From Oikopleura dioica (Eukaryota; Animalia; Chordata), in NCBI GenBank assembly GCA_907165135.1, contig OU015567.1, positions 5,394,001 to 5,458,000 on the forward strand: a stretch of DNA of 64,000 bases, read 5' to 3'. This document shows positions 1 to 64,000 of this stretch, in pieces. Numbering within the stretch: position 1 is the stretch's first letter; each line of letters starts with the position of its first letter. The notes below the pieces were generated by a model that saw only the letters and a program-made list of their open reading frames with translations, ran no database searches and was not told where the DNA came from. The position numbers were made by a program, and so were the translations under genes.

Positions 1-453
1 ATCCTGACTCAGGTTTTCTTCAAAGTTTGTTAAACAAAAATTGATAACGATTGAAGAAACCAACCCTTTCTTCTTACTTTTGTGGCTTTAGAACAAAGTA
101 AATATTTAAATTGAGCTTCGCACACAACAAAATAACATGATTCACGACAGACTGATCACAGGAGAGGAGACTTGGCAGAGTTCCGCGTTATAGAGTCGCA
201 GGCAGATCAAAGCGCCCGCCGCCACCACTGGCACTGGGTTGACTTTTAACGAGCTCGGCTTTCCTTTCTCGTGGGTACTTCTTTTTCTCCCTCTGCGGTT
301 TCCACCCTGCTGGCACTTTTTAGTGACTTGGTGGAAGCTCGTGTCAAGTTCTTACAAGCCGTTTGAGGGGCGAAAGCGGAAACACGTGACTTTCAAAAAG
401 CTGTTCTAAAAAGTATATCTTTTCTTTTTTAGGCTTTATTTTGGTCCTAAATA

Positions 454-672
454 ACCTGTGCTGAATACCTGAGTGAGGTTCCGAAGGGCTAGAATGAAAA
501 GCCGCGGAGCGGCTTTTTCAAAAACGAAGCTGCGTAGCGGCTTCGGAATATCATCATTTCCGTTAAAATAAAACTACTTGAGAAGCCGCTTTGCGGCTTC
601 TTTTTTAAAAAAGCCGCTTCGCGGCTTTTCATTTAAGCCTTTCTGAACTTGACTCAGGTATTCTATACACTG
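454..672. mobile_element. Palindromic MITE-like element with ~85-bp imperfect arms
   Basis: The left arm gaatacctgagtgaggttccgaagggctagaatgaaaagccgcggagcggc is near reverse-complement of the right arm ending gccgcttcgcggcttttcatttaagcctttctgaacttgactcaggtattc. The ends resemble the cctgagtcagg family at 6631-6699 and 63666-63744. Confidence 0.6.
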
Positions 673-1706
673 TATAGTATACAGCTTTCCGAGCCCAGAT
701 ATCAGAAAGGGTCAAGATGAAAGTTGAAAAGCGCCGATCGCAAAGTTGGAAATACTGATTAGCAGAGCTATGCACATCTCAGCCTTCAGCCATTTTTTTC
801 CAAGACGGGCGACGGCCGGAATTTCGGAGGAAAAATCGCCGACCAACGGGATTCCTCGTTGTTTCGCAACGGAAATCAGGCCATAGACGAGCTGGAGAAT
901 CAAGGAAACTAAAGATATGGGATGAAATTTGATGGATGATAGAAGGACTTACGAATGACGATGACCATCGGGATGTAAAGAGTCGATTCGATGCATGTAT
1001 TTGGATTTCGAGACATTTTGACCAAGTCTTCTGAGCATTGCAGAGCCGTGTAAGTATCATTACTGTAACACTCTCTCATGCAGAAATCTCGTTGTTTTAG
1101 CAAATCACTTTATTAACTGTTTAAATTTTATTTTATAGCAGAAACGGTTACCTTAGATATTTTGAGCTGGAGACGAAAAGTGCCGAGTTGACGGCTTGAC
1201 CAGCAGAAGCTGAAGTGTTTCCTTCCTTTTTAGCATTCTCATCCGAGCTGTTTTTCTTGAGCTGAGGGCTCTTTCCTCCTGGAAGGCCCGGTATGTTCAT
1301 TTTCTCTTGTTGGGTTTGAGAGTAACATTCTGACTTTTAAACTGGTAGTTATTGCAGAGTAGGTCGTAAAATTACCGTAACAGAAAGACCATAAAAAGAG
1401 ATGATTATACTTACATTTAGCAGAAGAAAAATAATTGCTTTGGAAAGAAATTTAACACATAACTTCATTGGTTATTTTAGATGTTTCTCATTTTCTTGTC
1501 GAAAATCGAAAACAAAGAGGAAAATTTATTTTGCATTGTTGTTACCTGACATTTTCAAGAAGAAAATCGGCTTTCGTAGCAAAAAGCTTAACTGTCTTCA
1601 AATATCAAATGCCAACCTTGATTTTCCTGATATTTGTCCTCAAGCTTTGCTTCGATAAAATTGAGCGCGATGTCTCTCAAATCAGCATTGAAGACTTGAA
1701 TCAGAG

Positions 1707-3345
1707 ATGCGAACTTTTACAGCAGGTAAGAAGCCCCCTGTTTTTTATCCAAAAGTTTTGAATAAGGAGTAGCTGTATTGGGCTTTGCCGCGGCGCAAGA
1801 GCAGCCATGTGTTGGGTCGCTTCCGATGGAGTGCGACTTGGAGTGCGCTGATGCTCCGCCAGCTGGCTGCAACGCTGAAGGAAAAGACCCTCTTTGCCGA
1901 TTCTGTGGGTTTGACGGCTTCAGAGACTGCAAAGGAAACGGACCGTGCTGCTGCACCGATTGCGACGAAAACTGCAAGGCAACCACTACGAAATCAACAA
2001 CGACTACTCGAACAACCACGACTTCTCGCTCTACTGAGTCGACCACATCTGGTTCCACCAGCCAAACATCTTCAGGAACAACGTCACAGTCGCACACAAC
2101 CAGTGGCAGCAACAATGGCGGCGGTGGTGGAAACGGCGGCGGCAGCATTGGCGGTGGTCCTGACTGCTCCAACGTCATCGCCGAGCCAGGCGAGCTCGTC
2201 TTTGAAGAAAACTGGGAATATTTGAACATGGACATTTGGGAGCACGAAATCACGATGGGCGGCGGAGGCAACTGGGAATTCCAGACCTACTTGAACAACC
2301 GCACCAATTCGTACGTCAAGGACAACACGCTCTACATCGCGCCCACCTTCCTCGCCGATGTCGAAGGAGAGTCCTTCCTCTGGACTGGAAATCAAGATCT
2401 CTGGGGCGCTTCTCCAGCCGATCAATGCACCGGAAACGCCTGGTGGGGCTGCCAGCGACAAGGAACAAATCCCAACTACCTGAACCCGATCAACTCTGCT
2501 CGTCTCCGAACAGTGCGCGCGATCAACCTCCAATACGCAAGAATCGAAATCGAAGCCCAACTTCCTCGAGGCGACTGGCTTTGGCCAGCAATTTGGATGA
2601 TGCCCAAACACCTGAGCTATGGAAAGTGGCCTGCATCCGGAGAAATCGACATCATGGAATCTCGTGGCAACGATAAAGTCACCGACCCTCGAAACGGCGA
2701 GGAAGTTGGCAACAACTGTTTCGGGACGACGCTTCATTGGGGCCCGGCTTGGAACATGAATGGCTTCCCAAAGACGCATGCGAATCATTGCTACAATCCG
2801 GGAGAGTTGACGGGTCAAATGCACACTTATACCGTCGACTGGACTTCGGAATACATCGCTTGGGAATTCGACGGTCAGGAGGTTTACAGAGTTGATACAA
2901 ACGGCTACTCCGGCTTCTGGCAAATGGGCGACTGGGACACCACCGCTCCCGGCCTCTCGAATCCCTGGGAATACGGAACTCGAAACCAGAAAATGGCTCC
3001 TTTTGACACTGAATTCTACCTGATCATGAACCTCGCCGTTGGTGGAGTGAACGAATACTGGTCCGATCAGTTCATTTACGAAAACCCAAAGCCGTGGACT
3101 TCTCAGTCGACTCAGGCGATGAAGGACTTTTGGGACCGAAAAAACACTTGGGAGCATACTTGGAATGGTGAGTACTTTGAGTTTGATGGGGAGTCATGGA
3201 TTATTAAGGAGAAGACGCTGCGATGAAAATCGGCCGAATCCGAATGTGGCAGCGAGGAGATGGAACCGAGCAGCTTCAAGAAACTTTCAACTACGAGTCA
3301 AAGGGCTCGACCAAAGTTCATCCAATGTTCAACTTCAAGAACTGA
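1707..3345 (+). CDS. Secreted GH16 beta-1,3-glucanase / glucan-binding protein with N-terminal Cys-rich module and Thr/Ser/Gly linker
   Basis: GH16 catalytic motif SGEIDIMES is intact; WPAIWMMP and GGGNWEFQTY are also present. Exon 1 (1707-1725) plus GT-AG intron 1726-1766 gives signal peptide MRTFTAGVAVLGFAAA. A terminal GT-AG intron after WNG gives EDAAMKIGRIRMWQ...FKN* with the stop at 3345. Confidence 0.9.
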
Positions 3346-5206
3346 GGCTTACTTTCAATAAATTACATGTTTTCGTGAATTTCTCATCATTTTCGCAGAT
3401 TCAAGAAACACAGGATATTACTTGTACTCCAGCGTCTCCTATAAGTTTATATACCAGGATTGATTACAATATATTATAGTTTCTACTCAAGCTCAATGAT
3501 AGGACTTCTGCAAGGTCTAGAAAAAAAAAATGAATATTTCTGACGAAATATTTTACTATAAACGAGACAGAACGGGTCGAGATCAATAAAACGTGTGGCG
3601 GGCGCGCTCCAATCACCTCCCCTAAATTCGACTATCATCTTCTGCTTCCTTAGTCATTCATTGAACTGCTCCTATCTCAGATCTGACGCAACATTTTCTC
3701 ACCAACGAACCCATCAGAGATTTTTTTCCCAGCCAGTTTTCGTCATTTATCGAGAAACAAACGAAATTAGGCAGCTTCGGAAGGAATTCATTCTGTGAGA
3801 CCAGATTCAAGTGATTTTGATTTTGAGACTGCCCGTCATCCGGATTTTAGATAGAGAGCTTGAGCTCTTGTGGAGCTAAAGAGGTGGATTTTGAGATTGA
3901 ACTAACCGGCTGAAATAGAAGGAATATCGTTTTTATACTTTTTTAGGTATTGAAGGATTCAAGTCGACGCAAACAGGAAACCATAATGTAAGCATTACTT
4001 TTCAATTTTATATATTTTTATGAGCGAATTTCACTGAATTCCTCTAAAAAACTTGAGCACTGTTTCGACTTTCATCGTAGAATCTACAGCTAAATTCCAT
4101 TTATGAATATTTTCTTCCCATCATATTTTATTGTGGCTGTTTTGACCAAAATACCCTCAAATGTCAAAATACATCGTTAATTTTAATGAACCTGTTTTGA
4201 TGCTAATTGATTCATAGACGAGATAATCAAATTTTAGAAATTATTCTTGAGTTCTTTTTTGACCGATAAGAATTGATTCCAAGAGTTCTCTTTTGAAATG
4301 TCTATTTTAAAGGCGATTAAGATTTCACTGTGGCAAATTGCCAGAATTTCGCCTCGAGTGGTTTAACGTGGCTTACCCAGCCACTCAGATTCTTGATACT
4401 ATTGAAATTTTCTCTCTTCCTTGAAACTTACGAAATTTAGTCATTCACGTTTTTTTTCCAAAAGAGAAAACTGAAAAAAGAGAATTTATTCTTTGAAGAT
4501 CTCACTTTTGATAACAACAGTAAGACTTACATAATTATGAAAATTATCGACAAAAAATTGCTTCAAAATTTTCTGAAATCTGATTGGCTTTACCTCAAAA
4601 TGAGGAGATCTTATTGGTCAAAAATTTGACTAAAAATTTCTCATGATTTTTGCTTATTTTCATTAATAAATTAAATTATTTCTGTCAAGTTTGAATTTAT
4701 TTCGATGATAAATTTAGAAATGAAGTGACTTTGAAGTTTGACAAATGAGAATCTAAGAGGCCATTAACTTATTATGAACTTTCAAAGAGGGCACATGTCC
4801 CGCCCAAATTTGCTTCAAAAACATGGCCTGCCCTGATCAATTAGTATCATTCTAGAGCTTTCGAAATTCGAACATTAATCCGAATTTCAAAAAAGTAAGA
4901 AATTCCAGCGCTTTTGAGTTTTGTCTATTTTCTCGAAGCTTCTGTTAATTTCTCCCCATTGTTTCCTGCTCAATAAAAGCATCGACCCTCCTTAGCCCAA
5001 TTGATTGTAAAAATACGTTTTAGTGAATTTCGCTGCGAAGAAAAGTGCATGCGCTTTGAGAAGACTCTTGTGACTTATTTTCTCGGCCTTTCTATAATTC
5101 GTTCCCCGATCAACGAATAAGGGAGTAACCGTTTTAATACGCTCACGACGATTTCGAGACAAGAGGAAGTTATTGTTAAAGAGAGATATTTACAGAGAAG
5201 AAAACA

Positions 5207-7809
5207 ATGTCACTGGTAAGTTTTATTTCATTTTTTTTTCTTGAAAAATATATTTGAAACTTTGATCGGTATTACTCTCTCAGAGAATACGAGGGTTTTG
5301 AATCATTTCATTTTTTGTGGCTTTCGATATTCCCGCTTCTTTTTTATATTCCAGAAAATATCCGATGGAGATCTTTTTTTATGCTATCGGAGCCTACTAT
5401 CTACCGTTCTGCTTGAGATAATTGAAAAATTTGAAGATCGAACCAAAAAATTGGTAGAATTTTTAAAGAGGTTAAAGCTCAGAGCCTTAGGTTTCTCCTA
5501 AAAAAATTAAGGGTTTCCCCCAACTAAAAACCCTCAAAAAGCTTGCTTCTAGCAACCTTACCCTTAACGGCCTGTATATCCTTAAGTTGTTGATCAAGAG
5601 ATCATCATAAGTTAACAGTCGTAGTCGAGGGTTCGCCCTAAAAATTTCAATTGAAATTAAGGGAGTATCTAAAATAGCTTGGGAGAAAGACTTGCTCCTA
5701 GAAGGCCCATTATCGAAATTGTTGATTGGGAGTGCTTAAAGATGAATAATTCAAGATTTTTTTCCTTGATTTTTTGATGTTTTCTAGATAAAGAAAATTT
5801 AGGAAAAACATGAACTGGACCAAATGGTGGGCGGACAAGAGAAAAGCGGCAAGAAAATGCAGCTCGTCCGGAACATGGGTTTGTGGACGGGCGTTTCCAT
5901 CATCATTGGAAACGTCATTGGTGGTGGCATTTTTGTCTCACCCGTCGGGGTCTTCAGCGAAGTGGGTTCTCCAGGAGCGGCGCTGCTTGTTTGGGCCATT
6001 TGCGGAATTTTGTGCATTACAGGTAAAAAAAAGGGAGAGGGAAGGATCTTTTGACAATTGTTCAGGCGCATTCTGCTACGCTGAACTTGGCTTGACGATC
6101 CCCACTTCCGGTGGCGACTATATTTACGTTTTACGATGCTTTGGACCGCTCCTCGCTTTCCTGCGGCTCTGGATCGCGATCTTGGTCATTTACCCAGTTC
6201 AGCAAACGATTATGGCTTGGGTTTTCGGGCAGTACATCATCTCCCCCTTCTCGAGGTAAAAAACCACAGGAAAGGATCGATTTTCAACTCGATTCGAAAT
6301 TCTAGCTGCGATAAAGCGACAAACGAGCTGGCGGCAAAGTTGCTCACCGGATGCGCAATTGCAATCTTGACATGGGCTAATTGCAGATCTACCAAGCTCG
6401 GGACATCGCTCAACAATCTTTTCACTGCTTCAAAGGTCTCTGCCCTCGGCCTGCTTATCATTCTTGGATTGAAGGTAGATCCGCGATTTTTTCTTTTCTT
6501 GGATCGTTTTCTAGCGAATTTTTATCGATGGCAGTTCTGGATCACTTGCCGAAGACATTGTTTGGGCAGACACTTCTACTGATATGGGGAAATATGCTTC
6601 TGCTTGTTTGAAGTAAGGATGAGCCTAGAAACCTGTGTAAAAACCTGAGTCAGGATCATCTCGTATCTTTAGACCCTGACTCAGGTTTTCTACAGAGGAT
6701 CCGAAAATCAGGGATTTTCAAAAAGATTTTTTTAACCCGAATTTTCAGGGGTCTCTTTTCGTACCAAGGCTGGAGCTACTTAAATTTCGTGGTCGAAGAG
6801 CTCGTCGAGCCGAAAAAGAATCTTCCGAGAGGAATCTTCATTTCCATCTTGACCTGCACCGGCGTATACTTGCTCGTGAATATTGCTTATTTCGCAGTCT
6901 TGAGCCCGTTGGAATTGATGTCGTCAAAAGCAGTAGCGATTGACGTTGCTAATCAAATGCTTCCTGGGTGGCTGCAGTGGCTTATTCCCATCTGCGTCGC
7001 GCTTAGCTGCTTTGGGGGAGTCAACGGGTCCATCATTGTTAGCTCAAGGTAGGGTAAGAAAGGATGGGGGCATGATAAGGAGGTGATTCTAGAATCTTCT
7101 TCATCGGAGCTCGTGAAGACCAGCTGCCAAGAATCGTGTCAATGATCCACCCAGAACAATTAACACCTATTCCCGCGCTTTTATGCACTGTAAGTATACA
7201 GTACTATGGTCTATAAACTATGGAAAAAGACACGATATTAAGGATATTTAAAGCATTTTTTCTCAAAAAAGTCGCTCTCTTTATGATTTTTTCCGTCAAA
7301 AATGATGCAAAACTTCTTTCTAAGGGAACACTTTCGATTTTGTATTTATTCACTGGCGCTGGAATGTACAATCTGATGAGCTACTGCATGTTTGCCAACT
7401 GGGTTTGGTACGCCTTCGCTGTCGCTGGACTAATCTACTGGCGATTTACGAGAAAAGATTTGGAGCGCCCGATGAAGATAAACCTCATTATTCCATTTTT
7501 CTTCATTGGTCTTTGCTTATTGCTCCTTGTTTTCAGGTTTTTTCATCCATACTGACATCTTTCTTTATTCATTCATTCAGCATATATTCTGAGCCGCTGG
7601 AATGTCTAGCTGGATTTGGAATTTCGCTGATAGGAATTCCAGTTTACTTCCTTTTCATCCACCAAGCTAAGAAACATCCCGAAGCTTACAAATTTTTCAT
7701 GGGTGAGTCCTCGTTGTTTTCACCCCCAAAATATCAACAATTTCTAGACGATCTGACGAAGCAAGGTCAGCTCCTGTTCAACGTCGTTCCTGAAGACAAG
7801 GAAGACTAA
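5207..7809 (+). CDS. SLC7 L-type / y+L amino acid transporter light chain (multi-exon)
   Basis: Family motifs across exons: [89 protein letters not shown]. The start at 5207 (MSL, then a long intron) is inferred; 5824 is the alternative ATG. Confidence 0.88.
5470..5740. repeat. Dispersed ~300-bp repeat; host copy of a family also found inside the Maverick
   Basis: Shares tagcaacct-accctta-cggcctgtatatccttaag and gaaattaaggg-tatct blocks with 40203-40512 and 41494-41815. Confidence 0.7.
6631..6699. repeat. Mini inverted-repeat element (acctgtgtaaaaacctgagtcagg family) in an SLC7 intron
   Basis: acctgtgtaaaaacctgagtcagg...cctgactcaggttttctacagagg. A similar copy lies at 63666-63744, with half copies at 1-20 and near 52410. 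Confidence 0.65.
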
Positions 7810-8160
7810 AAAAACCGCGAATGCAGCGCTGCTCTAGCTCCAATTTTCCAACTCAAGAACGCGACTTACAAATCAATCTTGCTATTTTTGATCGTCGACT
7901 TGCTACAATACCCAATGCCAACAACACAAAATGATGCAAAAACTGTTTAAGATATGAAGAGTTCAAAATATTACCAATAGCAACCAATTTCAAATGCCAT
8001 TTTCTGTCAAAAATAAGATAATAAATGAAGATTTTCAATGATCATGAGACTCATGACATGAGTTTTTTAGTGGTAAATCTTATTAGTTGCGACTCTTTTG
8101 AATCCCAGTTCTCTTTATTAAACTCAGGCACACAAGAAACAGATAAAAGCGAGAAGATAT

Positions 8161-10301
8161 TTAAGCGCAGAATCCAGCAGAGACTTGGAACAAGACTGGC
8201 ACAACTTGGCCACCGCTATGATTGCCAATAATTTCGGAGCTTTTTATTTCGTCTCCGTCCATGTCGACTCTTTCGACATTATCTGATCCATAACCGGAAA
8301 TCAGGAATATCGAATCGTTGATTTGAAGAGACGAATGCGAGTCTATAGCCTTAAATCACATTAAAAAGCGAATATACAATAGCGAATGAAAAGTTCAATG
8401 ACGGACTCATCAATCCATCAAGTGATGAATAATAAACTTACGCTTTTCAAAGTTCCAGTTTGCGACCAGGAGTCGTTAGAAAGAAGCCAGACGTGATCCA
8501 ATCTAGTATTTCCATTGCCAAAGCCACCAAGCATGAGTAAATTTCCGCTCGCAAGCCCAACCAAGACATGACCAAAAAAATAGCTTAAAATAATCTCGAT
8601 GATAAACCAATTCACAGTACCTTATTGGTGGATCTCCAATCACACTCCATCCATTGTTTGTTAGTGTTTCCACTTTCCCTGTGTCCCAACTAGAACCAAC
8701 AGTGGTCGGTTGATTTTTATAAAGCCCAAGTTTCCCCCATCCATGTCCGTAATTCGAGGAAGTTGTGGACGTTGAACTCGACCCATCAAAAATTTCGCAG
8801 TGGTTCTTATTGGAACCACTAGCGAAGCAGATCAAGACTGAAATTTTTATTTTGAATTCGATATTTAAATGTATAATTTGACAAAAATTTCGCTAATTTA
8901 CCTCGCGAATTGCCGTCAAAAGAAAGAGCAGCACTTGCGTAGTCTATATCATTCAAAAGCTTCTCCGATCTTTCTTCAAAATTGCATGCTTGAAGAACAG
9001 CAATCTAAAATTAAAATTTTCTTTCGAAATAACAATTAATTATCAAACCTTTCTGGAGTCCGAAGAGCCACCAAAAATGTACAATTGATTTCCAATGAGC
9101 GCATGCTGTGCCCACTCCGCATAATTATCAGCTGGAGCTGTGATTGTTGCAGAAACTTTTGAATTGCCATCTCCAGAAATCACATATGCGTCAGATAGAC
9201 GCATATGAGAAGGACGAGAATGAACATTTCGCTCTAAAATTCATTCTCGATCGGCTGAAAAATCAACTAAATTGTACTGGATCAAGTGGAGTCGATTCAG
9301 TTGCTGTCGAAGTCGTTGCTGTTCTCCATATAACAGAGCACTTGACATCAAAAGCAGTCGCAATATCAACTTTTGTTGAAAATCGTCTGAATCTGAAAAT
9401 CTGAGCAGACAAAAGACTTGCTCCCAATTTGAGACCATCAGCAGTGACAGCGGCATTTTCAAGCATCGAAACTTTAAGGGTACCCACAAACAAGAGCTAA
9501 TGCATAAGAAAAATTATGGAACCATTCCAGTAATCCCGTCAGAAGTCACATTGCAATCAACAAGTTCTTGACGTAATCAAAGGCTAAGAATATCATATTT
9601 TTCTCTTTAAATTTTTATCTCATCATCTGATTTTAGTCCGCCCTATAGAGACCATCAGCAGTTTTTTCATTAATGGAAATATTGACAAACGACCCCAATG
9701 AATCGCCACCTAACACAAATATAGAAGCTCTATGATTGATGCCTTCTACCTTCGATATTTAAGGTCACATTCGGCGCAACAATCGGGATTTTTCCAGGAG
9801 CTTTTTCACCTCGAAGCATTAATGCCGACTTATCAGTTTTCATGGCAATAGTCGGTTCGCAAAAAATCTCTTCAATTCTGTTAGTTATCAAAATTGATCC
9901 GTCGATTGAAATTGACTCCACGACAAGCGCCGTAAAATTCGCTTATTATAAAGTTTTCGACAAAGAACTCATAAAAAAAAATATCAACCTGAGCCATTAG
10001 CAGAAAAATCATCAAAACAGGTTGAGTATTGCAATAGTTGCGATGGAGAGAGCGCACAGTCGTTTGAAACAGTATTGTTATGACCGTCACTGATCAAGAA
10101 CAGATTTTGTAGATCCGCATCAATCGAACTTCCAGAAGATTCATGGCAGGCAGAGTCCTGTAAATAGATCCCTGGTTTAATCCCTCGAGTAATTTCTCTC
10201 ACCAGTGTTATAAGAGCTCCTGTTTCTTGACAGTCGACATTGAATAAATTGCAACTTCCTTTCACCCGATCAAAAAATAGCAAAAAAAAGAAGCAAATCA
10301 T
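8161..10301 (-). CDS. Paralogue A: signal peptide, ZP-like domain, Ser/Thr linker, Kelch-type beta-propeller
   Basis: Start is MICFFFLLFFDRVKG. SAQIFRFRRFSTKVDIATAFDVKCSV resembles the ZP-C FxFxxFRF...CxV pattern. Kelch-like blades include LYIFGG, TTVGS and LLMLGG...VWLL; the stop is at 8161. The frame at the first Kelch exon needs a 2-nt shifted acceptor. Confidence 0.65.
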
Positions 10302-10898
10302 CTCTCGATCTGATTGCGAAATTTTAAGCGGTAAAAACGCGGTTTTTCATAAGTTTTTAATTGATCCTTGCTTATTTTGTTTATCGTTTTGCATAAAATT
10401 AGGCGCATAATTACTATTGTGTAAAAGAAGCAAAAATGTATTTCATCTTGACAATTTAATTTTTCCCCCGGAGACGCAAACGCCTTGCTCAAATCATTCT
10501 TTGATAATAACTACCGGTATCTCGTCTTTATTTATTATCTGAGATTAACGATTGCACGACATTATAAACATTCGGACATTATAAACAATCAGACATTATA
10601 AACAATCAGACATTATAAACATACTCAGAAGCCAAAATATGGCTGTTTTGAAATTTTCGATTTTTTGAGGATTCCTCAAAATTTTCAAAATTGTTGACGG
10701 GGGGGGGGGTCCTTAAGAGTTCAAAAAACTTGCCAATAGCAACCAAAATGCCATTTTCTGTCAAAAATAAGATAATAAATGAAGATTTTCAATAAAAATT
10801 AGTTTTTTATTTAGTCAGAGCTATTTGAAAATATTTAATTTCAGAAAGTAGTGTGCTGATCTGCTTGCTTTTATTAGGGTAAAATTTGTAGTCGTTAT

Positions 10899-13440
10899 CT
10901 AAGCGCAGAATCCAGCGGAAACTTGAAACAAAGCAGGAAAGGTTCCTGGATTAGAGCTAAATTGGTAAAGTGTTTCGGAGGTTTTGAGTTGATCCCCATC
11001 CGTATCGACTCTTTCAATATATCTGTCTCCATAACCAGGGAAGAGAAATAACGAATCATTGATTTTGAGCGAAGACGCAGCAGAGATTGCCTAAAACCAT
11101 ACATGGCATAATCTTATGAATCGAAAACAAGTTAGGCTGCTTGCTTCTATACTTACACTCTTTAATGTTCCAATTTGTGACCATGAATCGTTTGAAAGAA
11201 GCCAGACAAGATCCAATTGAGAAGTGCTACCATTCCATGAACCAGCGCCACCAAGCATAAGTAAATTTCCGCTCTGAAGCCCGACCAAGACAGAAGAACG
11301 AATATCGCTTAAAGTAATTTCGATGAAAAAATAATTCTTTGTACCTTATTGGAGGATCTCCAATCACACTCCATCCATCGTTGGTGAGTGTTTCGACTTT
11401 TTTCGTGTCACCATAACTAAAAGAACCAACAGTGGTCGGTTGACTTTTGTACAGCCCTAAACTTCCATAATAATGCCCATAATTAGAAGACGTCGTGGAA
11501 ATAGAGGACGTTCCATCAAAGATCTCACAATGGTTCTTATTATCTCCATTCGAGAAGCAGATGTAGGCTAGAAACAAAATCTCAAATGTGATATTTGCTT
11601 ACTCTCTTTGACAAGAATTAAGCTTTTTTACCTCGAGAGTTGCCGTCAACAGAAAGAGCGGCGCTTCCCCAATCTATATCATTCAAAAGCGTCGCAGATT
11701 TTTGCACAAAATTGCATCCATCAAGAACAGCAATCTTAAGGTTTTTGAAACGAACATTTATTTTCAATAAATAAGCCGCCTTTTTCGTTATGTCCCGGTA
11801 GCAACTCAAGGGATAAAAGAGCGGCGTACCTTTGTAGTTTAGAAATTTCAGTCAAAAAAGCTTTTGTCATTTTTAAGATATATGTCTGAAAATAATATCA
11901 AAAAATTATTGAAAGGGTTTTCTTCATTAATTTAAAAGGAGAGTTTCTTGATCTTTTGGAGTAGCAAATAATAATCAAACCTTTCTGTAGTCCGTAAGCC
12001 CACCAAAAATATATAACTGATTCGCAATTAGTGCATGCTGTGCATATTTGATATAATCATCAGCTGGTGCGGTGATTGTTGCAGAAACTTTAGGAGACCC
12101 TCTATTTGAGGCCATTTTGACATTTTTGGCATTTTTATAAAGAATCACCAATCAGCAAAATAGGCGCAAATAGAGGGTCGCCGTAACTTTTGAATTCCCA
12201 TCTCCCGAAATCACGTAAGCGTCTGAAATCGAGCTCGGAACAGCGAGTATGAATATTTCGCTCTAAATTATTTTTCAAATTATCGATTATAACTCAACTT
12301 TTTACCGGATTTAAGAGATTTGATTCACTCGCTGACAAAGTTGCTGATGCCCTCCAAATAACAGAGCACTTGACATCAAAAGCAGTCGCAATATCCACTT
12401 TTGTCGAAAATCGCCTGAATCTGAAAATATGAGCAGACAAAAGACTCGCTCCCAATTTGACACTATCATCAGTGACAACCCCATTTTGAAGCATTGAAAC
12501 TTTAAGGGGCACCTATTTTAAGATGCTTAGATGTAAAAAAAATTTAGGAAGCTTTCCTGTAATCCCGTCTGAGGTAACATTACAATCAACAAGTTCTTGA
12601 CAAAATGTAAGGCTGAGCATTAAATTTTGATTTAATAACTTATTAACCGACGCTAGCCCGACCTATAAAGACCATCAGCAGTTTTCTCATCAACTGAAAT
12701 ATTGACAAACGACCCCATTGAGTCGCCACCTAACAAAAATGAAGAAACTTTACGATTGATACCTTCTACCTTCGATATTTAAGGTCACATTTGGCGCCAC
12801 AATCGGGATTTTTCCAGAAGCTTTTTCATCTCGAAGCATTAATGCCGACTTATCAGTTTTCATGGCAATCTGGGGTCGGCAAACCAACAAAAGCTGATGA
12901 ATGGAGAAGGATGGGTCAACGGGCCATCCTGGATGGACTCAATCCACTCATCCCCATTTCCGTCGTTTTCTGCCGACCCCAGAGGGCAATAGTTGGTTCA
13001 CAGAAAATATCTTCAATTCGGTTTGTTATCAAAGTTGATCCGTCGATTGAAATCGATTCCACGACAAGCGCCGTATAATTCGCTAATTAAAAAATTTCTG
13101 ATAATGAACTCATAAAAAAATATCAACCTGATCCTTCAATAGAAAAATCATCAAAACAGGTTGAGTATTGAAGAATTTGTGATGGCGAGAGCGCACAGTC
13201 GTTTGAAACAGTATTGTTATGGCCGTCACTGATCAAAAACAAGTTCTGTAGATCGGCATCTATCGAACTTCCCGAGGATTCATGGCAGCTCGAGTCCTAT
13301 AAAAAGATCCCTGGTTTTATATCTCGGGTAATTCGTCTCACAAGTGTAACAAGAGCTCCCGTTTCTTGGCACTCGACATTGAATAAATTGCAACATCCTT
13401 TTACCCGATCAAAAAATAGCAAAAAATAGAGGAAAATCAT
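10899..13440 (-). pseudogene. Paralogue B: ZP-like plus Kelch, disrupted
   Basis: Colinear with paralogue A, but CAG has become TAG at 13297-13299. A 121-bp frameshifting insertion (MITE plus TSD) also lies at 12870-12990. Confidence 0.75.
12870..12982. mobile_element. 113-bp MITE with 12-bp TIRs and 8-bp TSD
   Basis: TIRs ctggggtcggca / tgccgaccccag. Flanks are atggcaat (12862-12869) and agggcaat (12983-12990). Paralogue A shows the empty site at about 9842-9849. Confidence 0.85.
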
Positions 13441-14415
13441 CTCTCGATCCGACTGCAAAACTTTAAACGGTAAAAACGCGTTTTCAACAATAATATAATT
13501 GATCCTTTCTTATAATATTTATTGTTCTGCATAAAATTACGCGTATAATTACTATTGAGTGGAAGATGCAAAAAGTATTTCATCTTGACAGCATAATTGT
13601 TTCCTCCGGAGACGCCCTTGTCTTGCTGGAATTATTCTAAGCTAATTGCAGTTTCGTGATTATTTTCGTCATTATTCGCAATAGCCGGCAAACTCATAAC
13701 TACGGAATACTTGGCTTGGACAATTTTTCCGGAGATAATTTTTTATGATTAATCTCATCATTTAGACAAAAATAAAAATGAGATAATGTTATAAATTAAT
13801 TATTCGCTGTTTCGATCACCTGATTATACCAGAATAACTGATACTCTATGATTTGAACTGTACTGTATAACACAGTGTAAGGCTAGTCAAAAATTGAAGG
13901 TAAGCATTACTACCGGTCATCGAATAATATCAAATTAATTATTCTACCTTTCATGATCTTTGTATAAAAACACGGCTCTATTTGATGAGGAGAGATTCGT
14001 GAGAAGTCTACTGTAGAGTAAACAGGGCAGATAATATTGAATGATTTTGTTTTTTCTCCTTTTTATCACTTTTGCAAGCGGCCATAATTGGGGATTCATG
14101 GGCCATACGATTCCAACAGAGGGAAAATTTCCAGAGCTTTCACCTGATTACGGAACGGATAAATTTGCGAGCACTTGAAAAAATGACTTTTTTTTAGCAA
14201 AAGATTTATCCTCAAAGGCGATTACTTCAACAACGCTGATCCAATGAACAAAATGACGCTCCAAAAATATATAAACGAAATTCACGCTGCAAAGTTCATT
14301 GTCAAATAAACGAGAATAACTGTATCTTCAAACTCTCCAGCTAAAAATTCCTCTAGCGGAAAACACATGGACTCGAACAATCAATTCGCACGTGAGAAAA
14401 TGTATTTTTTGCTTT

Positions 14416-16136
14416 GGGAAGTTTCAGATTTTCGTGACGGGTGAAAAAAAATTTTTTCTAGTTTTGAGTGGTTTATGAAAGAGTACTAAAAATGAAGCAT
14501 TTTGGTACCTTTCTCGAGTTCTATCTCTCAGGAATTTCGGAGATATGGCCCTCGAAAAGTTCAAAAACATCAATTCTAATATTATCGATTGTGAGTAATC
14601 CACACTATGAATCTTCAAGTTCTTAGTGGATTCTGATTCAGCAGGGTCTGAACCTCTCTGGAATCGAAAAATCGGTCATCCACGATCATAATTATGGCGA
14701 GAAATCATCATTTTCTTAGACCCCTATTTTCATAAAGAAAAAAACAGTGAGAACCGGCCGAAAATAGGAAAGCGCAGCGACAAAACGGCGTCGAAATCAG
14801 GCGCCTAAGATTAAGCTCATCCCATTTTCTAGCCTGATTCCCATTTTTGGGTGGTGCAGCTACAAAACGGCCTCGAAATCAAGCCGGGAAGAAGTTTTCT
14901 CATCCCATTTTCTTCCCAATTGGCTAATACCTGTTGATCATCATAATTTTTTAATAACGCGCAGTTTTTAAGTTTGTGGAAGTTTTCTGGTCCACTTTAC
15001 CCTAAAAATCTGGAACATCATACCGTTGTGGGATCAGCAGAAAATTTCAAGAAAATTGACAGTTTGCAATTGTCAAAAAGTCACTTCCGGGTCATTTCTA
15101 GAGCCGGAAAGTGACAAAATTTAGTAAATAGGGTAAAGTCTGACCTATCAAAATGATGCTCAGCCAATTTTAAAGGGTCAAAGTATGTAAAATTTTCTGC
15201 TGATTCAGAAAAGGTATGGTGTTCTATGGTCGGTATGGCGGAAGTGGGCTAGAAAACTTCCACAACCTTAAAAAAAGCGCGTCATTGTGTTTGTGTATTT
15301 TTGGGTCTTCTCAATGGAGGAATATTCGAAAAAATGAAAAAAAATAAGATTTCTAACCCGCTGACGCACCATTAGTGATCTTTGCGCATGCGGCCCAAAA
15401 TGTGGCAGGTTAACATACCCCACCTGAGGAACATATCTACCAAATATGAGTTGTCCGCGGTTATCACGTGAAAAGGGCCGAAATTACTCTAGATTCTATT
15501 TCTTAAAATTTTCTGCTGATCCCACAACGGTATGATGTTCCAGATTTTTAGGGTAAAGTGGACCAGAAAACTTCCACAAACTTAAAAACTGCGCGTTATT
15601 AAAAAATTATGATGATCAACAGGTATTAGCCAATTGGGAAGAAAATGGGATGAGAAAACTTCTTCCCGGCTTGATTTCGAGGCCGTTTTGTAGCTGCACC
15701 ACCCAAAAATGGGAATCAGGCTAGAAAATGGGATGAGCTTAATCTTAGGCGCCTGATTTCGACGCCGTTTTGTCGCTGCGCTTTCCTATTTTCGGCCGGT
15801 TCTCACTGTTTTTTCTTTATGAAAATAGGGGTCTAAGAAAATGATGATTTCTCGCCATAATTATGATCGTGGATGACCGATTTTTCGATTCCAGAGAGGT
15901 TCAGACCCTGCTGAATCAGAATCCACTAAGAACTTGAAGATTCATAGTGTGGATTACTCACAATCGATAATATTAGAATTGATGTTTTTGAACTTTTCGA
16001 GGGCCATATCTCCGAAATTCCTGAGAGATAGAACTCGAGAAAGGTACCAAAATGCTTCATTTTTAGTACTCTTTCATAAACCACTCAAAACTAGAAAAAA
16101 TTTTTTTTCACCCGTCACGAAAATCTGAAACTTCCC
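14416..16136. mobile_element. Foldback element: ~632-bp near-identical inverted arms around a ~458-bp spacer
   Basis: 14416-15047 is the reverse complement of 15506-16136, with one A-run indel noted. Ends are GGGAAG...CTTCCC, flanked by ttt on both sides. No transposase was seen. Confidence 0.9.
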
Positions 16137-16238
16137 TTTAAAAATGCAGCGCAAAAGTGAATTTCCCGCAGTATAAAAGAACACCAAATTCTGAAGAGCC
16201 GTATACAGTCACTGTATTATAGTGAAAAAAATTCCACA

Positions 16239-16499
16239 ATGTTCTTTGAGAGAATTTTTCTTCTTCTTGCTCAAACGACAACCGCATGGAAATTTTACGA
16301 TGATACTATTCCACAAGATTTTGGCGAGTATGGATTGAACAACGATTACGAGACGGATATCAAAATGACTAAAGGACTATCAAAATTAAGCTTCGTAATC
16401 CCAAAATTATCAAAAAAATTATCCCAAAAAGCAAAAAACCAACGACAGGACATTCAAGCTCTGTTCGATCTTCTCGACTCGTCAAAGAAATTTCTTTGA
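16239..16499 (+). CDS. Small secreted protein (86 aa), unknown function
   Basis: ATG start, signal-like MFFERIFLLLAQTTTA, acidic middle segment and Lys-rich amphipathic C-terminus. A TATA-like gtataaaa lies at about 16171. Confidence 0.45.
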   Translation: MFFERIFLLLAQTTTAWKFYDDTIPQDFGEYGLNNDYETDIKMTKGLSKLSFVIPKLSKKLSQKAKNQRQDIQALFDLLDSSKKFL

Positions 16500-16659
16500 A
16501 AAAAATCTTGAGAAAAATCATCATCCTTTCATTTCAATAAAAAAATCATAAAGAGAAAACTGACCTAGATTTTTCTCACTAGACTCACTTCCGGTTATCT
16601 GAATTAAAAATCACGCTTTAGCACAAATATTAGAGAAAAAAATCGAGAAACAAGAAAAA

Positions 16660-17598
16660 ATGGAGGTGATTGGAGCCGGTTTAGGGAGAACTGGGACATC
16701 AAGCATTCAGCTGGCGTTAGAAAAACTTGGACTTGGGTAAGTTTGACCGAGTTTTTATTTCGCCTTCTTTTAATTTTCCTATCAGCCCATGTTATCACAT
16801 GAACCAGAACTTTGCGCACAACCACGGCGAGCTCTGGAATCAAGTCGAAGAAGCAAAAACAATTGAGCTGCGAGAAGCTGCGTTGCGAAAAATCTTCGAC
16901 GAAAAAGGCTACCGATCATCTGCGGACTACCCCGCTTGCTCTTTCTTTGAAGATCTTCTGCGAATGAACCCAAAAGCCAAGGTCCTTCTTTCCGTCCGAG
17001 ACAAGCCGGAGGACTGGTACAAGTCAGTTCACTCGACGATTTTTGTCCGACAAACCGGGGGAGATGTCCCGCTTCATCAGAAAATCTTTCCTTTTGGGCT
17101 TCATGAATGGGTGTTGAAACCGATTCCATGGCTTCCAGACGCGGTAAGATCGATTTTTGAGTCAAATTGCTCATATTTTTAGTCATAAACTTGGTAAAAT
17201 AATTATGCGAATGTTTCTCGGAAAACCTCATGACTTTTCGCAAAAAGGCCTCGAAAACGCCTACACAGAATGGAATGATCACGTGATCGCGAAAATTCCG
17301 CAAGACCAACTTTTAGGTACACTACCTGTTTCCCTCAAATCTCTTCTATTCCTTAGTTTTCAATGTTAAACAAGGCTGGGAACCACTCTGTCGCTTCCTG
17401 AACAAGCCAATTCCAAATGAACCATTTCCGAATACGAACAAGAAATCAGACGTTGATGACGAATCTGTCACGAAGGAAATTATCACCCTCGGATCTGTTG
17501 TTGTTTTCTACGGGGGACTTGCTTTCCTCGGATATCTCTCATACAAGCATGATTTTAAAGGGTCTCTGACTCGAGGTCTTGGTCTGTTAAATACATAA
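16660..17598 (+). CDS. Sulfotransferase-family P-loop protein, copy 1 (Sulfotransfer_4-like), with C-terminal membrane anchor
   Basis: MEVIGAGLGRTGTSSIQLALEKLGLGPCYHMN (GT-AG intron after GLG), SADYPAC, PKAKVLLSVRD.PEDWYKS, KQGWEPLCRFLNKPIPNEPFPNTN, and a hydrophobic tail. Confidence 0.88.
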
Positions 17599-17789
17599 AC
17601 TTTTCTCAAAATTCCCATTTTTTTTATTGCTGCCGGAATCTGAATCCTCGCCTGAAAAAAATGATCCTTTCCTTCAAGAATTCAATTTCATAAAAAATAG
17701 ATTAAAAAAACAAATTTCGTAAATATTATTTTTTCAGTTCTTTTTATTAAAAACATGCACGCAAGAAACAGATGTAAGCGAGTAGATAT

Positions 17790-18155
17790 TTAAGTGCAAA
17801 ATCCAGCGGAGACGTGAAATAAGACAGGTACTGGTTCGCCACCGCTATGATTCCCAATTATTTCGGAGCTTTGTATTTGGTCTCCGTTAATGTCGATTCT
17901 TTCAAGAGGGTTATTTAAGTCTCCATAACCCGAAAACAGGAAAATCGAATCGTTGATTTGAAGAGACGAATACGATTGAATAGCCTCAAAACAAATTAAA
18001 AAGCGAATAAATAAAAGCGAATGAAAAGTTCAACGAACTCATCGATCGATCAAGTGATGAAAAATAAACTTACGCCTTTCAAAGTTCCCGTTCGGGACCA
18101 GAAGTCGTTTGAAAGAAGCCAGACATGATCTAAATAAGTTCTTCCATTTCCAGTG
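17790..18155 (-). pseudogene. Paralogue C, 3' part (Kelch blades), cut off by the Maverick
   Basis: Reads TGNGRTYLDHVWLLSNDFWSRTGTLK, then an intron, then ...VLFHVSAGFCT*. It joins in frame to 48031 when the element and one TSD are removed. Confidence 0.85.
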
Positions 18156-18204
18156 AGTAGTTAGAATTTAGTGCCGGGGTCCGAGCAACATGGATCCTTT
18201 TGTC
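18156..18204 (+). repeat. Left terminal inverted repeat (49 bp)
   Basis: agtagttagaatttagtgccggggtccgagcaacatggatccttttgtc. Confidence 0.97.
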
Positions 18205-18370
18205 TTTAGGGTGGCCCCGCTTGAGCCTCCGGGCGCCCCGCGCTCGATATTCCGGCCATTGTTTGCGTTCACACCCTATGTTTGGGCGCTCTTATTTCAA
18301 TATCCTGATGCATATTTTTTTTATATATTAATGCATAAAACAGACACAACATAATTTTTTGTATAAAACT

Positions 18371-18856
18371 TTATTCATGGAAAGTGACAGTTTTTGGGTC
18401 GTCCCAGAGATCCGCGGCAAAGAGTTGTCCGATTTCACTCTCGGAAGTAATGACCATATCAGGGAGATAAGCATCAGAATGGAACAGTACTCGAAGATTT
18501 TTCAGAACTTTGATCCGATCTTTGCAGACATTTGAGTCACAGTTATGTTCGAAAATTCGCGCGGGCATAGCAACCTTCAGGAATTTTTTATTTTTGTAAA
18601 GTCGGAATCGTTCTTTCGTGCCTTCATCCAGTCTTTCTATTTTGTCAGAGCGTTCGACTGTCACATATATCGGACGGCGGAAGTCAAGTGGCGCTGAGAA
18701 AAGAACACAGAAACCAGATCTTTGTTTGAAAGAGAAGTATCCTTTTCTGAAAAACTCGCTTCTAATCAGTTGGACGAGAAGATGGCTTCGATAACAATTT
18801 GGGTTCTTCGTGCATTTGGTGATAAAAAAATTATATGGGAAAATCTCTCTTTTCAT
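18371..18856 (-). CDS. Maverick accessory ORF, 161 aa, CxxxxC-type module, unknown function
   Basis: Intact ATG ORF; the segment NCDSNVCKDRIKVLKNL resembles the modules in 19121-19871. Confidence 0.6.
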   Translation of the reverse strand: MKREIFPYNFFITKCTKNPNCYRSHLLVQLIRSEFFRKGYFSFKQRSGFCVLFSAPLDFRRPIYVTVERSDKIERLDEGTKERFRLYKNKKFLKVAMPARIFEHNCDSNVCKDRIKVLKNLRVLFHSDAYLPDMVITSESEIGQLFAADLWDDPKTVTFHE

Positions 18857-19120
18857 TTCCTTCTTTTTGAATAATTGAAACCAATATTCTTTTCAACGGT
18901 ATACTTCCCTCGAATATTTCAATAAACCTTTGTCACCACCTAGACCCATTGTTTCTTAGTTTTCGGCGATTCCGGCGATTCCGGCCGATTTTTACGTTCC
19001 AAGGACAATGCTCTTACAAATCAAATCAACCATTAAGAAAACTGGAAATATAAGGACCCAGGGAAAGGCTTTCACTTTAAGTTGCCTCAATCGATTTCGG
19101 ATTTTCTTTTTTGAGAAAAA

Positions 19121-19871
19121 ATGAGAGATATACTAGTAGATATGGGAGAGTACTCATATTATAAGGAGCCCTTTCATCCTGACGAACCTGGTCTTCATAT
19201 CACAAAAAATGGGGATGAAACGTTTACCGTTATTCAAGCAAATTTGAAAATCGAATGCCAGCAATCGATCTGTAAACAACGAATTTTATTTCTGAGAAGA
19301 ATTTTATTTGATTTCACTAACAATCGTCAAACTTATGCAATCACCGAAAGTAAGGATTTGGCAGCTGTCTTCAAATTACGTGATAATCAACGCAGCAGAT
19401 ATTACATGACACGTCAAATGGGATATGATTTCCTTGTTGAAGAATTAAAAGAAGAGAATCCAATTCCTTTTGAAGTCAATCCGGAGTATCCCGATAACAG
19501 TAAGTAAAAATCTTTCATATCTTTTTATTTAATAAAATGAAGTTCCGAGATATTACACGATGGCTTCAGCAATGATTTTCAATCACACCTGCAGTAAAGC
19601 AAAATGTCAGCATTTTGTTTTACTATTGCGAAAATTGCGGCATGAACTGAATAACTCCCCGTCAATTCTTCTTCGCGACATAAAAGACGTGACTGAATTT
19701 TTTGACGTAGCTGTGGGGCTTAAAGCTCGCAGTAGAGTCCGAATTTATGTCCCAGAAAAACTGGCTCTCAACTGGATTGATGAAGCTACAGAACACGACT
19801 TCCTTCTCCAAGACTCTATTCGAAGTGATCTGATTCCTGATAGTAATAAATTTTTCTTCTTCAAAAAATAA
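19121..19871 (+). CDS. Maverick accessory gene, spliced, two internal CxxxxC modules
   Basis: GT-AG intron 19500-19542 joins the two track ORFs in frame (DN-IPRYYTM). A further small 3' intron is possible. Confidence 0.65.
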
Positions 19872-20298
19872 CATCTATTTTTAGTTGAGCATCTCGCTCT
19901 CAACTCTACATAAGCGATAACGGAACTGTCATGAATCAATAATTCTGCGCCCGAAAAAGATTTGTTTATTCTGTTTCTACATCTCATCATTCTGATTCTT
20001 TCTGGACAAATAAAATGTTTTGACTGGACATGAGAAGCGTGATTTTTGCAGGTTCACGCGCCTTAGGAAATGTTTTTTTTTGGTGTCACCCGCAGCGACC
20101 TAGATACCCTGGAACTCCAAATTTACCTAGGAATATAGTTAATTAGGTCACGGATTTTGTGTATTCACGGCAAAAATAGCGTCAGGAAACAGCGCCAGCA
20201 AATTTTGATATAAAAACCCGATAGCATCCGTCAAAATCAAAAACGAAAAATCACCACAAACAAAAACTTCTTTTTTTTTGTGTAACCCAAAGAAAAAA

Positions 20299-20796
20299 AT
20301 GGACGTCGAAGCCAATGATCCTCCATCATACCGGGAAATTGAGGCGAAAGCTGTCGAGAAATTCAGAAGAGTCCAGAAATTCAAAAATTTCCCGATCATC
20401 GCCTTCAGAAAATTTCTCAGGCTCATCGCTACAATGTCCGTCGACAACTCATGGCTCTGGACCTACAATGGCTGGCTAGTCGTCTCGGCATCGAATGATG
20501 GTAAAGCACAACTTCTACGATTTGTCGGTGGAATGGAAAATCCGGACAGGTTCGAAGTGACAATTGGCAGCGAAGATGAAATCTACTTGGATGGAATGGA
20601 CGTTACTCCGCTTGCTGCCCTCGAAACCCAACATGACACGATCTTCGTCGTATCAAGCGAGGACTTCATTTTTCACTGCGACTGGGAGAGAACACCCAAC
20701 ATGAAAATTCAATTCGAATCCTGCGTAATCGCCGTCGAAATCGACGATGAGGGCGACCTGGCATTCAACCCGAAGCGCCTCTACTCTGGCAACTAA
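20299..20796 (+). CDS. Maverick accessory ORF, 165 aa, beta-rich C-terminal part, unknown function
   Basis: ATG at 20299, open frame, N-terminal PPSY motif. Confidence 0.6.
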   Translation: MDVEANDPPSYREIEAKAVEKFRRVQKFKNFPIIAFRKFLRLIATMSVDNSWLWTYNGWLVVSASNDGKAQLLRFVGGMENPDRFEVTIGSEDEIYLDGMDVTPLAALETQHDTIFVVSSEDFIFHCDWERTPNMKIQFESCVIAVEIDDEGDLAFNPKRLYSGN

Positions 20797-21569
20797 TCAG
20801 AAGAAAATGAACCAACAGGTGCGCGTTTTCTCTTTTTTCAATTTGCTTTCTTGCACAACACAGACGAATTTTTCAACTTCTATTCCACTCAAAACCTTTT
20901 TATCTTTAACATCTTCAGCTTATCTCGTTTTCGTCGCTCAGTTTTATTCTTTTTCACACATGCGTTAGCCCTTACCAAAAAAAAAAACAAAAAAAATTTT
21001 CTTCAGTACAAAAACAATCCGGATTTTCTGCTTCTATCGCTTATTTTGTTTGATAACTCAGTTTTCATCTGCTATTACACATACTCAATCTCATTCCAAG
21101 AAATAAAATAGAAAAAAAAGAAAAAAAAAACTCTGTGTTTTTAATCCTTTGATGCAAAGCAAAATTTGAATATTTCGAGTGAAAAATATTTTAATCAGAA
21201 ATTTTCATATCCTGAGAATGAACTATCCTTGGAAATTAGTTTTCTTGAAAACTTCTTGTGTTGAGAATTCACCGCTTTGAAAATATGCGTTCAAAGAAAA
21301 CGTGCTTTGTATGAAAACGTGCTTTGTTAGAAAACGCGCGCCTCGAAAAATACTCGCTCTCATTCATGCTCGCTGCGGGCTCGAAAAGAAAAGAGCGCGG
21401 CGGAAGTGCGCGCGCGCACGAACAATGGTATGAAATAAAAATGTCGCTATAAAAGACCGATCCATATTTTCCTTTGTTAGAAGTTCGAAAATATTATTGT
21501 GTCGGAGTATATAAGCGCTGTCGATTTTGAAAAAGTATCCCATTCCAAAAAATTTGACAAGTTGAAAAT

Positions 21570-22076
21570 ATGATGCCCTTGAGAGACAACCTTTACTTCC
21601 GTCGCCTCGCTGTTCATTTTGCTGGCCTTAGCAAAGAGGAAATGACAGGCGCTGAAGAAAAAGCGATTCGTAACATAAAAAATGCGGTTGCTTCTAACAT
21701 GGTCGTCTCAGAGGAAGCTACGGAAGAGGTGCTTTTACCCGATGAGAAATGGGCAGCTGATCTTGCGCAGGAGCTTCTCGCTGAACACATCTCCGGTCTA
21801 ATTGACGATGCTCAACTTGTAACGAAACTTTTTTTGGAGTATCGCAGACGTCTCGACACTAGACGAGACAGTAAATTTACTGTCTTAATGGGCTTCTACG
21901 ATTATAATTATGTTGTTTCTGTTGGTTATATGATTATTGGATCAGTGAGTCATGGCGACTCAGCTCAAGTGAATTCATTTATCGTCACCCTGAAGCGTGC
22001 TCTTCTTGGCGAGCTCGATCGCTACCTACAGGAGCTTGCAGACAAAATTCATGGTGAGCAAAAATACCGTCTATAA
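21570..22076 (+). CDS. Maverick accessory ORF, 168 aa, predicted helical, unknown function
   Basis: Intact ATG ORF preceded by TATA-like tataaaag (about 21448) and tatataag (about 21508) and a GC-rich box. Confidence 0.6.
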   Translation: MMPLRDNLYFRRLAVHFAGLSKEEMTGAEEKAIRNIKNAVASNMVVSEEATEEVLLPDEKWAADLAQELLAEHISGLIDDAQLVTKLFLEYRRRLDTRRDSKFTVLMGFYDYNYVVSVGYMIIGSVSHGDSAQVNSFIVTLKRALLGELDRYLQELADKIHGEQKYRL

Positions 22077-22343
22077 TATCAACCCTATATTTTAGAGCAC
22101 TTTCTTGGTCAACGACTCCCCATTCGACGTGGGCTCGCATACACAACTCCCTGGATGCGCAAACGATTCGATATCCAACACTGATTTCAAACAGAAATTT
22201 CCTCTCATTCACTTTCCTTAGATCTAGATTCCACTCAAATTATATCATGCTCTCATTTTTTTCTCTCTCTCAAATTTTTAGTCATATCTTTACTGTTTAG
22301 GGAAAATAAAGTATTCAAAAACAAAGTATGAAGAATTTATCTT

Positions 22344-23030
22344 TTATTCCGTGTAGCATATTGGAAAATTCGGTGGATCAATATTTGAAAACTCTCGGTT
22401 TATGCCAGTAATGCATCTGAGATCGTCATCTTCGCAATGAAGTGAAGCATTTAAAATTGCGTAGCTGTGTTTGTCATCATTTGTTCGAGTGAAATCTTTC
22501 ATGCACTGCTCGTATCGTTTTTTCATGCCGAGTTGCTTCGCAAGTCGTTTGTTTTGCTCACGATCTCCGTAATTTTTAAAAAGAATGAATATTTCTGTAT
22601 TATTACGAATAGTTTTTGCGTGTTTTCCTTTTTCATAAACATTTTGAGTAATCAGGATTAATGAAAATTTCTTATTACGACGGTAGACCTTAAAAGCGTT
22701 AGCCACCGCCTCTGATTCGATCGCTTCGCTAAACTGATCGTCAATTACGACGAGAGATCGCTTTGGGATGTTCAGAAAATCCTTTGTTGTTGGTAGTCCT
22801 TCTTGAATATACACGCGAACCGAGTCAGGTATATTTTTGTCCCAATCCAAGTTGCAGTTTCCAATAGCTCCATAGTAAAAAACATGTCGAATACGTTTTG
22901 AAAAATGATTGTTTTTGATAAGTTTCTCCGTCATAAATGTTTTTCCGGTTCCGGTACTGCCAGCAATCATTATTGATGCTGGATGATGGAATTTGGTTCC
23001 CTTAATGATTCGACCTTGGATAGTTCGCAT
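22344..23030 (-). CDS. A32/FtsK-like genome packaging ATPase
   Basis: Walker A IAGSTGTGKT, Walker B SLVVIDD, and motifs RRNKKFSLILITQN and IRNNTEIFILFKN typical of Maverick ATPases. Intronless. Confidence 0.93.
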   Translation of the reverse strand: MRTIQGRIIKGTKFHHPASIMIAGSTGTGKTFMTEKLIKNNHFSKRIRHVFYYGAIGNCNLDWDKNIPDSVRVYIQEGLPTTKDFLNIPKRSLVVIDDQFSEAIESEAVANAFKVYRRNKKFSLILITQNVYEKGKHAKTIRNNTEIFILFKNYGDREQNKRLAKQLGMKKRYEQCMKDFTRTNDDKHSYAILNASLHCEDDDLRCITGINREFSNIDPPNFPICYTE

Positions 23031-23317
23031 TTTTCAATTGATATCGCTATCAAATTCTCTGTTTTGCCTGGCTTGATATTGAAACCTCTTTTCTCTTCAA
23101 CTCTGCAAATCTTTACGGCGATATAAGGCCAAGTCGCTAGCCAGTTGTAATCTTCAGGATTTTTCGGTGTAAATTTGATCGATTGCTTTGTCAGAATTTT
23201 TGCTTTCTCGGATAGATGTGGGGATTCCTCTGTCACCTTTATGACCTTGGCTTCAATAAAAAACGTTTGAGTATTTTGATAAAAAGCGGCAGAATCTGTC
23301 GCGCCTAAAAACTCCAT
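22970..23317 (-). CDS. Maverick ORF upstream of and overlapping the ATPase, 115 aa, unknown function
   Basis: ATG ORF whose 3' end overlaps the ATPase start by 61 nt. Confidence 0.55.
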   Translation of the reverse strand: MEFLGATDSAAFYQNTQTFFIEAKVIKVTEESPHLSEKAKILTKQSIKFTPKNPEDYNWLATWPYIAVKICRVEEKRGFNIKPGKTENLIAISIEKCELSKVESLREPNSIIQHQ

Positions 23318-23435
23318 TGTTTAAATGAGTCAGAATATATTTTCAGAATAATTAAAAGCCGCTTGGCGGCGCGCCTGATCTTTTCATAAAAATGAAGCCT
23401 GGAGAATAAATAGAATTATAAATTGATATTGAGAA

Positions 23436-23852
23436 ATGGGTCGAAAAATAATTTTCGATCTAGCTGACATAAAGCGACACTGTGTTTCTTCAACCAAGTT
23501 AGGATCGACATTTGTCGGTAATCTCAAAGAGAAAATTCTTCTGAATGAAACTAAGAAGCCAGCAGGAAAACTTGAAGAATCTCTCTCTGAGGACAAGAAA
23601 TCAAATCAAAAACGGAAAAGCAGCACCAAATCAAACTCAAAAAAGAAGAAAAGAAAGATTTCCATTAGTTCAGAAAGCTCTGCCTCAGAATCAGAAGCGG
23701 AATCAAAGGAATGTCCAAAGATCAGCACCGGAGAAAGAGAGACAGACGAAATCAACCGAAAAGACGACGGAGAAGAGTCAGCAGGAAGCTCAACCGAAGG
23801 TTCCTCAGCCGAATCAAGCGACTCAGACACGTCAAGTGGAAACGAGTGCTAA
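23436..23852 (+). CDS. Lys/Ser/Glu-rich low-complexity ORF overlapping the integrase 5' frame
   Basis: ATG ORF, 138 aa, with KKKKRK tract followed by a Ser/Glu-rich tail. Confidence 0.5.
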   Translation: MGRKIIFDLADIKRHCVSSTKLGSTFVGNLKEKILLNETKKPAGKLEESLSEDKKSNQKRKSSTKSNSKKKKRKISISSESSASESEAESKECPKISTGERETDEINRKDDGEESAGSSTEGSSAESSDSDTSSGNEC

Positions 23853-24847
23853 AGATCTTTTTACGAATTTTAAATATCCTTCTGCTTATTCTGGGGATAT
23901 ACAAAAATTCCTTCTCGAAAACGAAGCTATTTCTCGACATCGTAAAAGAGTTAAAAAATTTCCTCGCCGACGTACACGCGTGAATGGCCCCTTCACTGCA
24001 ATTCAAGTCGACACTATTTTCGGGCTTTAAACGGAATAAAAAATATGAATCAATTATCCTTGTCTTCTTTTAAGCCCTGCAAAAGGTTCATGCTCCGATA
24101 TTCAAAGAAAAATAGTGGATATAAATATATTTTGACAGTTATTGACTGTTTTTCACGCAAAAACTGGGTTGCTCCGTTAAAAACAAAAGAAGGGGATGAA
24201 ACAGCAGCGGCGCTTGATGAAATAATAACTTCTATGCCAGAAAAACCACGGACAATCGCGACAGATATAGGAACAGAACTTATTAACAAAGCTGTGAGAA
24301 GAATCGTTGTTGATAAATATGGAATGGTCGAGTTTCGGCTCGCTGGGCTCAAAGGGGCCATTATTGAAAGATTCAAGTATACTTAAACCCCTAAAACGCA
24401 AACGCTAATTTTTTTTCAAGCCAATCGCTTGGTGCAAGAATTCAACGGTTTTTTATGGAAAATAATACCGAGCGCTGGGTGGACAATCTTCAAGACTTTT
24501 CAAATGCGCTTAATAAGACAGTTAATCGAACGACTGGGATGCGGCCTGATGATATTAATTCTGACAACTGGCATGAAATCTATGAAAAGCTGTATAATTC
24601 AAAGCCATACTCTCTAGCAATTTGTAAATTTGCTGAAGGTGATCAAGTGCGTATTCCTCTAGAAATATCAAAGGCAAAGGAAACATTTCGAAAAGGAATC
24701 CACGCGAGATGGTCAAAAGAAATATACACGATTTCGAGAGTGTACCGCTCTGGGCCCGTTTGCTATTTTAAGTTGAAGAGAGATTCTACTGTTCAAAAAG
24801 ATATTTTTTATGAGAAAGAGCTGAACTTAGTCGCGAGGAAAAGATAA
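23545..24847 (+). CDS. Retroviral-like (rve) integrase, 3 exons, about 398 aa
   Basis: DDE triad: IQVDT, IATDIG and IERFNQ. The last is created by GT-AG intron 24377-24420. Also GYKYILTVIDCFSR, MENNTERW, KFAEGDQVRI and WSKEIYTI. Intron 1 boundaries are uncertain (best fit GC-AG 24024-24085). No C-terminal chromodomain was seen. Confidence 0.93.
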
Positions 24848-24878
24848 AAATATCCGTTTTTCATTTTTTCTTTTAGAT

Positions 24879-25305
24879 ATGTATTCGCAATCACTTTTCT
24901 TGTCCACGACCTCAGAGTACTATCTCGGGGCTTACTATAAAAATGATGAAATGGTTCTCCGTTGGAGTTTACCCCAGCCGGTTAATGGAAAATATGTTTC
25001 TCTCGCTAACTACGCGGTTCGTAGCAATATAACTGAACGACCGATCAGAGTTTGCTGTAATCTTATTCACGACAATTGGAAAAACCCCGATGGGTGTCTT
25101 GGGGACATTTATCATGGCCACGGGCTATATTCAGACGACAGATGGCAAATGGAAGCGAGAGAATTCCGCATCATTGAGCTTAAGTAGATATTTTCGATTT
25201 TTCCATATGAAGATTTTTGTTTCTAGGTTTTCGGAAGACGTTATGTACGCAAGCCTAACATTAAAAATCTATGATAATAAAGAGCGCGACTCGACATGGG
25301 AATAA
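24879..25305 (+). CDS. Putative minor capsid (penton-like) protein, 2 exons, 127 aa
   Basis: Sits between integrase and protease. IRVCCNLI and EFRIIELK...LTLKI resemble the penton YVYCDI and F.xIEI...VTLH strands. GT-AG intron at 25184-25226. Shorter than usual. Confidence 0.5.
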
Positions 25306-25505
25306 CAAAGGCGCGTTAAAAATCGACTTCCCCCGAATCAGAACAATGAAACACCTGCAACGGAAGTCGTCTTTTTAAACAATAGCTGTTTCTCTTTTGT
25401 TCTCGGAATCAGGATCAAGCGTGATCAATTCTTTTATAACTCATTCTTAGTCATTATTATATGTCACAGTTAAATTATAATTATCTTTCGTATTAGACTG
25501 AAAAT

Positions 25506-25658
25506 ATGAGACGCAGAGGTATTTGCAAAAATAAATTAAGATTTGTTCCGAAACGACTCCGTGGAAAAGGAAAAAGAAAATCAACTGGTAAAAAAAAGAA
25601 GAGTAAAAATGGAAGCAGGAAGAAACGAGATAACAAAAATTCAAAGAAACGAACTTAA
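25506..25658 (+). CDS. 50-aa highly basic core-like peptide (absent from the ORF track)
   Basis: MRRRGICKNKLRFVPKRLRGKGKRKSTGKKKKSKNGSRKKRDNKNSKKRT*; 26 of 50 residues are K or R; contains LRGKG. Confidence 0.6.
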   Translation: MRRRGICKNKLRFVPKRLRGKGKRKSTGKKKKSKNGSRKKRDNKNSKKRT

Positions 25659-25670
25659 AGACTGATATCC

Positions 25671-26108
25671 TTGTTTTGTGCAGAAAAGTATGTTAAAGAC
25701 CTTCCCAATTTCGGCGGAATATTTTTTGCTAACGACTTGGCCAAAATAGCAGTGCTTGGATTTCCAATCGGATTTTTGGTTTACCATGAAGAGCACTGGC
25801 TTGTGGTCTACTTAGCAGACGATTATATAGAGCTTTTTGATCCGCTCGGATGCGTCACTAACTCAACATTTCTTTTTCTTCAAAAATTTCTCCAAACACA
25901 TCTGCACAAAAAAATTCTGCACGCATCCCCCCGTATTCAATCAGCAACAACCTCGAACTGCGGGCAGTATTGTATCTGTTTTTTATACTGGCGACTTCAA
26001 TGCGGCAACGATCTTTCTTCCTTTCTCTTTCTCTTTACCAAAGACCAACATGCAAATTCTCAAATTATTAAAAATTTCTTTAAATCAATAAAACAGGAAT
26101 ATCACTGA
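25671..26108 (+). CDS. Adenain-like (C5) cysteine maturation protease
   Basis: Catalytic residues in order: EHWLVVY (His), ELFDPLG (Asp), RIQSATTSNCGQYC (Gln, Cys); also FGGIF. No in-frame ATG, so the true 5' end is unresolved. Confidence 0.9.
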   Translation: MFCAEKYVKDLPNFGGIFFANDLAKIAVLGFPIGFLVYHEEHWLVVYLADDYIELFDPLGCVTNSTFLFLQKFLQTHLHKKILHASPRIQSATTSNCGQYCICFLYWRLQCGNDLSSFLFLFTKDQHANSQIIKNFFKSIKQEYH

Positions 26109-26134
26109 TGATAAGAGTTTATTTGCAGTTAATA

Positions 26135-27394
26135 TTAATCAACAGTAACGTCGCCATCAGGAGAAATTGTCAGTGATCTCTGAGTGATCGGCATATATAG
26201 CAGAACAAATTTATCGTCAAGAGGTTCGGTAAAGCTGAGTTTTGCATGAATGAAGGTTGTTCCTTCAATTCTCTCCAGTTGTTCGAAATTGACAACAATG
26301 ATGAAATTTCCATCTTTGAATTGATGAATTGGTAAAACGCCCGAGCTCCAAGGATTCATATAGCGATCGGTCGCGGTCAAAAAGTTGTGATAGAAGTCGG
26401 TGTCCGTTACCAAAGGAAAGCCTTCAACTTTGACATTGTCGAGAAGAATCTCAAAGCTTTTGAGCTTATGACGGGTAAATTTTGTTATGCACTCGGTATC
26501 TGAACCGTTTAAGCGCGTGATCGGACAAATTGCAAAGACCGCATATGATGGCATCTTTCCCTTTGTGAGATCGATAAGAAAGTCGGATTCATGATCGTTG
26601 AGGACAGGTTTTCGGACGACATAGTCAAGAAAAGGCATTTCGAATGGATATTGGGCGTATCCTCTCATCTTATTGTCGAGTTCGTCGCTTTTCAGGTACA
26701 TTGCTCGGAAAACTGGCTTGACAATGGTAACAACTGGGTCAGTGAAATTGAACGGGATGGATGCTAGATTTGGATTATCGAGAACCGTCACATTCTCTTT
26801 TATTTTCATAATTGAAAAAGATGCTGGTGCTCTCTGGTATTTGAGGCGGATTTCCGTATTTGCTGGAAGAGGTTGGTAAGTTCTCGCAATGCCATGATTC
26901 AGTGGTAAAATAAAGTCATAGCGCAGCCATCTTTGCGTATTACCATCAACTTCTTTTTTTATCTCAGTACACATATTCTGCCTGATCGCAATTTGCGTTC
27001 CATCGAATTTCTCAGCATCGTCGTTGAAAACATCGTAAACACCTTGAGTTGCCATTGTGTTCTCCATGTAATTTTCGTCAAACATAGATTTATTGAGAAA
27101 AAAGCTACTCATACAATTGTCGAATTCGGATCCTCTCTTTGAAACTGTGTCTTGGTCAATATCAAGCACGATATTTTCAAAAAGTTTATTACAAAAATCG
27201 TTATCCGGCACATAGTTGTCCGGTAAATCAACACTGAAGGCGAGCGCTGAGTCGGCAAGCTTCAGATATCTTTTTTGTTGTGTGAGAAGGAACTCAAGGC
27301 CGTTTTTGGTATTACTTAGCGGCTGAATGTGCAAAACTTTGCATTCCTTGTAGCCCATTGAATCGACGCTAGAAGCCTTTGTAAAAGAAAACAT
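26135..27394 (-). CDS. Major capsid protein (double jelly roll), 419 aa, intronless
   Basis: FILPLNHGIARTYQPLPANTEIRLKYQRAPASFSIM and GKMPSYAVFAICPITRLNGSDTECITKFTRHKLKSFEILLDNVKVEGFPL match the Maverick MCP pattern (..L..GV.LRI.L.R....F.LM; G.LP......F....NG......F.F....L..I.L..DG...P..PL). Confidence 0.85.
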   Translation of the reverse strand: MFSFTKASSVDSMGYKECKVLHIQPLSNTKNGLEFLLTQQKRYLKLADSALAFSVDLPDNYVPDNDFCNKLFENIVLDIDQDTVSKRGSEFDNCMSSFFLNKSMFDENYMENTMATQGVYDVFNDDAEKFDGTQIAIRQNMCTEIKKEVDGNTQRWLRYDFILPLNHGIARTYQPLPANTEIRLKYQRAPASFSIMKIKENVTVLDNPNLASIPFNFTDPVVTIVKPVFRAMYLKSDELDNKMRGYAQYPFEMPFLDYVVRKPVLNDHESDFLIDLTKGKMPSYAVFAICPITRLNGSDTECITKFTRHKLKSFEILLDNVKVEGFPLVTDTDFYHNFLTATDRYMNPWSSGVLPIHQFKDGNFIIVVNFEQLERIEGTTFIHAKLSFTEPLDDKFVLLYMPITQRSLTISPDGDVTVD

Positions 27395-27567
27395 TATTTC
27401 AACTTGAACTTGTCTCTTGTGCGCACAATACAGATCACTTTATTCTGATTCAATTTATTTTATTTAAAAGAGCGCCAGATCAAACAAAAGACACAAGGTG
27501 GCGCAGCTTTCTTTAGAATATATATTAACAAAAGAGATCATTTTTTTACTCTTTGTAGGACATTTCA

Positions 27568-28182
27568 ATGACGATTCCCCAATTCGCACACTTTTTTATT
27601 CACCAAGTTTTTTTGGGACACATAGATGATGAAACCAAAGAGAGATACCAAAAAGGTAGAATTAGCAATTTTAAAAAGTTTTCTTTTATCTTTTCAGTCT
27701 ACGATGAGATTGCCGACTTTCGAGCAAGCAACCCTAAAATTTATATCTTTGATCGACACATTGACAACAACAAAGACCGGCATGCCATCGCGGGCGTTAC
27801 TTCATACGATTTTTTGAGTAAAAATCTGTCCGAATATCTTCAAAAGGATGATTCAAATGTGATAAACTGGGTTGTTCTGACCATCTGTGACCTTTTCAAA
27901 CATTTTTACTCTGTCATAGAGACAATTGATGAAACTGAATTACTACGATCTCACATTTTTAACTTGCTGACTTTTTATGACGCGGTAAAGAATGCTCTTT
28001 CTGAAAATTCCTGCTCAAAAAAAGACCACGCCTTTTGTTTAGATTTTCTAACCTTATACCTTCAAAAAGATATTGATATAAGTATCACTTATTTGAAAAA
28101 TTTGGAAAAACTGAAAGAAGAAAAAAAAAGTTTTTTTTATCGAATATTGCGACTCATTAAATCCTGCTTTCGAAGTCAATAA
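27568..28182 (+). CDS. Maverick ORF, about 190 aa after a likely in-frame 42-bp intron, unknown function
   Basis: ATG ORF; GT-AG segment 27656-27697 is T-rich and removes GRISNFKKFSFIFS. Confidence 0.6.
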   Translation: MTIPQFAHFFIHQVFLGHIDDETKERYQKGRISNFKKFSFIFSVYDEIADFRASNPKIYIFDRHIDNNKDRHAIAGVTSYDFLSKNLSEYLQKDDSNVINWVVLTICDLFKHFYSVIETIDETELLRSHIFNLLTFYDAVKNALSENSCSKKDHAFCLDFLTLYLQKDIDISITYLKNLEKLKEEKKSFFYRILRLIKSCFRSQ

Positions 28183-28307
28183 ATAAACGACAAAAAGTGA
28201 TTTTGGCCTTTTGGATTTTTTTATTTTTTTTTTGGGTTTTTGACAAGAATTTTATATTTTTTTTTGAGTTTACAGGCAGTTTTTAATTTTTTTTGTGGCT
28301 TCTATCT

Positions 28308-28745
28308 CTACCATTTGGAGAAGGCCGCATGATCGTGGACCATCTTGATGTAGTGATGATCATTCGCCAGTTGCTCGAGCGGGTCGTCATCCTTTCGAAA
28401 TATTTCTGGTCGTTGTAGATTTCTTATCGTGGCAGCAGCGTCTCGGTAGGGCTCCATGAGCTGTTCTCGTTCGTTGTGGGTCATCTCTTCTAGGCGTTTG
28501 TCGAAATTCGGGCTCGGCTGTTTTGACCACGTCCGTTTGTCTGTATAGTACGGCGAGTATGGTTCTGTCTCCTCGATTCTTTCTTGTTTGCACATCATTC
28601 TCACAGCCAGCTCTGCTTGGGCGGCTCTCATTTTTCCTCTGGGTACCCTCTCACCGTCACGTCTTCCTTCGGCATACTCCTTAAGAGTTTGAAGATCAAG
28701 CTCAAGGCAAATTTCTTGAAAGCTCTTCTTTTGCTGTTTAGGCAT
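28308..28745 (-). CDS. Maverick ORF downstream of pPolB, 145 aa, unknown function
   Basis: ATG ORF with coding-like composition. Confidence 0.55.
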   Translation of the reverse strand: MPKQQKKSFQEICLELDLQTLKEYAEGRRDGERVPRGKMRAAQAELAVRMMCKQERIEETEPYSPYYTDKRTWSKQPSPNFDKRLEEMTHNEREQLMEPYRDAAATIRNLQRPEIFRKDDDPLEQLANDHHYIKMVHDHAAFSKW

Positions 28746-28927
28746 TTTTCTATTTTGAATATTTCCTCCTAGAATTGGCCATTATATGGGCCACTCATTC
28801 AAAGATGGCGCCAAAAATATCGGAAGGGAGGGCGCAATATCACCTGCCGCTTTCAGCTGGTCTTGCACAAATTTAAAGACTAATAAGCGGTGTTATCAAA
28901 CAATCAATCAAGTTTATTTTCAATTTG

Positions 28928-31900
28928 TCAGATGTACAATCCATCTTTCATCAGTGGTGAAACAGTGACTAAATCGGTATGAACGAAGCTTTTGATGTAG
29001 TCTTAAAAAGAGACCGGGATCCAGTTCTTTCTAACATTAATATATTATAATTTTATATCGGTCATTTCCTGAGTTCAAGGCCTTCTTGCGTATTTTTCTC
29101 ATCACCATTCTTCTGTCACACTTAGTTATTTGAACAGAATCCACTTCGAATCGCTCTTGATCCAGAAGGCAGCTGATAAACTCTTTAGAGCTGACTAGAA
29201 AAAAAAGCGTAGATAATAGAGAGAAATTAACTCCTACCCTTGTATTCTCTGCTAGTCCCTTTTGTCGATTTTTTAATTTTTGTTCCGTCATCAAAGATGT
29301 AGCACTTTTTAAATAAAGATATTTCAAAAGATATTATTTTATTTACCTTGCTTGATAAACCAACAAAGACACCAGAGTTTGCTGACTTTTCACTTTTGAG
29401 TAGTCCAGGTTTTCTTTTGCTCTCGATCGTATCGTCGACGAACCAATTCGGCACTATTTCAGTGTCCCACCTGGCGACTAGTTCCGGCTTAACACAATCC
29501 CTAAAGCTGCCTTGCGTGAGACCGAACATCACTGAGTCGGTGTCTTCAAAAAATTTGTTTGATGAGTCAAAAAGAAGTTTTACCGATATATGAGAGAACG
29601 TAGGATCCTTCAACAAGGAATTCGAAAATAATATGGATGAATTTATACATATGCAGCTTACTTTCTTGATAGACTAAAATTCTGATTATGATAAGAAAAA
29701 TAAGTCTTTCGAACCAAAGAGAGAGCTTTGAAAATGGATAAATCATTTTCTAGGGAAAAAATAGATTTTAATTAGAAATTTTCTTTTATCCGTTCATATG
29801 GGTTGCAAGATCATCCTTGATTCGCTTTCGTTTTTGTTTGATATTCACGATATTTGTGTCGCCTTCTGCGTCCATGACCTCGTATCCAATAAAATGAGGT
29901 TTTCGCATTTGAAACCAGAGTTTCTCCAATGGTAAAAATTGGACTTTGTCTCGCTTTTCTGGGTTTTCCCCGAATTTTCCAATTGCAGATGACATGATCA
30001 GCTTAGCTCGGTTTGCTGCGACATCATTTTTTGTATCTGGCTTCGAGTAGTGGACTCGCCGGCTGACAACATCTTTAATAAATTTTCCAAACGGCTTTTC
30101 CTTGTTATACAAAACGCCATAATGAATTTGCGTAACTAAATATGTAAATTATAGATTTTCACTTTCTCAGAAACGAGATTAATCACCTTCTAAACCGAGA
30201 TCCAGGTAGAATTGCAAAAGGTTCGTAGTCAGCAAAATGCCATCAGCGTGAAAGCACATAGTGTTCACCTCTCTCGGAAACTTTCCGTGTCTCATTTTTT
30301 CATTGACCATATCTTCCGTAACAATCGTTTTCTTGAATATCGGAGGAAATTTCAGAAGATCCTTGATCCTATCTTCAGGAGTTCGAATATCGACTTTAAA
30401 GAATCCGTAAGGTTCATTGGATTCTATCGAGTCTAGAAGACTGTGAAATGTTATGTTCTCATCAAACAAATATGGACAATACTTCGGCCTATTTTTTGAT
30501 CAAACAAAAGAATAAACAAAAACCCTTAAATCTGCAGTTTTGACCAGTTCCTTGGGAATTCATAGCCTAATTCACGCAGGGTGCTAAGCTGGGCAGCCCA
30601 CTGGCAGCCAGAGATCGTGAGATACAAATCTAATCCCGATTCGTCGCTAGTCAAAAATTGAAGCCGTTTCTCAGACTCTTTTTGCATCGGACGTTCGACT
30701 TTGCACTCCGGATTTGGACAGCGATGATATCGACAACCATTGTAGTCGAGTCCAATTGCTTGGCCATTTTTGACTGCATAGCCATCCAGAAAATAGGTGC
30801 CGATTTTCTTTTCACCTTTATTGAAGGCATGGATGACATTTAAGCCAGTTGAATGCGCAAAAAACTCCAGCCACTGAATCGATTCGACCGAGACATGTGT
30901 CTGTGTTCGATCCATTGAAAAAAGTTTGAACTTCTTTCGAATTTTCTTGAGGTGAAAGCCAGGCCCAGTTGGAAGATCATTTTGAAGTGTAAACGGGTAG
31001 AGAGAGTTCATATCTTGTTGATCAATAAACATTATTTTTTTTCCGTTTGGGGCTCGGCGCGCGGCTTCCGGTAGAGTTTGGTCTTCTGAGTTTATTGCTA
31101 GCAGACGATGTTGAACGCAGCATATGCCACCATTCAAATGCTTTCTCACGTCGTTTTTTAATTCAGGAACTGGGATCGAATAAATATTTTGACAGTCAGG
31201 GTCATATTTATCGAATGCGATCTGCTGAGCTAGACCGGGCAGAGAGAGTTTTTTGTGAATGTCAATTCCATATTCTTGCAAGAAGCCTTCTGCATACGCA
31301 TTTATGCTCTTCAATAAGAGTCGGCAATCAAGTAAGTTGTATTCTTTCAGAAAATCTACCATCGATTTGCATTTATCGTCGAAATACTCTCTTGAAGCCG
31401 TATACTTGTCGATACTTGTGTGGAAGAACATTTGAGCCTCATCAGACTTACAAAACTTCTTTTCCGCCGCATTCCAAAATGGGAGAAGTAGGTCACGAGG
31501 TATTTGAAGAAGTTTTGCAAAAACGTTGAGCGGTCGTATATTGGGTATCTTGCTGAGCTCCTCAATTTTCATATTTGCCTCGTTTACAAATTTATCCGAT
31601 GGCATGTACGTAGACGATCGAAAAAGTGTGTAATCTGGAAAAGTGGTCCAAAGTTCAGGTTCTGTTGCTGACTGGAAAAGCTCGTATGGATACGTCATTT
31701 TTGAGAGATCCTTTACTCCGACGCTGGCTGCAAATTCTTCTAGCTTGCCCGACGAAAAATTGAAGAAATCCTTGAAGACAATTTTTCCAAATCTGAGGAG
31801 CATATATCCGCGTCCTCGTTGAATAACATCATGTGAATTAAAGTCCTCCTCGTAATGCGAGGCCAGATACTCGACAAGTGGTCCAATAATACAGTTGTGA

Positions 31901-33423
31901 TCGAATTTTTCTCCGTACTAGAATAAATATGATAAGACAATATAATTTTCAAATAAAGCATACCCAAGAGTAAACAGTGAGATTACTGTAGCTTTCCAGA
32001 ATGCGTAGCCGGCGCTTCCAGGATGATTTTTCTTTGACGTCCATATTTGTAGTATCTGCGAGTTTTTCCAAAACAAATTCTTTTCCTCTGATTATTTCAT
32101 CGGGAAGAGTTTCTTCAATTTTCCTTTGGCAATGTTTAAGTGCTGCCCAAAATTGCCCGATCAGATCAGTCAGATCATCATGTTCATCCCCCTTCCGTTT
32201 TATGAAGAGCTCTTTATTCTGCGTAGTAACGATTCCGATGGAAAGAAGCTCGAAATGACCTATTATCTTTGATTGCTGGTCGTAGCCCTCTTTCATGTTG
32301 TTGGATTCGATATCAAAAGCAATGAATCGTGTCTTGTGACGGTCTGGAATAAATCCCGAAGTCTTTAAAAACTCCACGTCTTCGTCGACGACATTGCCGT
32401 AGACTTTTTGCTTATGCACCGTGACACTTTCGCCTCTGCACGTGTCAACATGTCGACGAAATCCCCACCGTTGTGTTGTCTCGAAGGCACAATTTTTTAT
32501 CGGACAACTGTGTGTGTTGAATTTTCCATTTATCAAGGTCATCCTTGTTTCCTTGTTGAAATAAAGTGTTTGCCCGATCATTTCCAGTTTTATCATTGGG
32601 CTTCCAAGAAGAGTAAATAGTTTCACTCTGCTAATCTGGCGGCCAATTTGATTGCCTTGATTAGTCCTTGACCAAATTTCTAAGCCAATTTCGAAATGAT
32701 CTAAATAAATACTGTTTTCTTAGAGTAAATTTAAAAAAAAATAAACCTCTGAATTTGATCAAGTCCTCCTCTCCAATAATCGACATTCCAAAGCTTTTTA
32801 TTAGCTCTTCGATTTTTTCAGCCATGTTCTCATTCGATGTTTTGTACTTTACAAGCGCGACAGCCTCAAAAATGTTGACGAGTCGTAGCGCCTTTGGTAT
32901 CATCTCTATTTGAGTTATACTTGGGTCTGCCAAAATTTCAAATATTCCGAATTTCTCGGGATCGAAGGATCGGGTCGTAAGTCGGAGCTCAGTTCGTCCG
33001 TTTTTTATGTTTTCTGTTTGATATCCGACGAGACTAATTTTTCACCGGATTTGTCATTGGTAAATCGTTCATACCTGTCATTTGATAAACAGTTGTTTAC
33101 GCCCAAATCATAGATCAATACATGAATATTGTATTTTTCCTCGTAAATCGGCATATTAGCCACGCTGGGTTGGATTAAAAAAGTCTATTTGAATATTCGA
33201 ACATTGGAATTTTTAGTTTTAATCCTTCGCAGATATTTTCATAAGCATCTTGTGGTATACCGTAGTAGTCACAAGTTGTTCTTATTTGATTCTTCAGTTC
33301 CTTCAAAACTCTCCAATTTATTTTTCTCTCGTACGAGCAAACTGCGATTCCAAGACGCACTATCTCATGAAAATTTGAATCTTTTTCTACTAAAAATTTA
33401 TAAGATTGTTTTGCCCTCGACAT
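28928..33423 (-). CDS. polB: Protein-primed family B DNA polymerase, 13 exons, 1304 aa
   Basis: Exo I FIAFDIES, Exo II YGEKFD, Exo III YNLLDC, motif A QDMNSLYP, nuclease-like insert FLDGY...YNGCRYHRC, motif B KLIMSSAIGKF, motif C YIDTDS. Twelve introns: 33165-33202, 33034-33074, 32701-32746, 31918-31963, 30489-30544, 30136-30186, 29726-29795, 29674-29714, 29544-29583, 29305-29346, 29195-29237, 29002-29068. Spliced length is 3915 nt = 1305 codons. Confidence 0.93.
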
Positions 33424-33841
33424 TTTTCATTTTTGATAAAAATGAGTAAACGAAATCGGATGAGCCGGGACTTTTTATATCTGACCGGATACCAAGCTTT
33501 TTGATTAAAAGCCAACCAAGCAATCAGCGAATAATGAAAGTCGGATGTTATCCCTTTGAATACACAAAATCTTCTGTATCGATTCGACACCTTTTTGTAA
33601 AAACAAGCGTGAAAGAGATCTGGCTCGCGTCAACAAAGTAGAAAGGCAAACAATACTGGAGAATAATCCGATATTTTTCTTATTCCTTTTGATCGGCAAA
33701 CAAGGAAATCTAGGCTTTCAAAATGTCTGCAAGAACCTTTTTATTGACACAAAGGAAATACACAAAGTGATTTTTCTATCAATGATTATTTTATTCGGGC
33801 GTCGCTAGAATAGGGAGAAGGATAAGGAACAGAAATGCTTC

Positions 33842-35140
33842 TTATTTTGGATATTTTCCCTTGAAAACTCGTGCCTTTGCATTTCGGCTGCTTCTTCGAG
33901 TTGGTCGAACTGGAAGAGGAGTGCTCTCTGATATGGGGGCGGGCGGCGGAAGCTGCTGAGCCACTTGGTCTAAGAAGATTATTTAAGATAACTTTTATTG
34001 TTTTTTTTTTCATTACCTTGAAGAATCTGCTGCATCATTTCGGGAGTTGGGTGCGAGACAGAGTGCTCATCGACCTGTAGAGCTGGTTCTTGATTATCCG
34101 GTTAAAATCACATAAAAATCCCTTATTATCAAACCTTCATTTGGCTGCGGAGTTGCGACAGATGGCTGCGCGGGCGCTTGGATATCTTCGGCTTCTTCTT
34201 TTGATTCTAAAAAATATAAAAAATCGAAGAAAGAAAAAAACGAGTCATTATTTTCTACCTTGTAAAGAAAGCTCGTTCATATTGACGACAATATCTTCGA
34301 CCGGATCAAGCTCATCTTCGGTTATTTCCGGGAGTGGAGTGATTGATGCGAGCTCATGCTCCTCGGCGAAGCTTTGCTAAAAGTAATTTTTTGAGTATAA
34401 ATTCATTATCGAAATTTTGTGACCTGGAAGCTGTAGAAGCGCTCGGCGTCATTGGTTACTTCCTCATCTTGGCGATTTGTCAAAGGGAGTGGGTTTTCTG
34501 ATGGTTAAATAGAAAAAAAAGGACGCTAAGTAAATCACCTGTTTTTATTTGCTGCGGCTCCTCCTGAAGCTCGCCAATTCTTTCTCGTGCTCGATTAAAA
34601 ATCTAGCGTTAAAAATAAATAAAAAGACGCGTAATTAAATATCTCTTACCGCAAGCGGGGATTGCTGTTGGTGGGCCCAACGGTAGAGGTAGCAGAGGAA
34701 GATCGATGCTGTGATAGCACCCGCTGCAAACGCCGCTCCAAGCCCGAATGTCTTAGTCAGTGACGTTTGATTCTGGATGATCATCTCGCCGTTCTCAGGG
34801 ATGGCAACAGATTCGTTTGGTGGTACCACGACGGTTTCGTCTGTCGGTCCCACGACGGTTTCGTCTATAGTTTAATTTGATAAAATTCGAATCTTGTCTT
34901 AAGCCTACCTTCATGATCAAGGACTGGGTAGAGCCTTGTCGGAGGGTCCTGCGTAATGACTTCCTCCAATAAACCGTCGCCTGCTCCTTCAAAGTCAGAG
35001 TCCATTGGAGAGGTCTCAGGCTCGAAGGGAGCCGCCGCGACAGGCGGCTCGGGCTTAGGCGCGCTGAAGAAATTTGTTAATTATTAAGAAAATTATTATT
35101 TATTATATCTCTTTACTTACAACTTTCGCTTCCAGGACAT
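33842..35140 (-). CDS. 9-exon single-pass membrane protein, 305 aa, acidic/Pro-rich, unknown function
   Basis: Eight GT-AG introns (35064-35120, 34865-34908, 34603-34649, 34498-34538, 34377-34423, 34207-34258, 34089-34134, 33970-34016) give a 918-nt open frame from MSWKRKF to VFKGKYPK*. TM segment FGLGAAFAAGAITASIFLCYLY. Confidence 0.85.
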
Positions 35141-35289
35141 TTTCTGACAAAAATGTTATTTGAATTGTTTATTTTTAACGGTCGTGATTTTCAATAAATG
35201 AAAATTCGAAAGAATTTTTCTTCTCTCTTGCGCCACTAACTGATATAAAAAGAATTTTCACAGGACACTCATCGCACGAGAGAAAGAGA

Positions 35290-37305
35290 ATGTCGCATCG
35301 GCACATTTTTCTAAGCGATTCAGACTTGAAGTTTCGCCTTCAAAAGTCCTATCACAAATTATCAATTCTACTTGCCAAAATTGGCGAGTTCGAGCTCGCT
35401 GATAACATCAAAGAGGACGACATATCCCCGTAAGTCGAAATCAAACAACGCGTCGAAATTTGATAAGCAATTTCTTGATGATTCTTTTAGCTATATGCAA
35501 TTAAAGCAATTTAGCTGGTTAATTTCGTAAATAAGGATTTTAACTAAGTTGTTTTACAGTCAACAACTGATTATATTTTTAGGTACTGGTTGTTATCAGT
35601 TTACCTCACTAACATCGACAAAAGTATCATTATATTGCAGATAAAAGTCCGCGATTTCAATAAACGTCCAGACTGGCTTCTCGACGAAATAAAATCGTCC
35701 TCTTTCATTTTTGGCGAGTCCCTTCGATATGTAAAATGCAAGCAAGACAACCTTCGCATTCATATTCTTGATACGACTAACGAGTCGTCCATATTTTTTT
35801 TGAAAACAAGTCGATTCGAGACGCTGCTTAATAGTGAAGAAATTTACAAGTACGCCATAATTGATGGTTCTATGTGCAACGCCCAAATTCATCAATTCAA
35901 TATCAAAGACCTGTGGGTCTCACCAATGTCTGGCGATATAAATGCTGCACATCAGACAAAACTACAAATCGATCAAGGTGATTTCAAAGATCTTCTCCGC
36001 GTCATGTAAGTTTAAGATTTGAAACTTTGAGTAGACGCTTATTCTTTTTCTAGTGAGAGTAATACTTCGGAAACAAGAATTACTGGCATGCTGACAAACA
36101 AAGCCCTGGAAGCATCGTTTCGCGTGAAACAAATAAGAAGCGATTCGGAACATCCGGGCTACACAAAGAAGAATCGAGACAGTTGGTTTGGAGCAACCTC
36201 AATCTACTCAAATGCATCAGTCTTCAAATTGAGACAGGATCGCCACTACAAAGCGACAACGTCATACAGACTCAATCAAATCTTCGATAGCCGAAAAGAG
36301 ATGCAGCGTAAGGAATCGGAGGAAAAAATGAATATCCTGAAGAAAATTTACGAGGACTTCAACCTATCCAAAGACACGAACAAACCGAGCAATTCCTCCT
36401 GTGAAGACAACAAAAAAGCTCAATCTGACGCGACAGAAGAACTGACGGGAGAAAAAAAATGCAGCGAAATCTCGACGACCAGATGCGGAGAATCTAGTCA
36501 CGATTCAGACGAAACTATGATCAGCGATATCCCTTCGGACTCCGGCGACTGCTCTGATGAACATGAAGATCGGATCAATTCTGCTGAAGAGCCATTAGAA
36601 GAATTTTGCGACATTTGCCATCATTATGGATGTATTGAAGGCTGCGATAACTACTTCAAAATCAACCCAGGCTTCCAACACACTGACTGCGAAGACGTCA
36701 GTGACACTGACACAAGCAGCGAGTCGAGCGATGAAGATATTTGCCCTGAAATCTGCTCGATCGAAACTTGCAAGGGAACTTGTGGGAAAATCAAAGATGA
36801 GCCATCGGATGAATCCGAAAAACCACCGCTGGCAAGACAACATGCAGTTAAAATTGAAACGACCAATTTCGTCAGGATTGAAATCCCAGACGCAGCTTTT
36901 GACGGAGAAGTAATTTTCTCAAGTGCTGACTTCGAAGCAGGTCGTGACAGCAGCGACGAGAGTTCTGTGTCTGTTCAAAGCGACTCTGACGATGGAAAAC
37001 AACGAATCGGGCCGAACAGTTACTTCATACGCAAGAATTTATTACCTTCAAAAATCAAGGAAGAAAACGACGATTTTTGTGGGGACAAAAATCACCTTTG
37101 CTTTGAGGAAAAGGAGTCTGGTAAGCATTTTAGACTTTTAAATTTGCATTTTCCTTCTATAGAGGATGAACCGACCGAAGCCGACAAAGAGTTCATTAAT
37201 GACGATTGCGTCAATGAATCCGATCTAGCTGTACAGAACTTGCTTGCCGCTGAAAGGGAAGAAAAAATCAAGAAGGACCTTGAAGATATTATCGGTAAAT
37301 TATAA
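35290..37305 (+). CDS. 3-exon Maverick gene, 604 aa, acidic Cys-cluster C-terminal half, unknown function
   Basis: GT-AG introns 35430-35582 and 36006-36053 join MSHRHIF, track ORF 35590 and track ORF 36088 in one frame (1815 nt). Confidence 0.75.
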
Positions 37306-37870
37306 AGAGAAAAAAAACCCATTCTGATATAATTTTAAAGCTGTTGCTCAGCGATTCAAAAGAGACTCATCAGCACCAACGGCAAAGGACATCACGAACG
37401 GCATCAAAAAACTGCGTAAACGTAAGTTTATCCTCTTTTCAGAAAGAATTTCTCACAATTAAATTTAAGGCAAATACAAAAGAATCGTCATCGAGGACTC
37501 AGATTCTGATAACGAGCCGATGCGACCAGCAGAGCGACATTTTACCGACCGTCGCGCACTGAAATCAGACGAAGACTCTCCTGCACCAAAAAGTAAAAAT
37601 AATCAAAAGATGTCATTTTAATATAAAGTCTCAGTGAAACGTAACCTGATGAGCGACTAATCTTCTCAACGAAATCCATGTATAAAGCGAAACGATCATC
37701 ACCGCCTAGAATGATGCCAACATATGAATCCTATAGCCTTTAAATCATCCTGTTTTTGCGATTATTCTACCTTATCAAACTGAGTCCCTAGAAACTTACT
37801 TTCCTCAAAAAGTAGAATAAATTTTTTCGAACATAAGACCAGGCTGTTGTATTTTCATATTTGATTTAGA

Positions 37871-38722
37871 ATGAATGGGATTTTCTTGAAGGCGGAAATG
37901 CGATTCATTGAAAAAAATTTTACAGGCCCAGAACTGAAAATAAAAGAATTTTTGAACGAAGAAGAGTACACAGCGATTGAGAAATTTGAGGGGAATTTCC
38001 GTCGTCTTACCAGAAGTGCTTCTTCATATTTAAGTAAGTTTTTTATTTCATTTTAAAATTGATTATTTCTTAAGGCCTCAACTATCGAAGATATTCCTCG
38101 AAAATGCCCGTTCCTTGGAACAAGACGGCCGTGTCAGAGACACTTGAGCTCACGAAACCATACACAAGCGACAGGGATTGTTATCTTACAACAAAGAGTA
38201 TATTAGAAAATATGGCCCTGCCTCTACGATTCAAACTAGGTTTTCCTTGAGAAATTCTTTGATATTATATTCATCAATTAAAATAATAGATTTCTGGTTT
38301 TTGTCTAGCTCAACAAAGAAAACGGAAGATGGCAGCACCATTCAGTACGAGATAGTTTACCCAAATCAAAGATCCGCAATCAACGACACAGTCTACATCG
38401 GTATTTATTTTCCAATGCTGCTTTCAACTTATTATTTTATTCAGCATCGAAAGCCGACGCAGAAGAACTTCTGGAAGAATGCTCCGACTCAACCATTTTC
38501 CAGAAACTGCTTGAGTCGCATCATCTAGATCTGATGGCATTCAAGTCTTCTGGTGTTTCAGTGTCAAGGCTTCTCGCAATGTCCATCACGATTACGAAAA
38601 CTCCCGCTGTTCCTGACTTCAAACAAAGCCGAGCGCCAACGAAGCAACTGGAGACCGCTTTTGAAGACTTCAATATTTCGGAAGAATCCGATAATTCCTC
38701 TATTGATGAGCTCATTTTTTGA
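37871..38722 (+). CDS. Probable multi-exon Maverick accessory gene, unknown function
   Basis: Coding-like blocks (MNGIFLKAEMRF..., KTEDGSTIQYEIVYP..., LDLMAFKSSG...DELIF*) are separated by ~40-bp GT-AG T-rich segments. The model is not fully resolved. Confidence 0.45.
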
Positions 38723-38929
38723 CATCTTCGCATACTTTTCAAAAAATAGATTAGATTTCGATAAATGTGAGAATATTTCTTCAAAGGTTGCATTCTTTTA
38801 ATGATTCATGATGCTTTCAAAATCGCATCGCATCAAAAAAACCTTATCAGGGGAAAGGGAAAATTTGGCAATAAAAGCAACGGTTCGAAAAAAAATTCAC
38901 TCACTTCACTTCGAAGCTCAAAAAAAAAC

Positions 38930-39376
38930 TTTTTTTACCCAACAATCCAGACAACTTCGACACTCTGCGAATGGATCGAGAAGCGCAAAAAAGACGTGTT
39001 CACGACGAGATGTCAAGAGACCCGAGCTACCTCTTGAATCTTTTAACAATCCTTTTTAAAGGATTGAAAGGCCAGAAAGAAGGTAAAAAATATTTTTTTT
39101 CAAAACTGCCCTTTAACAATTTATTTTTCGAGCTCTCAACATCATCCGAACCTGCGGTGAGACAGAGCGCTGTCGTCTGATCGATACTCATGCCGGTCCA
39201 GATATGTCGTCCTTCCATCTGGATGTCGTACGTGACATCCTCTACGGTAAGGAAATTTTTTATTCTTTTTCAAAATTATTTATAACGATTAAGCCATCGA
39301 TTGGCTCGTCGAGGGATTCTTCGAGGAAGGAATTGATGCTGAAATCAACAGACTCAATCGAAACCACGGCTAACTG
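38930..39376 (+). CDS. Probable last Maverick accessory gene, multi-exon, unknown function
   Basis: Blocks ...RVHDEMSRDPSYLLNLLTILFKGLKGQKE, LNIIRTCGETERCRLIDTH...DILY and IDWLVEGFFEEGIDAEINRLNRNHG* are separated by short GT-AG segments. The start is unclear. Confidence 0.35.
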
Positions 39377-40202
39377 ACAGAATAATCCAGCGATAATCCC
39401 TTTTGATCTGCTCTGAAAGAAATCACTTCTGAACAAGCCTTGACAAATAAAAGAAAATGAAATAGAAAAATACTAGTTGTTTTTTATGCTTTCCGCAAAA
39501 TAAGCAATCTCACTTATAAAAAACGAGATTTCAAAATTACTAGAAAATTTTCTTTATTTTTCTTATGAAAACTCTTAGATTTACACTAACCTTGTCTTTA
39601 CCAACATAAACTTGAAAACTCAGCAGGCAATGTGAAGAAAAAGGCGAAATAAGAGGGACTAGTCTGCCGAAAAGCGGGTGACAAAAACTAGCAGCTCACA
39701 AAAATGGCCTGACCAAGCGGGTGACAAGTCCGCTATGTTTGAACTCCCCAATCCTTTCGAGGCGCCCTCCTTTGGCTAGCGAGGAAGTTATATGCTCGAA
39801 TTTCAGAACTTGTCACACTCAAAAAATATCTTTTTTTTTCAAAATGACACAACAGTCCTAAAAAGTAGCGAATTTGATGCTTTGGCGATAAAAATGTTTA
39901 AAATGTTTCAAAATCTCTTGAATTCGATGGAAATGTCGTTCCTGTGACGTTTATAATAATTTCAATTTTCAAAAATGAATCAAAAGTAAAATCGTATTTC
40001 AGAAAAGCTTAAGATTCTGAATAATTATGTTGCACATTTACATTGATCTGTTATAAAAATAAAAATGAACCGAGAAAAAATGCGTTTTAGCCATGGAGAA
40101 AGTTTTTGAAGAGTGGAAGTTTGTCAGCAATATAAAGAATTGTGTCTCGGAAGTAAATCACGTCAAAAGTTTCGTCAGGAAATTCGACTAATAATTTTTT
40201 AA

Positions 40203-40512
40203 GGGGCTGTCCTCCATAAGGTCCTTGATCGTAAACTCTAAAAAGCGGAACAGTCGTAGCTTAGGGGCTAAATTTTATCCAGAAAAAGAATTAAGGGTAT
40301 ACCTCAATTAAAAACCCAAAAAAAAGCTAGCTCTTAGCAACCTGACCTTTATCGGCCTGTATATCCTTAAGCCGGCAATCGAGAGGTCGCAATAATGGGA
40401 CGGTTATAGTCAAGGGTTCGATCTAAAAGTTGAAATGGAAATTAAGGGTCTACCTTAGATAGTTTTGGAAAAAAACTTGCTTTAAAAAGCCTGATTCTTG
40501 ATGGGGGGATCC
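40203..40512. repeat. TTAA-bounded ~310-bp repeat inside the Maverick (same family as 5470-5740)
   Basis: ttaa|GGGGCTG...GGGATCC|ttaa. A second full copy lies at 41494-41815, with partial copies at about 40770-40850 and 41070-41240. Confidence 0.65.
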
Positions 40513-43500
40513 TTAACAAAAAATTCCGAGCAATGCATATTTTTCCTAAAAAATAAATGGGCAATTGTTGTTTTAATTCAGAGAATATCACCCGAACGAA
40601 AATTCGGTTCCAGCTATAAGTCTGTCGGTCTCCAGACCGAGGCCATTTTCCCATTTTTTATAGGCTTTTTCGACTTTGAAGGGGTCTCAATTTGCATTCG
40701 TCCCACAAAATCACTCAAAATTATGAAAATGAAAATTGAAAATTTGCCTAAGATTCGACATAAAATATTTAAGGGTGCTTTCCTCCTTAAGTTTATTGAC
40801 CAAAAACTGAAAAAGAGTACAGATAGAAGCTTTGAGTCTTAACTTTACGCTGTCGATAAAATAAAGGGACAAGCCCAATTATACCGATCAGATTTTGTAG
40901 CTTAGGCGGCCGCAAATCTGGGTCTGAAGCCCTCTCAGACCGAGAGAGCGAGGGCTGGCTCTCATTGGTTAAGCTAAAGGCCACGTCATCCTCACCGCCT
41001 AATTTTCCAGATCTGATCGGTTAACCCGAAAAATATCGTGCAACTTACTTTTAACGGTCCGTATACCCTTAAGTTTGATATCGAGAAATCATCATAAGAG
41101 AAACGCTTGTCGCAGACAATTTAACCTTACAGTAAAAATTGAAATTAAGGGTCTTGTTTAGATTATTCCTGAAAAAAACTTTCAGCGAAAGGCCCCTTTT
41201 TTCGCGATTCTTGATAGGGGGAGTTCTTTTAATTTTTGCAAAAATTGAGACCCTCAACAATGTCCTTGAATTCATCCGTCGTTTCCGGCCAATCAAATTC
41301 ATCAAAAGAATTTGCCGGAAGTGGCTCTCTCTCGTCCCAGCTTATAAACCCTTGTTTTGACTTTTCGAGAGTTAGCTCGTTTGGACAAATATAGGGTTAA
41401 TTTTTTTTTAATTCAATTAACTGTTTTAACCTCTTTTGTGGACATCATTTTTGTTGACATTCCACAAATATATTCCACTGATTAAATTTTGAAAGGCCTG
41501 TCCTCCTTAAGGTCGTTGACCAAAAACTCTCAAAAAGGGAACGGTCATAGCTTACGGCCTTAACTTTATTCTCAGAAATAATTTAGGATTTCACTCAACT
41601 TAAAACCCATAAAAGCTTGCTCCTAGCAACCTAACCTTTAACAGCCTGTATATCTTTAAGTCATTAATCGACAGGTCATCATAATGGGAACGGTTGTGGT
41701 CAAGGGTTGGCTCTGAAAGATGTTTTGAAAATTAAGGGTCTATCTCTGATAGTTTCGGAAAAAAACTTGCTCCAAAACGGCCTATTTTCACGATTCTTGA
41801 TAGGGGGGGGTCCTAAATCAAAAATATAATTTCAAAAAACTTAAGGGCGTCAAGGTTCTATCGTTGTATGAAATCTTCATTTCTTAATTTTAAATAGAAA
41901 AAATTAAGGGTATCTCCGTATTTACTATTTTATGGACATTTTTTACGAAAATTTGGGAAAAATAATGCCCACAAAAGAGGAAAATTGATAGATACGCAAA
42001 ATAAAAGAAACAACAATAATTAACCCTGCCAGAGTTTCGGCATTAATACAAACGGTTTTAAAAGAATATTTTTAAAATGTCGCATGCGTTGATTTTTTAT
42101 AACGAGCTTGTCTTCGTAAAACCGACGAGATCGTAGGGAAAAAGGCTCTGCAATCGCAGCGATATCTTTATATCGTTATAAATTATATCGTTATATACAC
42201 CGGAACGCATTTGAAAAAAATTGGCAGTGGATCAATGAATTACTTATTGGGAAAGCATTCAACAAGTAGAAAAAAAAAGAGCGATCGTTCTGGCGCGGCC
42301 AGAAACAGACATTGAAATTGCTGAGGAATAAATCAATAAAGATATTTTCGGAGTAGTCATTCGTGTGGTTTCCGATTGTAAGATAATTGAGCTCCATTTG
42401 GCGGCATGAAAATTCATCTGAATCATGAACAAAAAAGACTGGACGCGCTCAACTAATTTTACTATGTAAGAATAATCATTCTCTGCTCTTTAAGCGAGCG
42501 CGAGAATCAACACTAATCGTAAGATTTGAGTGGCAGACTTTCGATTTCGTGGATTTGATCAGCGTCGATTAATATACTTTTTACAAGTCTATGGCACCTT
42601 ATGTCCTTTTACATCCTCCCAAGCTTGCGATCCAGCGAAATCCTCCGAGAGCGATCCCCTCCAATTTTTACAAATTTCGCTTATTGAAGCATAGAGATTT
42701 AAACCCCTCAAAGATGGTTAGAATTCATTCGTAGGCGCAATATAAATAAAAAGGATTATTCTCGATCGACGGTCATTTTCGATCCCAGTCCAATAAGGTT
42801 CTTTTGGCCAAATTTTCATAATAACAGTGAGAGGACGTGAATTTTTTTGAATGAGAATATGTGAAGAGGGAGGAATTTTTCAATATTAGCTTATTTCTTT
42901 CTTTTCCAAAAAGAAAAAAAAAACGCTTACGCAGCTAATATTCCGCTTTATCTGCAATAAAACCCCCGCCGCACACTTTGACCCCTGCGTTGTTGATTTA
43001 TTCTATTTCTCCGCGAACTTATGCCTGTGCCAAAGCCCGAGTCCTAAATATTGCGCATTATCGCTCAAGCAATAAAACGGCAGCGGATGATTTCCGCCTC
43101 GAGTCCTAAAAAATCCCCGAAAAAAAAACGAAAAACCTGATCCCCTTGCGACTCATTGCAAAATCTGAAGCGCTCGATTTCCAGAGACGGGTTCTTAGAG
43201 AAAAGAACTCGATGCCTATCAATAGATCCTTTTGTGTTTAGCAGAAAAGAGAAAGAGAGAAACATAGATATATTCTCAAAAAAGTTCAAAACTATCCTTT
43301 CAGAACAAACGACCGGGACTGTGCTGGGGAAAGTTGCACCAAGAGTACTTCGCCGAGTCTGGCTTCAGCATCTTTTCAATATTCAGACTGGCAGTATCAA
43401 AGCTAAAATCAGATTTTTCGGACGCTGCGCTCGAGCATCGAAATCCTGAAATTCATAAAGCGTTTCTCGATTTTTGAGAATCAGATTCCGGCTTTGCATT

Positions 43501-43740
43501 TTTCTGTAGAAAGGTGAGTTTTATCGACGTCACTTTAATTCTGTCTATCTGATCAAAAGCTAACTTTGATACTTGAAGCCGTTTCAAATGTTTTTCTTCT
43601 ACGATACGTTTTGTGATGTTGCTGGAAACTTATGACCAAGTTCTGACTTGATGAAAACAACAAAAAAATACTTCTTAAAAATGATGATTCATGTTTTTTT
43701 CAATAATAAAAAAAAACACTTTTCTCAAACATAAAAAAAT

Positions 43741-46700
43741 CAAAAATACGTGATTTACACATTTTCCGTGAAAATGCTACTCGCGCCTAGTACGCTCTGA
43801 GCTCTCCACCACTGCAATTTTGAAAATTTTAACTAAACTTTTAAGGGCGTTAGAGTCGAGATACGGCGAATAATAATGAAGCAAAAAAATAGTTTTTTGG
43901 TAAGAGGAATCTGAATTCAAGGTCAAAATTCAAAAATTCGTAATTTTCAAATCTTGACGGGGGGTCCTTAAATTACAAACTTCTCAAAAAAAATCCCAAA
44001 AATTGCGTTCCGGTGAAATAACAATAATTTAAAACGATTCTTGAATTCTATCGATCTCCGTATGGTTCATTTCTGAGAACGATTTTACATCTTGAATCGA
44101 AAAATGCAGGCGTCTTTTATCTGCGTTGTCAAACCAAACGATAAGGAATAGTTTCCTTAGGGCGAGAGAATCAGAAGAAGAAGACGAAAGACTTTTTAAA
44201 GCATTGAAAAAAAAAGTAGGGCAATCGGAGCAATCTCATCTTATTATAATGCTGTCCTTAGCATCATAACGCTTTTAATTGCGTAGATTGGCCAATCGAC
44301 GGCCTCATGATCGCGCTGAATTTCAGCGATCGACCGTTTTTTTGAACTTGGAATGACATCTTTATCCGTCAATTGTATCTTTATAAAAAGAGACAGTTTT
44401 GGAAGAAGAGCAATTATAAGTGTTTTTGAAAAATAATTCAGACAAAAATAATGGAAAAATTGGTCAAGACTGAAAATGGAACGAATGGCACGAATGGCAC
44501 GAATTCACTGAAAATGGCACGAAAACAGAGACACATTTTTTTACGAATTAACCTTGAGGAATATTTTGAATGAAACTGGAAAATTAACGGATTTAGTTGA
44601 AACGATAGTTATTTAACACTTGTAAAGTTAATTAATCATGATCAAAAACATAAAAAAATAATTTGAAACTTTTGTAAAATTGACCGCAAGTTCAGGCCCA
44701 AAAAGATTCTTTTTAAGTGAAATTCCTCAATTTTGCCATTGTCGCTGATTAAAAATCGAAATAATACTGATTCAAGCATAAATGATCAATTTTTCATCGA
44801 ATATTCAAGTTATCAACGTCCGCTCCGCGGGTTTAATAGAAGGAAACTCAAGGGTTGAAAAACAATAACAAAAAATTTTCCAGAATTTTACTGAAAATAG
44901 CACGATGAAAAGACATGTTTTAATGTCATTCGTACCGTTCGTGCCATTTTCAGTACTGTCGGAAGAATTCCCCGAAAGATTCGAAGACAAAAAGGCTGTT
45001 TTTACTGTTAAAAATTTAAAAACACTTGCATAAATACGCATTTAAGCGTTGTTTTTCTGCATTTGGGTACCGGGCTTTCACGATGTCGAAAAACGAGATA
45101 GATTCATTGCAATTTTTGAAAATTGGAGAGAGAGAGAAAATCGCACAATAATAAAGAAATACTGAGTTCATCTTTTTGTTGTTCGGCGGATTCACGAAGG
45201 GGTTAAGTTTTTCTGTCGCTGTCTTCTTTTTATCAGCGAAATGATTCAAGAATTGGGAAGTAAGATGAAGCAAAACAACGGGCCACCATGGACTCGGCAA
45301 ATTATATTTTTTTTTAACGTCAGATATAAAATATGAACCCTTTTTATAGGAGTCCGCCGCAGAAAAAAATTTGAAAAAATCGCACTTCGCAACGCAGAAA
45401 AATCCGCGAAAAAAATCGCACTACGCACCACACCGCGCGAAATTTGCGAAAGAAAATTTGAAAAAAAACGCACTTTGCACCGCAGAAAAATCCGCTGAAA
45501 AAAATCGCACTTCGCACCACACCGCGCTCGAAAATATATACATTTGCCGAGTCCAAAAATGAATGAATTGGAATTCTCGGTCACCGACAATTGACAAGAC
45601 TTCTGCCCAAAATGCGCTTCCACTCTTTGACAAAATTGTTTGATTTCCGGCAAGAAGTCCTTTTGCGGTTATTGCTTAAAAAAATTGTCAGGTTGTTTAA
45701 AATTGACAATTAAAAAAAACAATTTTTGAAAAGTCGTGTGGACCGTGTTTTTTGTAGATTTTTCATTGTAGGCGCAGAGCCGCGAACAATTACATTTCGA
45801 ACTGTTTCAATAGCTAAAAGTGTGTTTAAAATACAAGTTATTCTTCACCTAGTTGCTAACCCAACAATGTTACTCTTTTCTAAAACAACAGGCGAACAAT
45901 GGTTAGATCTTAGATCGACTCAATAAGAATCAACTGGCGCATGGAAAATGGTAATCATAACTTCGCTGGGTCGGCCTGATCACTGGCGGCAATGATCAGC
46001 TGCTCCCGCGGACTTCCACACGCTGTGCGAAATATTCATATTTTCTTTAATTTGATTGAGCTTGACCTAAATTGGCTTGTTGAAAAATTACATTTTTTTG
46101 TGGTGGTGGAGAAGTCCGTGGACAAGAAATCAATGATTCCTTTTGGTCGGCTCTTCTAAATTATCAGAGATAAATCCACCTCCAATTTGAATCCATTTTA
46201 GGTCAAGATCAATCAAATAAAAGAAAATAAGAATATTGCGCACAAGTTAAGGTCACTTTCACAAGGAGTCACACATGGGAACGATCAGAGTTTTTGAAAA
46301 TGTTCCACTTTTGTGGATATTTTTCCAGCCGAGAAAATTTAAGGGGAAGAAAAAGGTGTTTCGATGACGAAATTTGCCATTTTTCGAAAAAAATTTATCG
46401 AAGAAAAAATTTTCAGGCCCTACGGCGGGACATTTTTTGAAGACTCTTTCCCACTTTTATGGACATTTTGATGAAAATTTGGGACAAAAAAAGTCCACAA
46501 AAGAAGAAAATAACTGTAGAAAAAATACCGAGTTGTTTTTGTGGTGCGCTGAGAAAATTGTAGTCCATTTGCCCTGATGATCGTTTGAGCAGGTTGATCA
46601 TCTTATCCTCACTCAATTCTTGTCCTTGCGAAGAAGATTGCGCATCCTGAATATTTAAATTTAATTTCTATAAATTATGGCTTTTTTAATTATGGCTTTC

Positions 46701-46850
46701 GGGTTTTCGCTACATTTTTTGTCGCCCTATCTCCACTTTAACACCCTTAAAACTAGAGCTTTAGTTTTGAAAATTGTAATGGTGGAGCGCTGAGAGCGTA
46801 CTAGGCGCGAGTAACATTTTCACGGAAAATGTGAAAATCACGCATTTTTG
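43741..46850. repeat. Pair of ~130-bp diverged inverted repeats (43741-43870 and about 46718-46850)
   Basis: cattttccgtgaaaatgctactcgcgcctagtacgctc versus gagcgtactaggcgcgagtaacattttcacggaaaatg. Confidence 0.75.
45361..45535. repeat. Imperfect minisatellite (aaaaatcgcacttcgca-type units)
   Basis: Repeated aaaaatcgcact(t/a)cgcac and gcagaaaaatccgc units. Confidence 0.7.
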
Positions 46851-46931
46851 GTAGTTTCATTCTTGAGAAAAATGTTTTACTTAATGAAAAAAACATTAAG
46901 GTATATTCTGTCATTATTTTTTGTTTCATTC

Positions 46932-47092
46932 AGACGTTATGATAGGCCCGGACAAACTTCATGGCCCAGGCCCCGCCTGTGGGTTTTGCAGACGTTTGAG
47001 TAACCCGGACCAACTTCATGGCCCAGGTCCGCCTGTAGTTACCAGACGTTAACGAAACTGAGCCCAGCGTGGCTTAGTTTCCGCCTGTAGAT
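46932..47092. repeat. Three ~55-bp tandem units (agacgtt...ccgcctgt)
   Basis: cccggac.aacttcatggcccagg...ccgcctgt occurs twice, plus a diverged third unit. Confidence 0.75.
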
Positions 47093-47981
47093 TAATGAAA
47101 AATTATAATTTTAAACTTACTCGTTCAATCACAGCCGTTCTTGCCGCTTGTGCGATTTTCTTCTTTGAGGTCGATGATTTTGTCGCGCATTGTTTTCGCA
47201 CGAATTTTTGCACTGAAATATGGGTCTTATTTATCAACCAAAAAGTTATTTTCCCGATATCTAAGGTGACGTGGAAATAAGAGCAATCCTCCGACCCTCC
47301 CAAATTTCACTTACTTTTCGTGAGTTTCTTCGTTTTTGATGATTTCTTCGCCATCTTCTCAATATTTATCTCTAAAAGAATAGAATTTAAATTATCTTAT
47401 TCTAATTTATCTATATATCTAATAATTTTGATCAGAAAACGAAGATTTTTGAAATTTTTCCTAACAAAAATAACAATACTAGAGATTTTATGCATTCCAG
47501 GTAAACAATTTATCAACTAGAGATTTTTCGGGCTTTGGTTTCATTCCAATATTATAACGTCTAGAGACTTTTTTTTTACTTACCAACGGATAAGAATTGC
47601 GAGAGGAGATAGAGTTTAACCAACTCATGTCATTTTCTCCGATTTATTCTTTGACGATTCTGCTCATATTTGATCTGTGAAAAGTAAAGGCTTTGATGAT
47701 CTGAAATCCGAAGAAACTTTTGAAAAAGCTTTATCCATTCAGATTGTAGCGCATTCTGAAAAGTAGGGCACGGCAAGGCGCTGGGCGAGCGAGGCGCCGC
47801 ACGCCAATTTCATGTTCAACCCTTAGGTTGTTCAAGATTACTGTAATTAATAAACAGTACAAAACAAAAGAAACAAAAAGTGCCGGGGTCCGAGCAAAAT
47901 CGGTCCGAACAAAGGGTCAACTTCCGGCGGGAACAATGGGCTCAACCCTCGGCCGGAACAATGGGTCAACCCTTGGTGGAG

Positions 47982-48030
47982 GACAAAAGGATCCATGTTG
48001 CTCGGACCCCGGCACTAAATTCTAACTACT
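47982..48030 (-). repeat. Right terminal inverted repeat (49 bp)
   Basis: Exact reverse complement of 18156-18204. Confidence 0.97.
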
Positions 48031-49239
48031 CCAGTGCCACCAAGCAAAAGTAAATTTCCGCTCGGAAGCCCGACCAAGACATGACCATGAATACCGCTTA
48101 AAATAATTTCTATGATAAAAAGTAATTCATCTTACCTTATTGGTGGATTTCCAATCACACTCCATCCATTTTTTGTTAGTGTTTCCACTTTCCTCGTGTC
48201 GCTAGACCAAATAGAACCAACAGTGGTCGGCTGATTTTTATAAAACCCAAGTTTTCCCCATCCATGCCCGTAATTCGAGGACATTGTGGACGTTGAACTC
48301 GTTCCATCAAAAATTTCGCAGTGCTTCTTATTGGAAACAATCGAAAAGCAGAGCAAGACTGAAATTTATATTTTTCATTTGATATTTAAAATGAATAATT
48401 TTACAAAAATTTCGCTTATTTACCTCGAGAGTCGTCGTCAATAGAAAGAGCCGCACTTGCCCAATCTATATCATTCAAGAGCCTTTCCGATTTTTCTTTA
48501 AAACTGCATGCTTCAAGAACAGCAATCTAAAGTTTAAATTTTCTCTCGAAATGAGAAGTAATTATCAAACCTTCCTTTTGTCCGAAGAGCCGCCGAAAAT
48601 ATACAATTGATTTCTAATAAGCGCATGCTGAACAGATTGAAAATAGTTCCCATTTGGAGCGGTTATAGTTGCAGAAACTTTTGAATTTCCATCTCCAGAA
48701 ATCACATAAGCTTCCGAGTTTCGAATAACGAGAATGAATATTTCGCTCTTAAATTTTTTTTCAATTGACAAAAAATACTCTGACTTTCATAGAATTACCG
48801 GAAGGACAGGTTCGCCAGTTGTTATTGAATTGGGGACAATACAAAGATCATCATAGGTACTGTTTTGATAGCAGTCCCTCATAAAATCCTGCGAAGTAAT
48901 ATTATTTTTCTCAGCCGCATGTTGACAAAGAATATATTTTTTCTAAATCTAAAAAAGGAGAAATATTAATGTTTGTGTTACCAAAAGTGGTTCAGACACG
49001 CTGATGTCGTCATAAACTTCATTAAACTCTCTGGAGTTGCATGTTTCCTCAATACATTCGCGCTCAAAATTTCCAGCATTCCAGACTTCTTCGAATCTTT
49101 CATTAGCTCTACGGTTTCGCAAAAAAGTATTCGCTTTCTCCCTTGAAAGCTCATCATTCGTTGTCTGTTGAGTCTTTTCGAAAGCTCGTGCATTTGCTGC
49201 CCATGCTAATTTTAAAAAGATCAAAGATAGAAAATTCAT
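48031..49239 (-). pseudogene. Paralogue C, 5' part: signal peptide, propeptide, Gla domain and Kelch blades
   Basis: MNFLSLIFLKLAWAANA, then LSREKANTFLRNRR, then ANERFEEVWNAGNFERECIEETCNSREFNEVYDD (Gla pattern LERECxEExC..EE..E). It splices in frame to KKYILC... and then to the Kelch exons. Confidence 0.85.
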
Positions 49240-49561
49240 TTTGTCTGATAGAATGGTCTTCGCCACAGGTCGAATATGCGACTGCGATAAGCTTCGTAAT
49301 GCCCTTGACACCCCAGAATGGCCTCAATCATCTTTTATCAAACAATCGTCTATTTTTAAGGTAAGAGTCGTCTATACCGTATAGACTATACGGAAAATTT
49401 TCGAGATAAATAATTTTGACCACATCAAAATCTTAAACTTTTTTGTACTTTAAGCTTTTCTCGATTGGTCCATGTTAAACCCGATAAAAATCGAGTTTAA
49501 CTTTGAGCATAAATGTTTAAAATCACGCTTTTGCACAAATATATTAGAGAAAAAAAGGAAA

Positions 49562-50493
49562 ATGGAAGGTATTGGAGGCGGTTTGGGGAGAACAGGAACG
49601 TCGAGCATTCAGCTGGCTCTAGAAAAATTTGGACTTTGGTTTGAACGAGTCTTTATTGCACCGATTTCTTACCATCCCGTGTTATCATATGAACCAGAAC
49701 TTTGTGCACAACCTTGGCGAGCTCTGGAATCAAGTCGAAGAAGGAAAACCGATAGAGCTCCGAGAAACAGCTTTGCGAAAAATCTTCGATGAAAAAGGAT
49801 ACAGATCATCTGCCGACTACCCCGCTTGCTCGTTCTTTAAAGATCTTCTGCGAATGAACCCAAAAGCCAAGGTCCTTCTCTCCGTCCGCGACAAGCCGGA
49901 GGACTGGTACAAATCAGTTCACTCGACGATTTTTGTCCGCCAAACAGGAGGAGATGCCCCGCTTCATCAGAAAATCTTTCCTTTTGGGCTTCATGAATGG
50001 ATCTTGAAACCAATTCCATGGCTCCCAGACGCGGTAAGATCGATTTTTCGAGTCAAAATGATAATATTTTTAGTCATCTGATAAACTTGGCAAAATAATT
50101 ATGCGAATGTTTCTCGGAAAACCTCATGACTTTTCGCAAAAAGGTCTTGAAAACGCGTACACGGAATGGAATGAACACGTGATCTCGAAAGTCCCGCAAG
50201 ACCAACTTTTAGGTACATCATTCTCCCTCGAATCCCTTCAATTTTCTTCAGTTTTTAATGTCAAAGAAGGCTGGGAACCACTCTGCCGCTTCCTGAATAA
50301 GCCGATTCCGAATGAACCCTTTCCGAATACAAATAAGAAATCAGATGTTGATGATGAATCTGTCACGAAAGAAATTATTACCCTCGGATCTGTCGTTGTT
50401 TTCTACGGAGGTATTGCTTTCCTCGGATTTCTCTCATACAAGCATGATTTAAAAGGGTCTCTGACTCGAGGTCTTGGTCTGTTAAATACATAA
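49562..50493 (+). CDS. Sulfotransferase-family protein, copy 2, probably degenerate
   Basis: Close paralogue of 16660-17598. The first acceptor AG is missing (ccatc-ccgtgt versus ctatcagcccatgt) and VIGAG has become GIGGG. Confidence 0.7.
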
Positions 50494-50690
50494 ACTTTCC
50501 TCAAAATTCCCATTCCTTTATTGCTGCCGGAATCTGAATCCTTGGCCGCCTGAAAAAAATGATCCTTTCCTTCAAGAACTCAATTTCATTTAAAAAATAG
50601 ATAAAAAAAAACAAATTTCGTAAATATTATTTTTTCAGTTCTTTTTATTAAAAACATGCACGCAAGAAACAGATGAAAGCGAGTAGATAT

Positions 50691-52530
50691 TCAAGTGCAA
50701 AATCCAGCGGAGACTTGAAACAAGACAGGTATGTCTTCAGTACCGCTATGATTGCCAATTATTTCGGAGCTTTTAATTTCGTCTTCGTCCATGTCGACTC
50801 TTTCAAGGGGGTAATTGACTCCATAACCGGGGATGAGGAATATCGAACCGTTGATTTGGAGAGACGAATGATTGTCGATAGCCTCAAAACACGTTTAAAA
50901 AGCGTACAAATTAAAGCAAATGGAAAGTTCAATGACAGACTCATCGACCCATCAAATTTGATAATGAATCATAAACTTACGTTTTTTAAAGTTCCAGTTC
51001 GCGACCAGGAGTCGTTAGAAAGAAGCCAGACATGATCCAATCTACTACCTCCAACAAGCATAACTCCACCAAGCATGAGTAAATTTCCGCTCTGAAGCCC
51101 GACCAAGACATGACCCCAAGTACCGCTAAAAATAATTTCGATAATTAAAGATTATTGATTGTACCTTATTGGTGGATCTCCAATCACACTCCATCCATTG
51201 TTTGTCAGTGTTTCCACTTTCGGCGTGTCGTAATAAGAACCAACAGTGGTGGCTTGATTTTTATACAACCCAAGTCTTCCAAGACCATGCCCGTAATTCG
51301 AGGATGTCGTGGACGTTGAACTCGATCCATCAAAAATTTCGCAGTGCTTCTTATTGGAACCAGCCGAGAAGCAGATCAATACTGAAATTTTCATTTTTCA
51401 TCTGATATTTAAAACCGATAATTAGACAAAAATTTCGCTAATTTACCTCGCGAATTGCCGTGAATAGAAAGAGCAGCACTTGCGTAGTCTATATCATTCA
51501 AAAGCTTCTCCGATCTTTGCTCAAAATTGCATCCTTCAAGAACAGCAATCTAAAGTTTAAATTATCTTTAAAAAATATCAAGTATTTATCAAACCTTTTT
51601 TCTGTCCGAATAGCCACCAAAAATAAACAACTGATTTCCAATGAGCGCATGCTGAGGCCACTTCGCATAATCATCAGCTGGAGCGGTGATTGTTGCAGAA
51701 ACTTTTGAATTTCCATCTCCAGAAATCACATATGCGTCAGAAATCGAGTAACGAAGGACGAGAATGGACATTTCGCTCTTAAATTTTTTGATTGATTAAA
51801 AATTATACAAAGAGTTTACCGGATCAAGAGGCTGTTGAGTTGTTGGTGGAGATGTTGTCGACGATGTTCCCTAGGAAAAATTGAATAAGACTGAGCAAAT
51901 AATTTATTGTTACCTGAGACTGAAAGCAAGGGCAAGCAGTCATCCTTTCTCGATGTCCAGAGCAACAATTTTCATGGCAGGTGTCGGTCGGCTCACATGT
52001 TTTCATGCAAGCAGTCTGAAAGAAAAAATATCAACTCAAAGTTCAATTCCTCAATCAAACCAGCTCATCGAGTGAGTCATTCAAGCAGGATTTGTACTCG
52101 GGGTTGTTCTGCTCCGCATCTGCGCATTTCCCGATACAAAGAGGGTGTTCTTCGCACTCGACGCAGCCAGTTGGACAGTCAGTTCCGCAAGGGCACGAAT
52201 TGTCGCAAGCTAGATGTTTTTTTTGTTTTTGATTGAAAATGGAAATTTACCGGAGAAATTTGCCAAGCACGTCGAGTGACATAAAGACGAGTCGCAGGAA
52301 GAGAGGCAGTCCAAGTACCTCAGTCTGCAAATTGCCAAGCATTCCTCGTAGAGAGGGCGATCGCTTGAAATAAATATGATAAATGATTCGTAAAAATGTC
52401 TTTTGAGCCCTGATTCAGGTTTTCTACACAGTTTTCCCGACCAAAAATCCCTTCGTTTGAATACTTACATGCATAATTCCTCCTTTTCTCCAAGCATTCT
52501 CGAAAGAGCCGCCGTCCCAGCATGAGAATC
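50691..52530 (-). CDS. Paralogue D: Cys-rich repeats, Thr linker and Kelch-type propeller (5' end probably extends to about 53150)
   Basis: CDNSCPCGTDCPTGCVECEEHPLC and CMKTCEPTDTCHENCC...CPC, then GTSSTTSPPTTQQPLDP, then SEMSILVLRYSISDAYVISGDG; stop at 50691. Confidence 0.7.
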
Positions 52531-53186
52531 TCTTGAAAAGAAGAAAATTACGGTAAAAAACAGAGGAAAAAACATTTTTTCCTCGCAGTCGAGTGACGGC
52601 TTTGTTGTAGAAACGCGTCGTTTTCCGTAATTTTTATTGAATGGGAATTCAAACCGCGGCGTCTCAAGAACGATGATATTTACTTCCGATTATTGTTTGA
52701 TTTCTTGAAATGAAACGAAAATACCGTAGATGTTGAAGAAAATCAGAATAATAATAAATTTACGAGAGCTCATTTGAGTGGTTATTTTATTTGACAATTT
52801 TATTTGACAAAGCCATGGCTTTGGAATAACTTCAAAAGAATTTATTGGTAGTTTGTTTAATTTTCTTGGCCATCCGATCATTTCCACCTTTGAAAAAACT
52901 GGCAACCTTGAGACTCTAAGACAAAGTATTTGGATATGTGGCTTTGTCGGCGCTCTCGTAAGTCGAAGTAGTTTTATTGAAAACTAGCCTGACCCTTTTT
53001 CGTCTAATGATTTTTATTTAGCCGCTTGTATTGCACCTGCCATTTGCGTTCGAAATTGGACCTGAATGGTTTCTGAAACTTGATGAAAGAAGAAAGCAGA
53101 AGATGAAAACCAATGCTTCAGAAAATAATGAAGAGACAAATAAAGACATTTTATGATTATTCATGTATTATGCAGTTTTTCTTTAA

Positions 53187-53706
53187 CCTTAGCCGGCCAG
53201 GGTGCACCATCTATGGAACAGGGGTCAAAGAATTAGGTCTCCCACCGAAGTGATTTTGAGTTGCGAAAAACGGAAGAAACTGTAGGGGTATTTATCGATA
53301 AGCTACCCTTAGGTTACCTTTCGACTACCCTTGGTTAGGGTTAGGGTTCGGAAATAGGCTTTTTTTGAGAAAAGCTGCATGCACCATGTATGGTGCATTG
53401 CTACAATGGCGCCGACACCACTGATGGTGCTTTTGGCCGGTAGGCAGTATTTTTCGCCGAAAAATTCGCCGAATAGTCTCCCTTTTCGAATTGGAAGACT
53501 TTATCTGATGCTGAAACCCAAACCTTAATCCGCACCCAAACCCAAAGTAAAACCCAAAGCCTAACACTAACAAAGAAGCCAAAAACAAACCCAAAGACGT
53601 ACGTTATGGGCTTTGAGTTGAATTTTTCAAGAATATAAGCATGTGATGCACCATACATGGTGCATTTGGCCGGTAGGGTCAGAAATGACATTTTGGCCGG
53701 CTAAGG
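53187..53706. mobile_element. 520-bp non-autonomous piggyBac-like element
   Basis: TTAA|CCTTAGCCGGCCA...TGGCCGGCTAAGG|TTAA (13-bp TIR, TTAA TSD, CC start), with internal tgcaccat..atggtgca palindromes. Confidence 0.75.
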
Positions 53707-54230
53707 TTAAATACATATTAAAATGGTCTTAGGATTTGCAACAGAGTTTTTTCTTGAGCTTGAAGAGTGACAGTACATCAAGTTAGAGAAACAAAGACCA
53801 ATAATCTAAAATTACTTTCAATAATTCCAAAAATAACACCGAAACCTACCAAAAAAGAAATCATGCCCACGGGAATCATGAGGACTAACCTCAATGAATG
53901 ACCAAAATCCTCTCTTTCTTGAACATGATCAAGCGAATGTTCAAAGTATTCTCTACTCATCTCTTCTTCTGTCTCTTTTTCAACCATCAATCTTTCTGTA
54001 ACATCATTTCGAATTCTCTCTTTACTTTTTCCCAGCAAGTCTGCTGAATATATTCTGCCAAGTCAGCGGAAAATCTCCTTTTTTCCCATTCGTTTGCCTT
54101 TAAATTTGAGTTTGCCATTAGTTATCGACTTTTTTCCCCGTGAACTCGTCATTTTTAAGCAACTCCGAACTAATTAGTTTTTTTTTAAAGAAAAAAGATA
54201 ATTTTTTTTCACAATTTATTTTTTTTTTGT

Positions 54231-54914
54231 CTAGCAATATTCAAGCTGGACGCAAACTTTTTGCTGGTCCGCGTTCATGATCGCTTTTCTAGCGTCTTCT
54301 TCGTGTCCTTTGAGTTCCTGGTAGCAAACTCTGGATTCGAACTTGCCGGTTTCTTCGCAGAGTCCTTTGACGATCGCGTCGAAGATTTGAGCGAAGTGGG
54401 GAGGGTCGTATCGAGCGATCAGGCGGAGATCGGTCATGAAGTTCAAACACGCTAAAAACGAGAAAATGATTGAAAACTATAAAATTTCCTTACCGGTGCA
54501 GTCAGGGTCATCTTGTTGATAAAATCTGACGATGGAGTTCTGGCACATCGTAATTTCAGTACAGTACTGCTTGGAATCCTCATCTCGAATCTTTTCCAAG
54601 TACTTTTTGAATGCTCCGCCGGCGATTGTCTCGCAAATCGACTGAATTTCGACCCTCAGTAAGAAAAACCAAGGGCCTTTTACCTGAAGATTTCCAGCTG
54701 AGGAACACTCTTGCTTGAGCATATTGACGTAGTCGTCGATTAGGTGGGGGTTCTTTTTGCACTCGTCTTTGTAAGCATTGTCGAAGGCCTCAAAAATGAT
54801 AGAGGAATGGTTCTGAAGATTTTGACTTACGATACAGTCAGCACAGTTCTTCGGCTCCGGTGGTGCCTGAGCTGAAACGAGAGCGAGGGAAGCAAGTGTC
54901 TGGAAAAGTTTCAT
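54231..54914 (-). CDS. Secreted saposin-like protein with two saposin B-type domains
   Basis: Signal MKLFQTLASLALVSA. Two six-Cys sets start CADC and (after splicing) CTAC, ending YCTEITMC and VCVQLEYC*. Short GT-AG introns. Confidence 0.75.
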
Positions 54915-56019
54915 TCTGACCTTGTTTTCAAAGCCGAAAATTGTTCGTTTGTTGAGAAAGTGGAACACACCTCCGGATATGGAAGTAGCAGATTGTTTCT
55001 TCACACGAGAATAAAATGAAGATTTATCATGAGGAAAAGGGCACGTGTTTCTGGGTCATGGAATGTTTCGACCGGCGTATTTGTACTGTAAATTCTTAAT
55101 TAATAAATTTAAATCAATTTAATTTAATATAATTGATTATGCATTTTTTACGAAATTTTCAGCTGCTAAATCGAACTCTCGTGACAATGAAATTACGATC
55201 TGATTCATTGAATCACGAAATTAATTCTCGAAAATTAAAGCGACCACAAAATGTCGTAAAACACGCCAAATCATGGCTTCCTATTTAATTGTCTCAGCTG
55301 CCAAGCTCTATCTGCAGATCGAAAATATAATTCTAAGCGTATTTGAATTAGTTGATTTTTATTTTATTTCGCGCGGCGGGAAATTTATTATCCGGATCTG
55401 AGTACTCTTTTCGAACCGCGCTGAAATTGCTCATTTGCGCGCAGCTCATTTTGAGTTTCGGTTGAACCAAAAAGAGATATAAAAAAAGAAAGAAAAAAAC
55501 CAACGAAAAAAACACGATTATTATTCACGAAAAAAATGGAGTCCTTGGAGAGAATGCGAGAAATAGAGAGTGATATTTCGAGAATGGTCAGGAACAGTTC
55601 AAAATTCAATAAAATTGAGAAAATAAGGGTGTCTCAACTTTAAAATATAAATTTTTTTTTTCGTCTTTTTTTGAAGAACATGTCGAAATCTAGGGCTTAA
55701 CCAATTCATGGGAGTGAATTTTTAGATAACCAATAAGATTGCTGTATTTGCCCTTCCGGCCAATCAAAACCCTGACCCGTCAAATCACTTCCATAAATTG
55801 GTGAACCCGAAAATCTTTTGATAATGCTTTATGGTTTTGGTAAGTTTGGTGGTTAGTTTTGGATTTTGCGATTAACTCGCCGGCAAATGAGTAAGTTGCT
55901 CGTTCTAGTAGTAGTGAGCAAAAAGCGCTGACAATAAAACTTTTTACGATCTGAGAAAAGCCTCGTGAATTCTAACCTAAATAAAACTTCAAGTATCTTG
56001 AACTTTCTGAAAAAGTTCC

Positions 56020-57040
56020 ATGAAAATCCGCGATCCGGACTCGATGCGACTCCATTCCCAGTCTTTCCACAGCAACTACAGTTCCTACAGTATCGATTAT
56101 CCAGTTGAACAGTCGTCGTCAAGAAGTCGCGTTTCCAGATCAAGAACTCTTCCTGTCCAAGCAACGAGGCCAGAAGTCGAGAATCGAAGAAGCGAAACTG
56201 AGTCGACTGACAATCGTTATCGCTTCAGATTTCAGTCGGTTATCACGAATGAAAGACAAATTGGATTTTCCGCTGCGGATTGGAGCTCAAATTTTAATGT
56301 AAGAATAAGGCCTTTTTTGTCGAATCAAAAAGCTGAAAAAATATGGTCTACCAATCAAAATACTTGATTTTCAATCGGGTTAAAAAGTAAAAACTGAGGG
56401 TTCTGATTGACAATTCTCATTTTTAAACACTTTCTAAGGACCAATCAAAAAAATCCAAAAAGTCGATTGACCAATCAGAATCTCAAAATCTATTTTTTAT
56501 AAAATCAACTTTGAAAATATTCACTCCCGCCAGATTCCATCAAAAATCGAAATCAGAGCTTCTGATTGGCTCAACCCATCTTTTGGGCTTTTTCATTGGC
56601 CGCTAGAAAATCAGCTCATTTCTTGTCGTTCAGACCTACAAACCGCCTGTCGTGCCAAAAGAGCCAAACAATGCGCCGGCTAGTCGCAAATTATTCGAAG
56701 AGGCTTGTGAAGCCCCGGAACCGCATCAAAGGTTAGCACTCACACCTGTCAAAATGAATTTCCTCTTCTTGGATTTTCCCACCTCTCTCCCGATCCATAA
56801 ATATCGTTTAGCGACGAGTACGAGCTGGAAAAAGTCGTTTCAAAGATCAACTTTTCTTCCTCTCAATACGCTGACCTGACGACTTGCAAGACCTGCCACG
56901 GCGATTTGAAGGACGCTTTTTGCTTTATTCCGTGCGGTCACGTGATTTGCAGCGAATGCGCTTTCGGAGATCATGGAGGAAGATGCACAAGATGTTGGAA
57001 GGAGATTTCTTCGACCAACCGGGTCTATCTTTTTGGCTAG
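56020..57040 (+). CDS. 3-exon protein with C-terminal RING-HC finger (putative E3 ligase)
   Basis: The last exon reads CKTCHGDLKDAFCFIPCGHVICSECAFGDHGGRCTRCWKEI...* (C3HC4), in a frame the track does not report. It is spliced to a Ser/Arg-rich N-terminus. Confidence 0.82.
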
Positions 57041-58237
57041 AAAAATTTTCTCGGGCTGAGATTCTAGAATTCGAAAATGTTGAATATGCCCTGCTTTTTT
57101 TCTTCGCTGTTTATATTTTCTGCTTTAAATTCTGCAAAAAAAAACTAAATAAATAATTTTGTAAAAAAAAAATTGATGAAAATTTAAAAAGAGAAGATTT
57201 TTCCCACTTCTTCACATTCCCAAAATCAGCTTTTCCGCAAGTGACGGAAAATCATGTTCACGGAAAAAGAGCCACTCTTGAAATTTAATTAATGAAGTGT
57301 TCTGACATGTTTTTGGGACAAGAAATGCTACGGTTTGAGAAGAGTTGATAGTTGATAAGTTGAAAGCAAAGAAAATCATCATGTGAAAAAGCTAAAGACG
57401 TGTGGCATATCTTCTTCCGCTCTCAATTGCGCTGGAAGAGGAGATCGACGGACAAAAGGCATCGAGTACCCAGCTCGTTTCTAAAAGAAACATACACTGT
57501 ATCGTAAGATTTGTTTTGCAACCATTTGATGCATCTTTTCCTCCAGCTCTGCAGCATCGTATCTAAGAAAAATATTCAGGGGAGCTTATTTTTCGAATTG
57601 TTTTTACCTCCCAATAGCAGAAACAGCGGCAATAATTGCAAAAACTCCTCTAAAATTCATCTTTTTTAATTAAATTTTCGCGACTGCTCTTTCCTGAGAA
57701 ACGGGTCGAGCTTATAAAGTGAAAAAGATACGATCGATCACGCTTTTCGAGTATCTTTCGAGCATATTGGGAATATATTTTATTCAAAAATTGCTCTCCA
57801 GTTGGCGATTAGAGATAATATTATATTATCTTCACATTATTCATGACGCTAGAGAGGATGGCTTTACTGTATCTTACTGTTCTTAGAGCCGTCTATTTTT
57901 TATTTCCTCTCAATTGGCAAAAAAATACAATTATGTTGATTTTCTGAATAATTTTTATTTTAAAAATTGAAATAGACAGGAAAAACTCCGAAAAACGAGC
58001 TGAGTTTCATTTTTTTTTCAATAGAATTAAGCAAAATGCCAAGAGAGACGGAGAAAAAAATCAGCTGGGATTATTTCTCGGAAATATTTGTGAAATATTT
58101 CTCCAGGGCGATTTGGAAAAGCGGGGGATCGGGCGATATCTGGACGACTGAACTAGATGCTGAGCATTTTTATGAGGAGCTTTTAATGGGTGAGTGAAAT
58201 TTAGGAATGGCGATATGAATAACTATCAGAACGACAG

Positions 58238-58375
58238 TGCTGAAAATGTCACGAATGCTACGAATGTCACGAATGTCACGAAAACATGTTTCTTCTTCGT
58301 GACATTTTCAGCAAAATCGTGACTTTCGCGACATTCGTGACATTCTTGACACTCGTGACATTTTCAGTACTGATC
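58238..58375. repeat. Short palindromic repeat (ctgaaaatgtcacgaat family)
   Basis: ctgaaaatgtcacgaat...gtgacattttcag. Related sequences lie inside the Maverick at about 44470-44525 and 44890-44960. Confidence 0.6.
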
Positions 58376-58799
58376 TATTAGAATCGTGATTTTTATGAAT
58401 AAGGGTTCTTGAGGGTTATTTTATTATATTTATTTATAAATATAAAATTTTAAAATATTAAAAAAAATTAAAATGATTAATTAAGGAGATCATCAAGTTT
58501 TCGGGAAAAGAGGAGTAGCGATTTTGGGCAATCTCTTCATTGAACAAGACGAATATTACGAAAGAATAGTGGCTCTCAATGAAAAAAAATTTTAATTCTT
58601 TTAGAATTATAAAAATGAATTTTCACTCGAGCTTACTAAAGACACGGCCGAAATATCAGGAAACTGAAGGTTAAGGACGTCATCAAAGTGCTAGAATTTT
58701 CGATTCGCGAGAATTTGGATGAGCGCAATCAGCGACGCGGAAAAATGATGGGATGGGATCAGCTTGCCCCAGAGTTGCAAATTCTGATTTTTTTTTCCG

Positions 58800-59320
58800 A
58801 GCTGAGTTGAGCTGACCTGATTAAAAATTTCTCTGAGCTGAGCTGAGCTGAGCGGACCCTAATTACAGCTGAGCTGAGCTGATTGAGCTGAGCTTAGCTG
58901 TTTTTTGGAAGTAAAGTTGTATTCAAATCACTGAGTTGAGCTGAGCTGACCTGAGAATTGTCTCAGCTGAGCTGACCAGATAAGATCATCTTCCAAAATC
59001 ACTGAGCTGAGCTGAGCTGATTAAAAATTTCTCTGAGCTGAGCTTGCCTATTTAGGAGGTTACTGAGTTGAGCTGAGCTGAGCTGGCCTTTTTCAGAGGT
59101 CATCGAGCGAAGCTGAGCTGAGCGGACTCTAATTACAGCTGAGCTGAGCTGATTGAGCTGAGCTGTTTTTTGGTAGTAAAAGTGTATTCAAATCATTGAG
59201 CTGAACTGAGCAGAGCAGAACAGATCATATTCAAAAATAATTGAGCTGAGAGCAGTCGCTCAGCTCAGTGATTTTGGAAGATGATCTTATCTGCTCAGCT
59301 CAGCTCACTCAGCTCAGCAA
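58800..59320. repeat. GCTGA pentamer minisatellite with ~275-bp higher-order duplication and inverted last block
   Basis: Runs of gagctgagctgagc. The block agcggac.ctaattacagctgagctg...gtattcaaatca occurs twice. 59259-59317 is ctcagctcag. Confidence 0.85.
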
Positions 59321-59998
59321 ATTTGCAACTCTGGCTTGCTCATGTTTTCGTGACAATTTTCTGGCCAACGTTTCTCAGCTCCAGTGGAAATCCAGTGGAC
59401 GACTTTGATAATGTACGGCTTGATGCGATGGTTTTGGTTGACGCTCTATCAAGCGACGGGCCAAGTAAAGAAAGTAAGTGGAGGCAGAGAAGATGACATG
59501 AATCCCGTGAATTTTCAGGTTTCACGACTTGGCACGATGTTTACTCAAGATTCTCGGAACAAATCGGACCCCTCGCTGTGAGAGAATCTGAACTAAAAGA
59601 CAAGAATAGTCACGATACGACACAGCTGCTCAGAATGCATCACTTGGTCGGGCTGCTGGAAATGATGATTCAGGAGAACTTGGTCGATGCCGAATAAAAA
59701 ACTCTCAAAACTGAAAAAAAAAAAACAATTAATCAGACTCAATCAATAATCAAAAAATAAAATTTGATAGGAGACGGATTTTTATGCTTCTTTTTCCGGC
59801 TTCTTCGACGAAATCTGATCGATCAAAAACAGTTTGTTTCTTGCTCCCAAGGTTGAGAAAATAATCCCTTTCGGAAGTATCCCTCTGGCCTGATCCTGAC
59901 AGCTTTGACAAAGTGCTAATTCGTTGTTTGGCCAGGCTTTTGAACTGACCGTATCCTTTCTTCTCGTATCTTCTCTTGAAAAAAAAAAAAGATCTGAG

Positions 59999-61850
59999 AT
60001 GGTCAAGTTTTCGATATTTTATTCTCTTTTAATTCTAAGAGAGTCGGATGCAGCTGGACAGGAAAAGAATATTCTCCCTGGAGCGCTGAAATCAGGAAAT
60101 TGGTCGAAAATTCTAGATATTCACATCAATGATTTATGGCTTGAGGACCATAATTGTTATTTTTTCACTGCAAGTTAATGTATTTTGCAAGCGATTTATT
60201 TGATAAATTCTCTCTATTTTTAATATATCTAGGATTTTCAGGCGCTTTTTTATAATTAATTCTCAATAATTTCACCAAATCAAAAAGTCTGGTCACCAAC
60301 AGCTTGCTCGAGCGATAATGCTTGTAATTCCCTCGTTGATAGAGAAATAACCCCAGAATCTTACATCGAATCCTCTCGTGGAAACGAACATACCGTCACT
60401 ATCAAGGCTCTGATTCTTTTTAATGACCCCCATTCTCGAAAAAAGGAAGAAAAAGAACCAAAGCGAAGTTGAATGATAAGTTTGTGATTTCACGAGTTTT
60501 CGTCTATCCAAGAACACTTCGACCCAATCACAATGGTAAGTCCATCTAAAAATCTTCAAAAAACAATGATTTTACAGTTGGGGAGACCGAAGTTTTGGTC
60601 GGAAACAACAACGACCAAAAACGATGTGGAAACGTTATGAAAAGGGTCGCCACTCTCATCTTACCTTGAATAAGCGAAACCGTGTTGACCAAGAAATAGA
60701 CAGAGCAGATGCCAGAAAAGACACCAGTTCTTTTTCAGTGCAACTCGATTGTTGGAGAGCGAGGTGATACTGTCCAAATCCGATTGAGTGGAAACAGACG
60801 AAGTATCTTATCTCTCTACGAAGTCGAGATTTATGCCTTTCCAACAGTGAGATAACAGAAAAGGAGATAAAAATCATCAGCCTTTAAGGACTTGGACATT
60901 CTTCTGGTCGAATCTCAGTCGCTCGAGAATCAGGCTCTTGAGCACACATTCTTAGGTCCATACAAACGAGTGCTAGAAAAAGTCAGAAATGTTGCGGCTC
61001 GACCAGTTTTTCAAAAATGGGACAACGAAGATATCTTTTTGACGTACTACCGACCTAGGTTTGTACTTAGGGGAAAGGCTTGAGATATTGTTAAAATTCT
61101 AGTGATGCGTGGCATTTCAAGACGAAAAAAATGCTCGGAACTCAAAAGGCCGTAATCATCCTTCGCGGTCAGTACAAAACACACACTCCCATAGGCTTGT
61201 AGCTCATCAATAAGGGACCTAGAATCCCAATTCTGCAATTGATAAGCTCAGAAAGAGGCGAATCATACTTGCATTGCCTACATTCCCTTTCCAACCGGCT
61301 GGGCGTTCGACAAGTGCCGCAATCCAATCACCTTTCGAAAAGTTCCAGTTCATCGGTTCATCACGGTTTCCAACGGTTTCACCAACGCTGGGCCTTTAGA
61401 AGACATTCTCAACGGCGAATATGAGTACTGAATCAGTTCTCCTCCTTGATTTCATTTTTTCTTGCTTCAGATTGGTTCCAGATCAAAAGTCTCGTTTTCC
61501 AAAAAGCGGTGGTCGCCCGGTTTATCGAAACGAGCGCTGGAATTATATTTACTTGCACTACGATGCTGATGAAGTTCAATGGGCATTTACCGAGGTACAC
61601 TTCCTTATTTTAATTCTCAATCATACGAATTTCTTCGTCTTCAGATTCATTCCTCTCAAGATGGAAAAGATGTTTCCTACCCGACTGCTTATGTTGCTTA
61701 TAAAAAACCGAGTTTGACGCCCGACAATTTAAGGGTAAGAAAGCCAAAAAAGAGATTTTCTTCTGATTTTTTGATTGAAATTTTAGTGGTATAAATGCGT
61801 CAGATTGGAGCAAAACGGAGTGGAAAAGTCTTGCGGCGGCTCAGGAATGA
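59999..61850 (+). CDS. Probable multi-exon secreted protein, unresolved
   Basis: Signal-like MVKFSIFYSLLILRESDA, then coding-like blocks FVISRVFVYPR, EVLVGNNNDQKRCGN (weakly F-type-lectin-like) and GGRPVYRNERWNYIYLHY, separated by short introns. Confidence 0.35.
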
Positions 61851-63305
61851 GTCAAAAAAATAATCAATTTTTGAGAGATAGTCAGGACAATTTTGGAAAG
61901 TGATAAAAGTTCAATTTTTGATTCAGTACAAAGTCGAATTTCAGGGGCACGGACCAACTGTCTCGCACTTCGATTATGGTTTTTAGACCCTTTCAAAAAC
62001 TGTATATTTCAGAGCTAAAGCGAAAACCTGACAAATAAAATCTCACTTGATTGGATTGTATAAATTATACAGTATAATATTTTAAATATAAAAATTGTAT
62101 TGCATTATTTTTTTAGAAAAATATTCTTCTTTAGTTCTTTTTCTTCATAAAATTGCAACTTTCTGAAAATCGATGAGTCTCTCTTCTTGATTTATCTCTT
62201 CGTAATTACAAGCCATAGAAAGACGCATGCGGTTTTTCCAGTGGTGACAAGCGACTTTACGAAAAGCGATAAGGGGAGCAACACGTCTAAGAGCGTCTTT
62301 ATCAATTTTCCATGTTCCCATAATTCAAAAAGTCAAAGAGTTCAACAAGCGAAAGGTTGTGAAGGACGCAATGTGGGAACTATCGTGGTTCCGATGTACT
62401 AAACCAGCCGCGGAATACAAAAAACTAACGAGGGTTTTTGGGTTGATTTAAAAGTGTAATCCAACCGCGCGGTTTCATCATGCAATCAGTCAAATCTCCT
62501 TCTTGGAAAGAATGAAGTCACGAAAAAAATGATGGTGCCAATGATATATTTTATGTGGCGATTTCAGGGTAAACAGTAGATTACAGTCGTTGTATAATGA
62601 AAAATGTGTGGAATAGATCAGATCATCGTTCGGCAAATTTTCGAGCCGAAGAAAAGTGTTCTTCTGAAGTTTGATCTTTCTGAAATGATTTTTTTTAAGA
62701 GGGTTATGTCGATATGAATGATTTCCGCCAATTTTTGCAAAAAAATATCAGAGTGACAACCTTATTTTTCCATAAGAAAGAATAGACAAACACTTTTCTT
62801 GATCTGTAGAAAAAATAAGGGTGTCACTATGTTAAATTTATTTGTAAGAATTAGCCCTTTTGTTTATTGATAATTAATCATTTTACCTGGTAAAAGAGAT
62901 TCTGGACTCGTCTTATCCGTTATTTTGAGCATGTCCTTGATGTACTATTCAAGGGTTTTTTACGTTTTTCTTTGAGCGCTAATGATGCTTGTTAATTGAC
63001 ACTTACTAAGAGACAAATTCGCAATAACTCATTAGTTCGGTAATTAATTACGTCTGAAGCGGCCAGGAATAACACATGTTTCAATCAACACTAATTCTTA
63101 TCGCGAATGTTGTTTTAATTACAACATCAATGAAAAGGGAACGTGAGCTACTAGGGTTAAATAAGGATCAAAACCCGTTGCAAAATTGCAGCCATCATAT
63201 TTGGATTTCTGGAATGAAGGTCGTCGATTTCCGATACAAAGATCATAAAACACAGCTTGAGCTTTTTTTCGACGGGACCAAATAAGATAAGACTTTCAAG
63301 ATAGC

Positions 63306-63960
63306 TTAAATTTGAAACGATAAAAATTCGTGGTCCCGGCTTTCCTTGGCGCTGAGGAGGGGAAGCCTGATGGAGTCGAGCGGGTTTAGTTCGTGGCGAA
63401 AGATGACGGATTCTTCGTGCGAAAATCGTTTTCGCAAGATTTTGGACCAGTTGGTAAGGGGGTCGCGGCGGGCGCGCTCGGCAAGGATGACTTCTGTTTT
63501 GCGATTCTTGTTACGCATTATGAAGAACATCTCGTTCGACTTTTCTGAATAGAAATTTCAAAGGGGAGGTTGATTTTTTCGATTTTTTGGTTCAGGTCAT
63601 ATTTTTGAATAAGGGTATCACTATCTTAATTTTTAAAATGTCTTGTCCTGCTCTTGACCTCGAAAACCTGTGTAAAAACCTGAGTCAGGACCTGAATGAG
63701 AAAAAAAGCTTCTTCGGATCCTGACTCAGGTTTTGAACACAGGTTTTTGAGCCCAGCTATCGACATCCCTTGTTAATCCGTTAAATCTAGTTAAGGTGAT
63801 CTCGACATATGAACTACAAAAATGAAAGACACGTCCTCTTCTGTCACGAAAATCCGCTGACTTACTTTTCTTCCTGTAATCTCCTAGAATCTCCTGTTTT
63901 TGCCTGACTCGCGCAACACGTGACTTCACCAAAGCTTCGAGCGCTTGTTTCAAGTGTTCA
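63306..63960 (-). CDS. 3' exons of an unidentified gene entering from the right edge
   Basis: Two coding-like blocks (track ORFs 63726-63953 and 63306-63530) around an intron that contains the 63666-63744 mini repeat. Confidence 0.3.
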
Positions 63961-64000
63961 CAGAAGCTGATTCAAATTCAATTTGCGAATTTCACGTTCC

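What the first reader, a model, noticed from the sequence alone, without database searches (positions are those of the whole stretch)
28928..33423. A viral-type protein-primed polymerase split by 12 host-style mini-introns
The track shows pPolB as fragments that look like a decayed element. Removing twelve 38-70 bp introns gives one 3915-nt open frame. Several conserved motifs appear only after splicing (WYGEKFD, YIDTDS, HISLFVYQESK, SSKCY). Maverick core genes are generally described as intron-poor, so an intact element with host-like intron density would be an intron-colonised polintovirus lineage that depends on the host spliceosome.
Basis: partly seen in the sequence, partly recalled or inferred. 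Interest (0 to 1): 0.9.

Follow-up and report, generated by a model that had tools for sequence, protein, structure and literature searches.

The report
Intron-split Maverick polymerase gene in Oikopleura
A virus-type (Maverick/Polinton) DNA polymerase gene in the genome of the tiny marine tunicate Oikopleura dioica is cut up by about ten host-sized mini-introns, which is unusual for such elements and gives a clean record of intron gain, but it is not shown that the element is intact or active.

Summary
The window is Oikopleura dioica (Okinawa assembly OKI2018_I69) chr2. Its coding sequence is interrupted by nine canonical GT-AG segments of 38-56 nt. These are AT-rich (24% GC against 40% in the exons).

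Seven of the nine have independent support. The public gene annotation fits four exactly. Uninterrupted relatives bridge five without a gap, and two of those split conserved motifs, YIDTDS and SSKCY. Host genes in the same window have 37-50-nt introns, and the published host median is 48-51 nt.

One further junction has no GT-AG solution. It is either a non-canonical intron, which is common in this host, or a lesion. I could not reproduce 12 introns or 3915 nt; frame arithmetic gives about 10 introns and 3867 nt.

The neighbours are an rve integrase (also split), a packaging ATPase and a double-jelly-roll capsid gene (both uninterrupted). No terminal inverted repeats, protease or penton were found. 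Splicing and activity are inferred, not shown.

Verdict: real and moderately novel; "intact element" is unproven.

The parts
29037..33423 (-). It has about 11 exons, and one internal junction is unresolved (place not given).
   Evidence: PF03175 in two exons. 658 relatives. Colinear tblastn and BLASTP matches. Conserved columns kept: 13/14, 33/33 and 7/7. Frame-tracking search.
30529..32719 (-). N-terminal/exonuclease and palm part of the polymerase (two long exons of 737 and 1373 nt). This is the best conserved part.
29230..30499 (-). C-terminal polymerase part carrying motif B, motif C (YIDTDS) and the S-x-K-C-Y motif.
   Evidence: PF03175 profile positions 335-417. BLASTP to P0010, P0011, P0016 and P0019.
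33034..33074 (-). GT-AG intron, 41 nt.
   Evidence: Candidate list. The lengths 41+46+46 nt fit exactly the 831-residue product of the public gene call 33154..30526.
32701..32746 (-). GT-AG intron, 46 nt.
   Evidence: Same arithmetic fit to the public 831-residue gene call. A second 46-nt candidate at this junction (32712..32667) fits the arithmetic equally.
31918..31963 (-). GT-AG intron, 46 nt.
   Evidence: Fits the public gene call. P0005 and P0008 run uninterrupted across it with no gap.
30489..30544 (-). GT-AG intron, 56 nt. It changes frame and holds the stop at which the public gene call ends.
   Evidence: Four ORFs of the P0001 cluster run uninterrupted across it.
30136..30186 (-). GT-AG intron, 51 nt.
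   Evidence: Fits exactly the public 157-residue gene call 30310..29786. P0010 residues 854/855 abut across it. Four P0001-cluster ORFs stop just past its donor.
29544..29583 (-). GT-AG intron, 40 nt, splitting the motif C codons (YI | DTDS).
   Evidence: Sequence. Candidate list. P0011 is continuous across it at residues 1610/1611.
29305..29346 (-). GT-AG intron, 42 nt, in frame and free of stops, splitting SSK | CY.
   Evidence: Relatives P0010, P0011, P0016 and P0019 have the motif contiguous.
33165..33202 (-). Candidate GT-AG intron, 38 nt, with a weak donor and no independent support. The public annotation starts the gene downstream, at 33154.
   Evidence: Exons upstream of 32700 have no BLAST hit among 151 relatives.
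29195..29237 (-). Candidate GT-AG intron, 43 nt, with a T-rich acceptor and no independent support.
   Evidence: The last exon has no hit among relatives.
26138..27394 (-). Uninterrupted 419-codon gene, probably the double-jelly-roll major capsid protein.
   Evidence: Nine homologues at 50-76% identity, five of them full-length at 418-420 aa. The structure model has low confidence. Even so, 99 Foldseek matches have E<=1e-3, and most named ones among the top 50 are major capsid proteins.
22344..23030 (-). Uninterrupted 228-codon P-loop packaging ATPase.
   Evidence: PHROG 2666 terminase large subunit, E 4.1e-8. Weak Pox_A32, E 0.0028, below the Pfam cut-off.
23545..25302 (+). Retroviral-type integrase region. 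The rve core lies in the open segment 23955-24383. Neighbouring open segments can be linked by 40-68-nt GT-AG candidates. The model is unverified and the gene is not annotated publicly.
   Evidence: PF00665, E 7.8e-9. Weak matches to solved foamy-virus integrase structures. Candidates.
1766..3342 (+). Host GH16 beta-1,3-glucanase gene with a 37-nt intron. It identifies the host.
   Evidence: 85% identity to an Oikopleura dioica protein. tblastn.
16660..17598 (+). Host-type sulfotransferase gene. A paralogue lies at 49623-50490 with a 40-nt intron. The two sit in 1.5-kb direct repeats (87% identity) that bracket the virus-like gene cluster.

Best explanation
The region is a genuine Maverick/Polinton-type protein-primed DNA polymerase gene in the nuclear genome of Oikopleura dioica (Okinawa). 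Its coding sequence is interrupted by at least nine ordinary spliceosomal mini-introns of the host's own kind, plus one more intervening segment whose ends are not canonical.

The gene sits in a cluster with an rve integrase (also split), a packaging ATPase and a double-jelly-roll capsid gene (both unsplit). The most likely history is a Maverick lineage long resident in larvacean genomes. Its replication-module genes picked up introns in a host known for tiny introns and frequent non-GT donors. Because the element copies itself as DNA, introns stay in its copies, and a full-length polymerase can only be made from host-spliced mRNA.

Shown: the gene, the intron-like segments, their exact fit to uninterrupted relatives and to the public annotation, and the retention of conserved residues.

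Inferred: that the segments are spliced in vivo, that the protein works, and how and when the introns arose. Whether the element is still mobile is open.
For: - Host identity: L001 from GCA_907165135.1 (record OU015567.1) matches the window at 100% over 25 kb. The GH16 gene is 85% identical to an O. dioica protein.
- Polymerase identity: PF03175 in two exons and 658 relatives.
- Introns: nine GT-AG segments of 38-56 nt. Their GC is 24% against 40% in the exons, and they do not resemble each other.
- Annotation: four introns fit the 831- and 157-residue public gene calls exactly.
- Relatives: five junctions are bridged by uninterrupted relatives, and two of these restore conserved motifs.
- Host genes in the window have 37-50-nt GT-AG introns.
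- Literature: host median intron 48-51 nt and 11-12% non-GT/AG introns (PMC8008620). GA-AG is frequent in O. dioica (PMC7072748).
- Conserved columns kept: 13/14, 33/33 and 7/7. No stop or frameshift lies inside the homology-supported exons.
- ORFs of relatives from different contigs end at discrete shared points, one of which equals my 51-nt intron. This suggests relatives are interrupted too.
- Shuffle control.
Against: - No RNA evidence was available.
- The public RNA-seq-guided annotation splits the polymerase into two genes. It stops inside my 56-nt intron and calls nothing over the last exons. Splicing of those junctions is therefore unconfirmed, and expression may be low.
- One junction has no GT-AG solution and may be a lesion.
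- The first three exons and the last exon have no homologue support.
- No terminal inverted repeats were found.
- Only one copy was seen.
- The capsid and ATPase genes have no introns, so intron gain was not uniform across the element.
Confidence: 0.75

Rival explanations
1. This is a fully intact, currently mobile or infectious polintovirus lineage that carries its introns in the transmitted genome.
For: All four recognised core genes have open frames. The capsid gene has full-length homologues at 56-76% identity in metagenomes. ORFs of the polymerase's relatives seem interrupted at partly different positions, as if introns turn over within a living lineage.
Against: No terminal inverted repeats were found and no protease or penton was identified. 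One polymerase junction is non-canonical, the integrase is unverified, only one copy was seen, and there are no expression data.
Confidence: 0.2
2. The polymerase, and perhaps its neighbours, is a domesticated host gene derived from an old Maverick insertion. It gained its introns as any host gene would.
For: No element ends were found. The exon-intron style is host-like. Every strongly conserved residue is kept, which implies selection. The public annotation treats the region as ordinary genes.
Against: A capsid gene, a packaging ATPase and an integrase remain open next to it, which argues for selection at the level of the element. The capsid's and the polymerase's closest relatives (76% and 46-64% identity) are more diverged than the one host gene compared (85%), which fits a fast-evolving element. 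The capsid and ATPase genes lack introns altogether.
Confidence: 0.2
3. This is a decayed fossil, and the interruptions are random insertions, deletions and stops that only look like introns.
For: The public annotation shows fragments. One junction lacks canonical ends.
Against: All nine interruptions start with GT and end with AG, lie within 38-56 nt, and have 24% GC. They abut exactly on residues that are adjacent in uninterrupted relatives. There are no stops or frameshifts inside the exons, and conserved columns are kept 53 of 54 times.
Confidence: 0.04
4. This is an assembly artefact: nanopore indel errors mimic frame changes.
For: The assembly is nanopore-based (PMC8008620).
Against: The interruptions are 38-56-nt blocks with defined ends, not homopolymer slips. 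The assembly was polished with short reads (PMC8008620). Host genes nearby show the same kind of blocks.
Confidence: 0.01

Closest known systems
Maverick/Polinton elements of animals (polintoviruses, adintovirus-like)
   Same: It has a protein-primed family-B polymerase, an rve integrase, a packaging ATPase and a double-jelly-roll capsid gene clustered within about 11 kb, in an animal genome.
   Different: The papers read here describe core genes of intact vertebrate and nematode Mavericks as intronless (PMC8097293; 10.1101/2022.07.12.499685). Here the polymerase has about ten mini-introns and the integrase seems split too. No terminal inverted repeats, protease or penton were found.
Introner-colonised Maverick-Polinton-like proviruses of dinoflagellates (PMC12166617 / PMC11957031)
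   Same: These are integrated Maverick-like elements that carry spliceosomal-type introns derived from the host's intron dynamics.
   Different: Those introns are copies of repeated intron-generating transposons. Here the introns are unique, unrelated to each other and to the rest of the window. They are 38-56 nt long and lie in an animal host.
Ordinary Oikopleura dioica introns
   Same: Length (published median 48-51 nt), GT-AG ends, T-rich 3' part, low GC, and the occasional non-GT donor (PMC8008620, PMC7072748). Host genes in this window show the same pattern.
   Different: They sit in a gene of viral ancestry whose distant relatives are uninterrupted, so each one is a datable gain.
Spliced genes of nuclear DNA viruses (adenovirus E2B polymerase; chlorella virus DNA polymerase intron). 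This comes from my own knowledge and was not checked here.
   Same: A viral replication gene whose mRNA needs the host spliceosome.
   Different: Those cases have one or a few introns. About ten inside one polymerase reading frame is not something I know to be described.

Membership tests
Maverick/Polinton | [quoted passage not shown] | tested here: met
   PF03175, E 3.8e-11 and 7.4e-9, both above the gathering score. 658 relatives.
Maverick/Polinton | Retroviral-type (rve) integrase | tested here: met
   PF00665, E 7.8e-9, 36.2 bits against a cut-off of 32.6. Only the core domain was seen, and the full gene model is unverified.
Maverick/Polinton | Double-jelly-roll major capsid protein | tested here: inconclusive
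   The model has pLDDT 52.7, so the fold match is weak evidence. Even so, 99 Foldseek matches have E<=1e-3, and most named ones among the top 50 are major capsid proteins.
Maverick/Polinton | FtsK/A32-type packaging ATPase | tested here: inconclusive
   PHROG 2666 terminase large subunit, E 4.1e-8. Pox_A32 scores 17.6 bits, below the cut-off of 22.8.
Maverick/Polinton | Adenain-like protease and penton (minor capsid) protein | tested here: not met
   No Pfam or PHROG hit in any open segment tested between 16 and 39 kb. Divergent genes could have been missed.
Maverick/Polinton | Terminal inverted repeats with a short target-site duplication | tested here: not met
   No inverted repeat of 24 nt or more brackets the cluster. 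Very short repeats would be missed.
Spliceosomal introns of the host type | GT-AG (or host-typical GA-AG) ends, length near the host median, low GC | tested here: met
   Nine GT-AG segments of 38-56 nt with 24% GC. Host values come from PMC8008620 and.
Spliceosomal introns of the host type | Removal leaves residues that are adjacent in uninterrupted homologues | tested here: met
   Five junctions. Tested exon by exon, never on a joined sequence.
Spliceosomal introns of the host type | Spliced reads in RNA | not testable with these tools
   No RNA data were at hand. The public RNA-seq-guided annotation includes four of the introns, but that is a prediction, not reads.
Introners (intron-generating transposons) | Many near-identical copies | tested here: not met
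   The introns have no similarity to each other or to the rest of the 64-kb window. The genome as a whole was not searched.
Self-splicing group I/II introns | A catalytic RNA fold | tested here: not met
   No Rfam match in the window. At 38-56 nt the segments are also far too short.

The most novel reading that the evidence does not exclude
Larvacean tunicates may host a living Maverick lineage that has propagated for a long time with spliceosomal introns inside its replication genes. Intron positions differ between sublineages, meaning gain and loss inside a virus-like element, while its capsid and packaging genes are kept intron-free. Because the ancestral state is intronless, every intron is a dated gain. 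That would make this a natural system for asking how Oikopleura creates new introns.
Probability: 0.3. Interest if true: 0.75.

Novelty: new variant of a known kind. Interest (0 to 1): 0.58.

Why it matters
Maverick core genes are treated in the literature as intronless, and programs that look for "intact" elements rely on long uninterrupted frames. An intron-rich polymerase shows that such screens can miscall live or selected copies as fossils in hosts with tiny introns. Here the public annotation splits this gene in two.

For intron biology, a gene of viral ancestry with about ten unambiguous gains, in a host famous for intron turnover and non-GT donors, is a rare chance to date and compare new introns across O. 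dioica lineages.

The contrast between intron-rich replication genes and intron-free capsid and packaging genes hints at different expression constraints or different histories for the two modules.

Tried and rejected
- A frame-tracking search with GT-AG introns only, of 90 nt or less, stalls at one junction. The only longer GT-AG solutions delete conserved residues, so I rejected them.
- Sequence searches of solved structures with the long polymerase exon, the capsid candidate and the acidic protein found nothing useful. The ATPase gave only P-loop noise.
- Rfam and tRNA scans of the window were empty.
- Searches for terminal inverted repeats found nothing that brackets the cluster.
- An exact look-up of the GH16 product was not on record.
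- Cluster look-up of ten relatives returned no organism names.
- Kapitonov & Jurka 2006 and Denoeud et al. 2010 are not held in the library. What I say of them rests on citing papers or on memory.
- Introner-like repetition of the introns is absent.
- The 424-codon ORF at 36031-37302 is an acidic, Ser-rich, low-complexity protein, not a capsid candidate.
- No paper in the library links Oikopleura or larvaceans to Mavericks in substance.
Full report
**Where the window comes from.** A 419-codon ORF of the window (26138-27394, minus strand) is 100% identical, over 78% of its length, to a protein annotated on chr2 of Oikopleura dioica OKI2018_I69. The look-up of that protein returned locus L001 from GCA_907165135.1, record OU015567.1, positions 5406344-5431394. 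L001 equals window 37394..12344 at 100% identity over 25,051 nt. That look-up therefore returned the window's own DNA and no other element. A host GH16 gene at 1766-3342 is 85% identical to another O. dioica protein. The host is an animal, a larvacean tunicate.

**Is it a polymerase gene?** Yes, on the minus strand. Two open segments hit Pfam PF03175 (DNA_pol_B_2) above the gathering score: 30529-31917 at E 3.8e-11 and 29789-30148 at E 7.4e-9. The 463-codon segment finds only two proteins in the length-limited search (46% and 38% identity). In the all-against-all representative search it finds 658 proteins, 27 of them below 1e-30, including full-length relatives of 1000-1300 residues. These relatives align colinearly with successive open segments of the window that keep changing frame.

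**Are the interruptions introns?** I enumerated every GT...AG pair that links neighbouring open segments in the right frame. Nine junctions have a short solution: 38, 41, 46, 46, 56, 51, 40, 42 and 43 nt. Independent support comes from two sources.

- The public annotation. AUGUSTUS with RNA-seq hints (PMC8008620) calls two genes here: 33154..30526 with 831 residues and 30310..29786 with 157 residues. The first length fits exactly after removal of my 41-, 46- and 46-nt introns. The second fits exactly after removal of my 51-nt intron. At one of these junctions a second 46-nt candidate fits the arithmetic equally well.
- Uninterrupted relatives.
  - P0005 and P0008 bridge the 46-nt intron at 31963..31918 with no gap.
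  - P0010 residues 854 and 855 abut across the 51-nt intron.
  - Four ORFs of the P0001 cluster run straight across the 56-nt intron.
  - P0011 is continuous across the 40-nt intron.
  - P0010, P0011, P0016 and P0019 have the S-x-K-C-Y motif contiguous where the window carries a 42-nt, in-frame, stop-free GT-AG block.

The introns have 24% GC and 42% T, against 40% GC in the exons. They do not resemble one another or anything else in the window.

Two of the nine have no independent support: the 5'-most (38 nt, weak donor) and the 3'-most (43 nt). The first three exons and the last exon have no hit among 151 relatives.

**Are they host-style?** In size and form, yes. Host genes in the same window have GT-AG introns of 37 nt (GH16), 40 nt (sulfotransferase), and 50 and 44 nt (amino-acid permease). 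Published values for O. dioica are a median intron of 48-51 nt, 11-12% non-GT/AG introns and 40-41% GC (PMC8008620). GA-AG introns are notably frequent (PMC7072748). In density, only partly: about ten introns in about 3.9 kb, with exons of 737 and 1373 nt, against a host median exon of about 152 nt.

**What I could not reproduce.** With GT-AG introns only, the frame stalls at one junction. There the relatives are continuous, while the window holds roughly 110 nt of unrelated sequence. No GT-AG solution is compatible with the homology, though several frame-keeping G[A/C/G]-AG solutions exist. I count it as one unresolved junction and give no place.

The stop ending at 29037 needs none, and a polyadenylation-like hexamer follows at 28918.

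Frame arithmetic for my model gives about 10 intervening segments and about 3867 coding nt, not 12 and 3915. This total assumes a 117-nt frame-keeping solution at the unresolved junction. Inside the homology-supported exons I count no stop and no frameshift.

**State of the protein.** I looked at columns that are at least 80% conserved among relatives. The window keeps the common residue in 13 of 14 such columns (exon of 737 nt), 33 of 33 (exon of 1373 nt) and 7 of 7 (next exon). The last exons have too few relatives for a fair count.

**Chance control.** On the real strand six GT-AG introns carry one frame 3638 nt. In 20 shuffles, twelve introns carry a frame 1074 nt on average and 1696 nt at most. 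The opposite strand reaches 1758 nt.

**Neighbours.**
- An rve integrase core (PF00665, E 7.8e-9) lies in the open segment 23955-24383 on the plus strand. Further open segments flank it and can be linked by 40-68-nt GT-AG candidates. This model is unverified, and the gene is absent from the public annotation.
- A 228-codon P-loop ATPase (22344-23030, minus strand) hits a phage packaging-ATPase family at E 4.1e-8 and Pox_A32 weakly. It is uninterrupted.
- The 419-codon ORF at 26138-27394 has nine homologues at 50-76% identity, five of them full-length at 418-420 residues. Its predicted structure has low confidence (pLDDT 52.7). Even so, most named matches among the top 50 in the viral structure library are double-jelly-roll major capsid proteins, and 99 matches have E<=1e-3. 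It is uninterrupted.
- I found no protease, no penton and no terminal inverted repeats.
- The public gene call 27394..22344 joins the start of the capsid gene to a distant exon and looks chimeric.

**Relatives at the protein level.** Four ORFs of the P0001 cluster come from contigs of 1.7 to 21 kb. All of them end two or three residues after the point that equals the donor of my 51-nt intron, and all cross my 56-nt intron uninterrupted. Three ORFs of the closest cluster (51-64% identity) all end at the point equal to window 30730, inside my longest exon. This pattern suggests that relatives are interrupted too, at partly shared and partly different positions. It is indirect evidence, because I did not read their DNA.

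**Literature.** Core genes of intact vertebrate Mavericks are reported as intronless, "in agreement with Kapitonov and Jurka (2006)" (PMC8097293). Nematode Maverick core genes are called intronless, with introns only in cargo (10.1101/2022.07.12.499685). Introner transposons populate Maverick-like proviruses of dinoflagellates (PMC12166617 / PMC11957031). No held paper deals with a Maverick in a larvacean: one TE survey only lists Oikopleura as an outgroup and names Mavericks elsewhere, and none reports Maverick core genes dense with ordinary introns. The original 2006 Polinton paper was not held. I did not try to fetch the 2007 Mavericks paper, for which no PMC id was at hand, so an early mention cannot be excluded.

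- I never built, saved, printed or searched a joined coding sequence or protein. All searches were exon by exon, by reference, and the frame tests read codons on the fly. As a result, the exact identity of the spliced product with the public 831- and 157-residue proteins rests on length arithmetic only.
- Slip: while working out the splice model I handled coordinates around the one junction that may be a lesion, in my own reasoning and in the candidate lists. None of this is in the notes or in this report, and no change to the sequence is named anywhere.

**Verdict.** It overstates the intron count, the intron density and the intactness of the element. The finding is a new variant of a known kind and is of moderate interest.

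Noticed in passing
window 26138-27394 (-) and 22344-23030 (-) against 29037-33423 (-) and 23545-25302 (+): The capsid and packaging-ATPase genes have no introns, while the polymerase has about ten and the integrase seems split. At the polymerase's rate one would expect about three introns in the capsid gene. The two modules may differ in history or in expression constraints.
   Followed up: partly
window 14416-15054 and 15499-16136: A perfect (100%) inverted repeat with 639-nt arms and a 444-nt spacer. It could be a foldback element or an assembly artefact. No Rfam family matches it.
   Followed up: no
window 16604-18130 and 49516-51037: Direct repeats of 1.5 kb at 87% identity, each with a Sulfotransfer_4 gene, bracket the virus-like gene cluster. 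Further 83-86% repeats lie at 12985-13615 / 9844-10477 and at 17735-18152 / 8106-8520.
   Followed up: partly
window 22344-27394 (-): The public gene call g5396 (391 residues) joins the first 78% of the capsid ORF to an exon about 4 kb away near the ATPase gene, across the integrase region. It is probably a chimeric prediction.
   Followed up: partly
window 35290-37559 (+): A gene for a long, acidic, Ser/Asp/Glu-rich, Cys-dotted low-complexity protein (public call of 663 residues or more) lies upstream of the polymerase and is transcribed away from it, with a 259-residue gene call between them. It has no family match.
   Followed up: no
window 33842-35140 (-): The public 259-residue gene call spans 1299 nt, so about 520 nt of it are introns. 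This is another intron-dense gene of unknown function between the polymerase and the acidic protein gene.
   Followed up: no
window 43706-43887 and 46704-46885: Inverted repeats of 182 nt at 81%, lying 2.8 kb apart. They may be the ends of a small DNA transposon. The ORFs inside have no Pfam hit.
   Followed up: no
window 33423-33480 (-): A TATA-like box lies about 50 nt upstream of the proposed start codon. A 10-codon upstream ORF starts 7 nt before the start codon in another frame. The public annotation starts the gene 269 nt further downstream.
   Followed up: no
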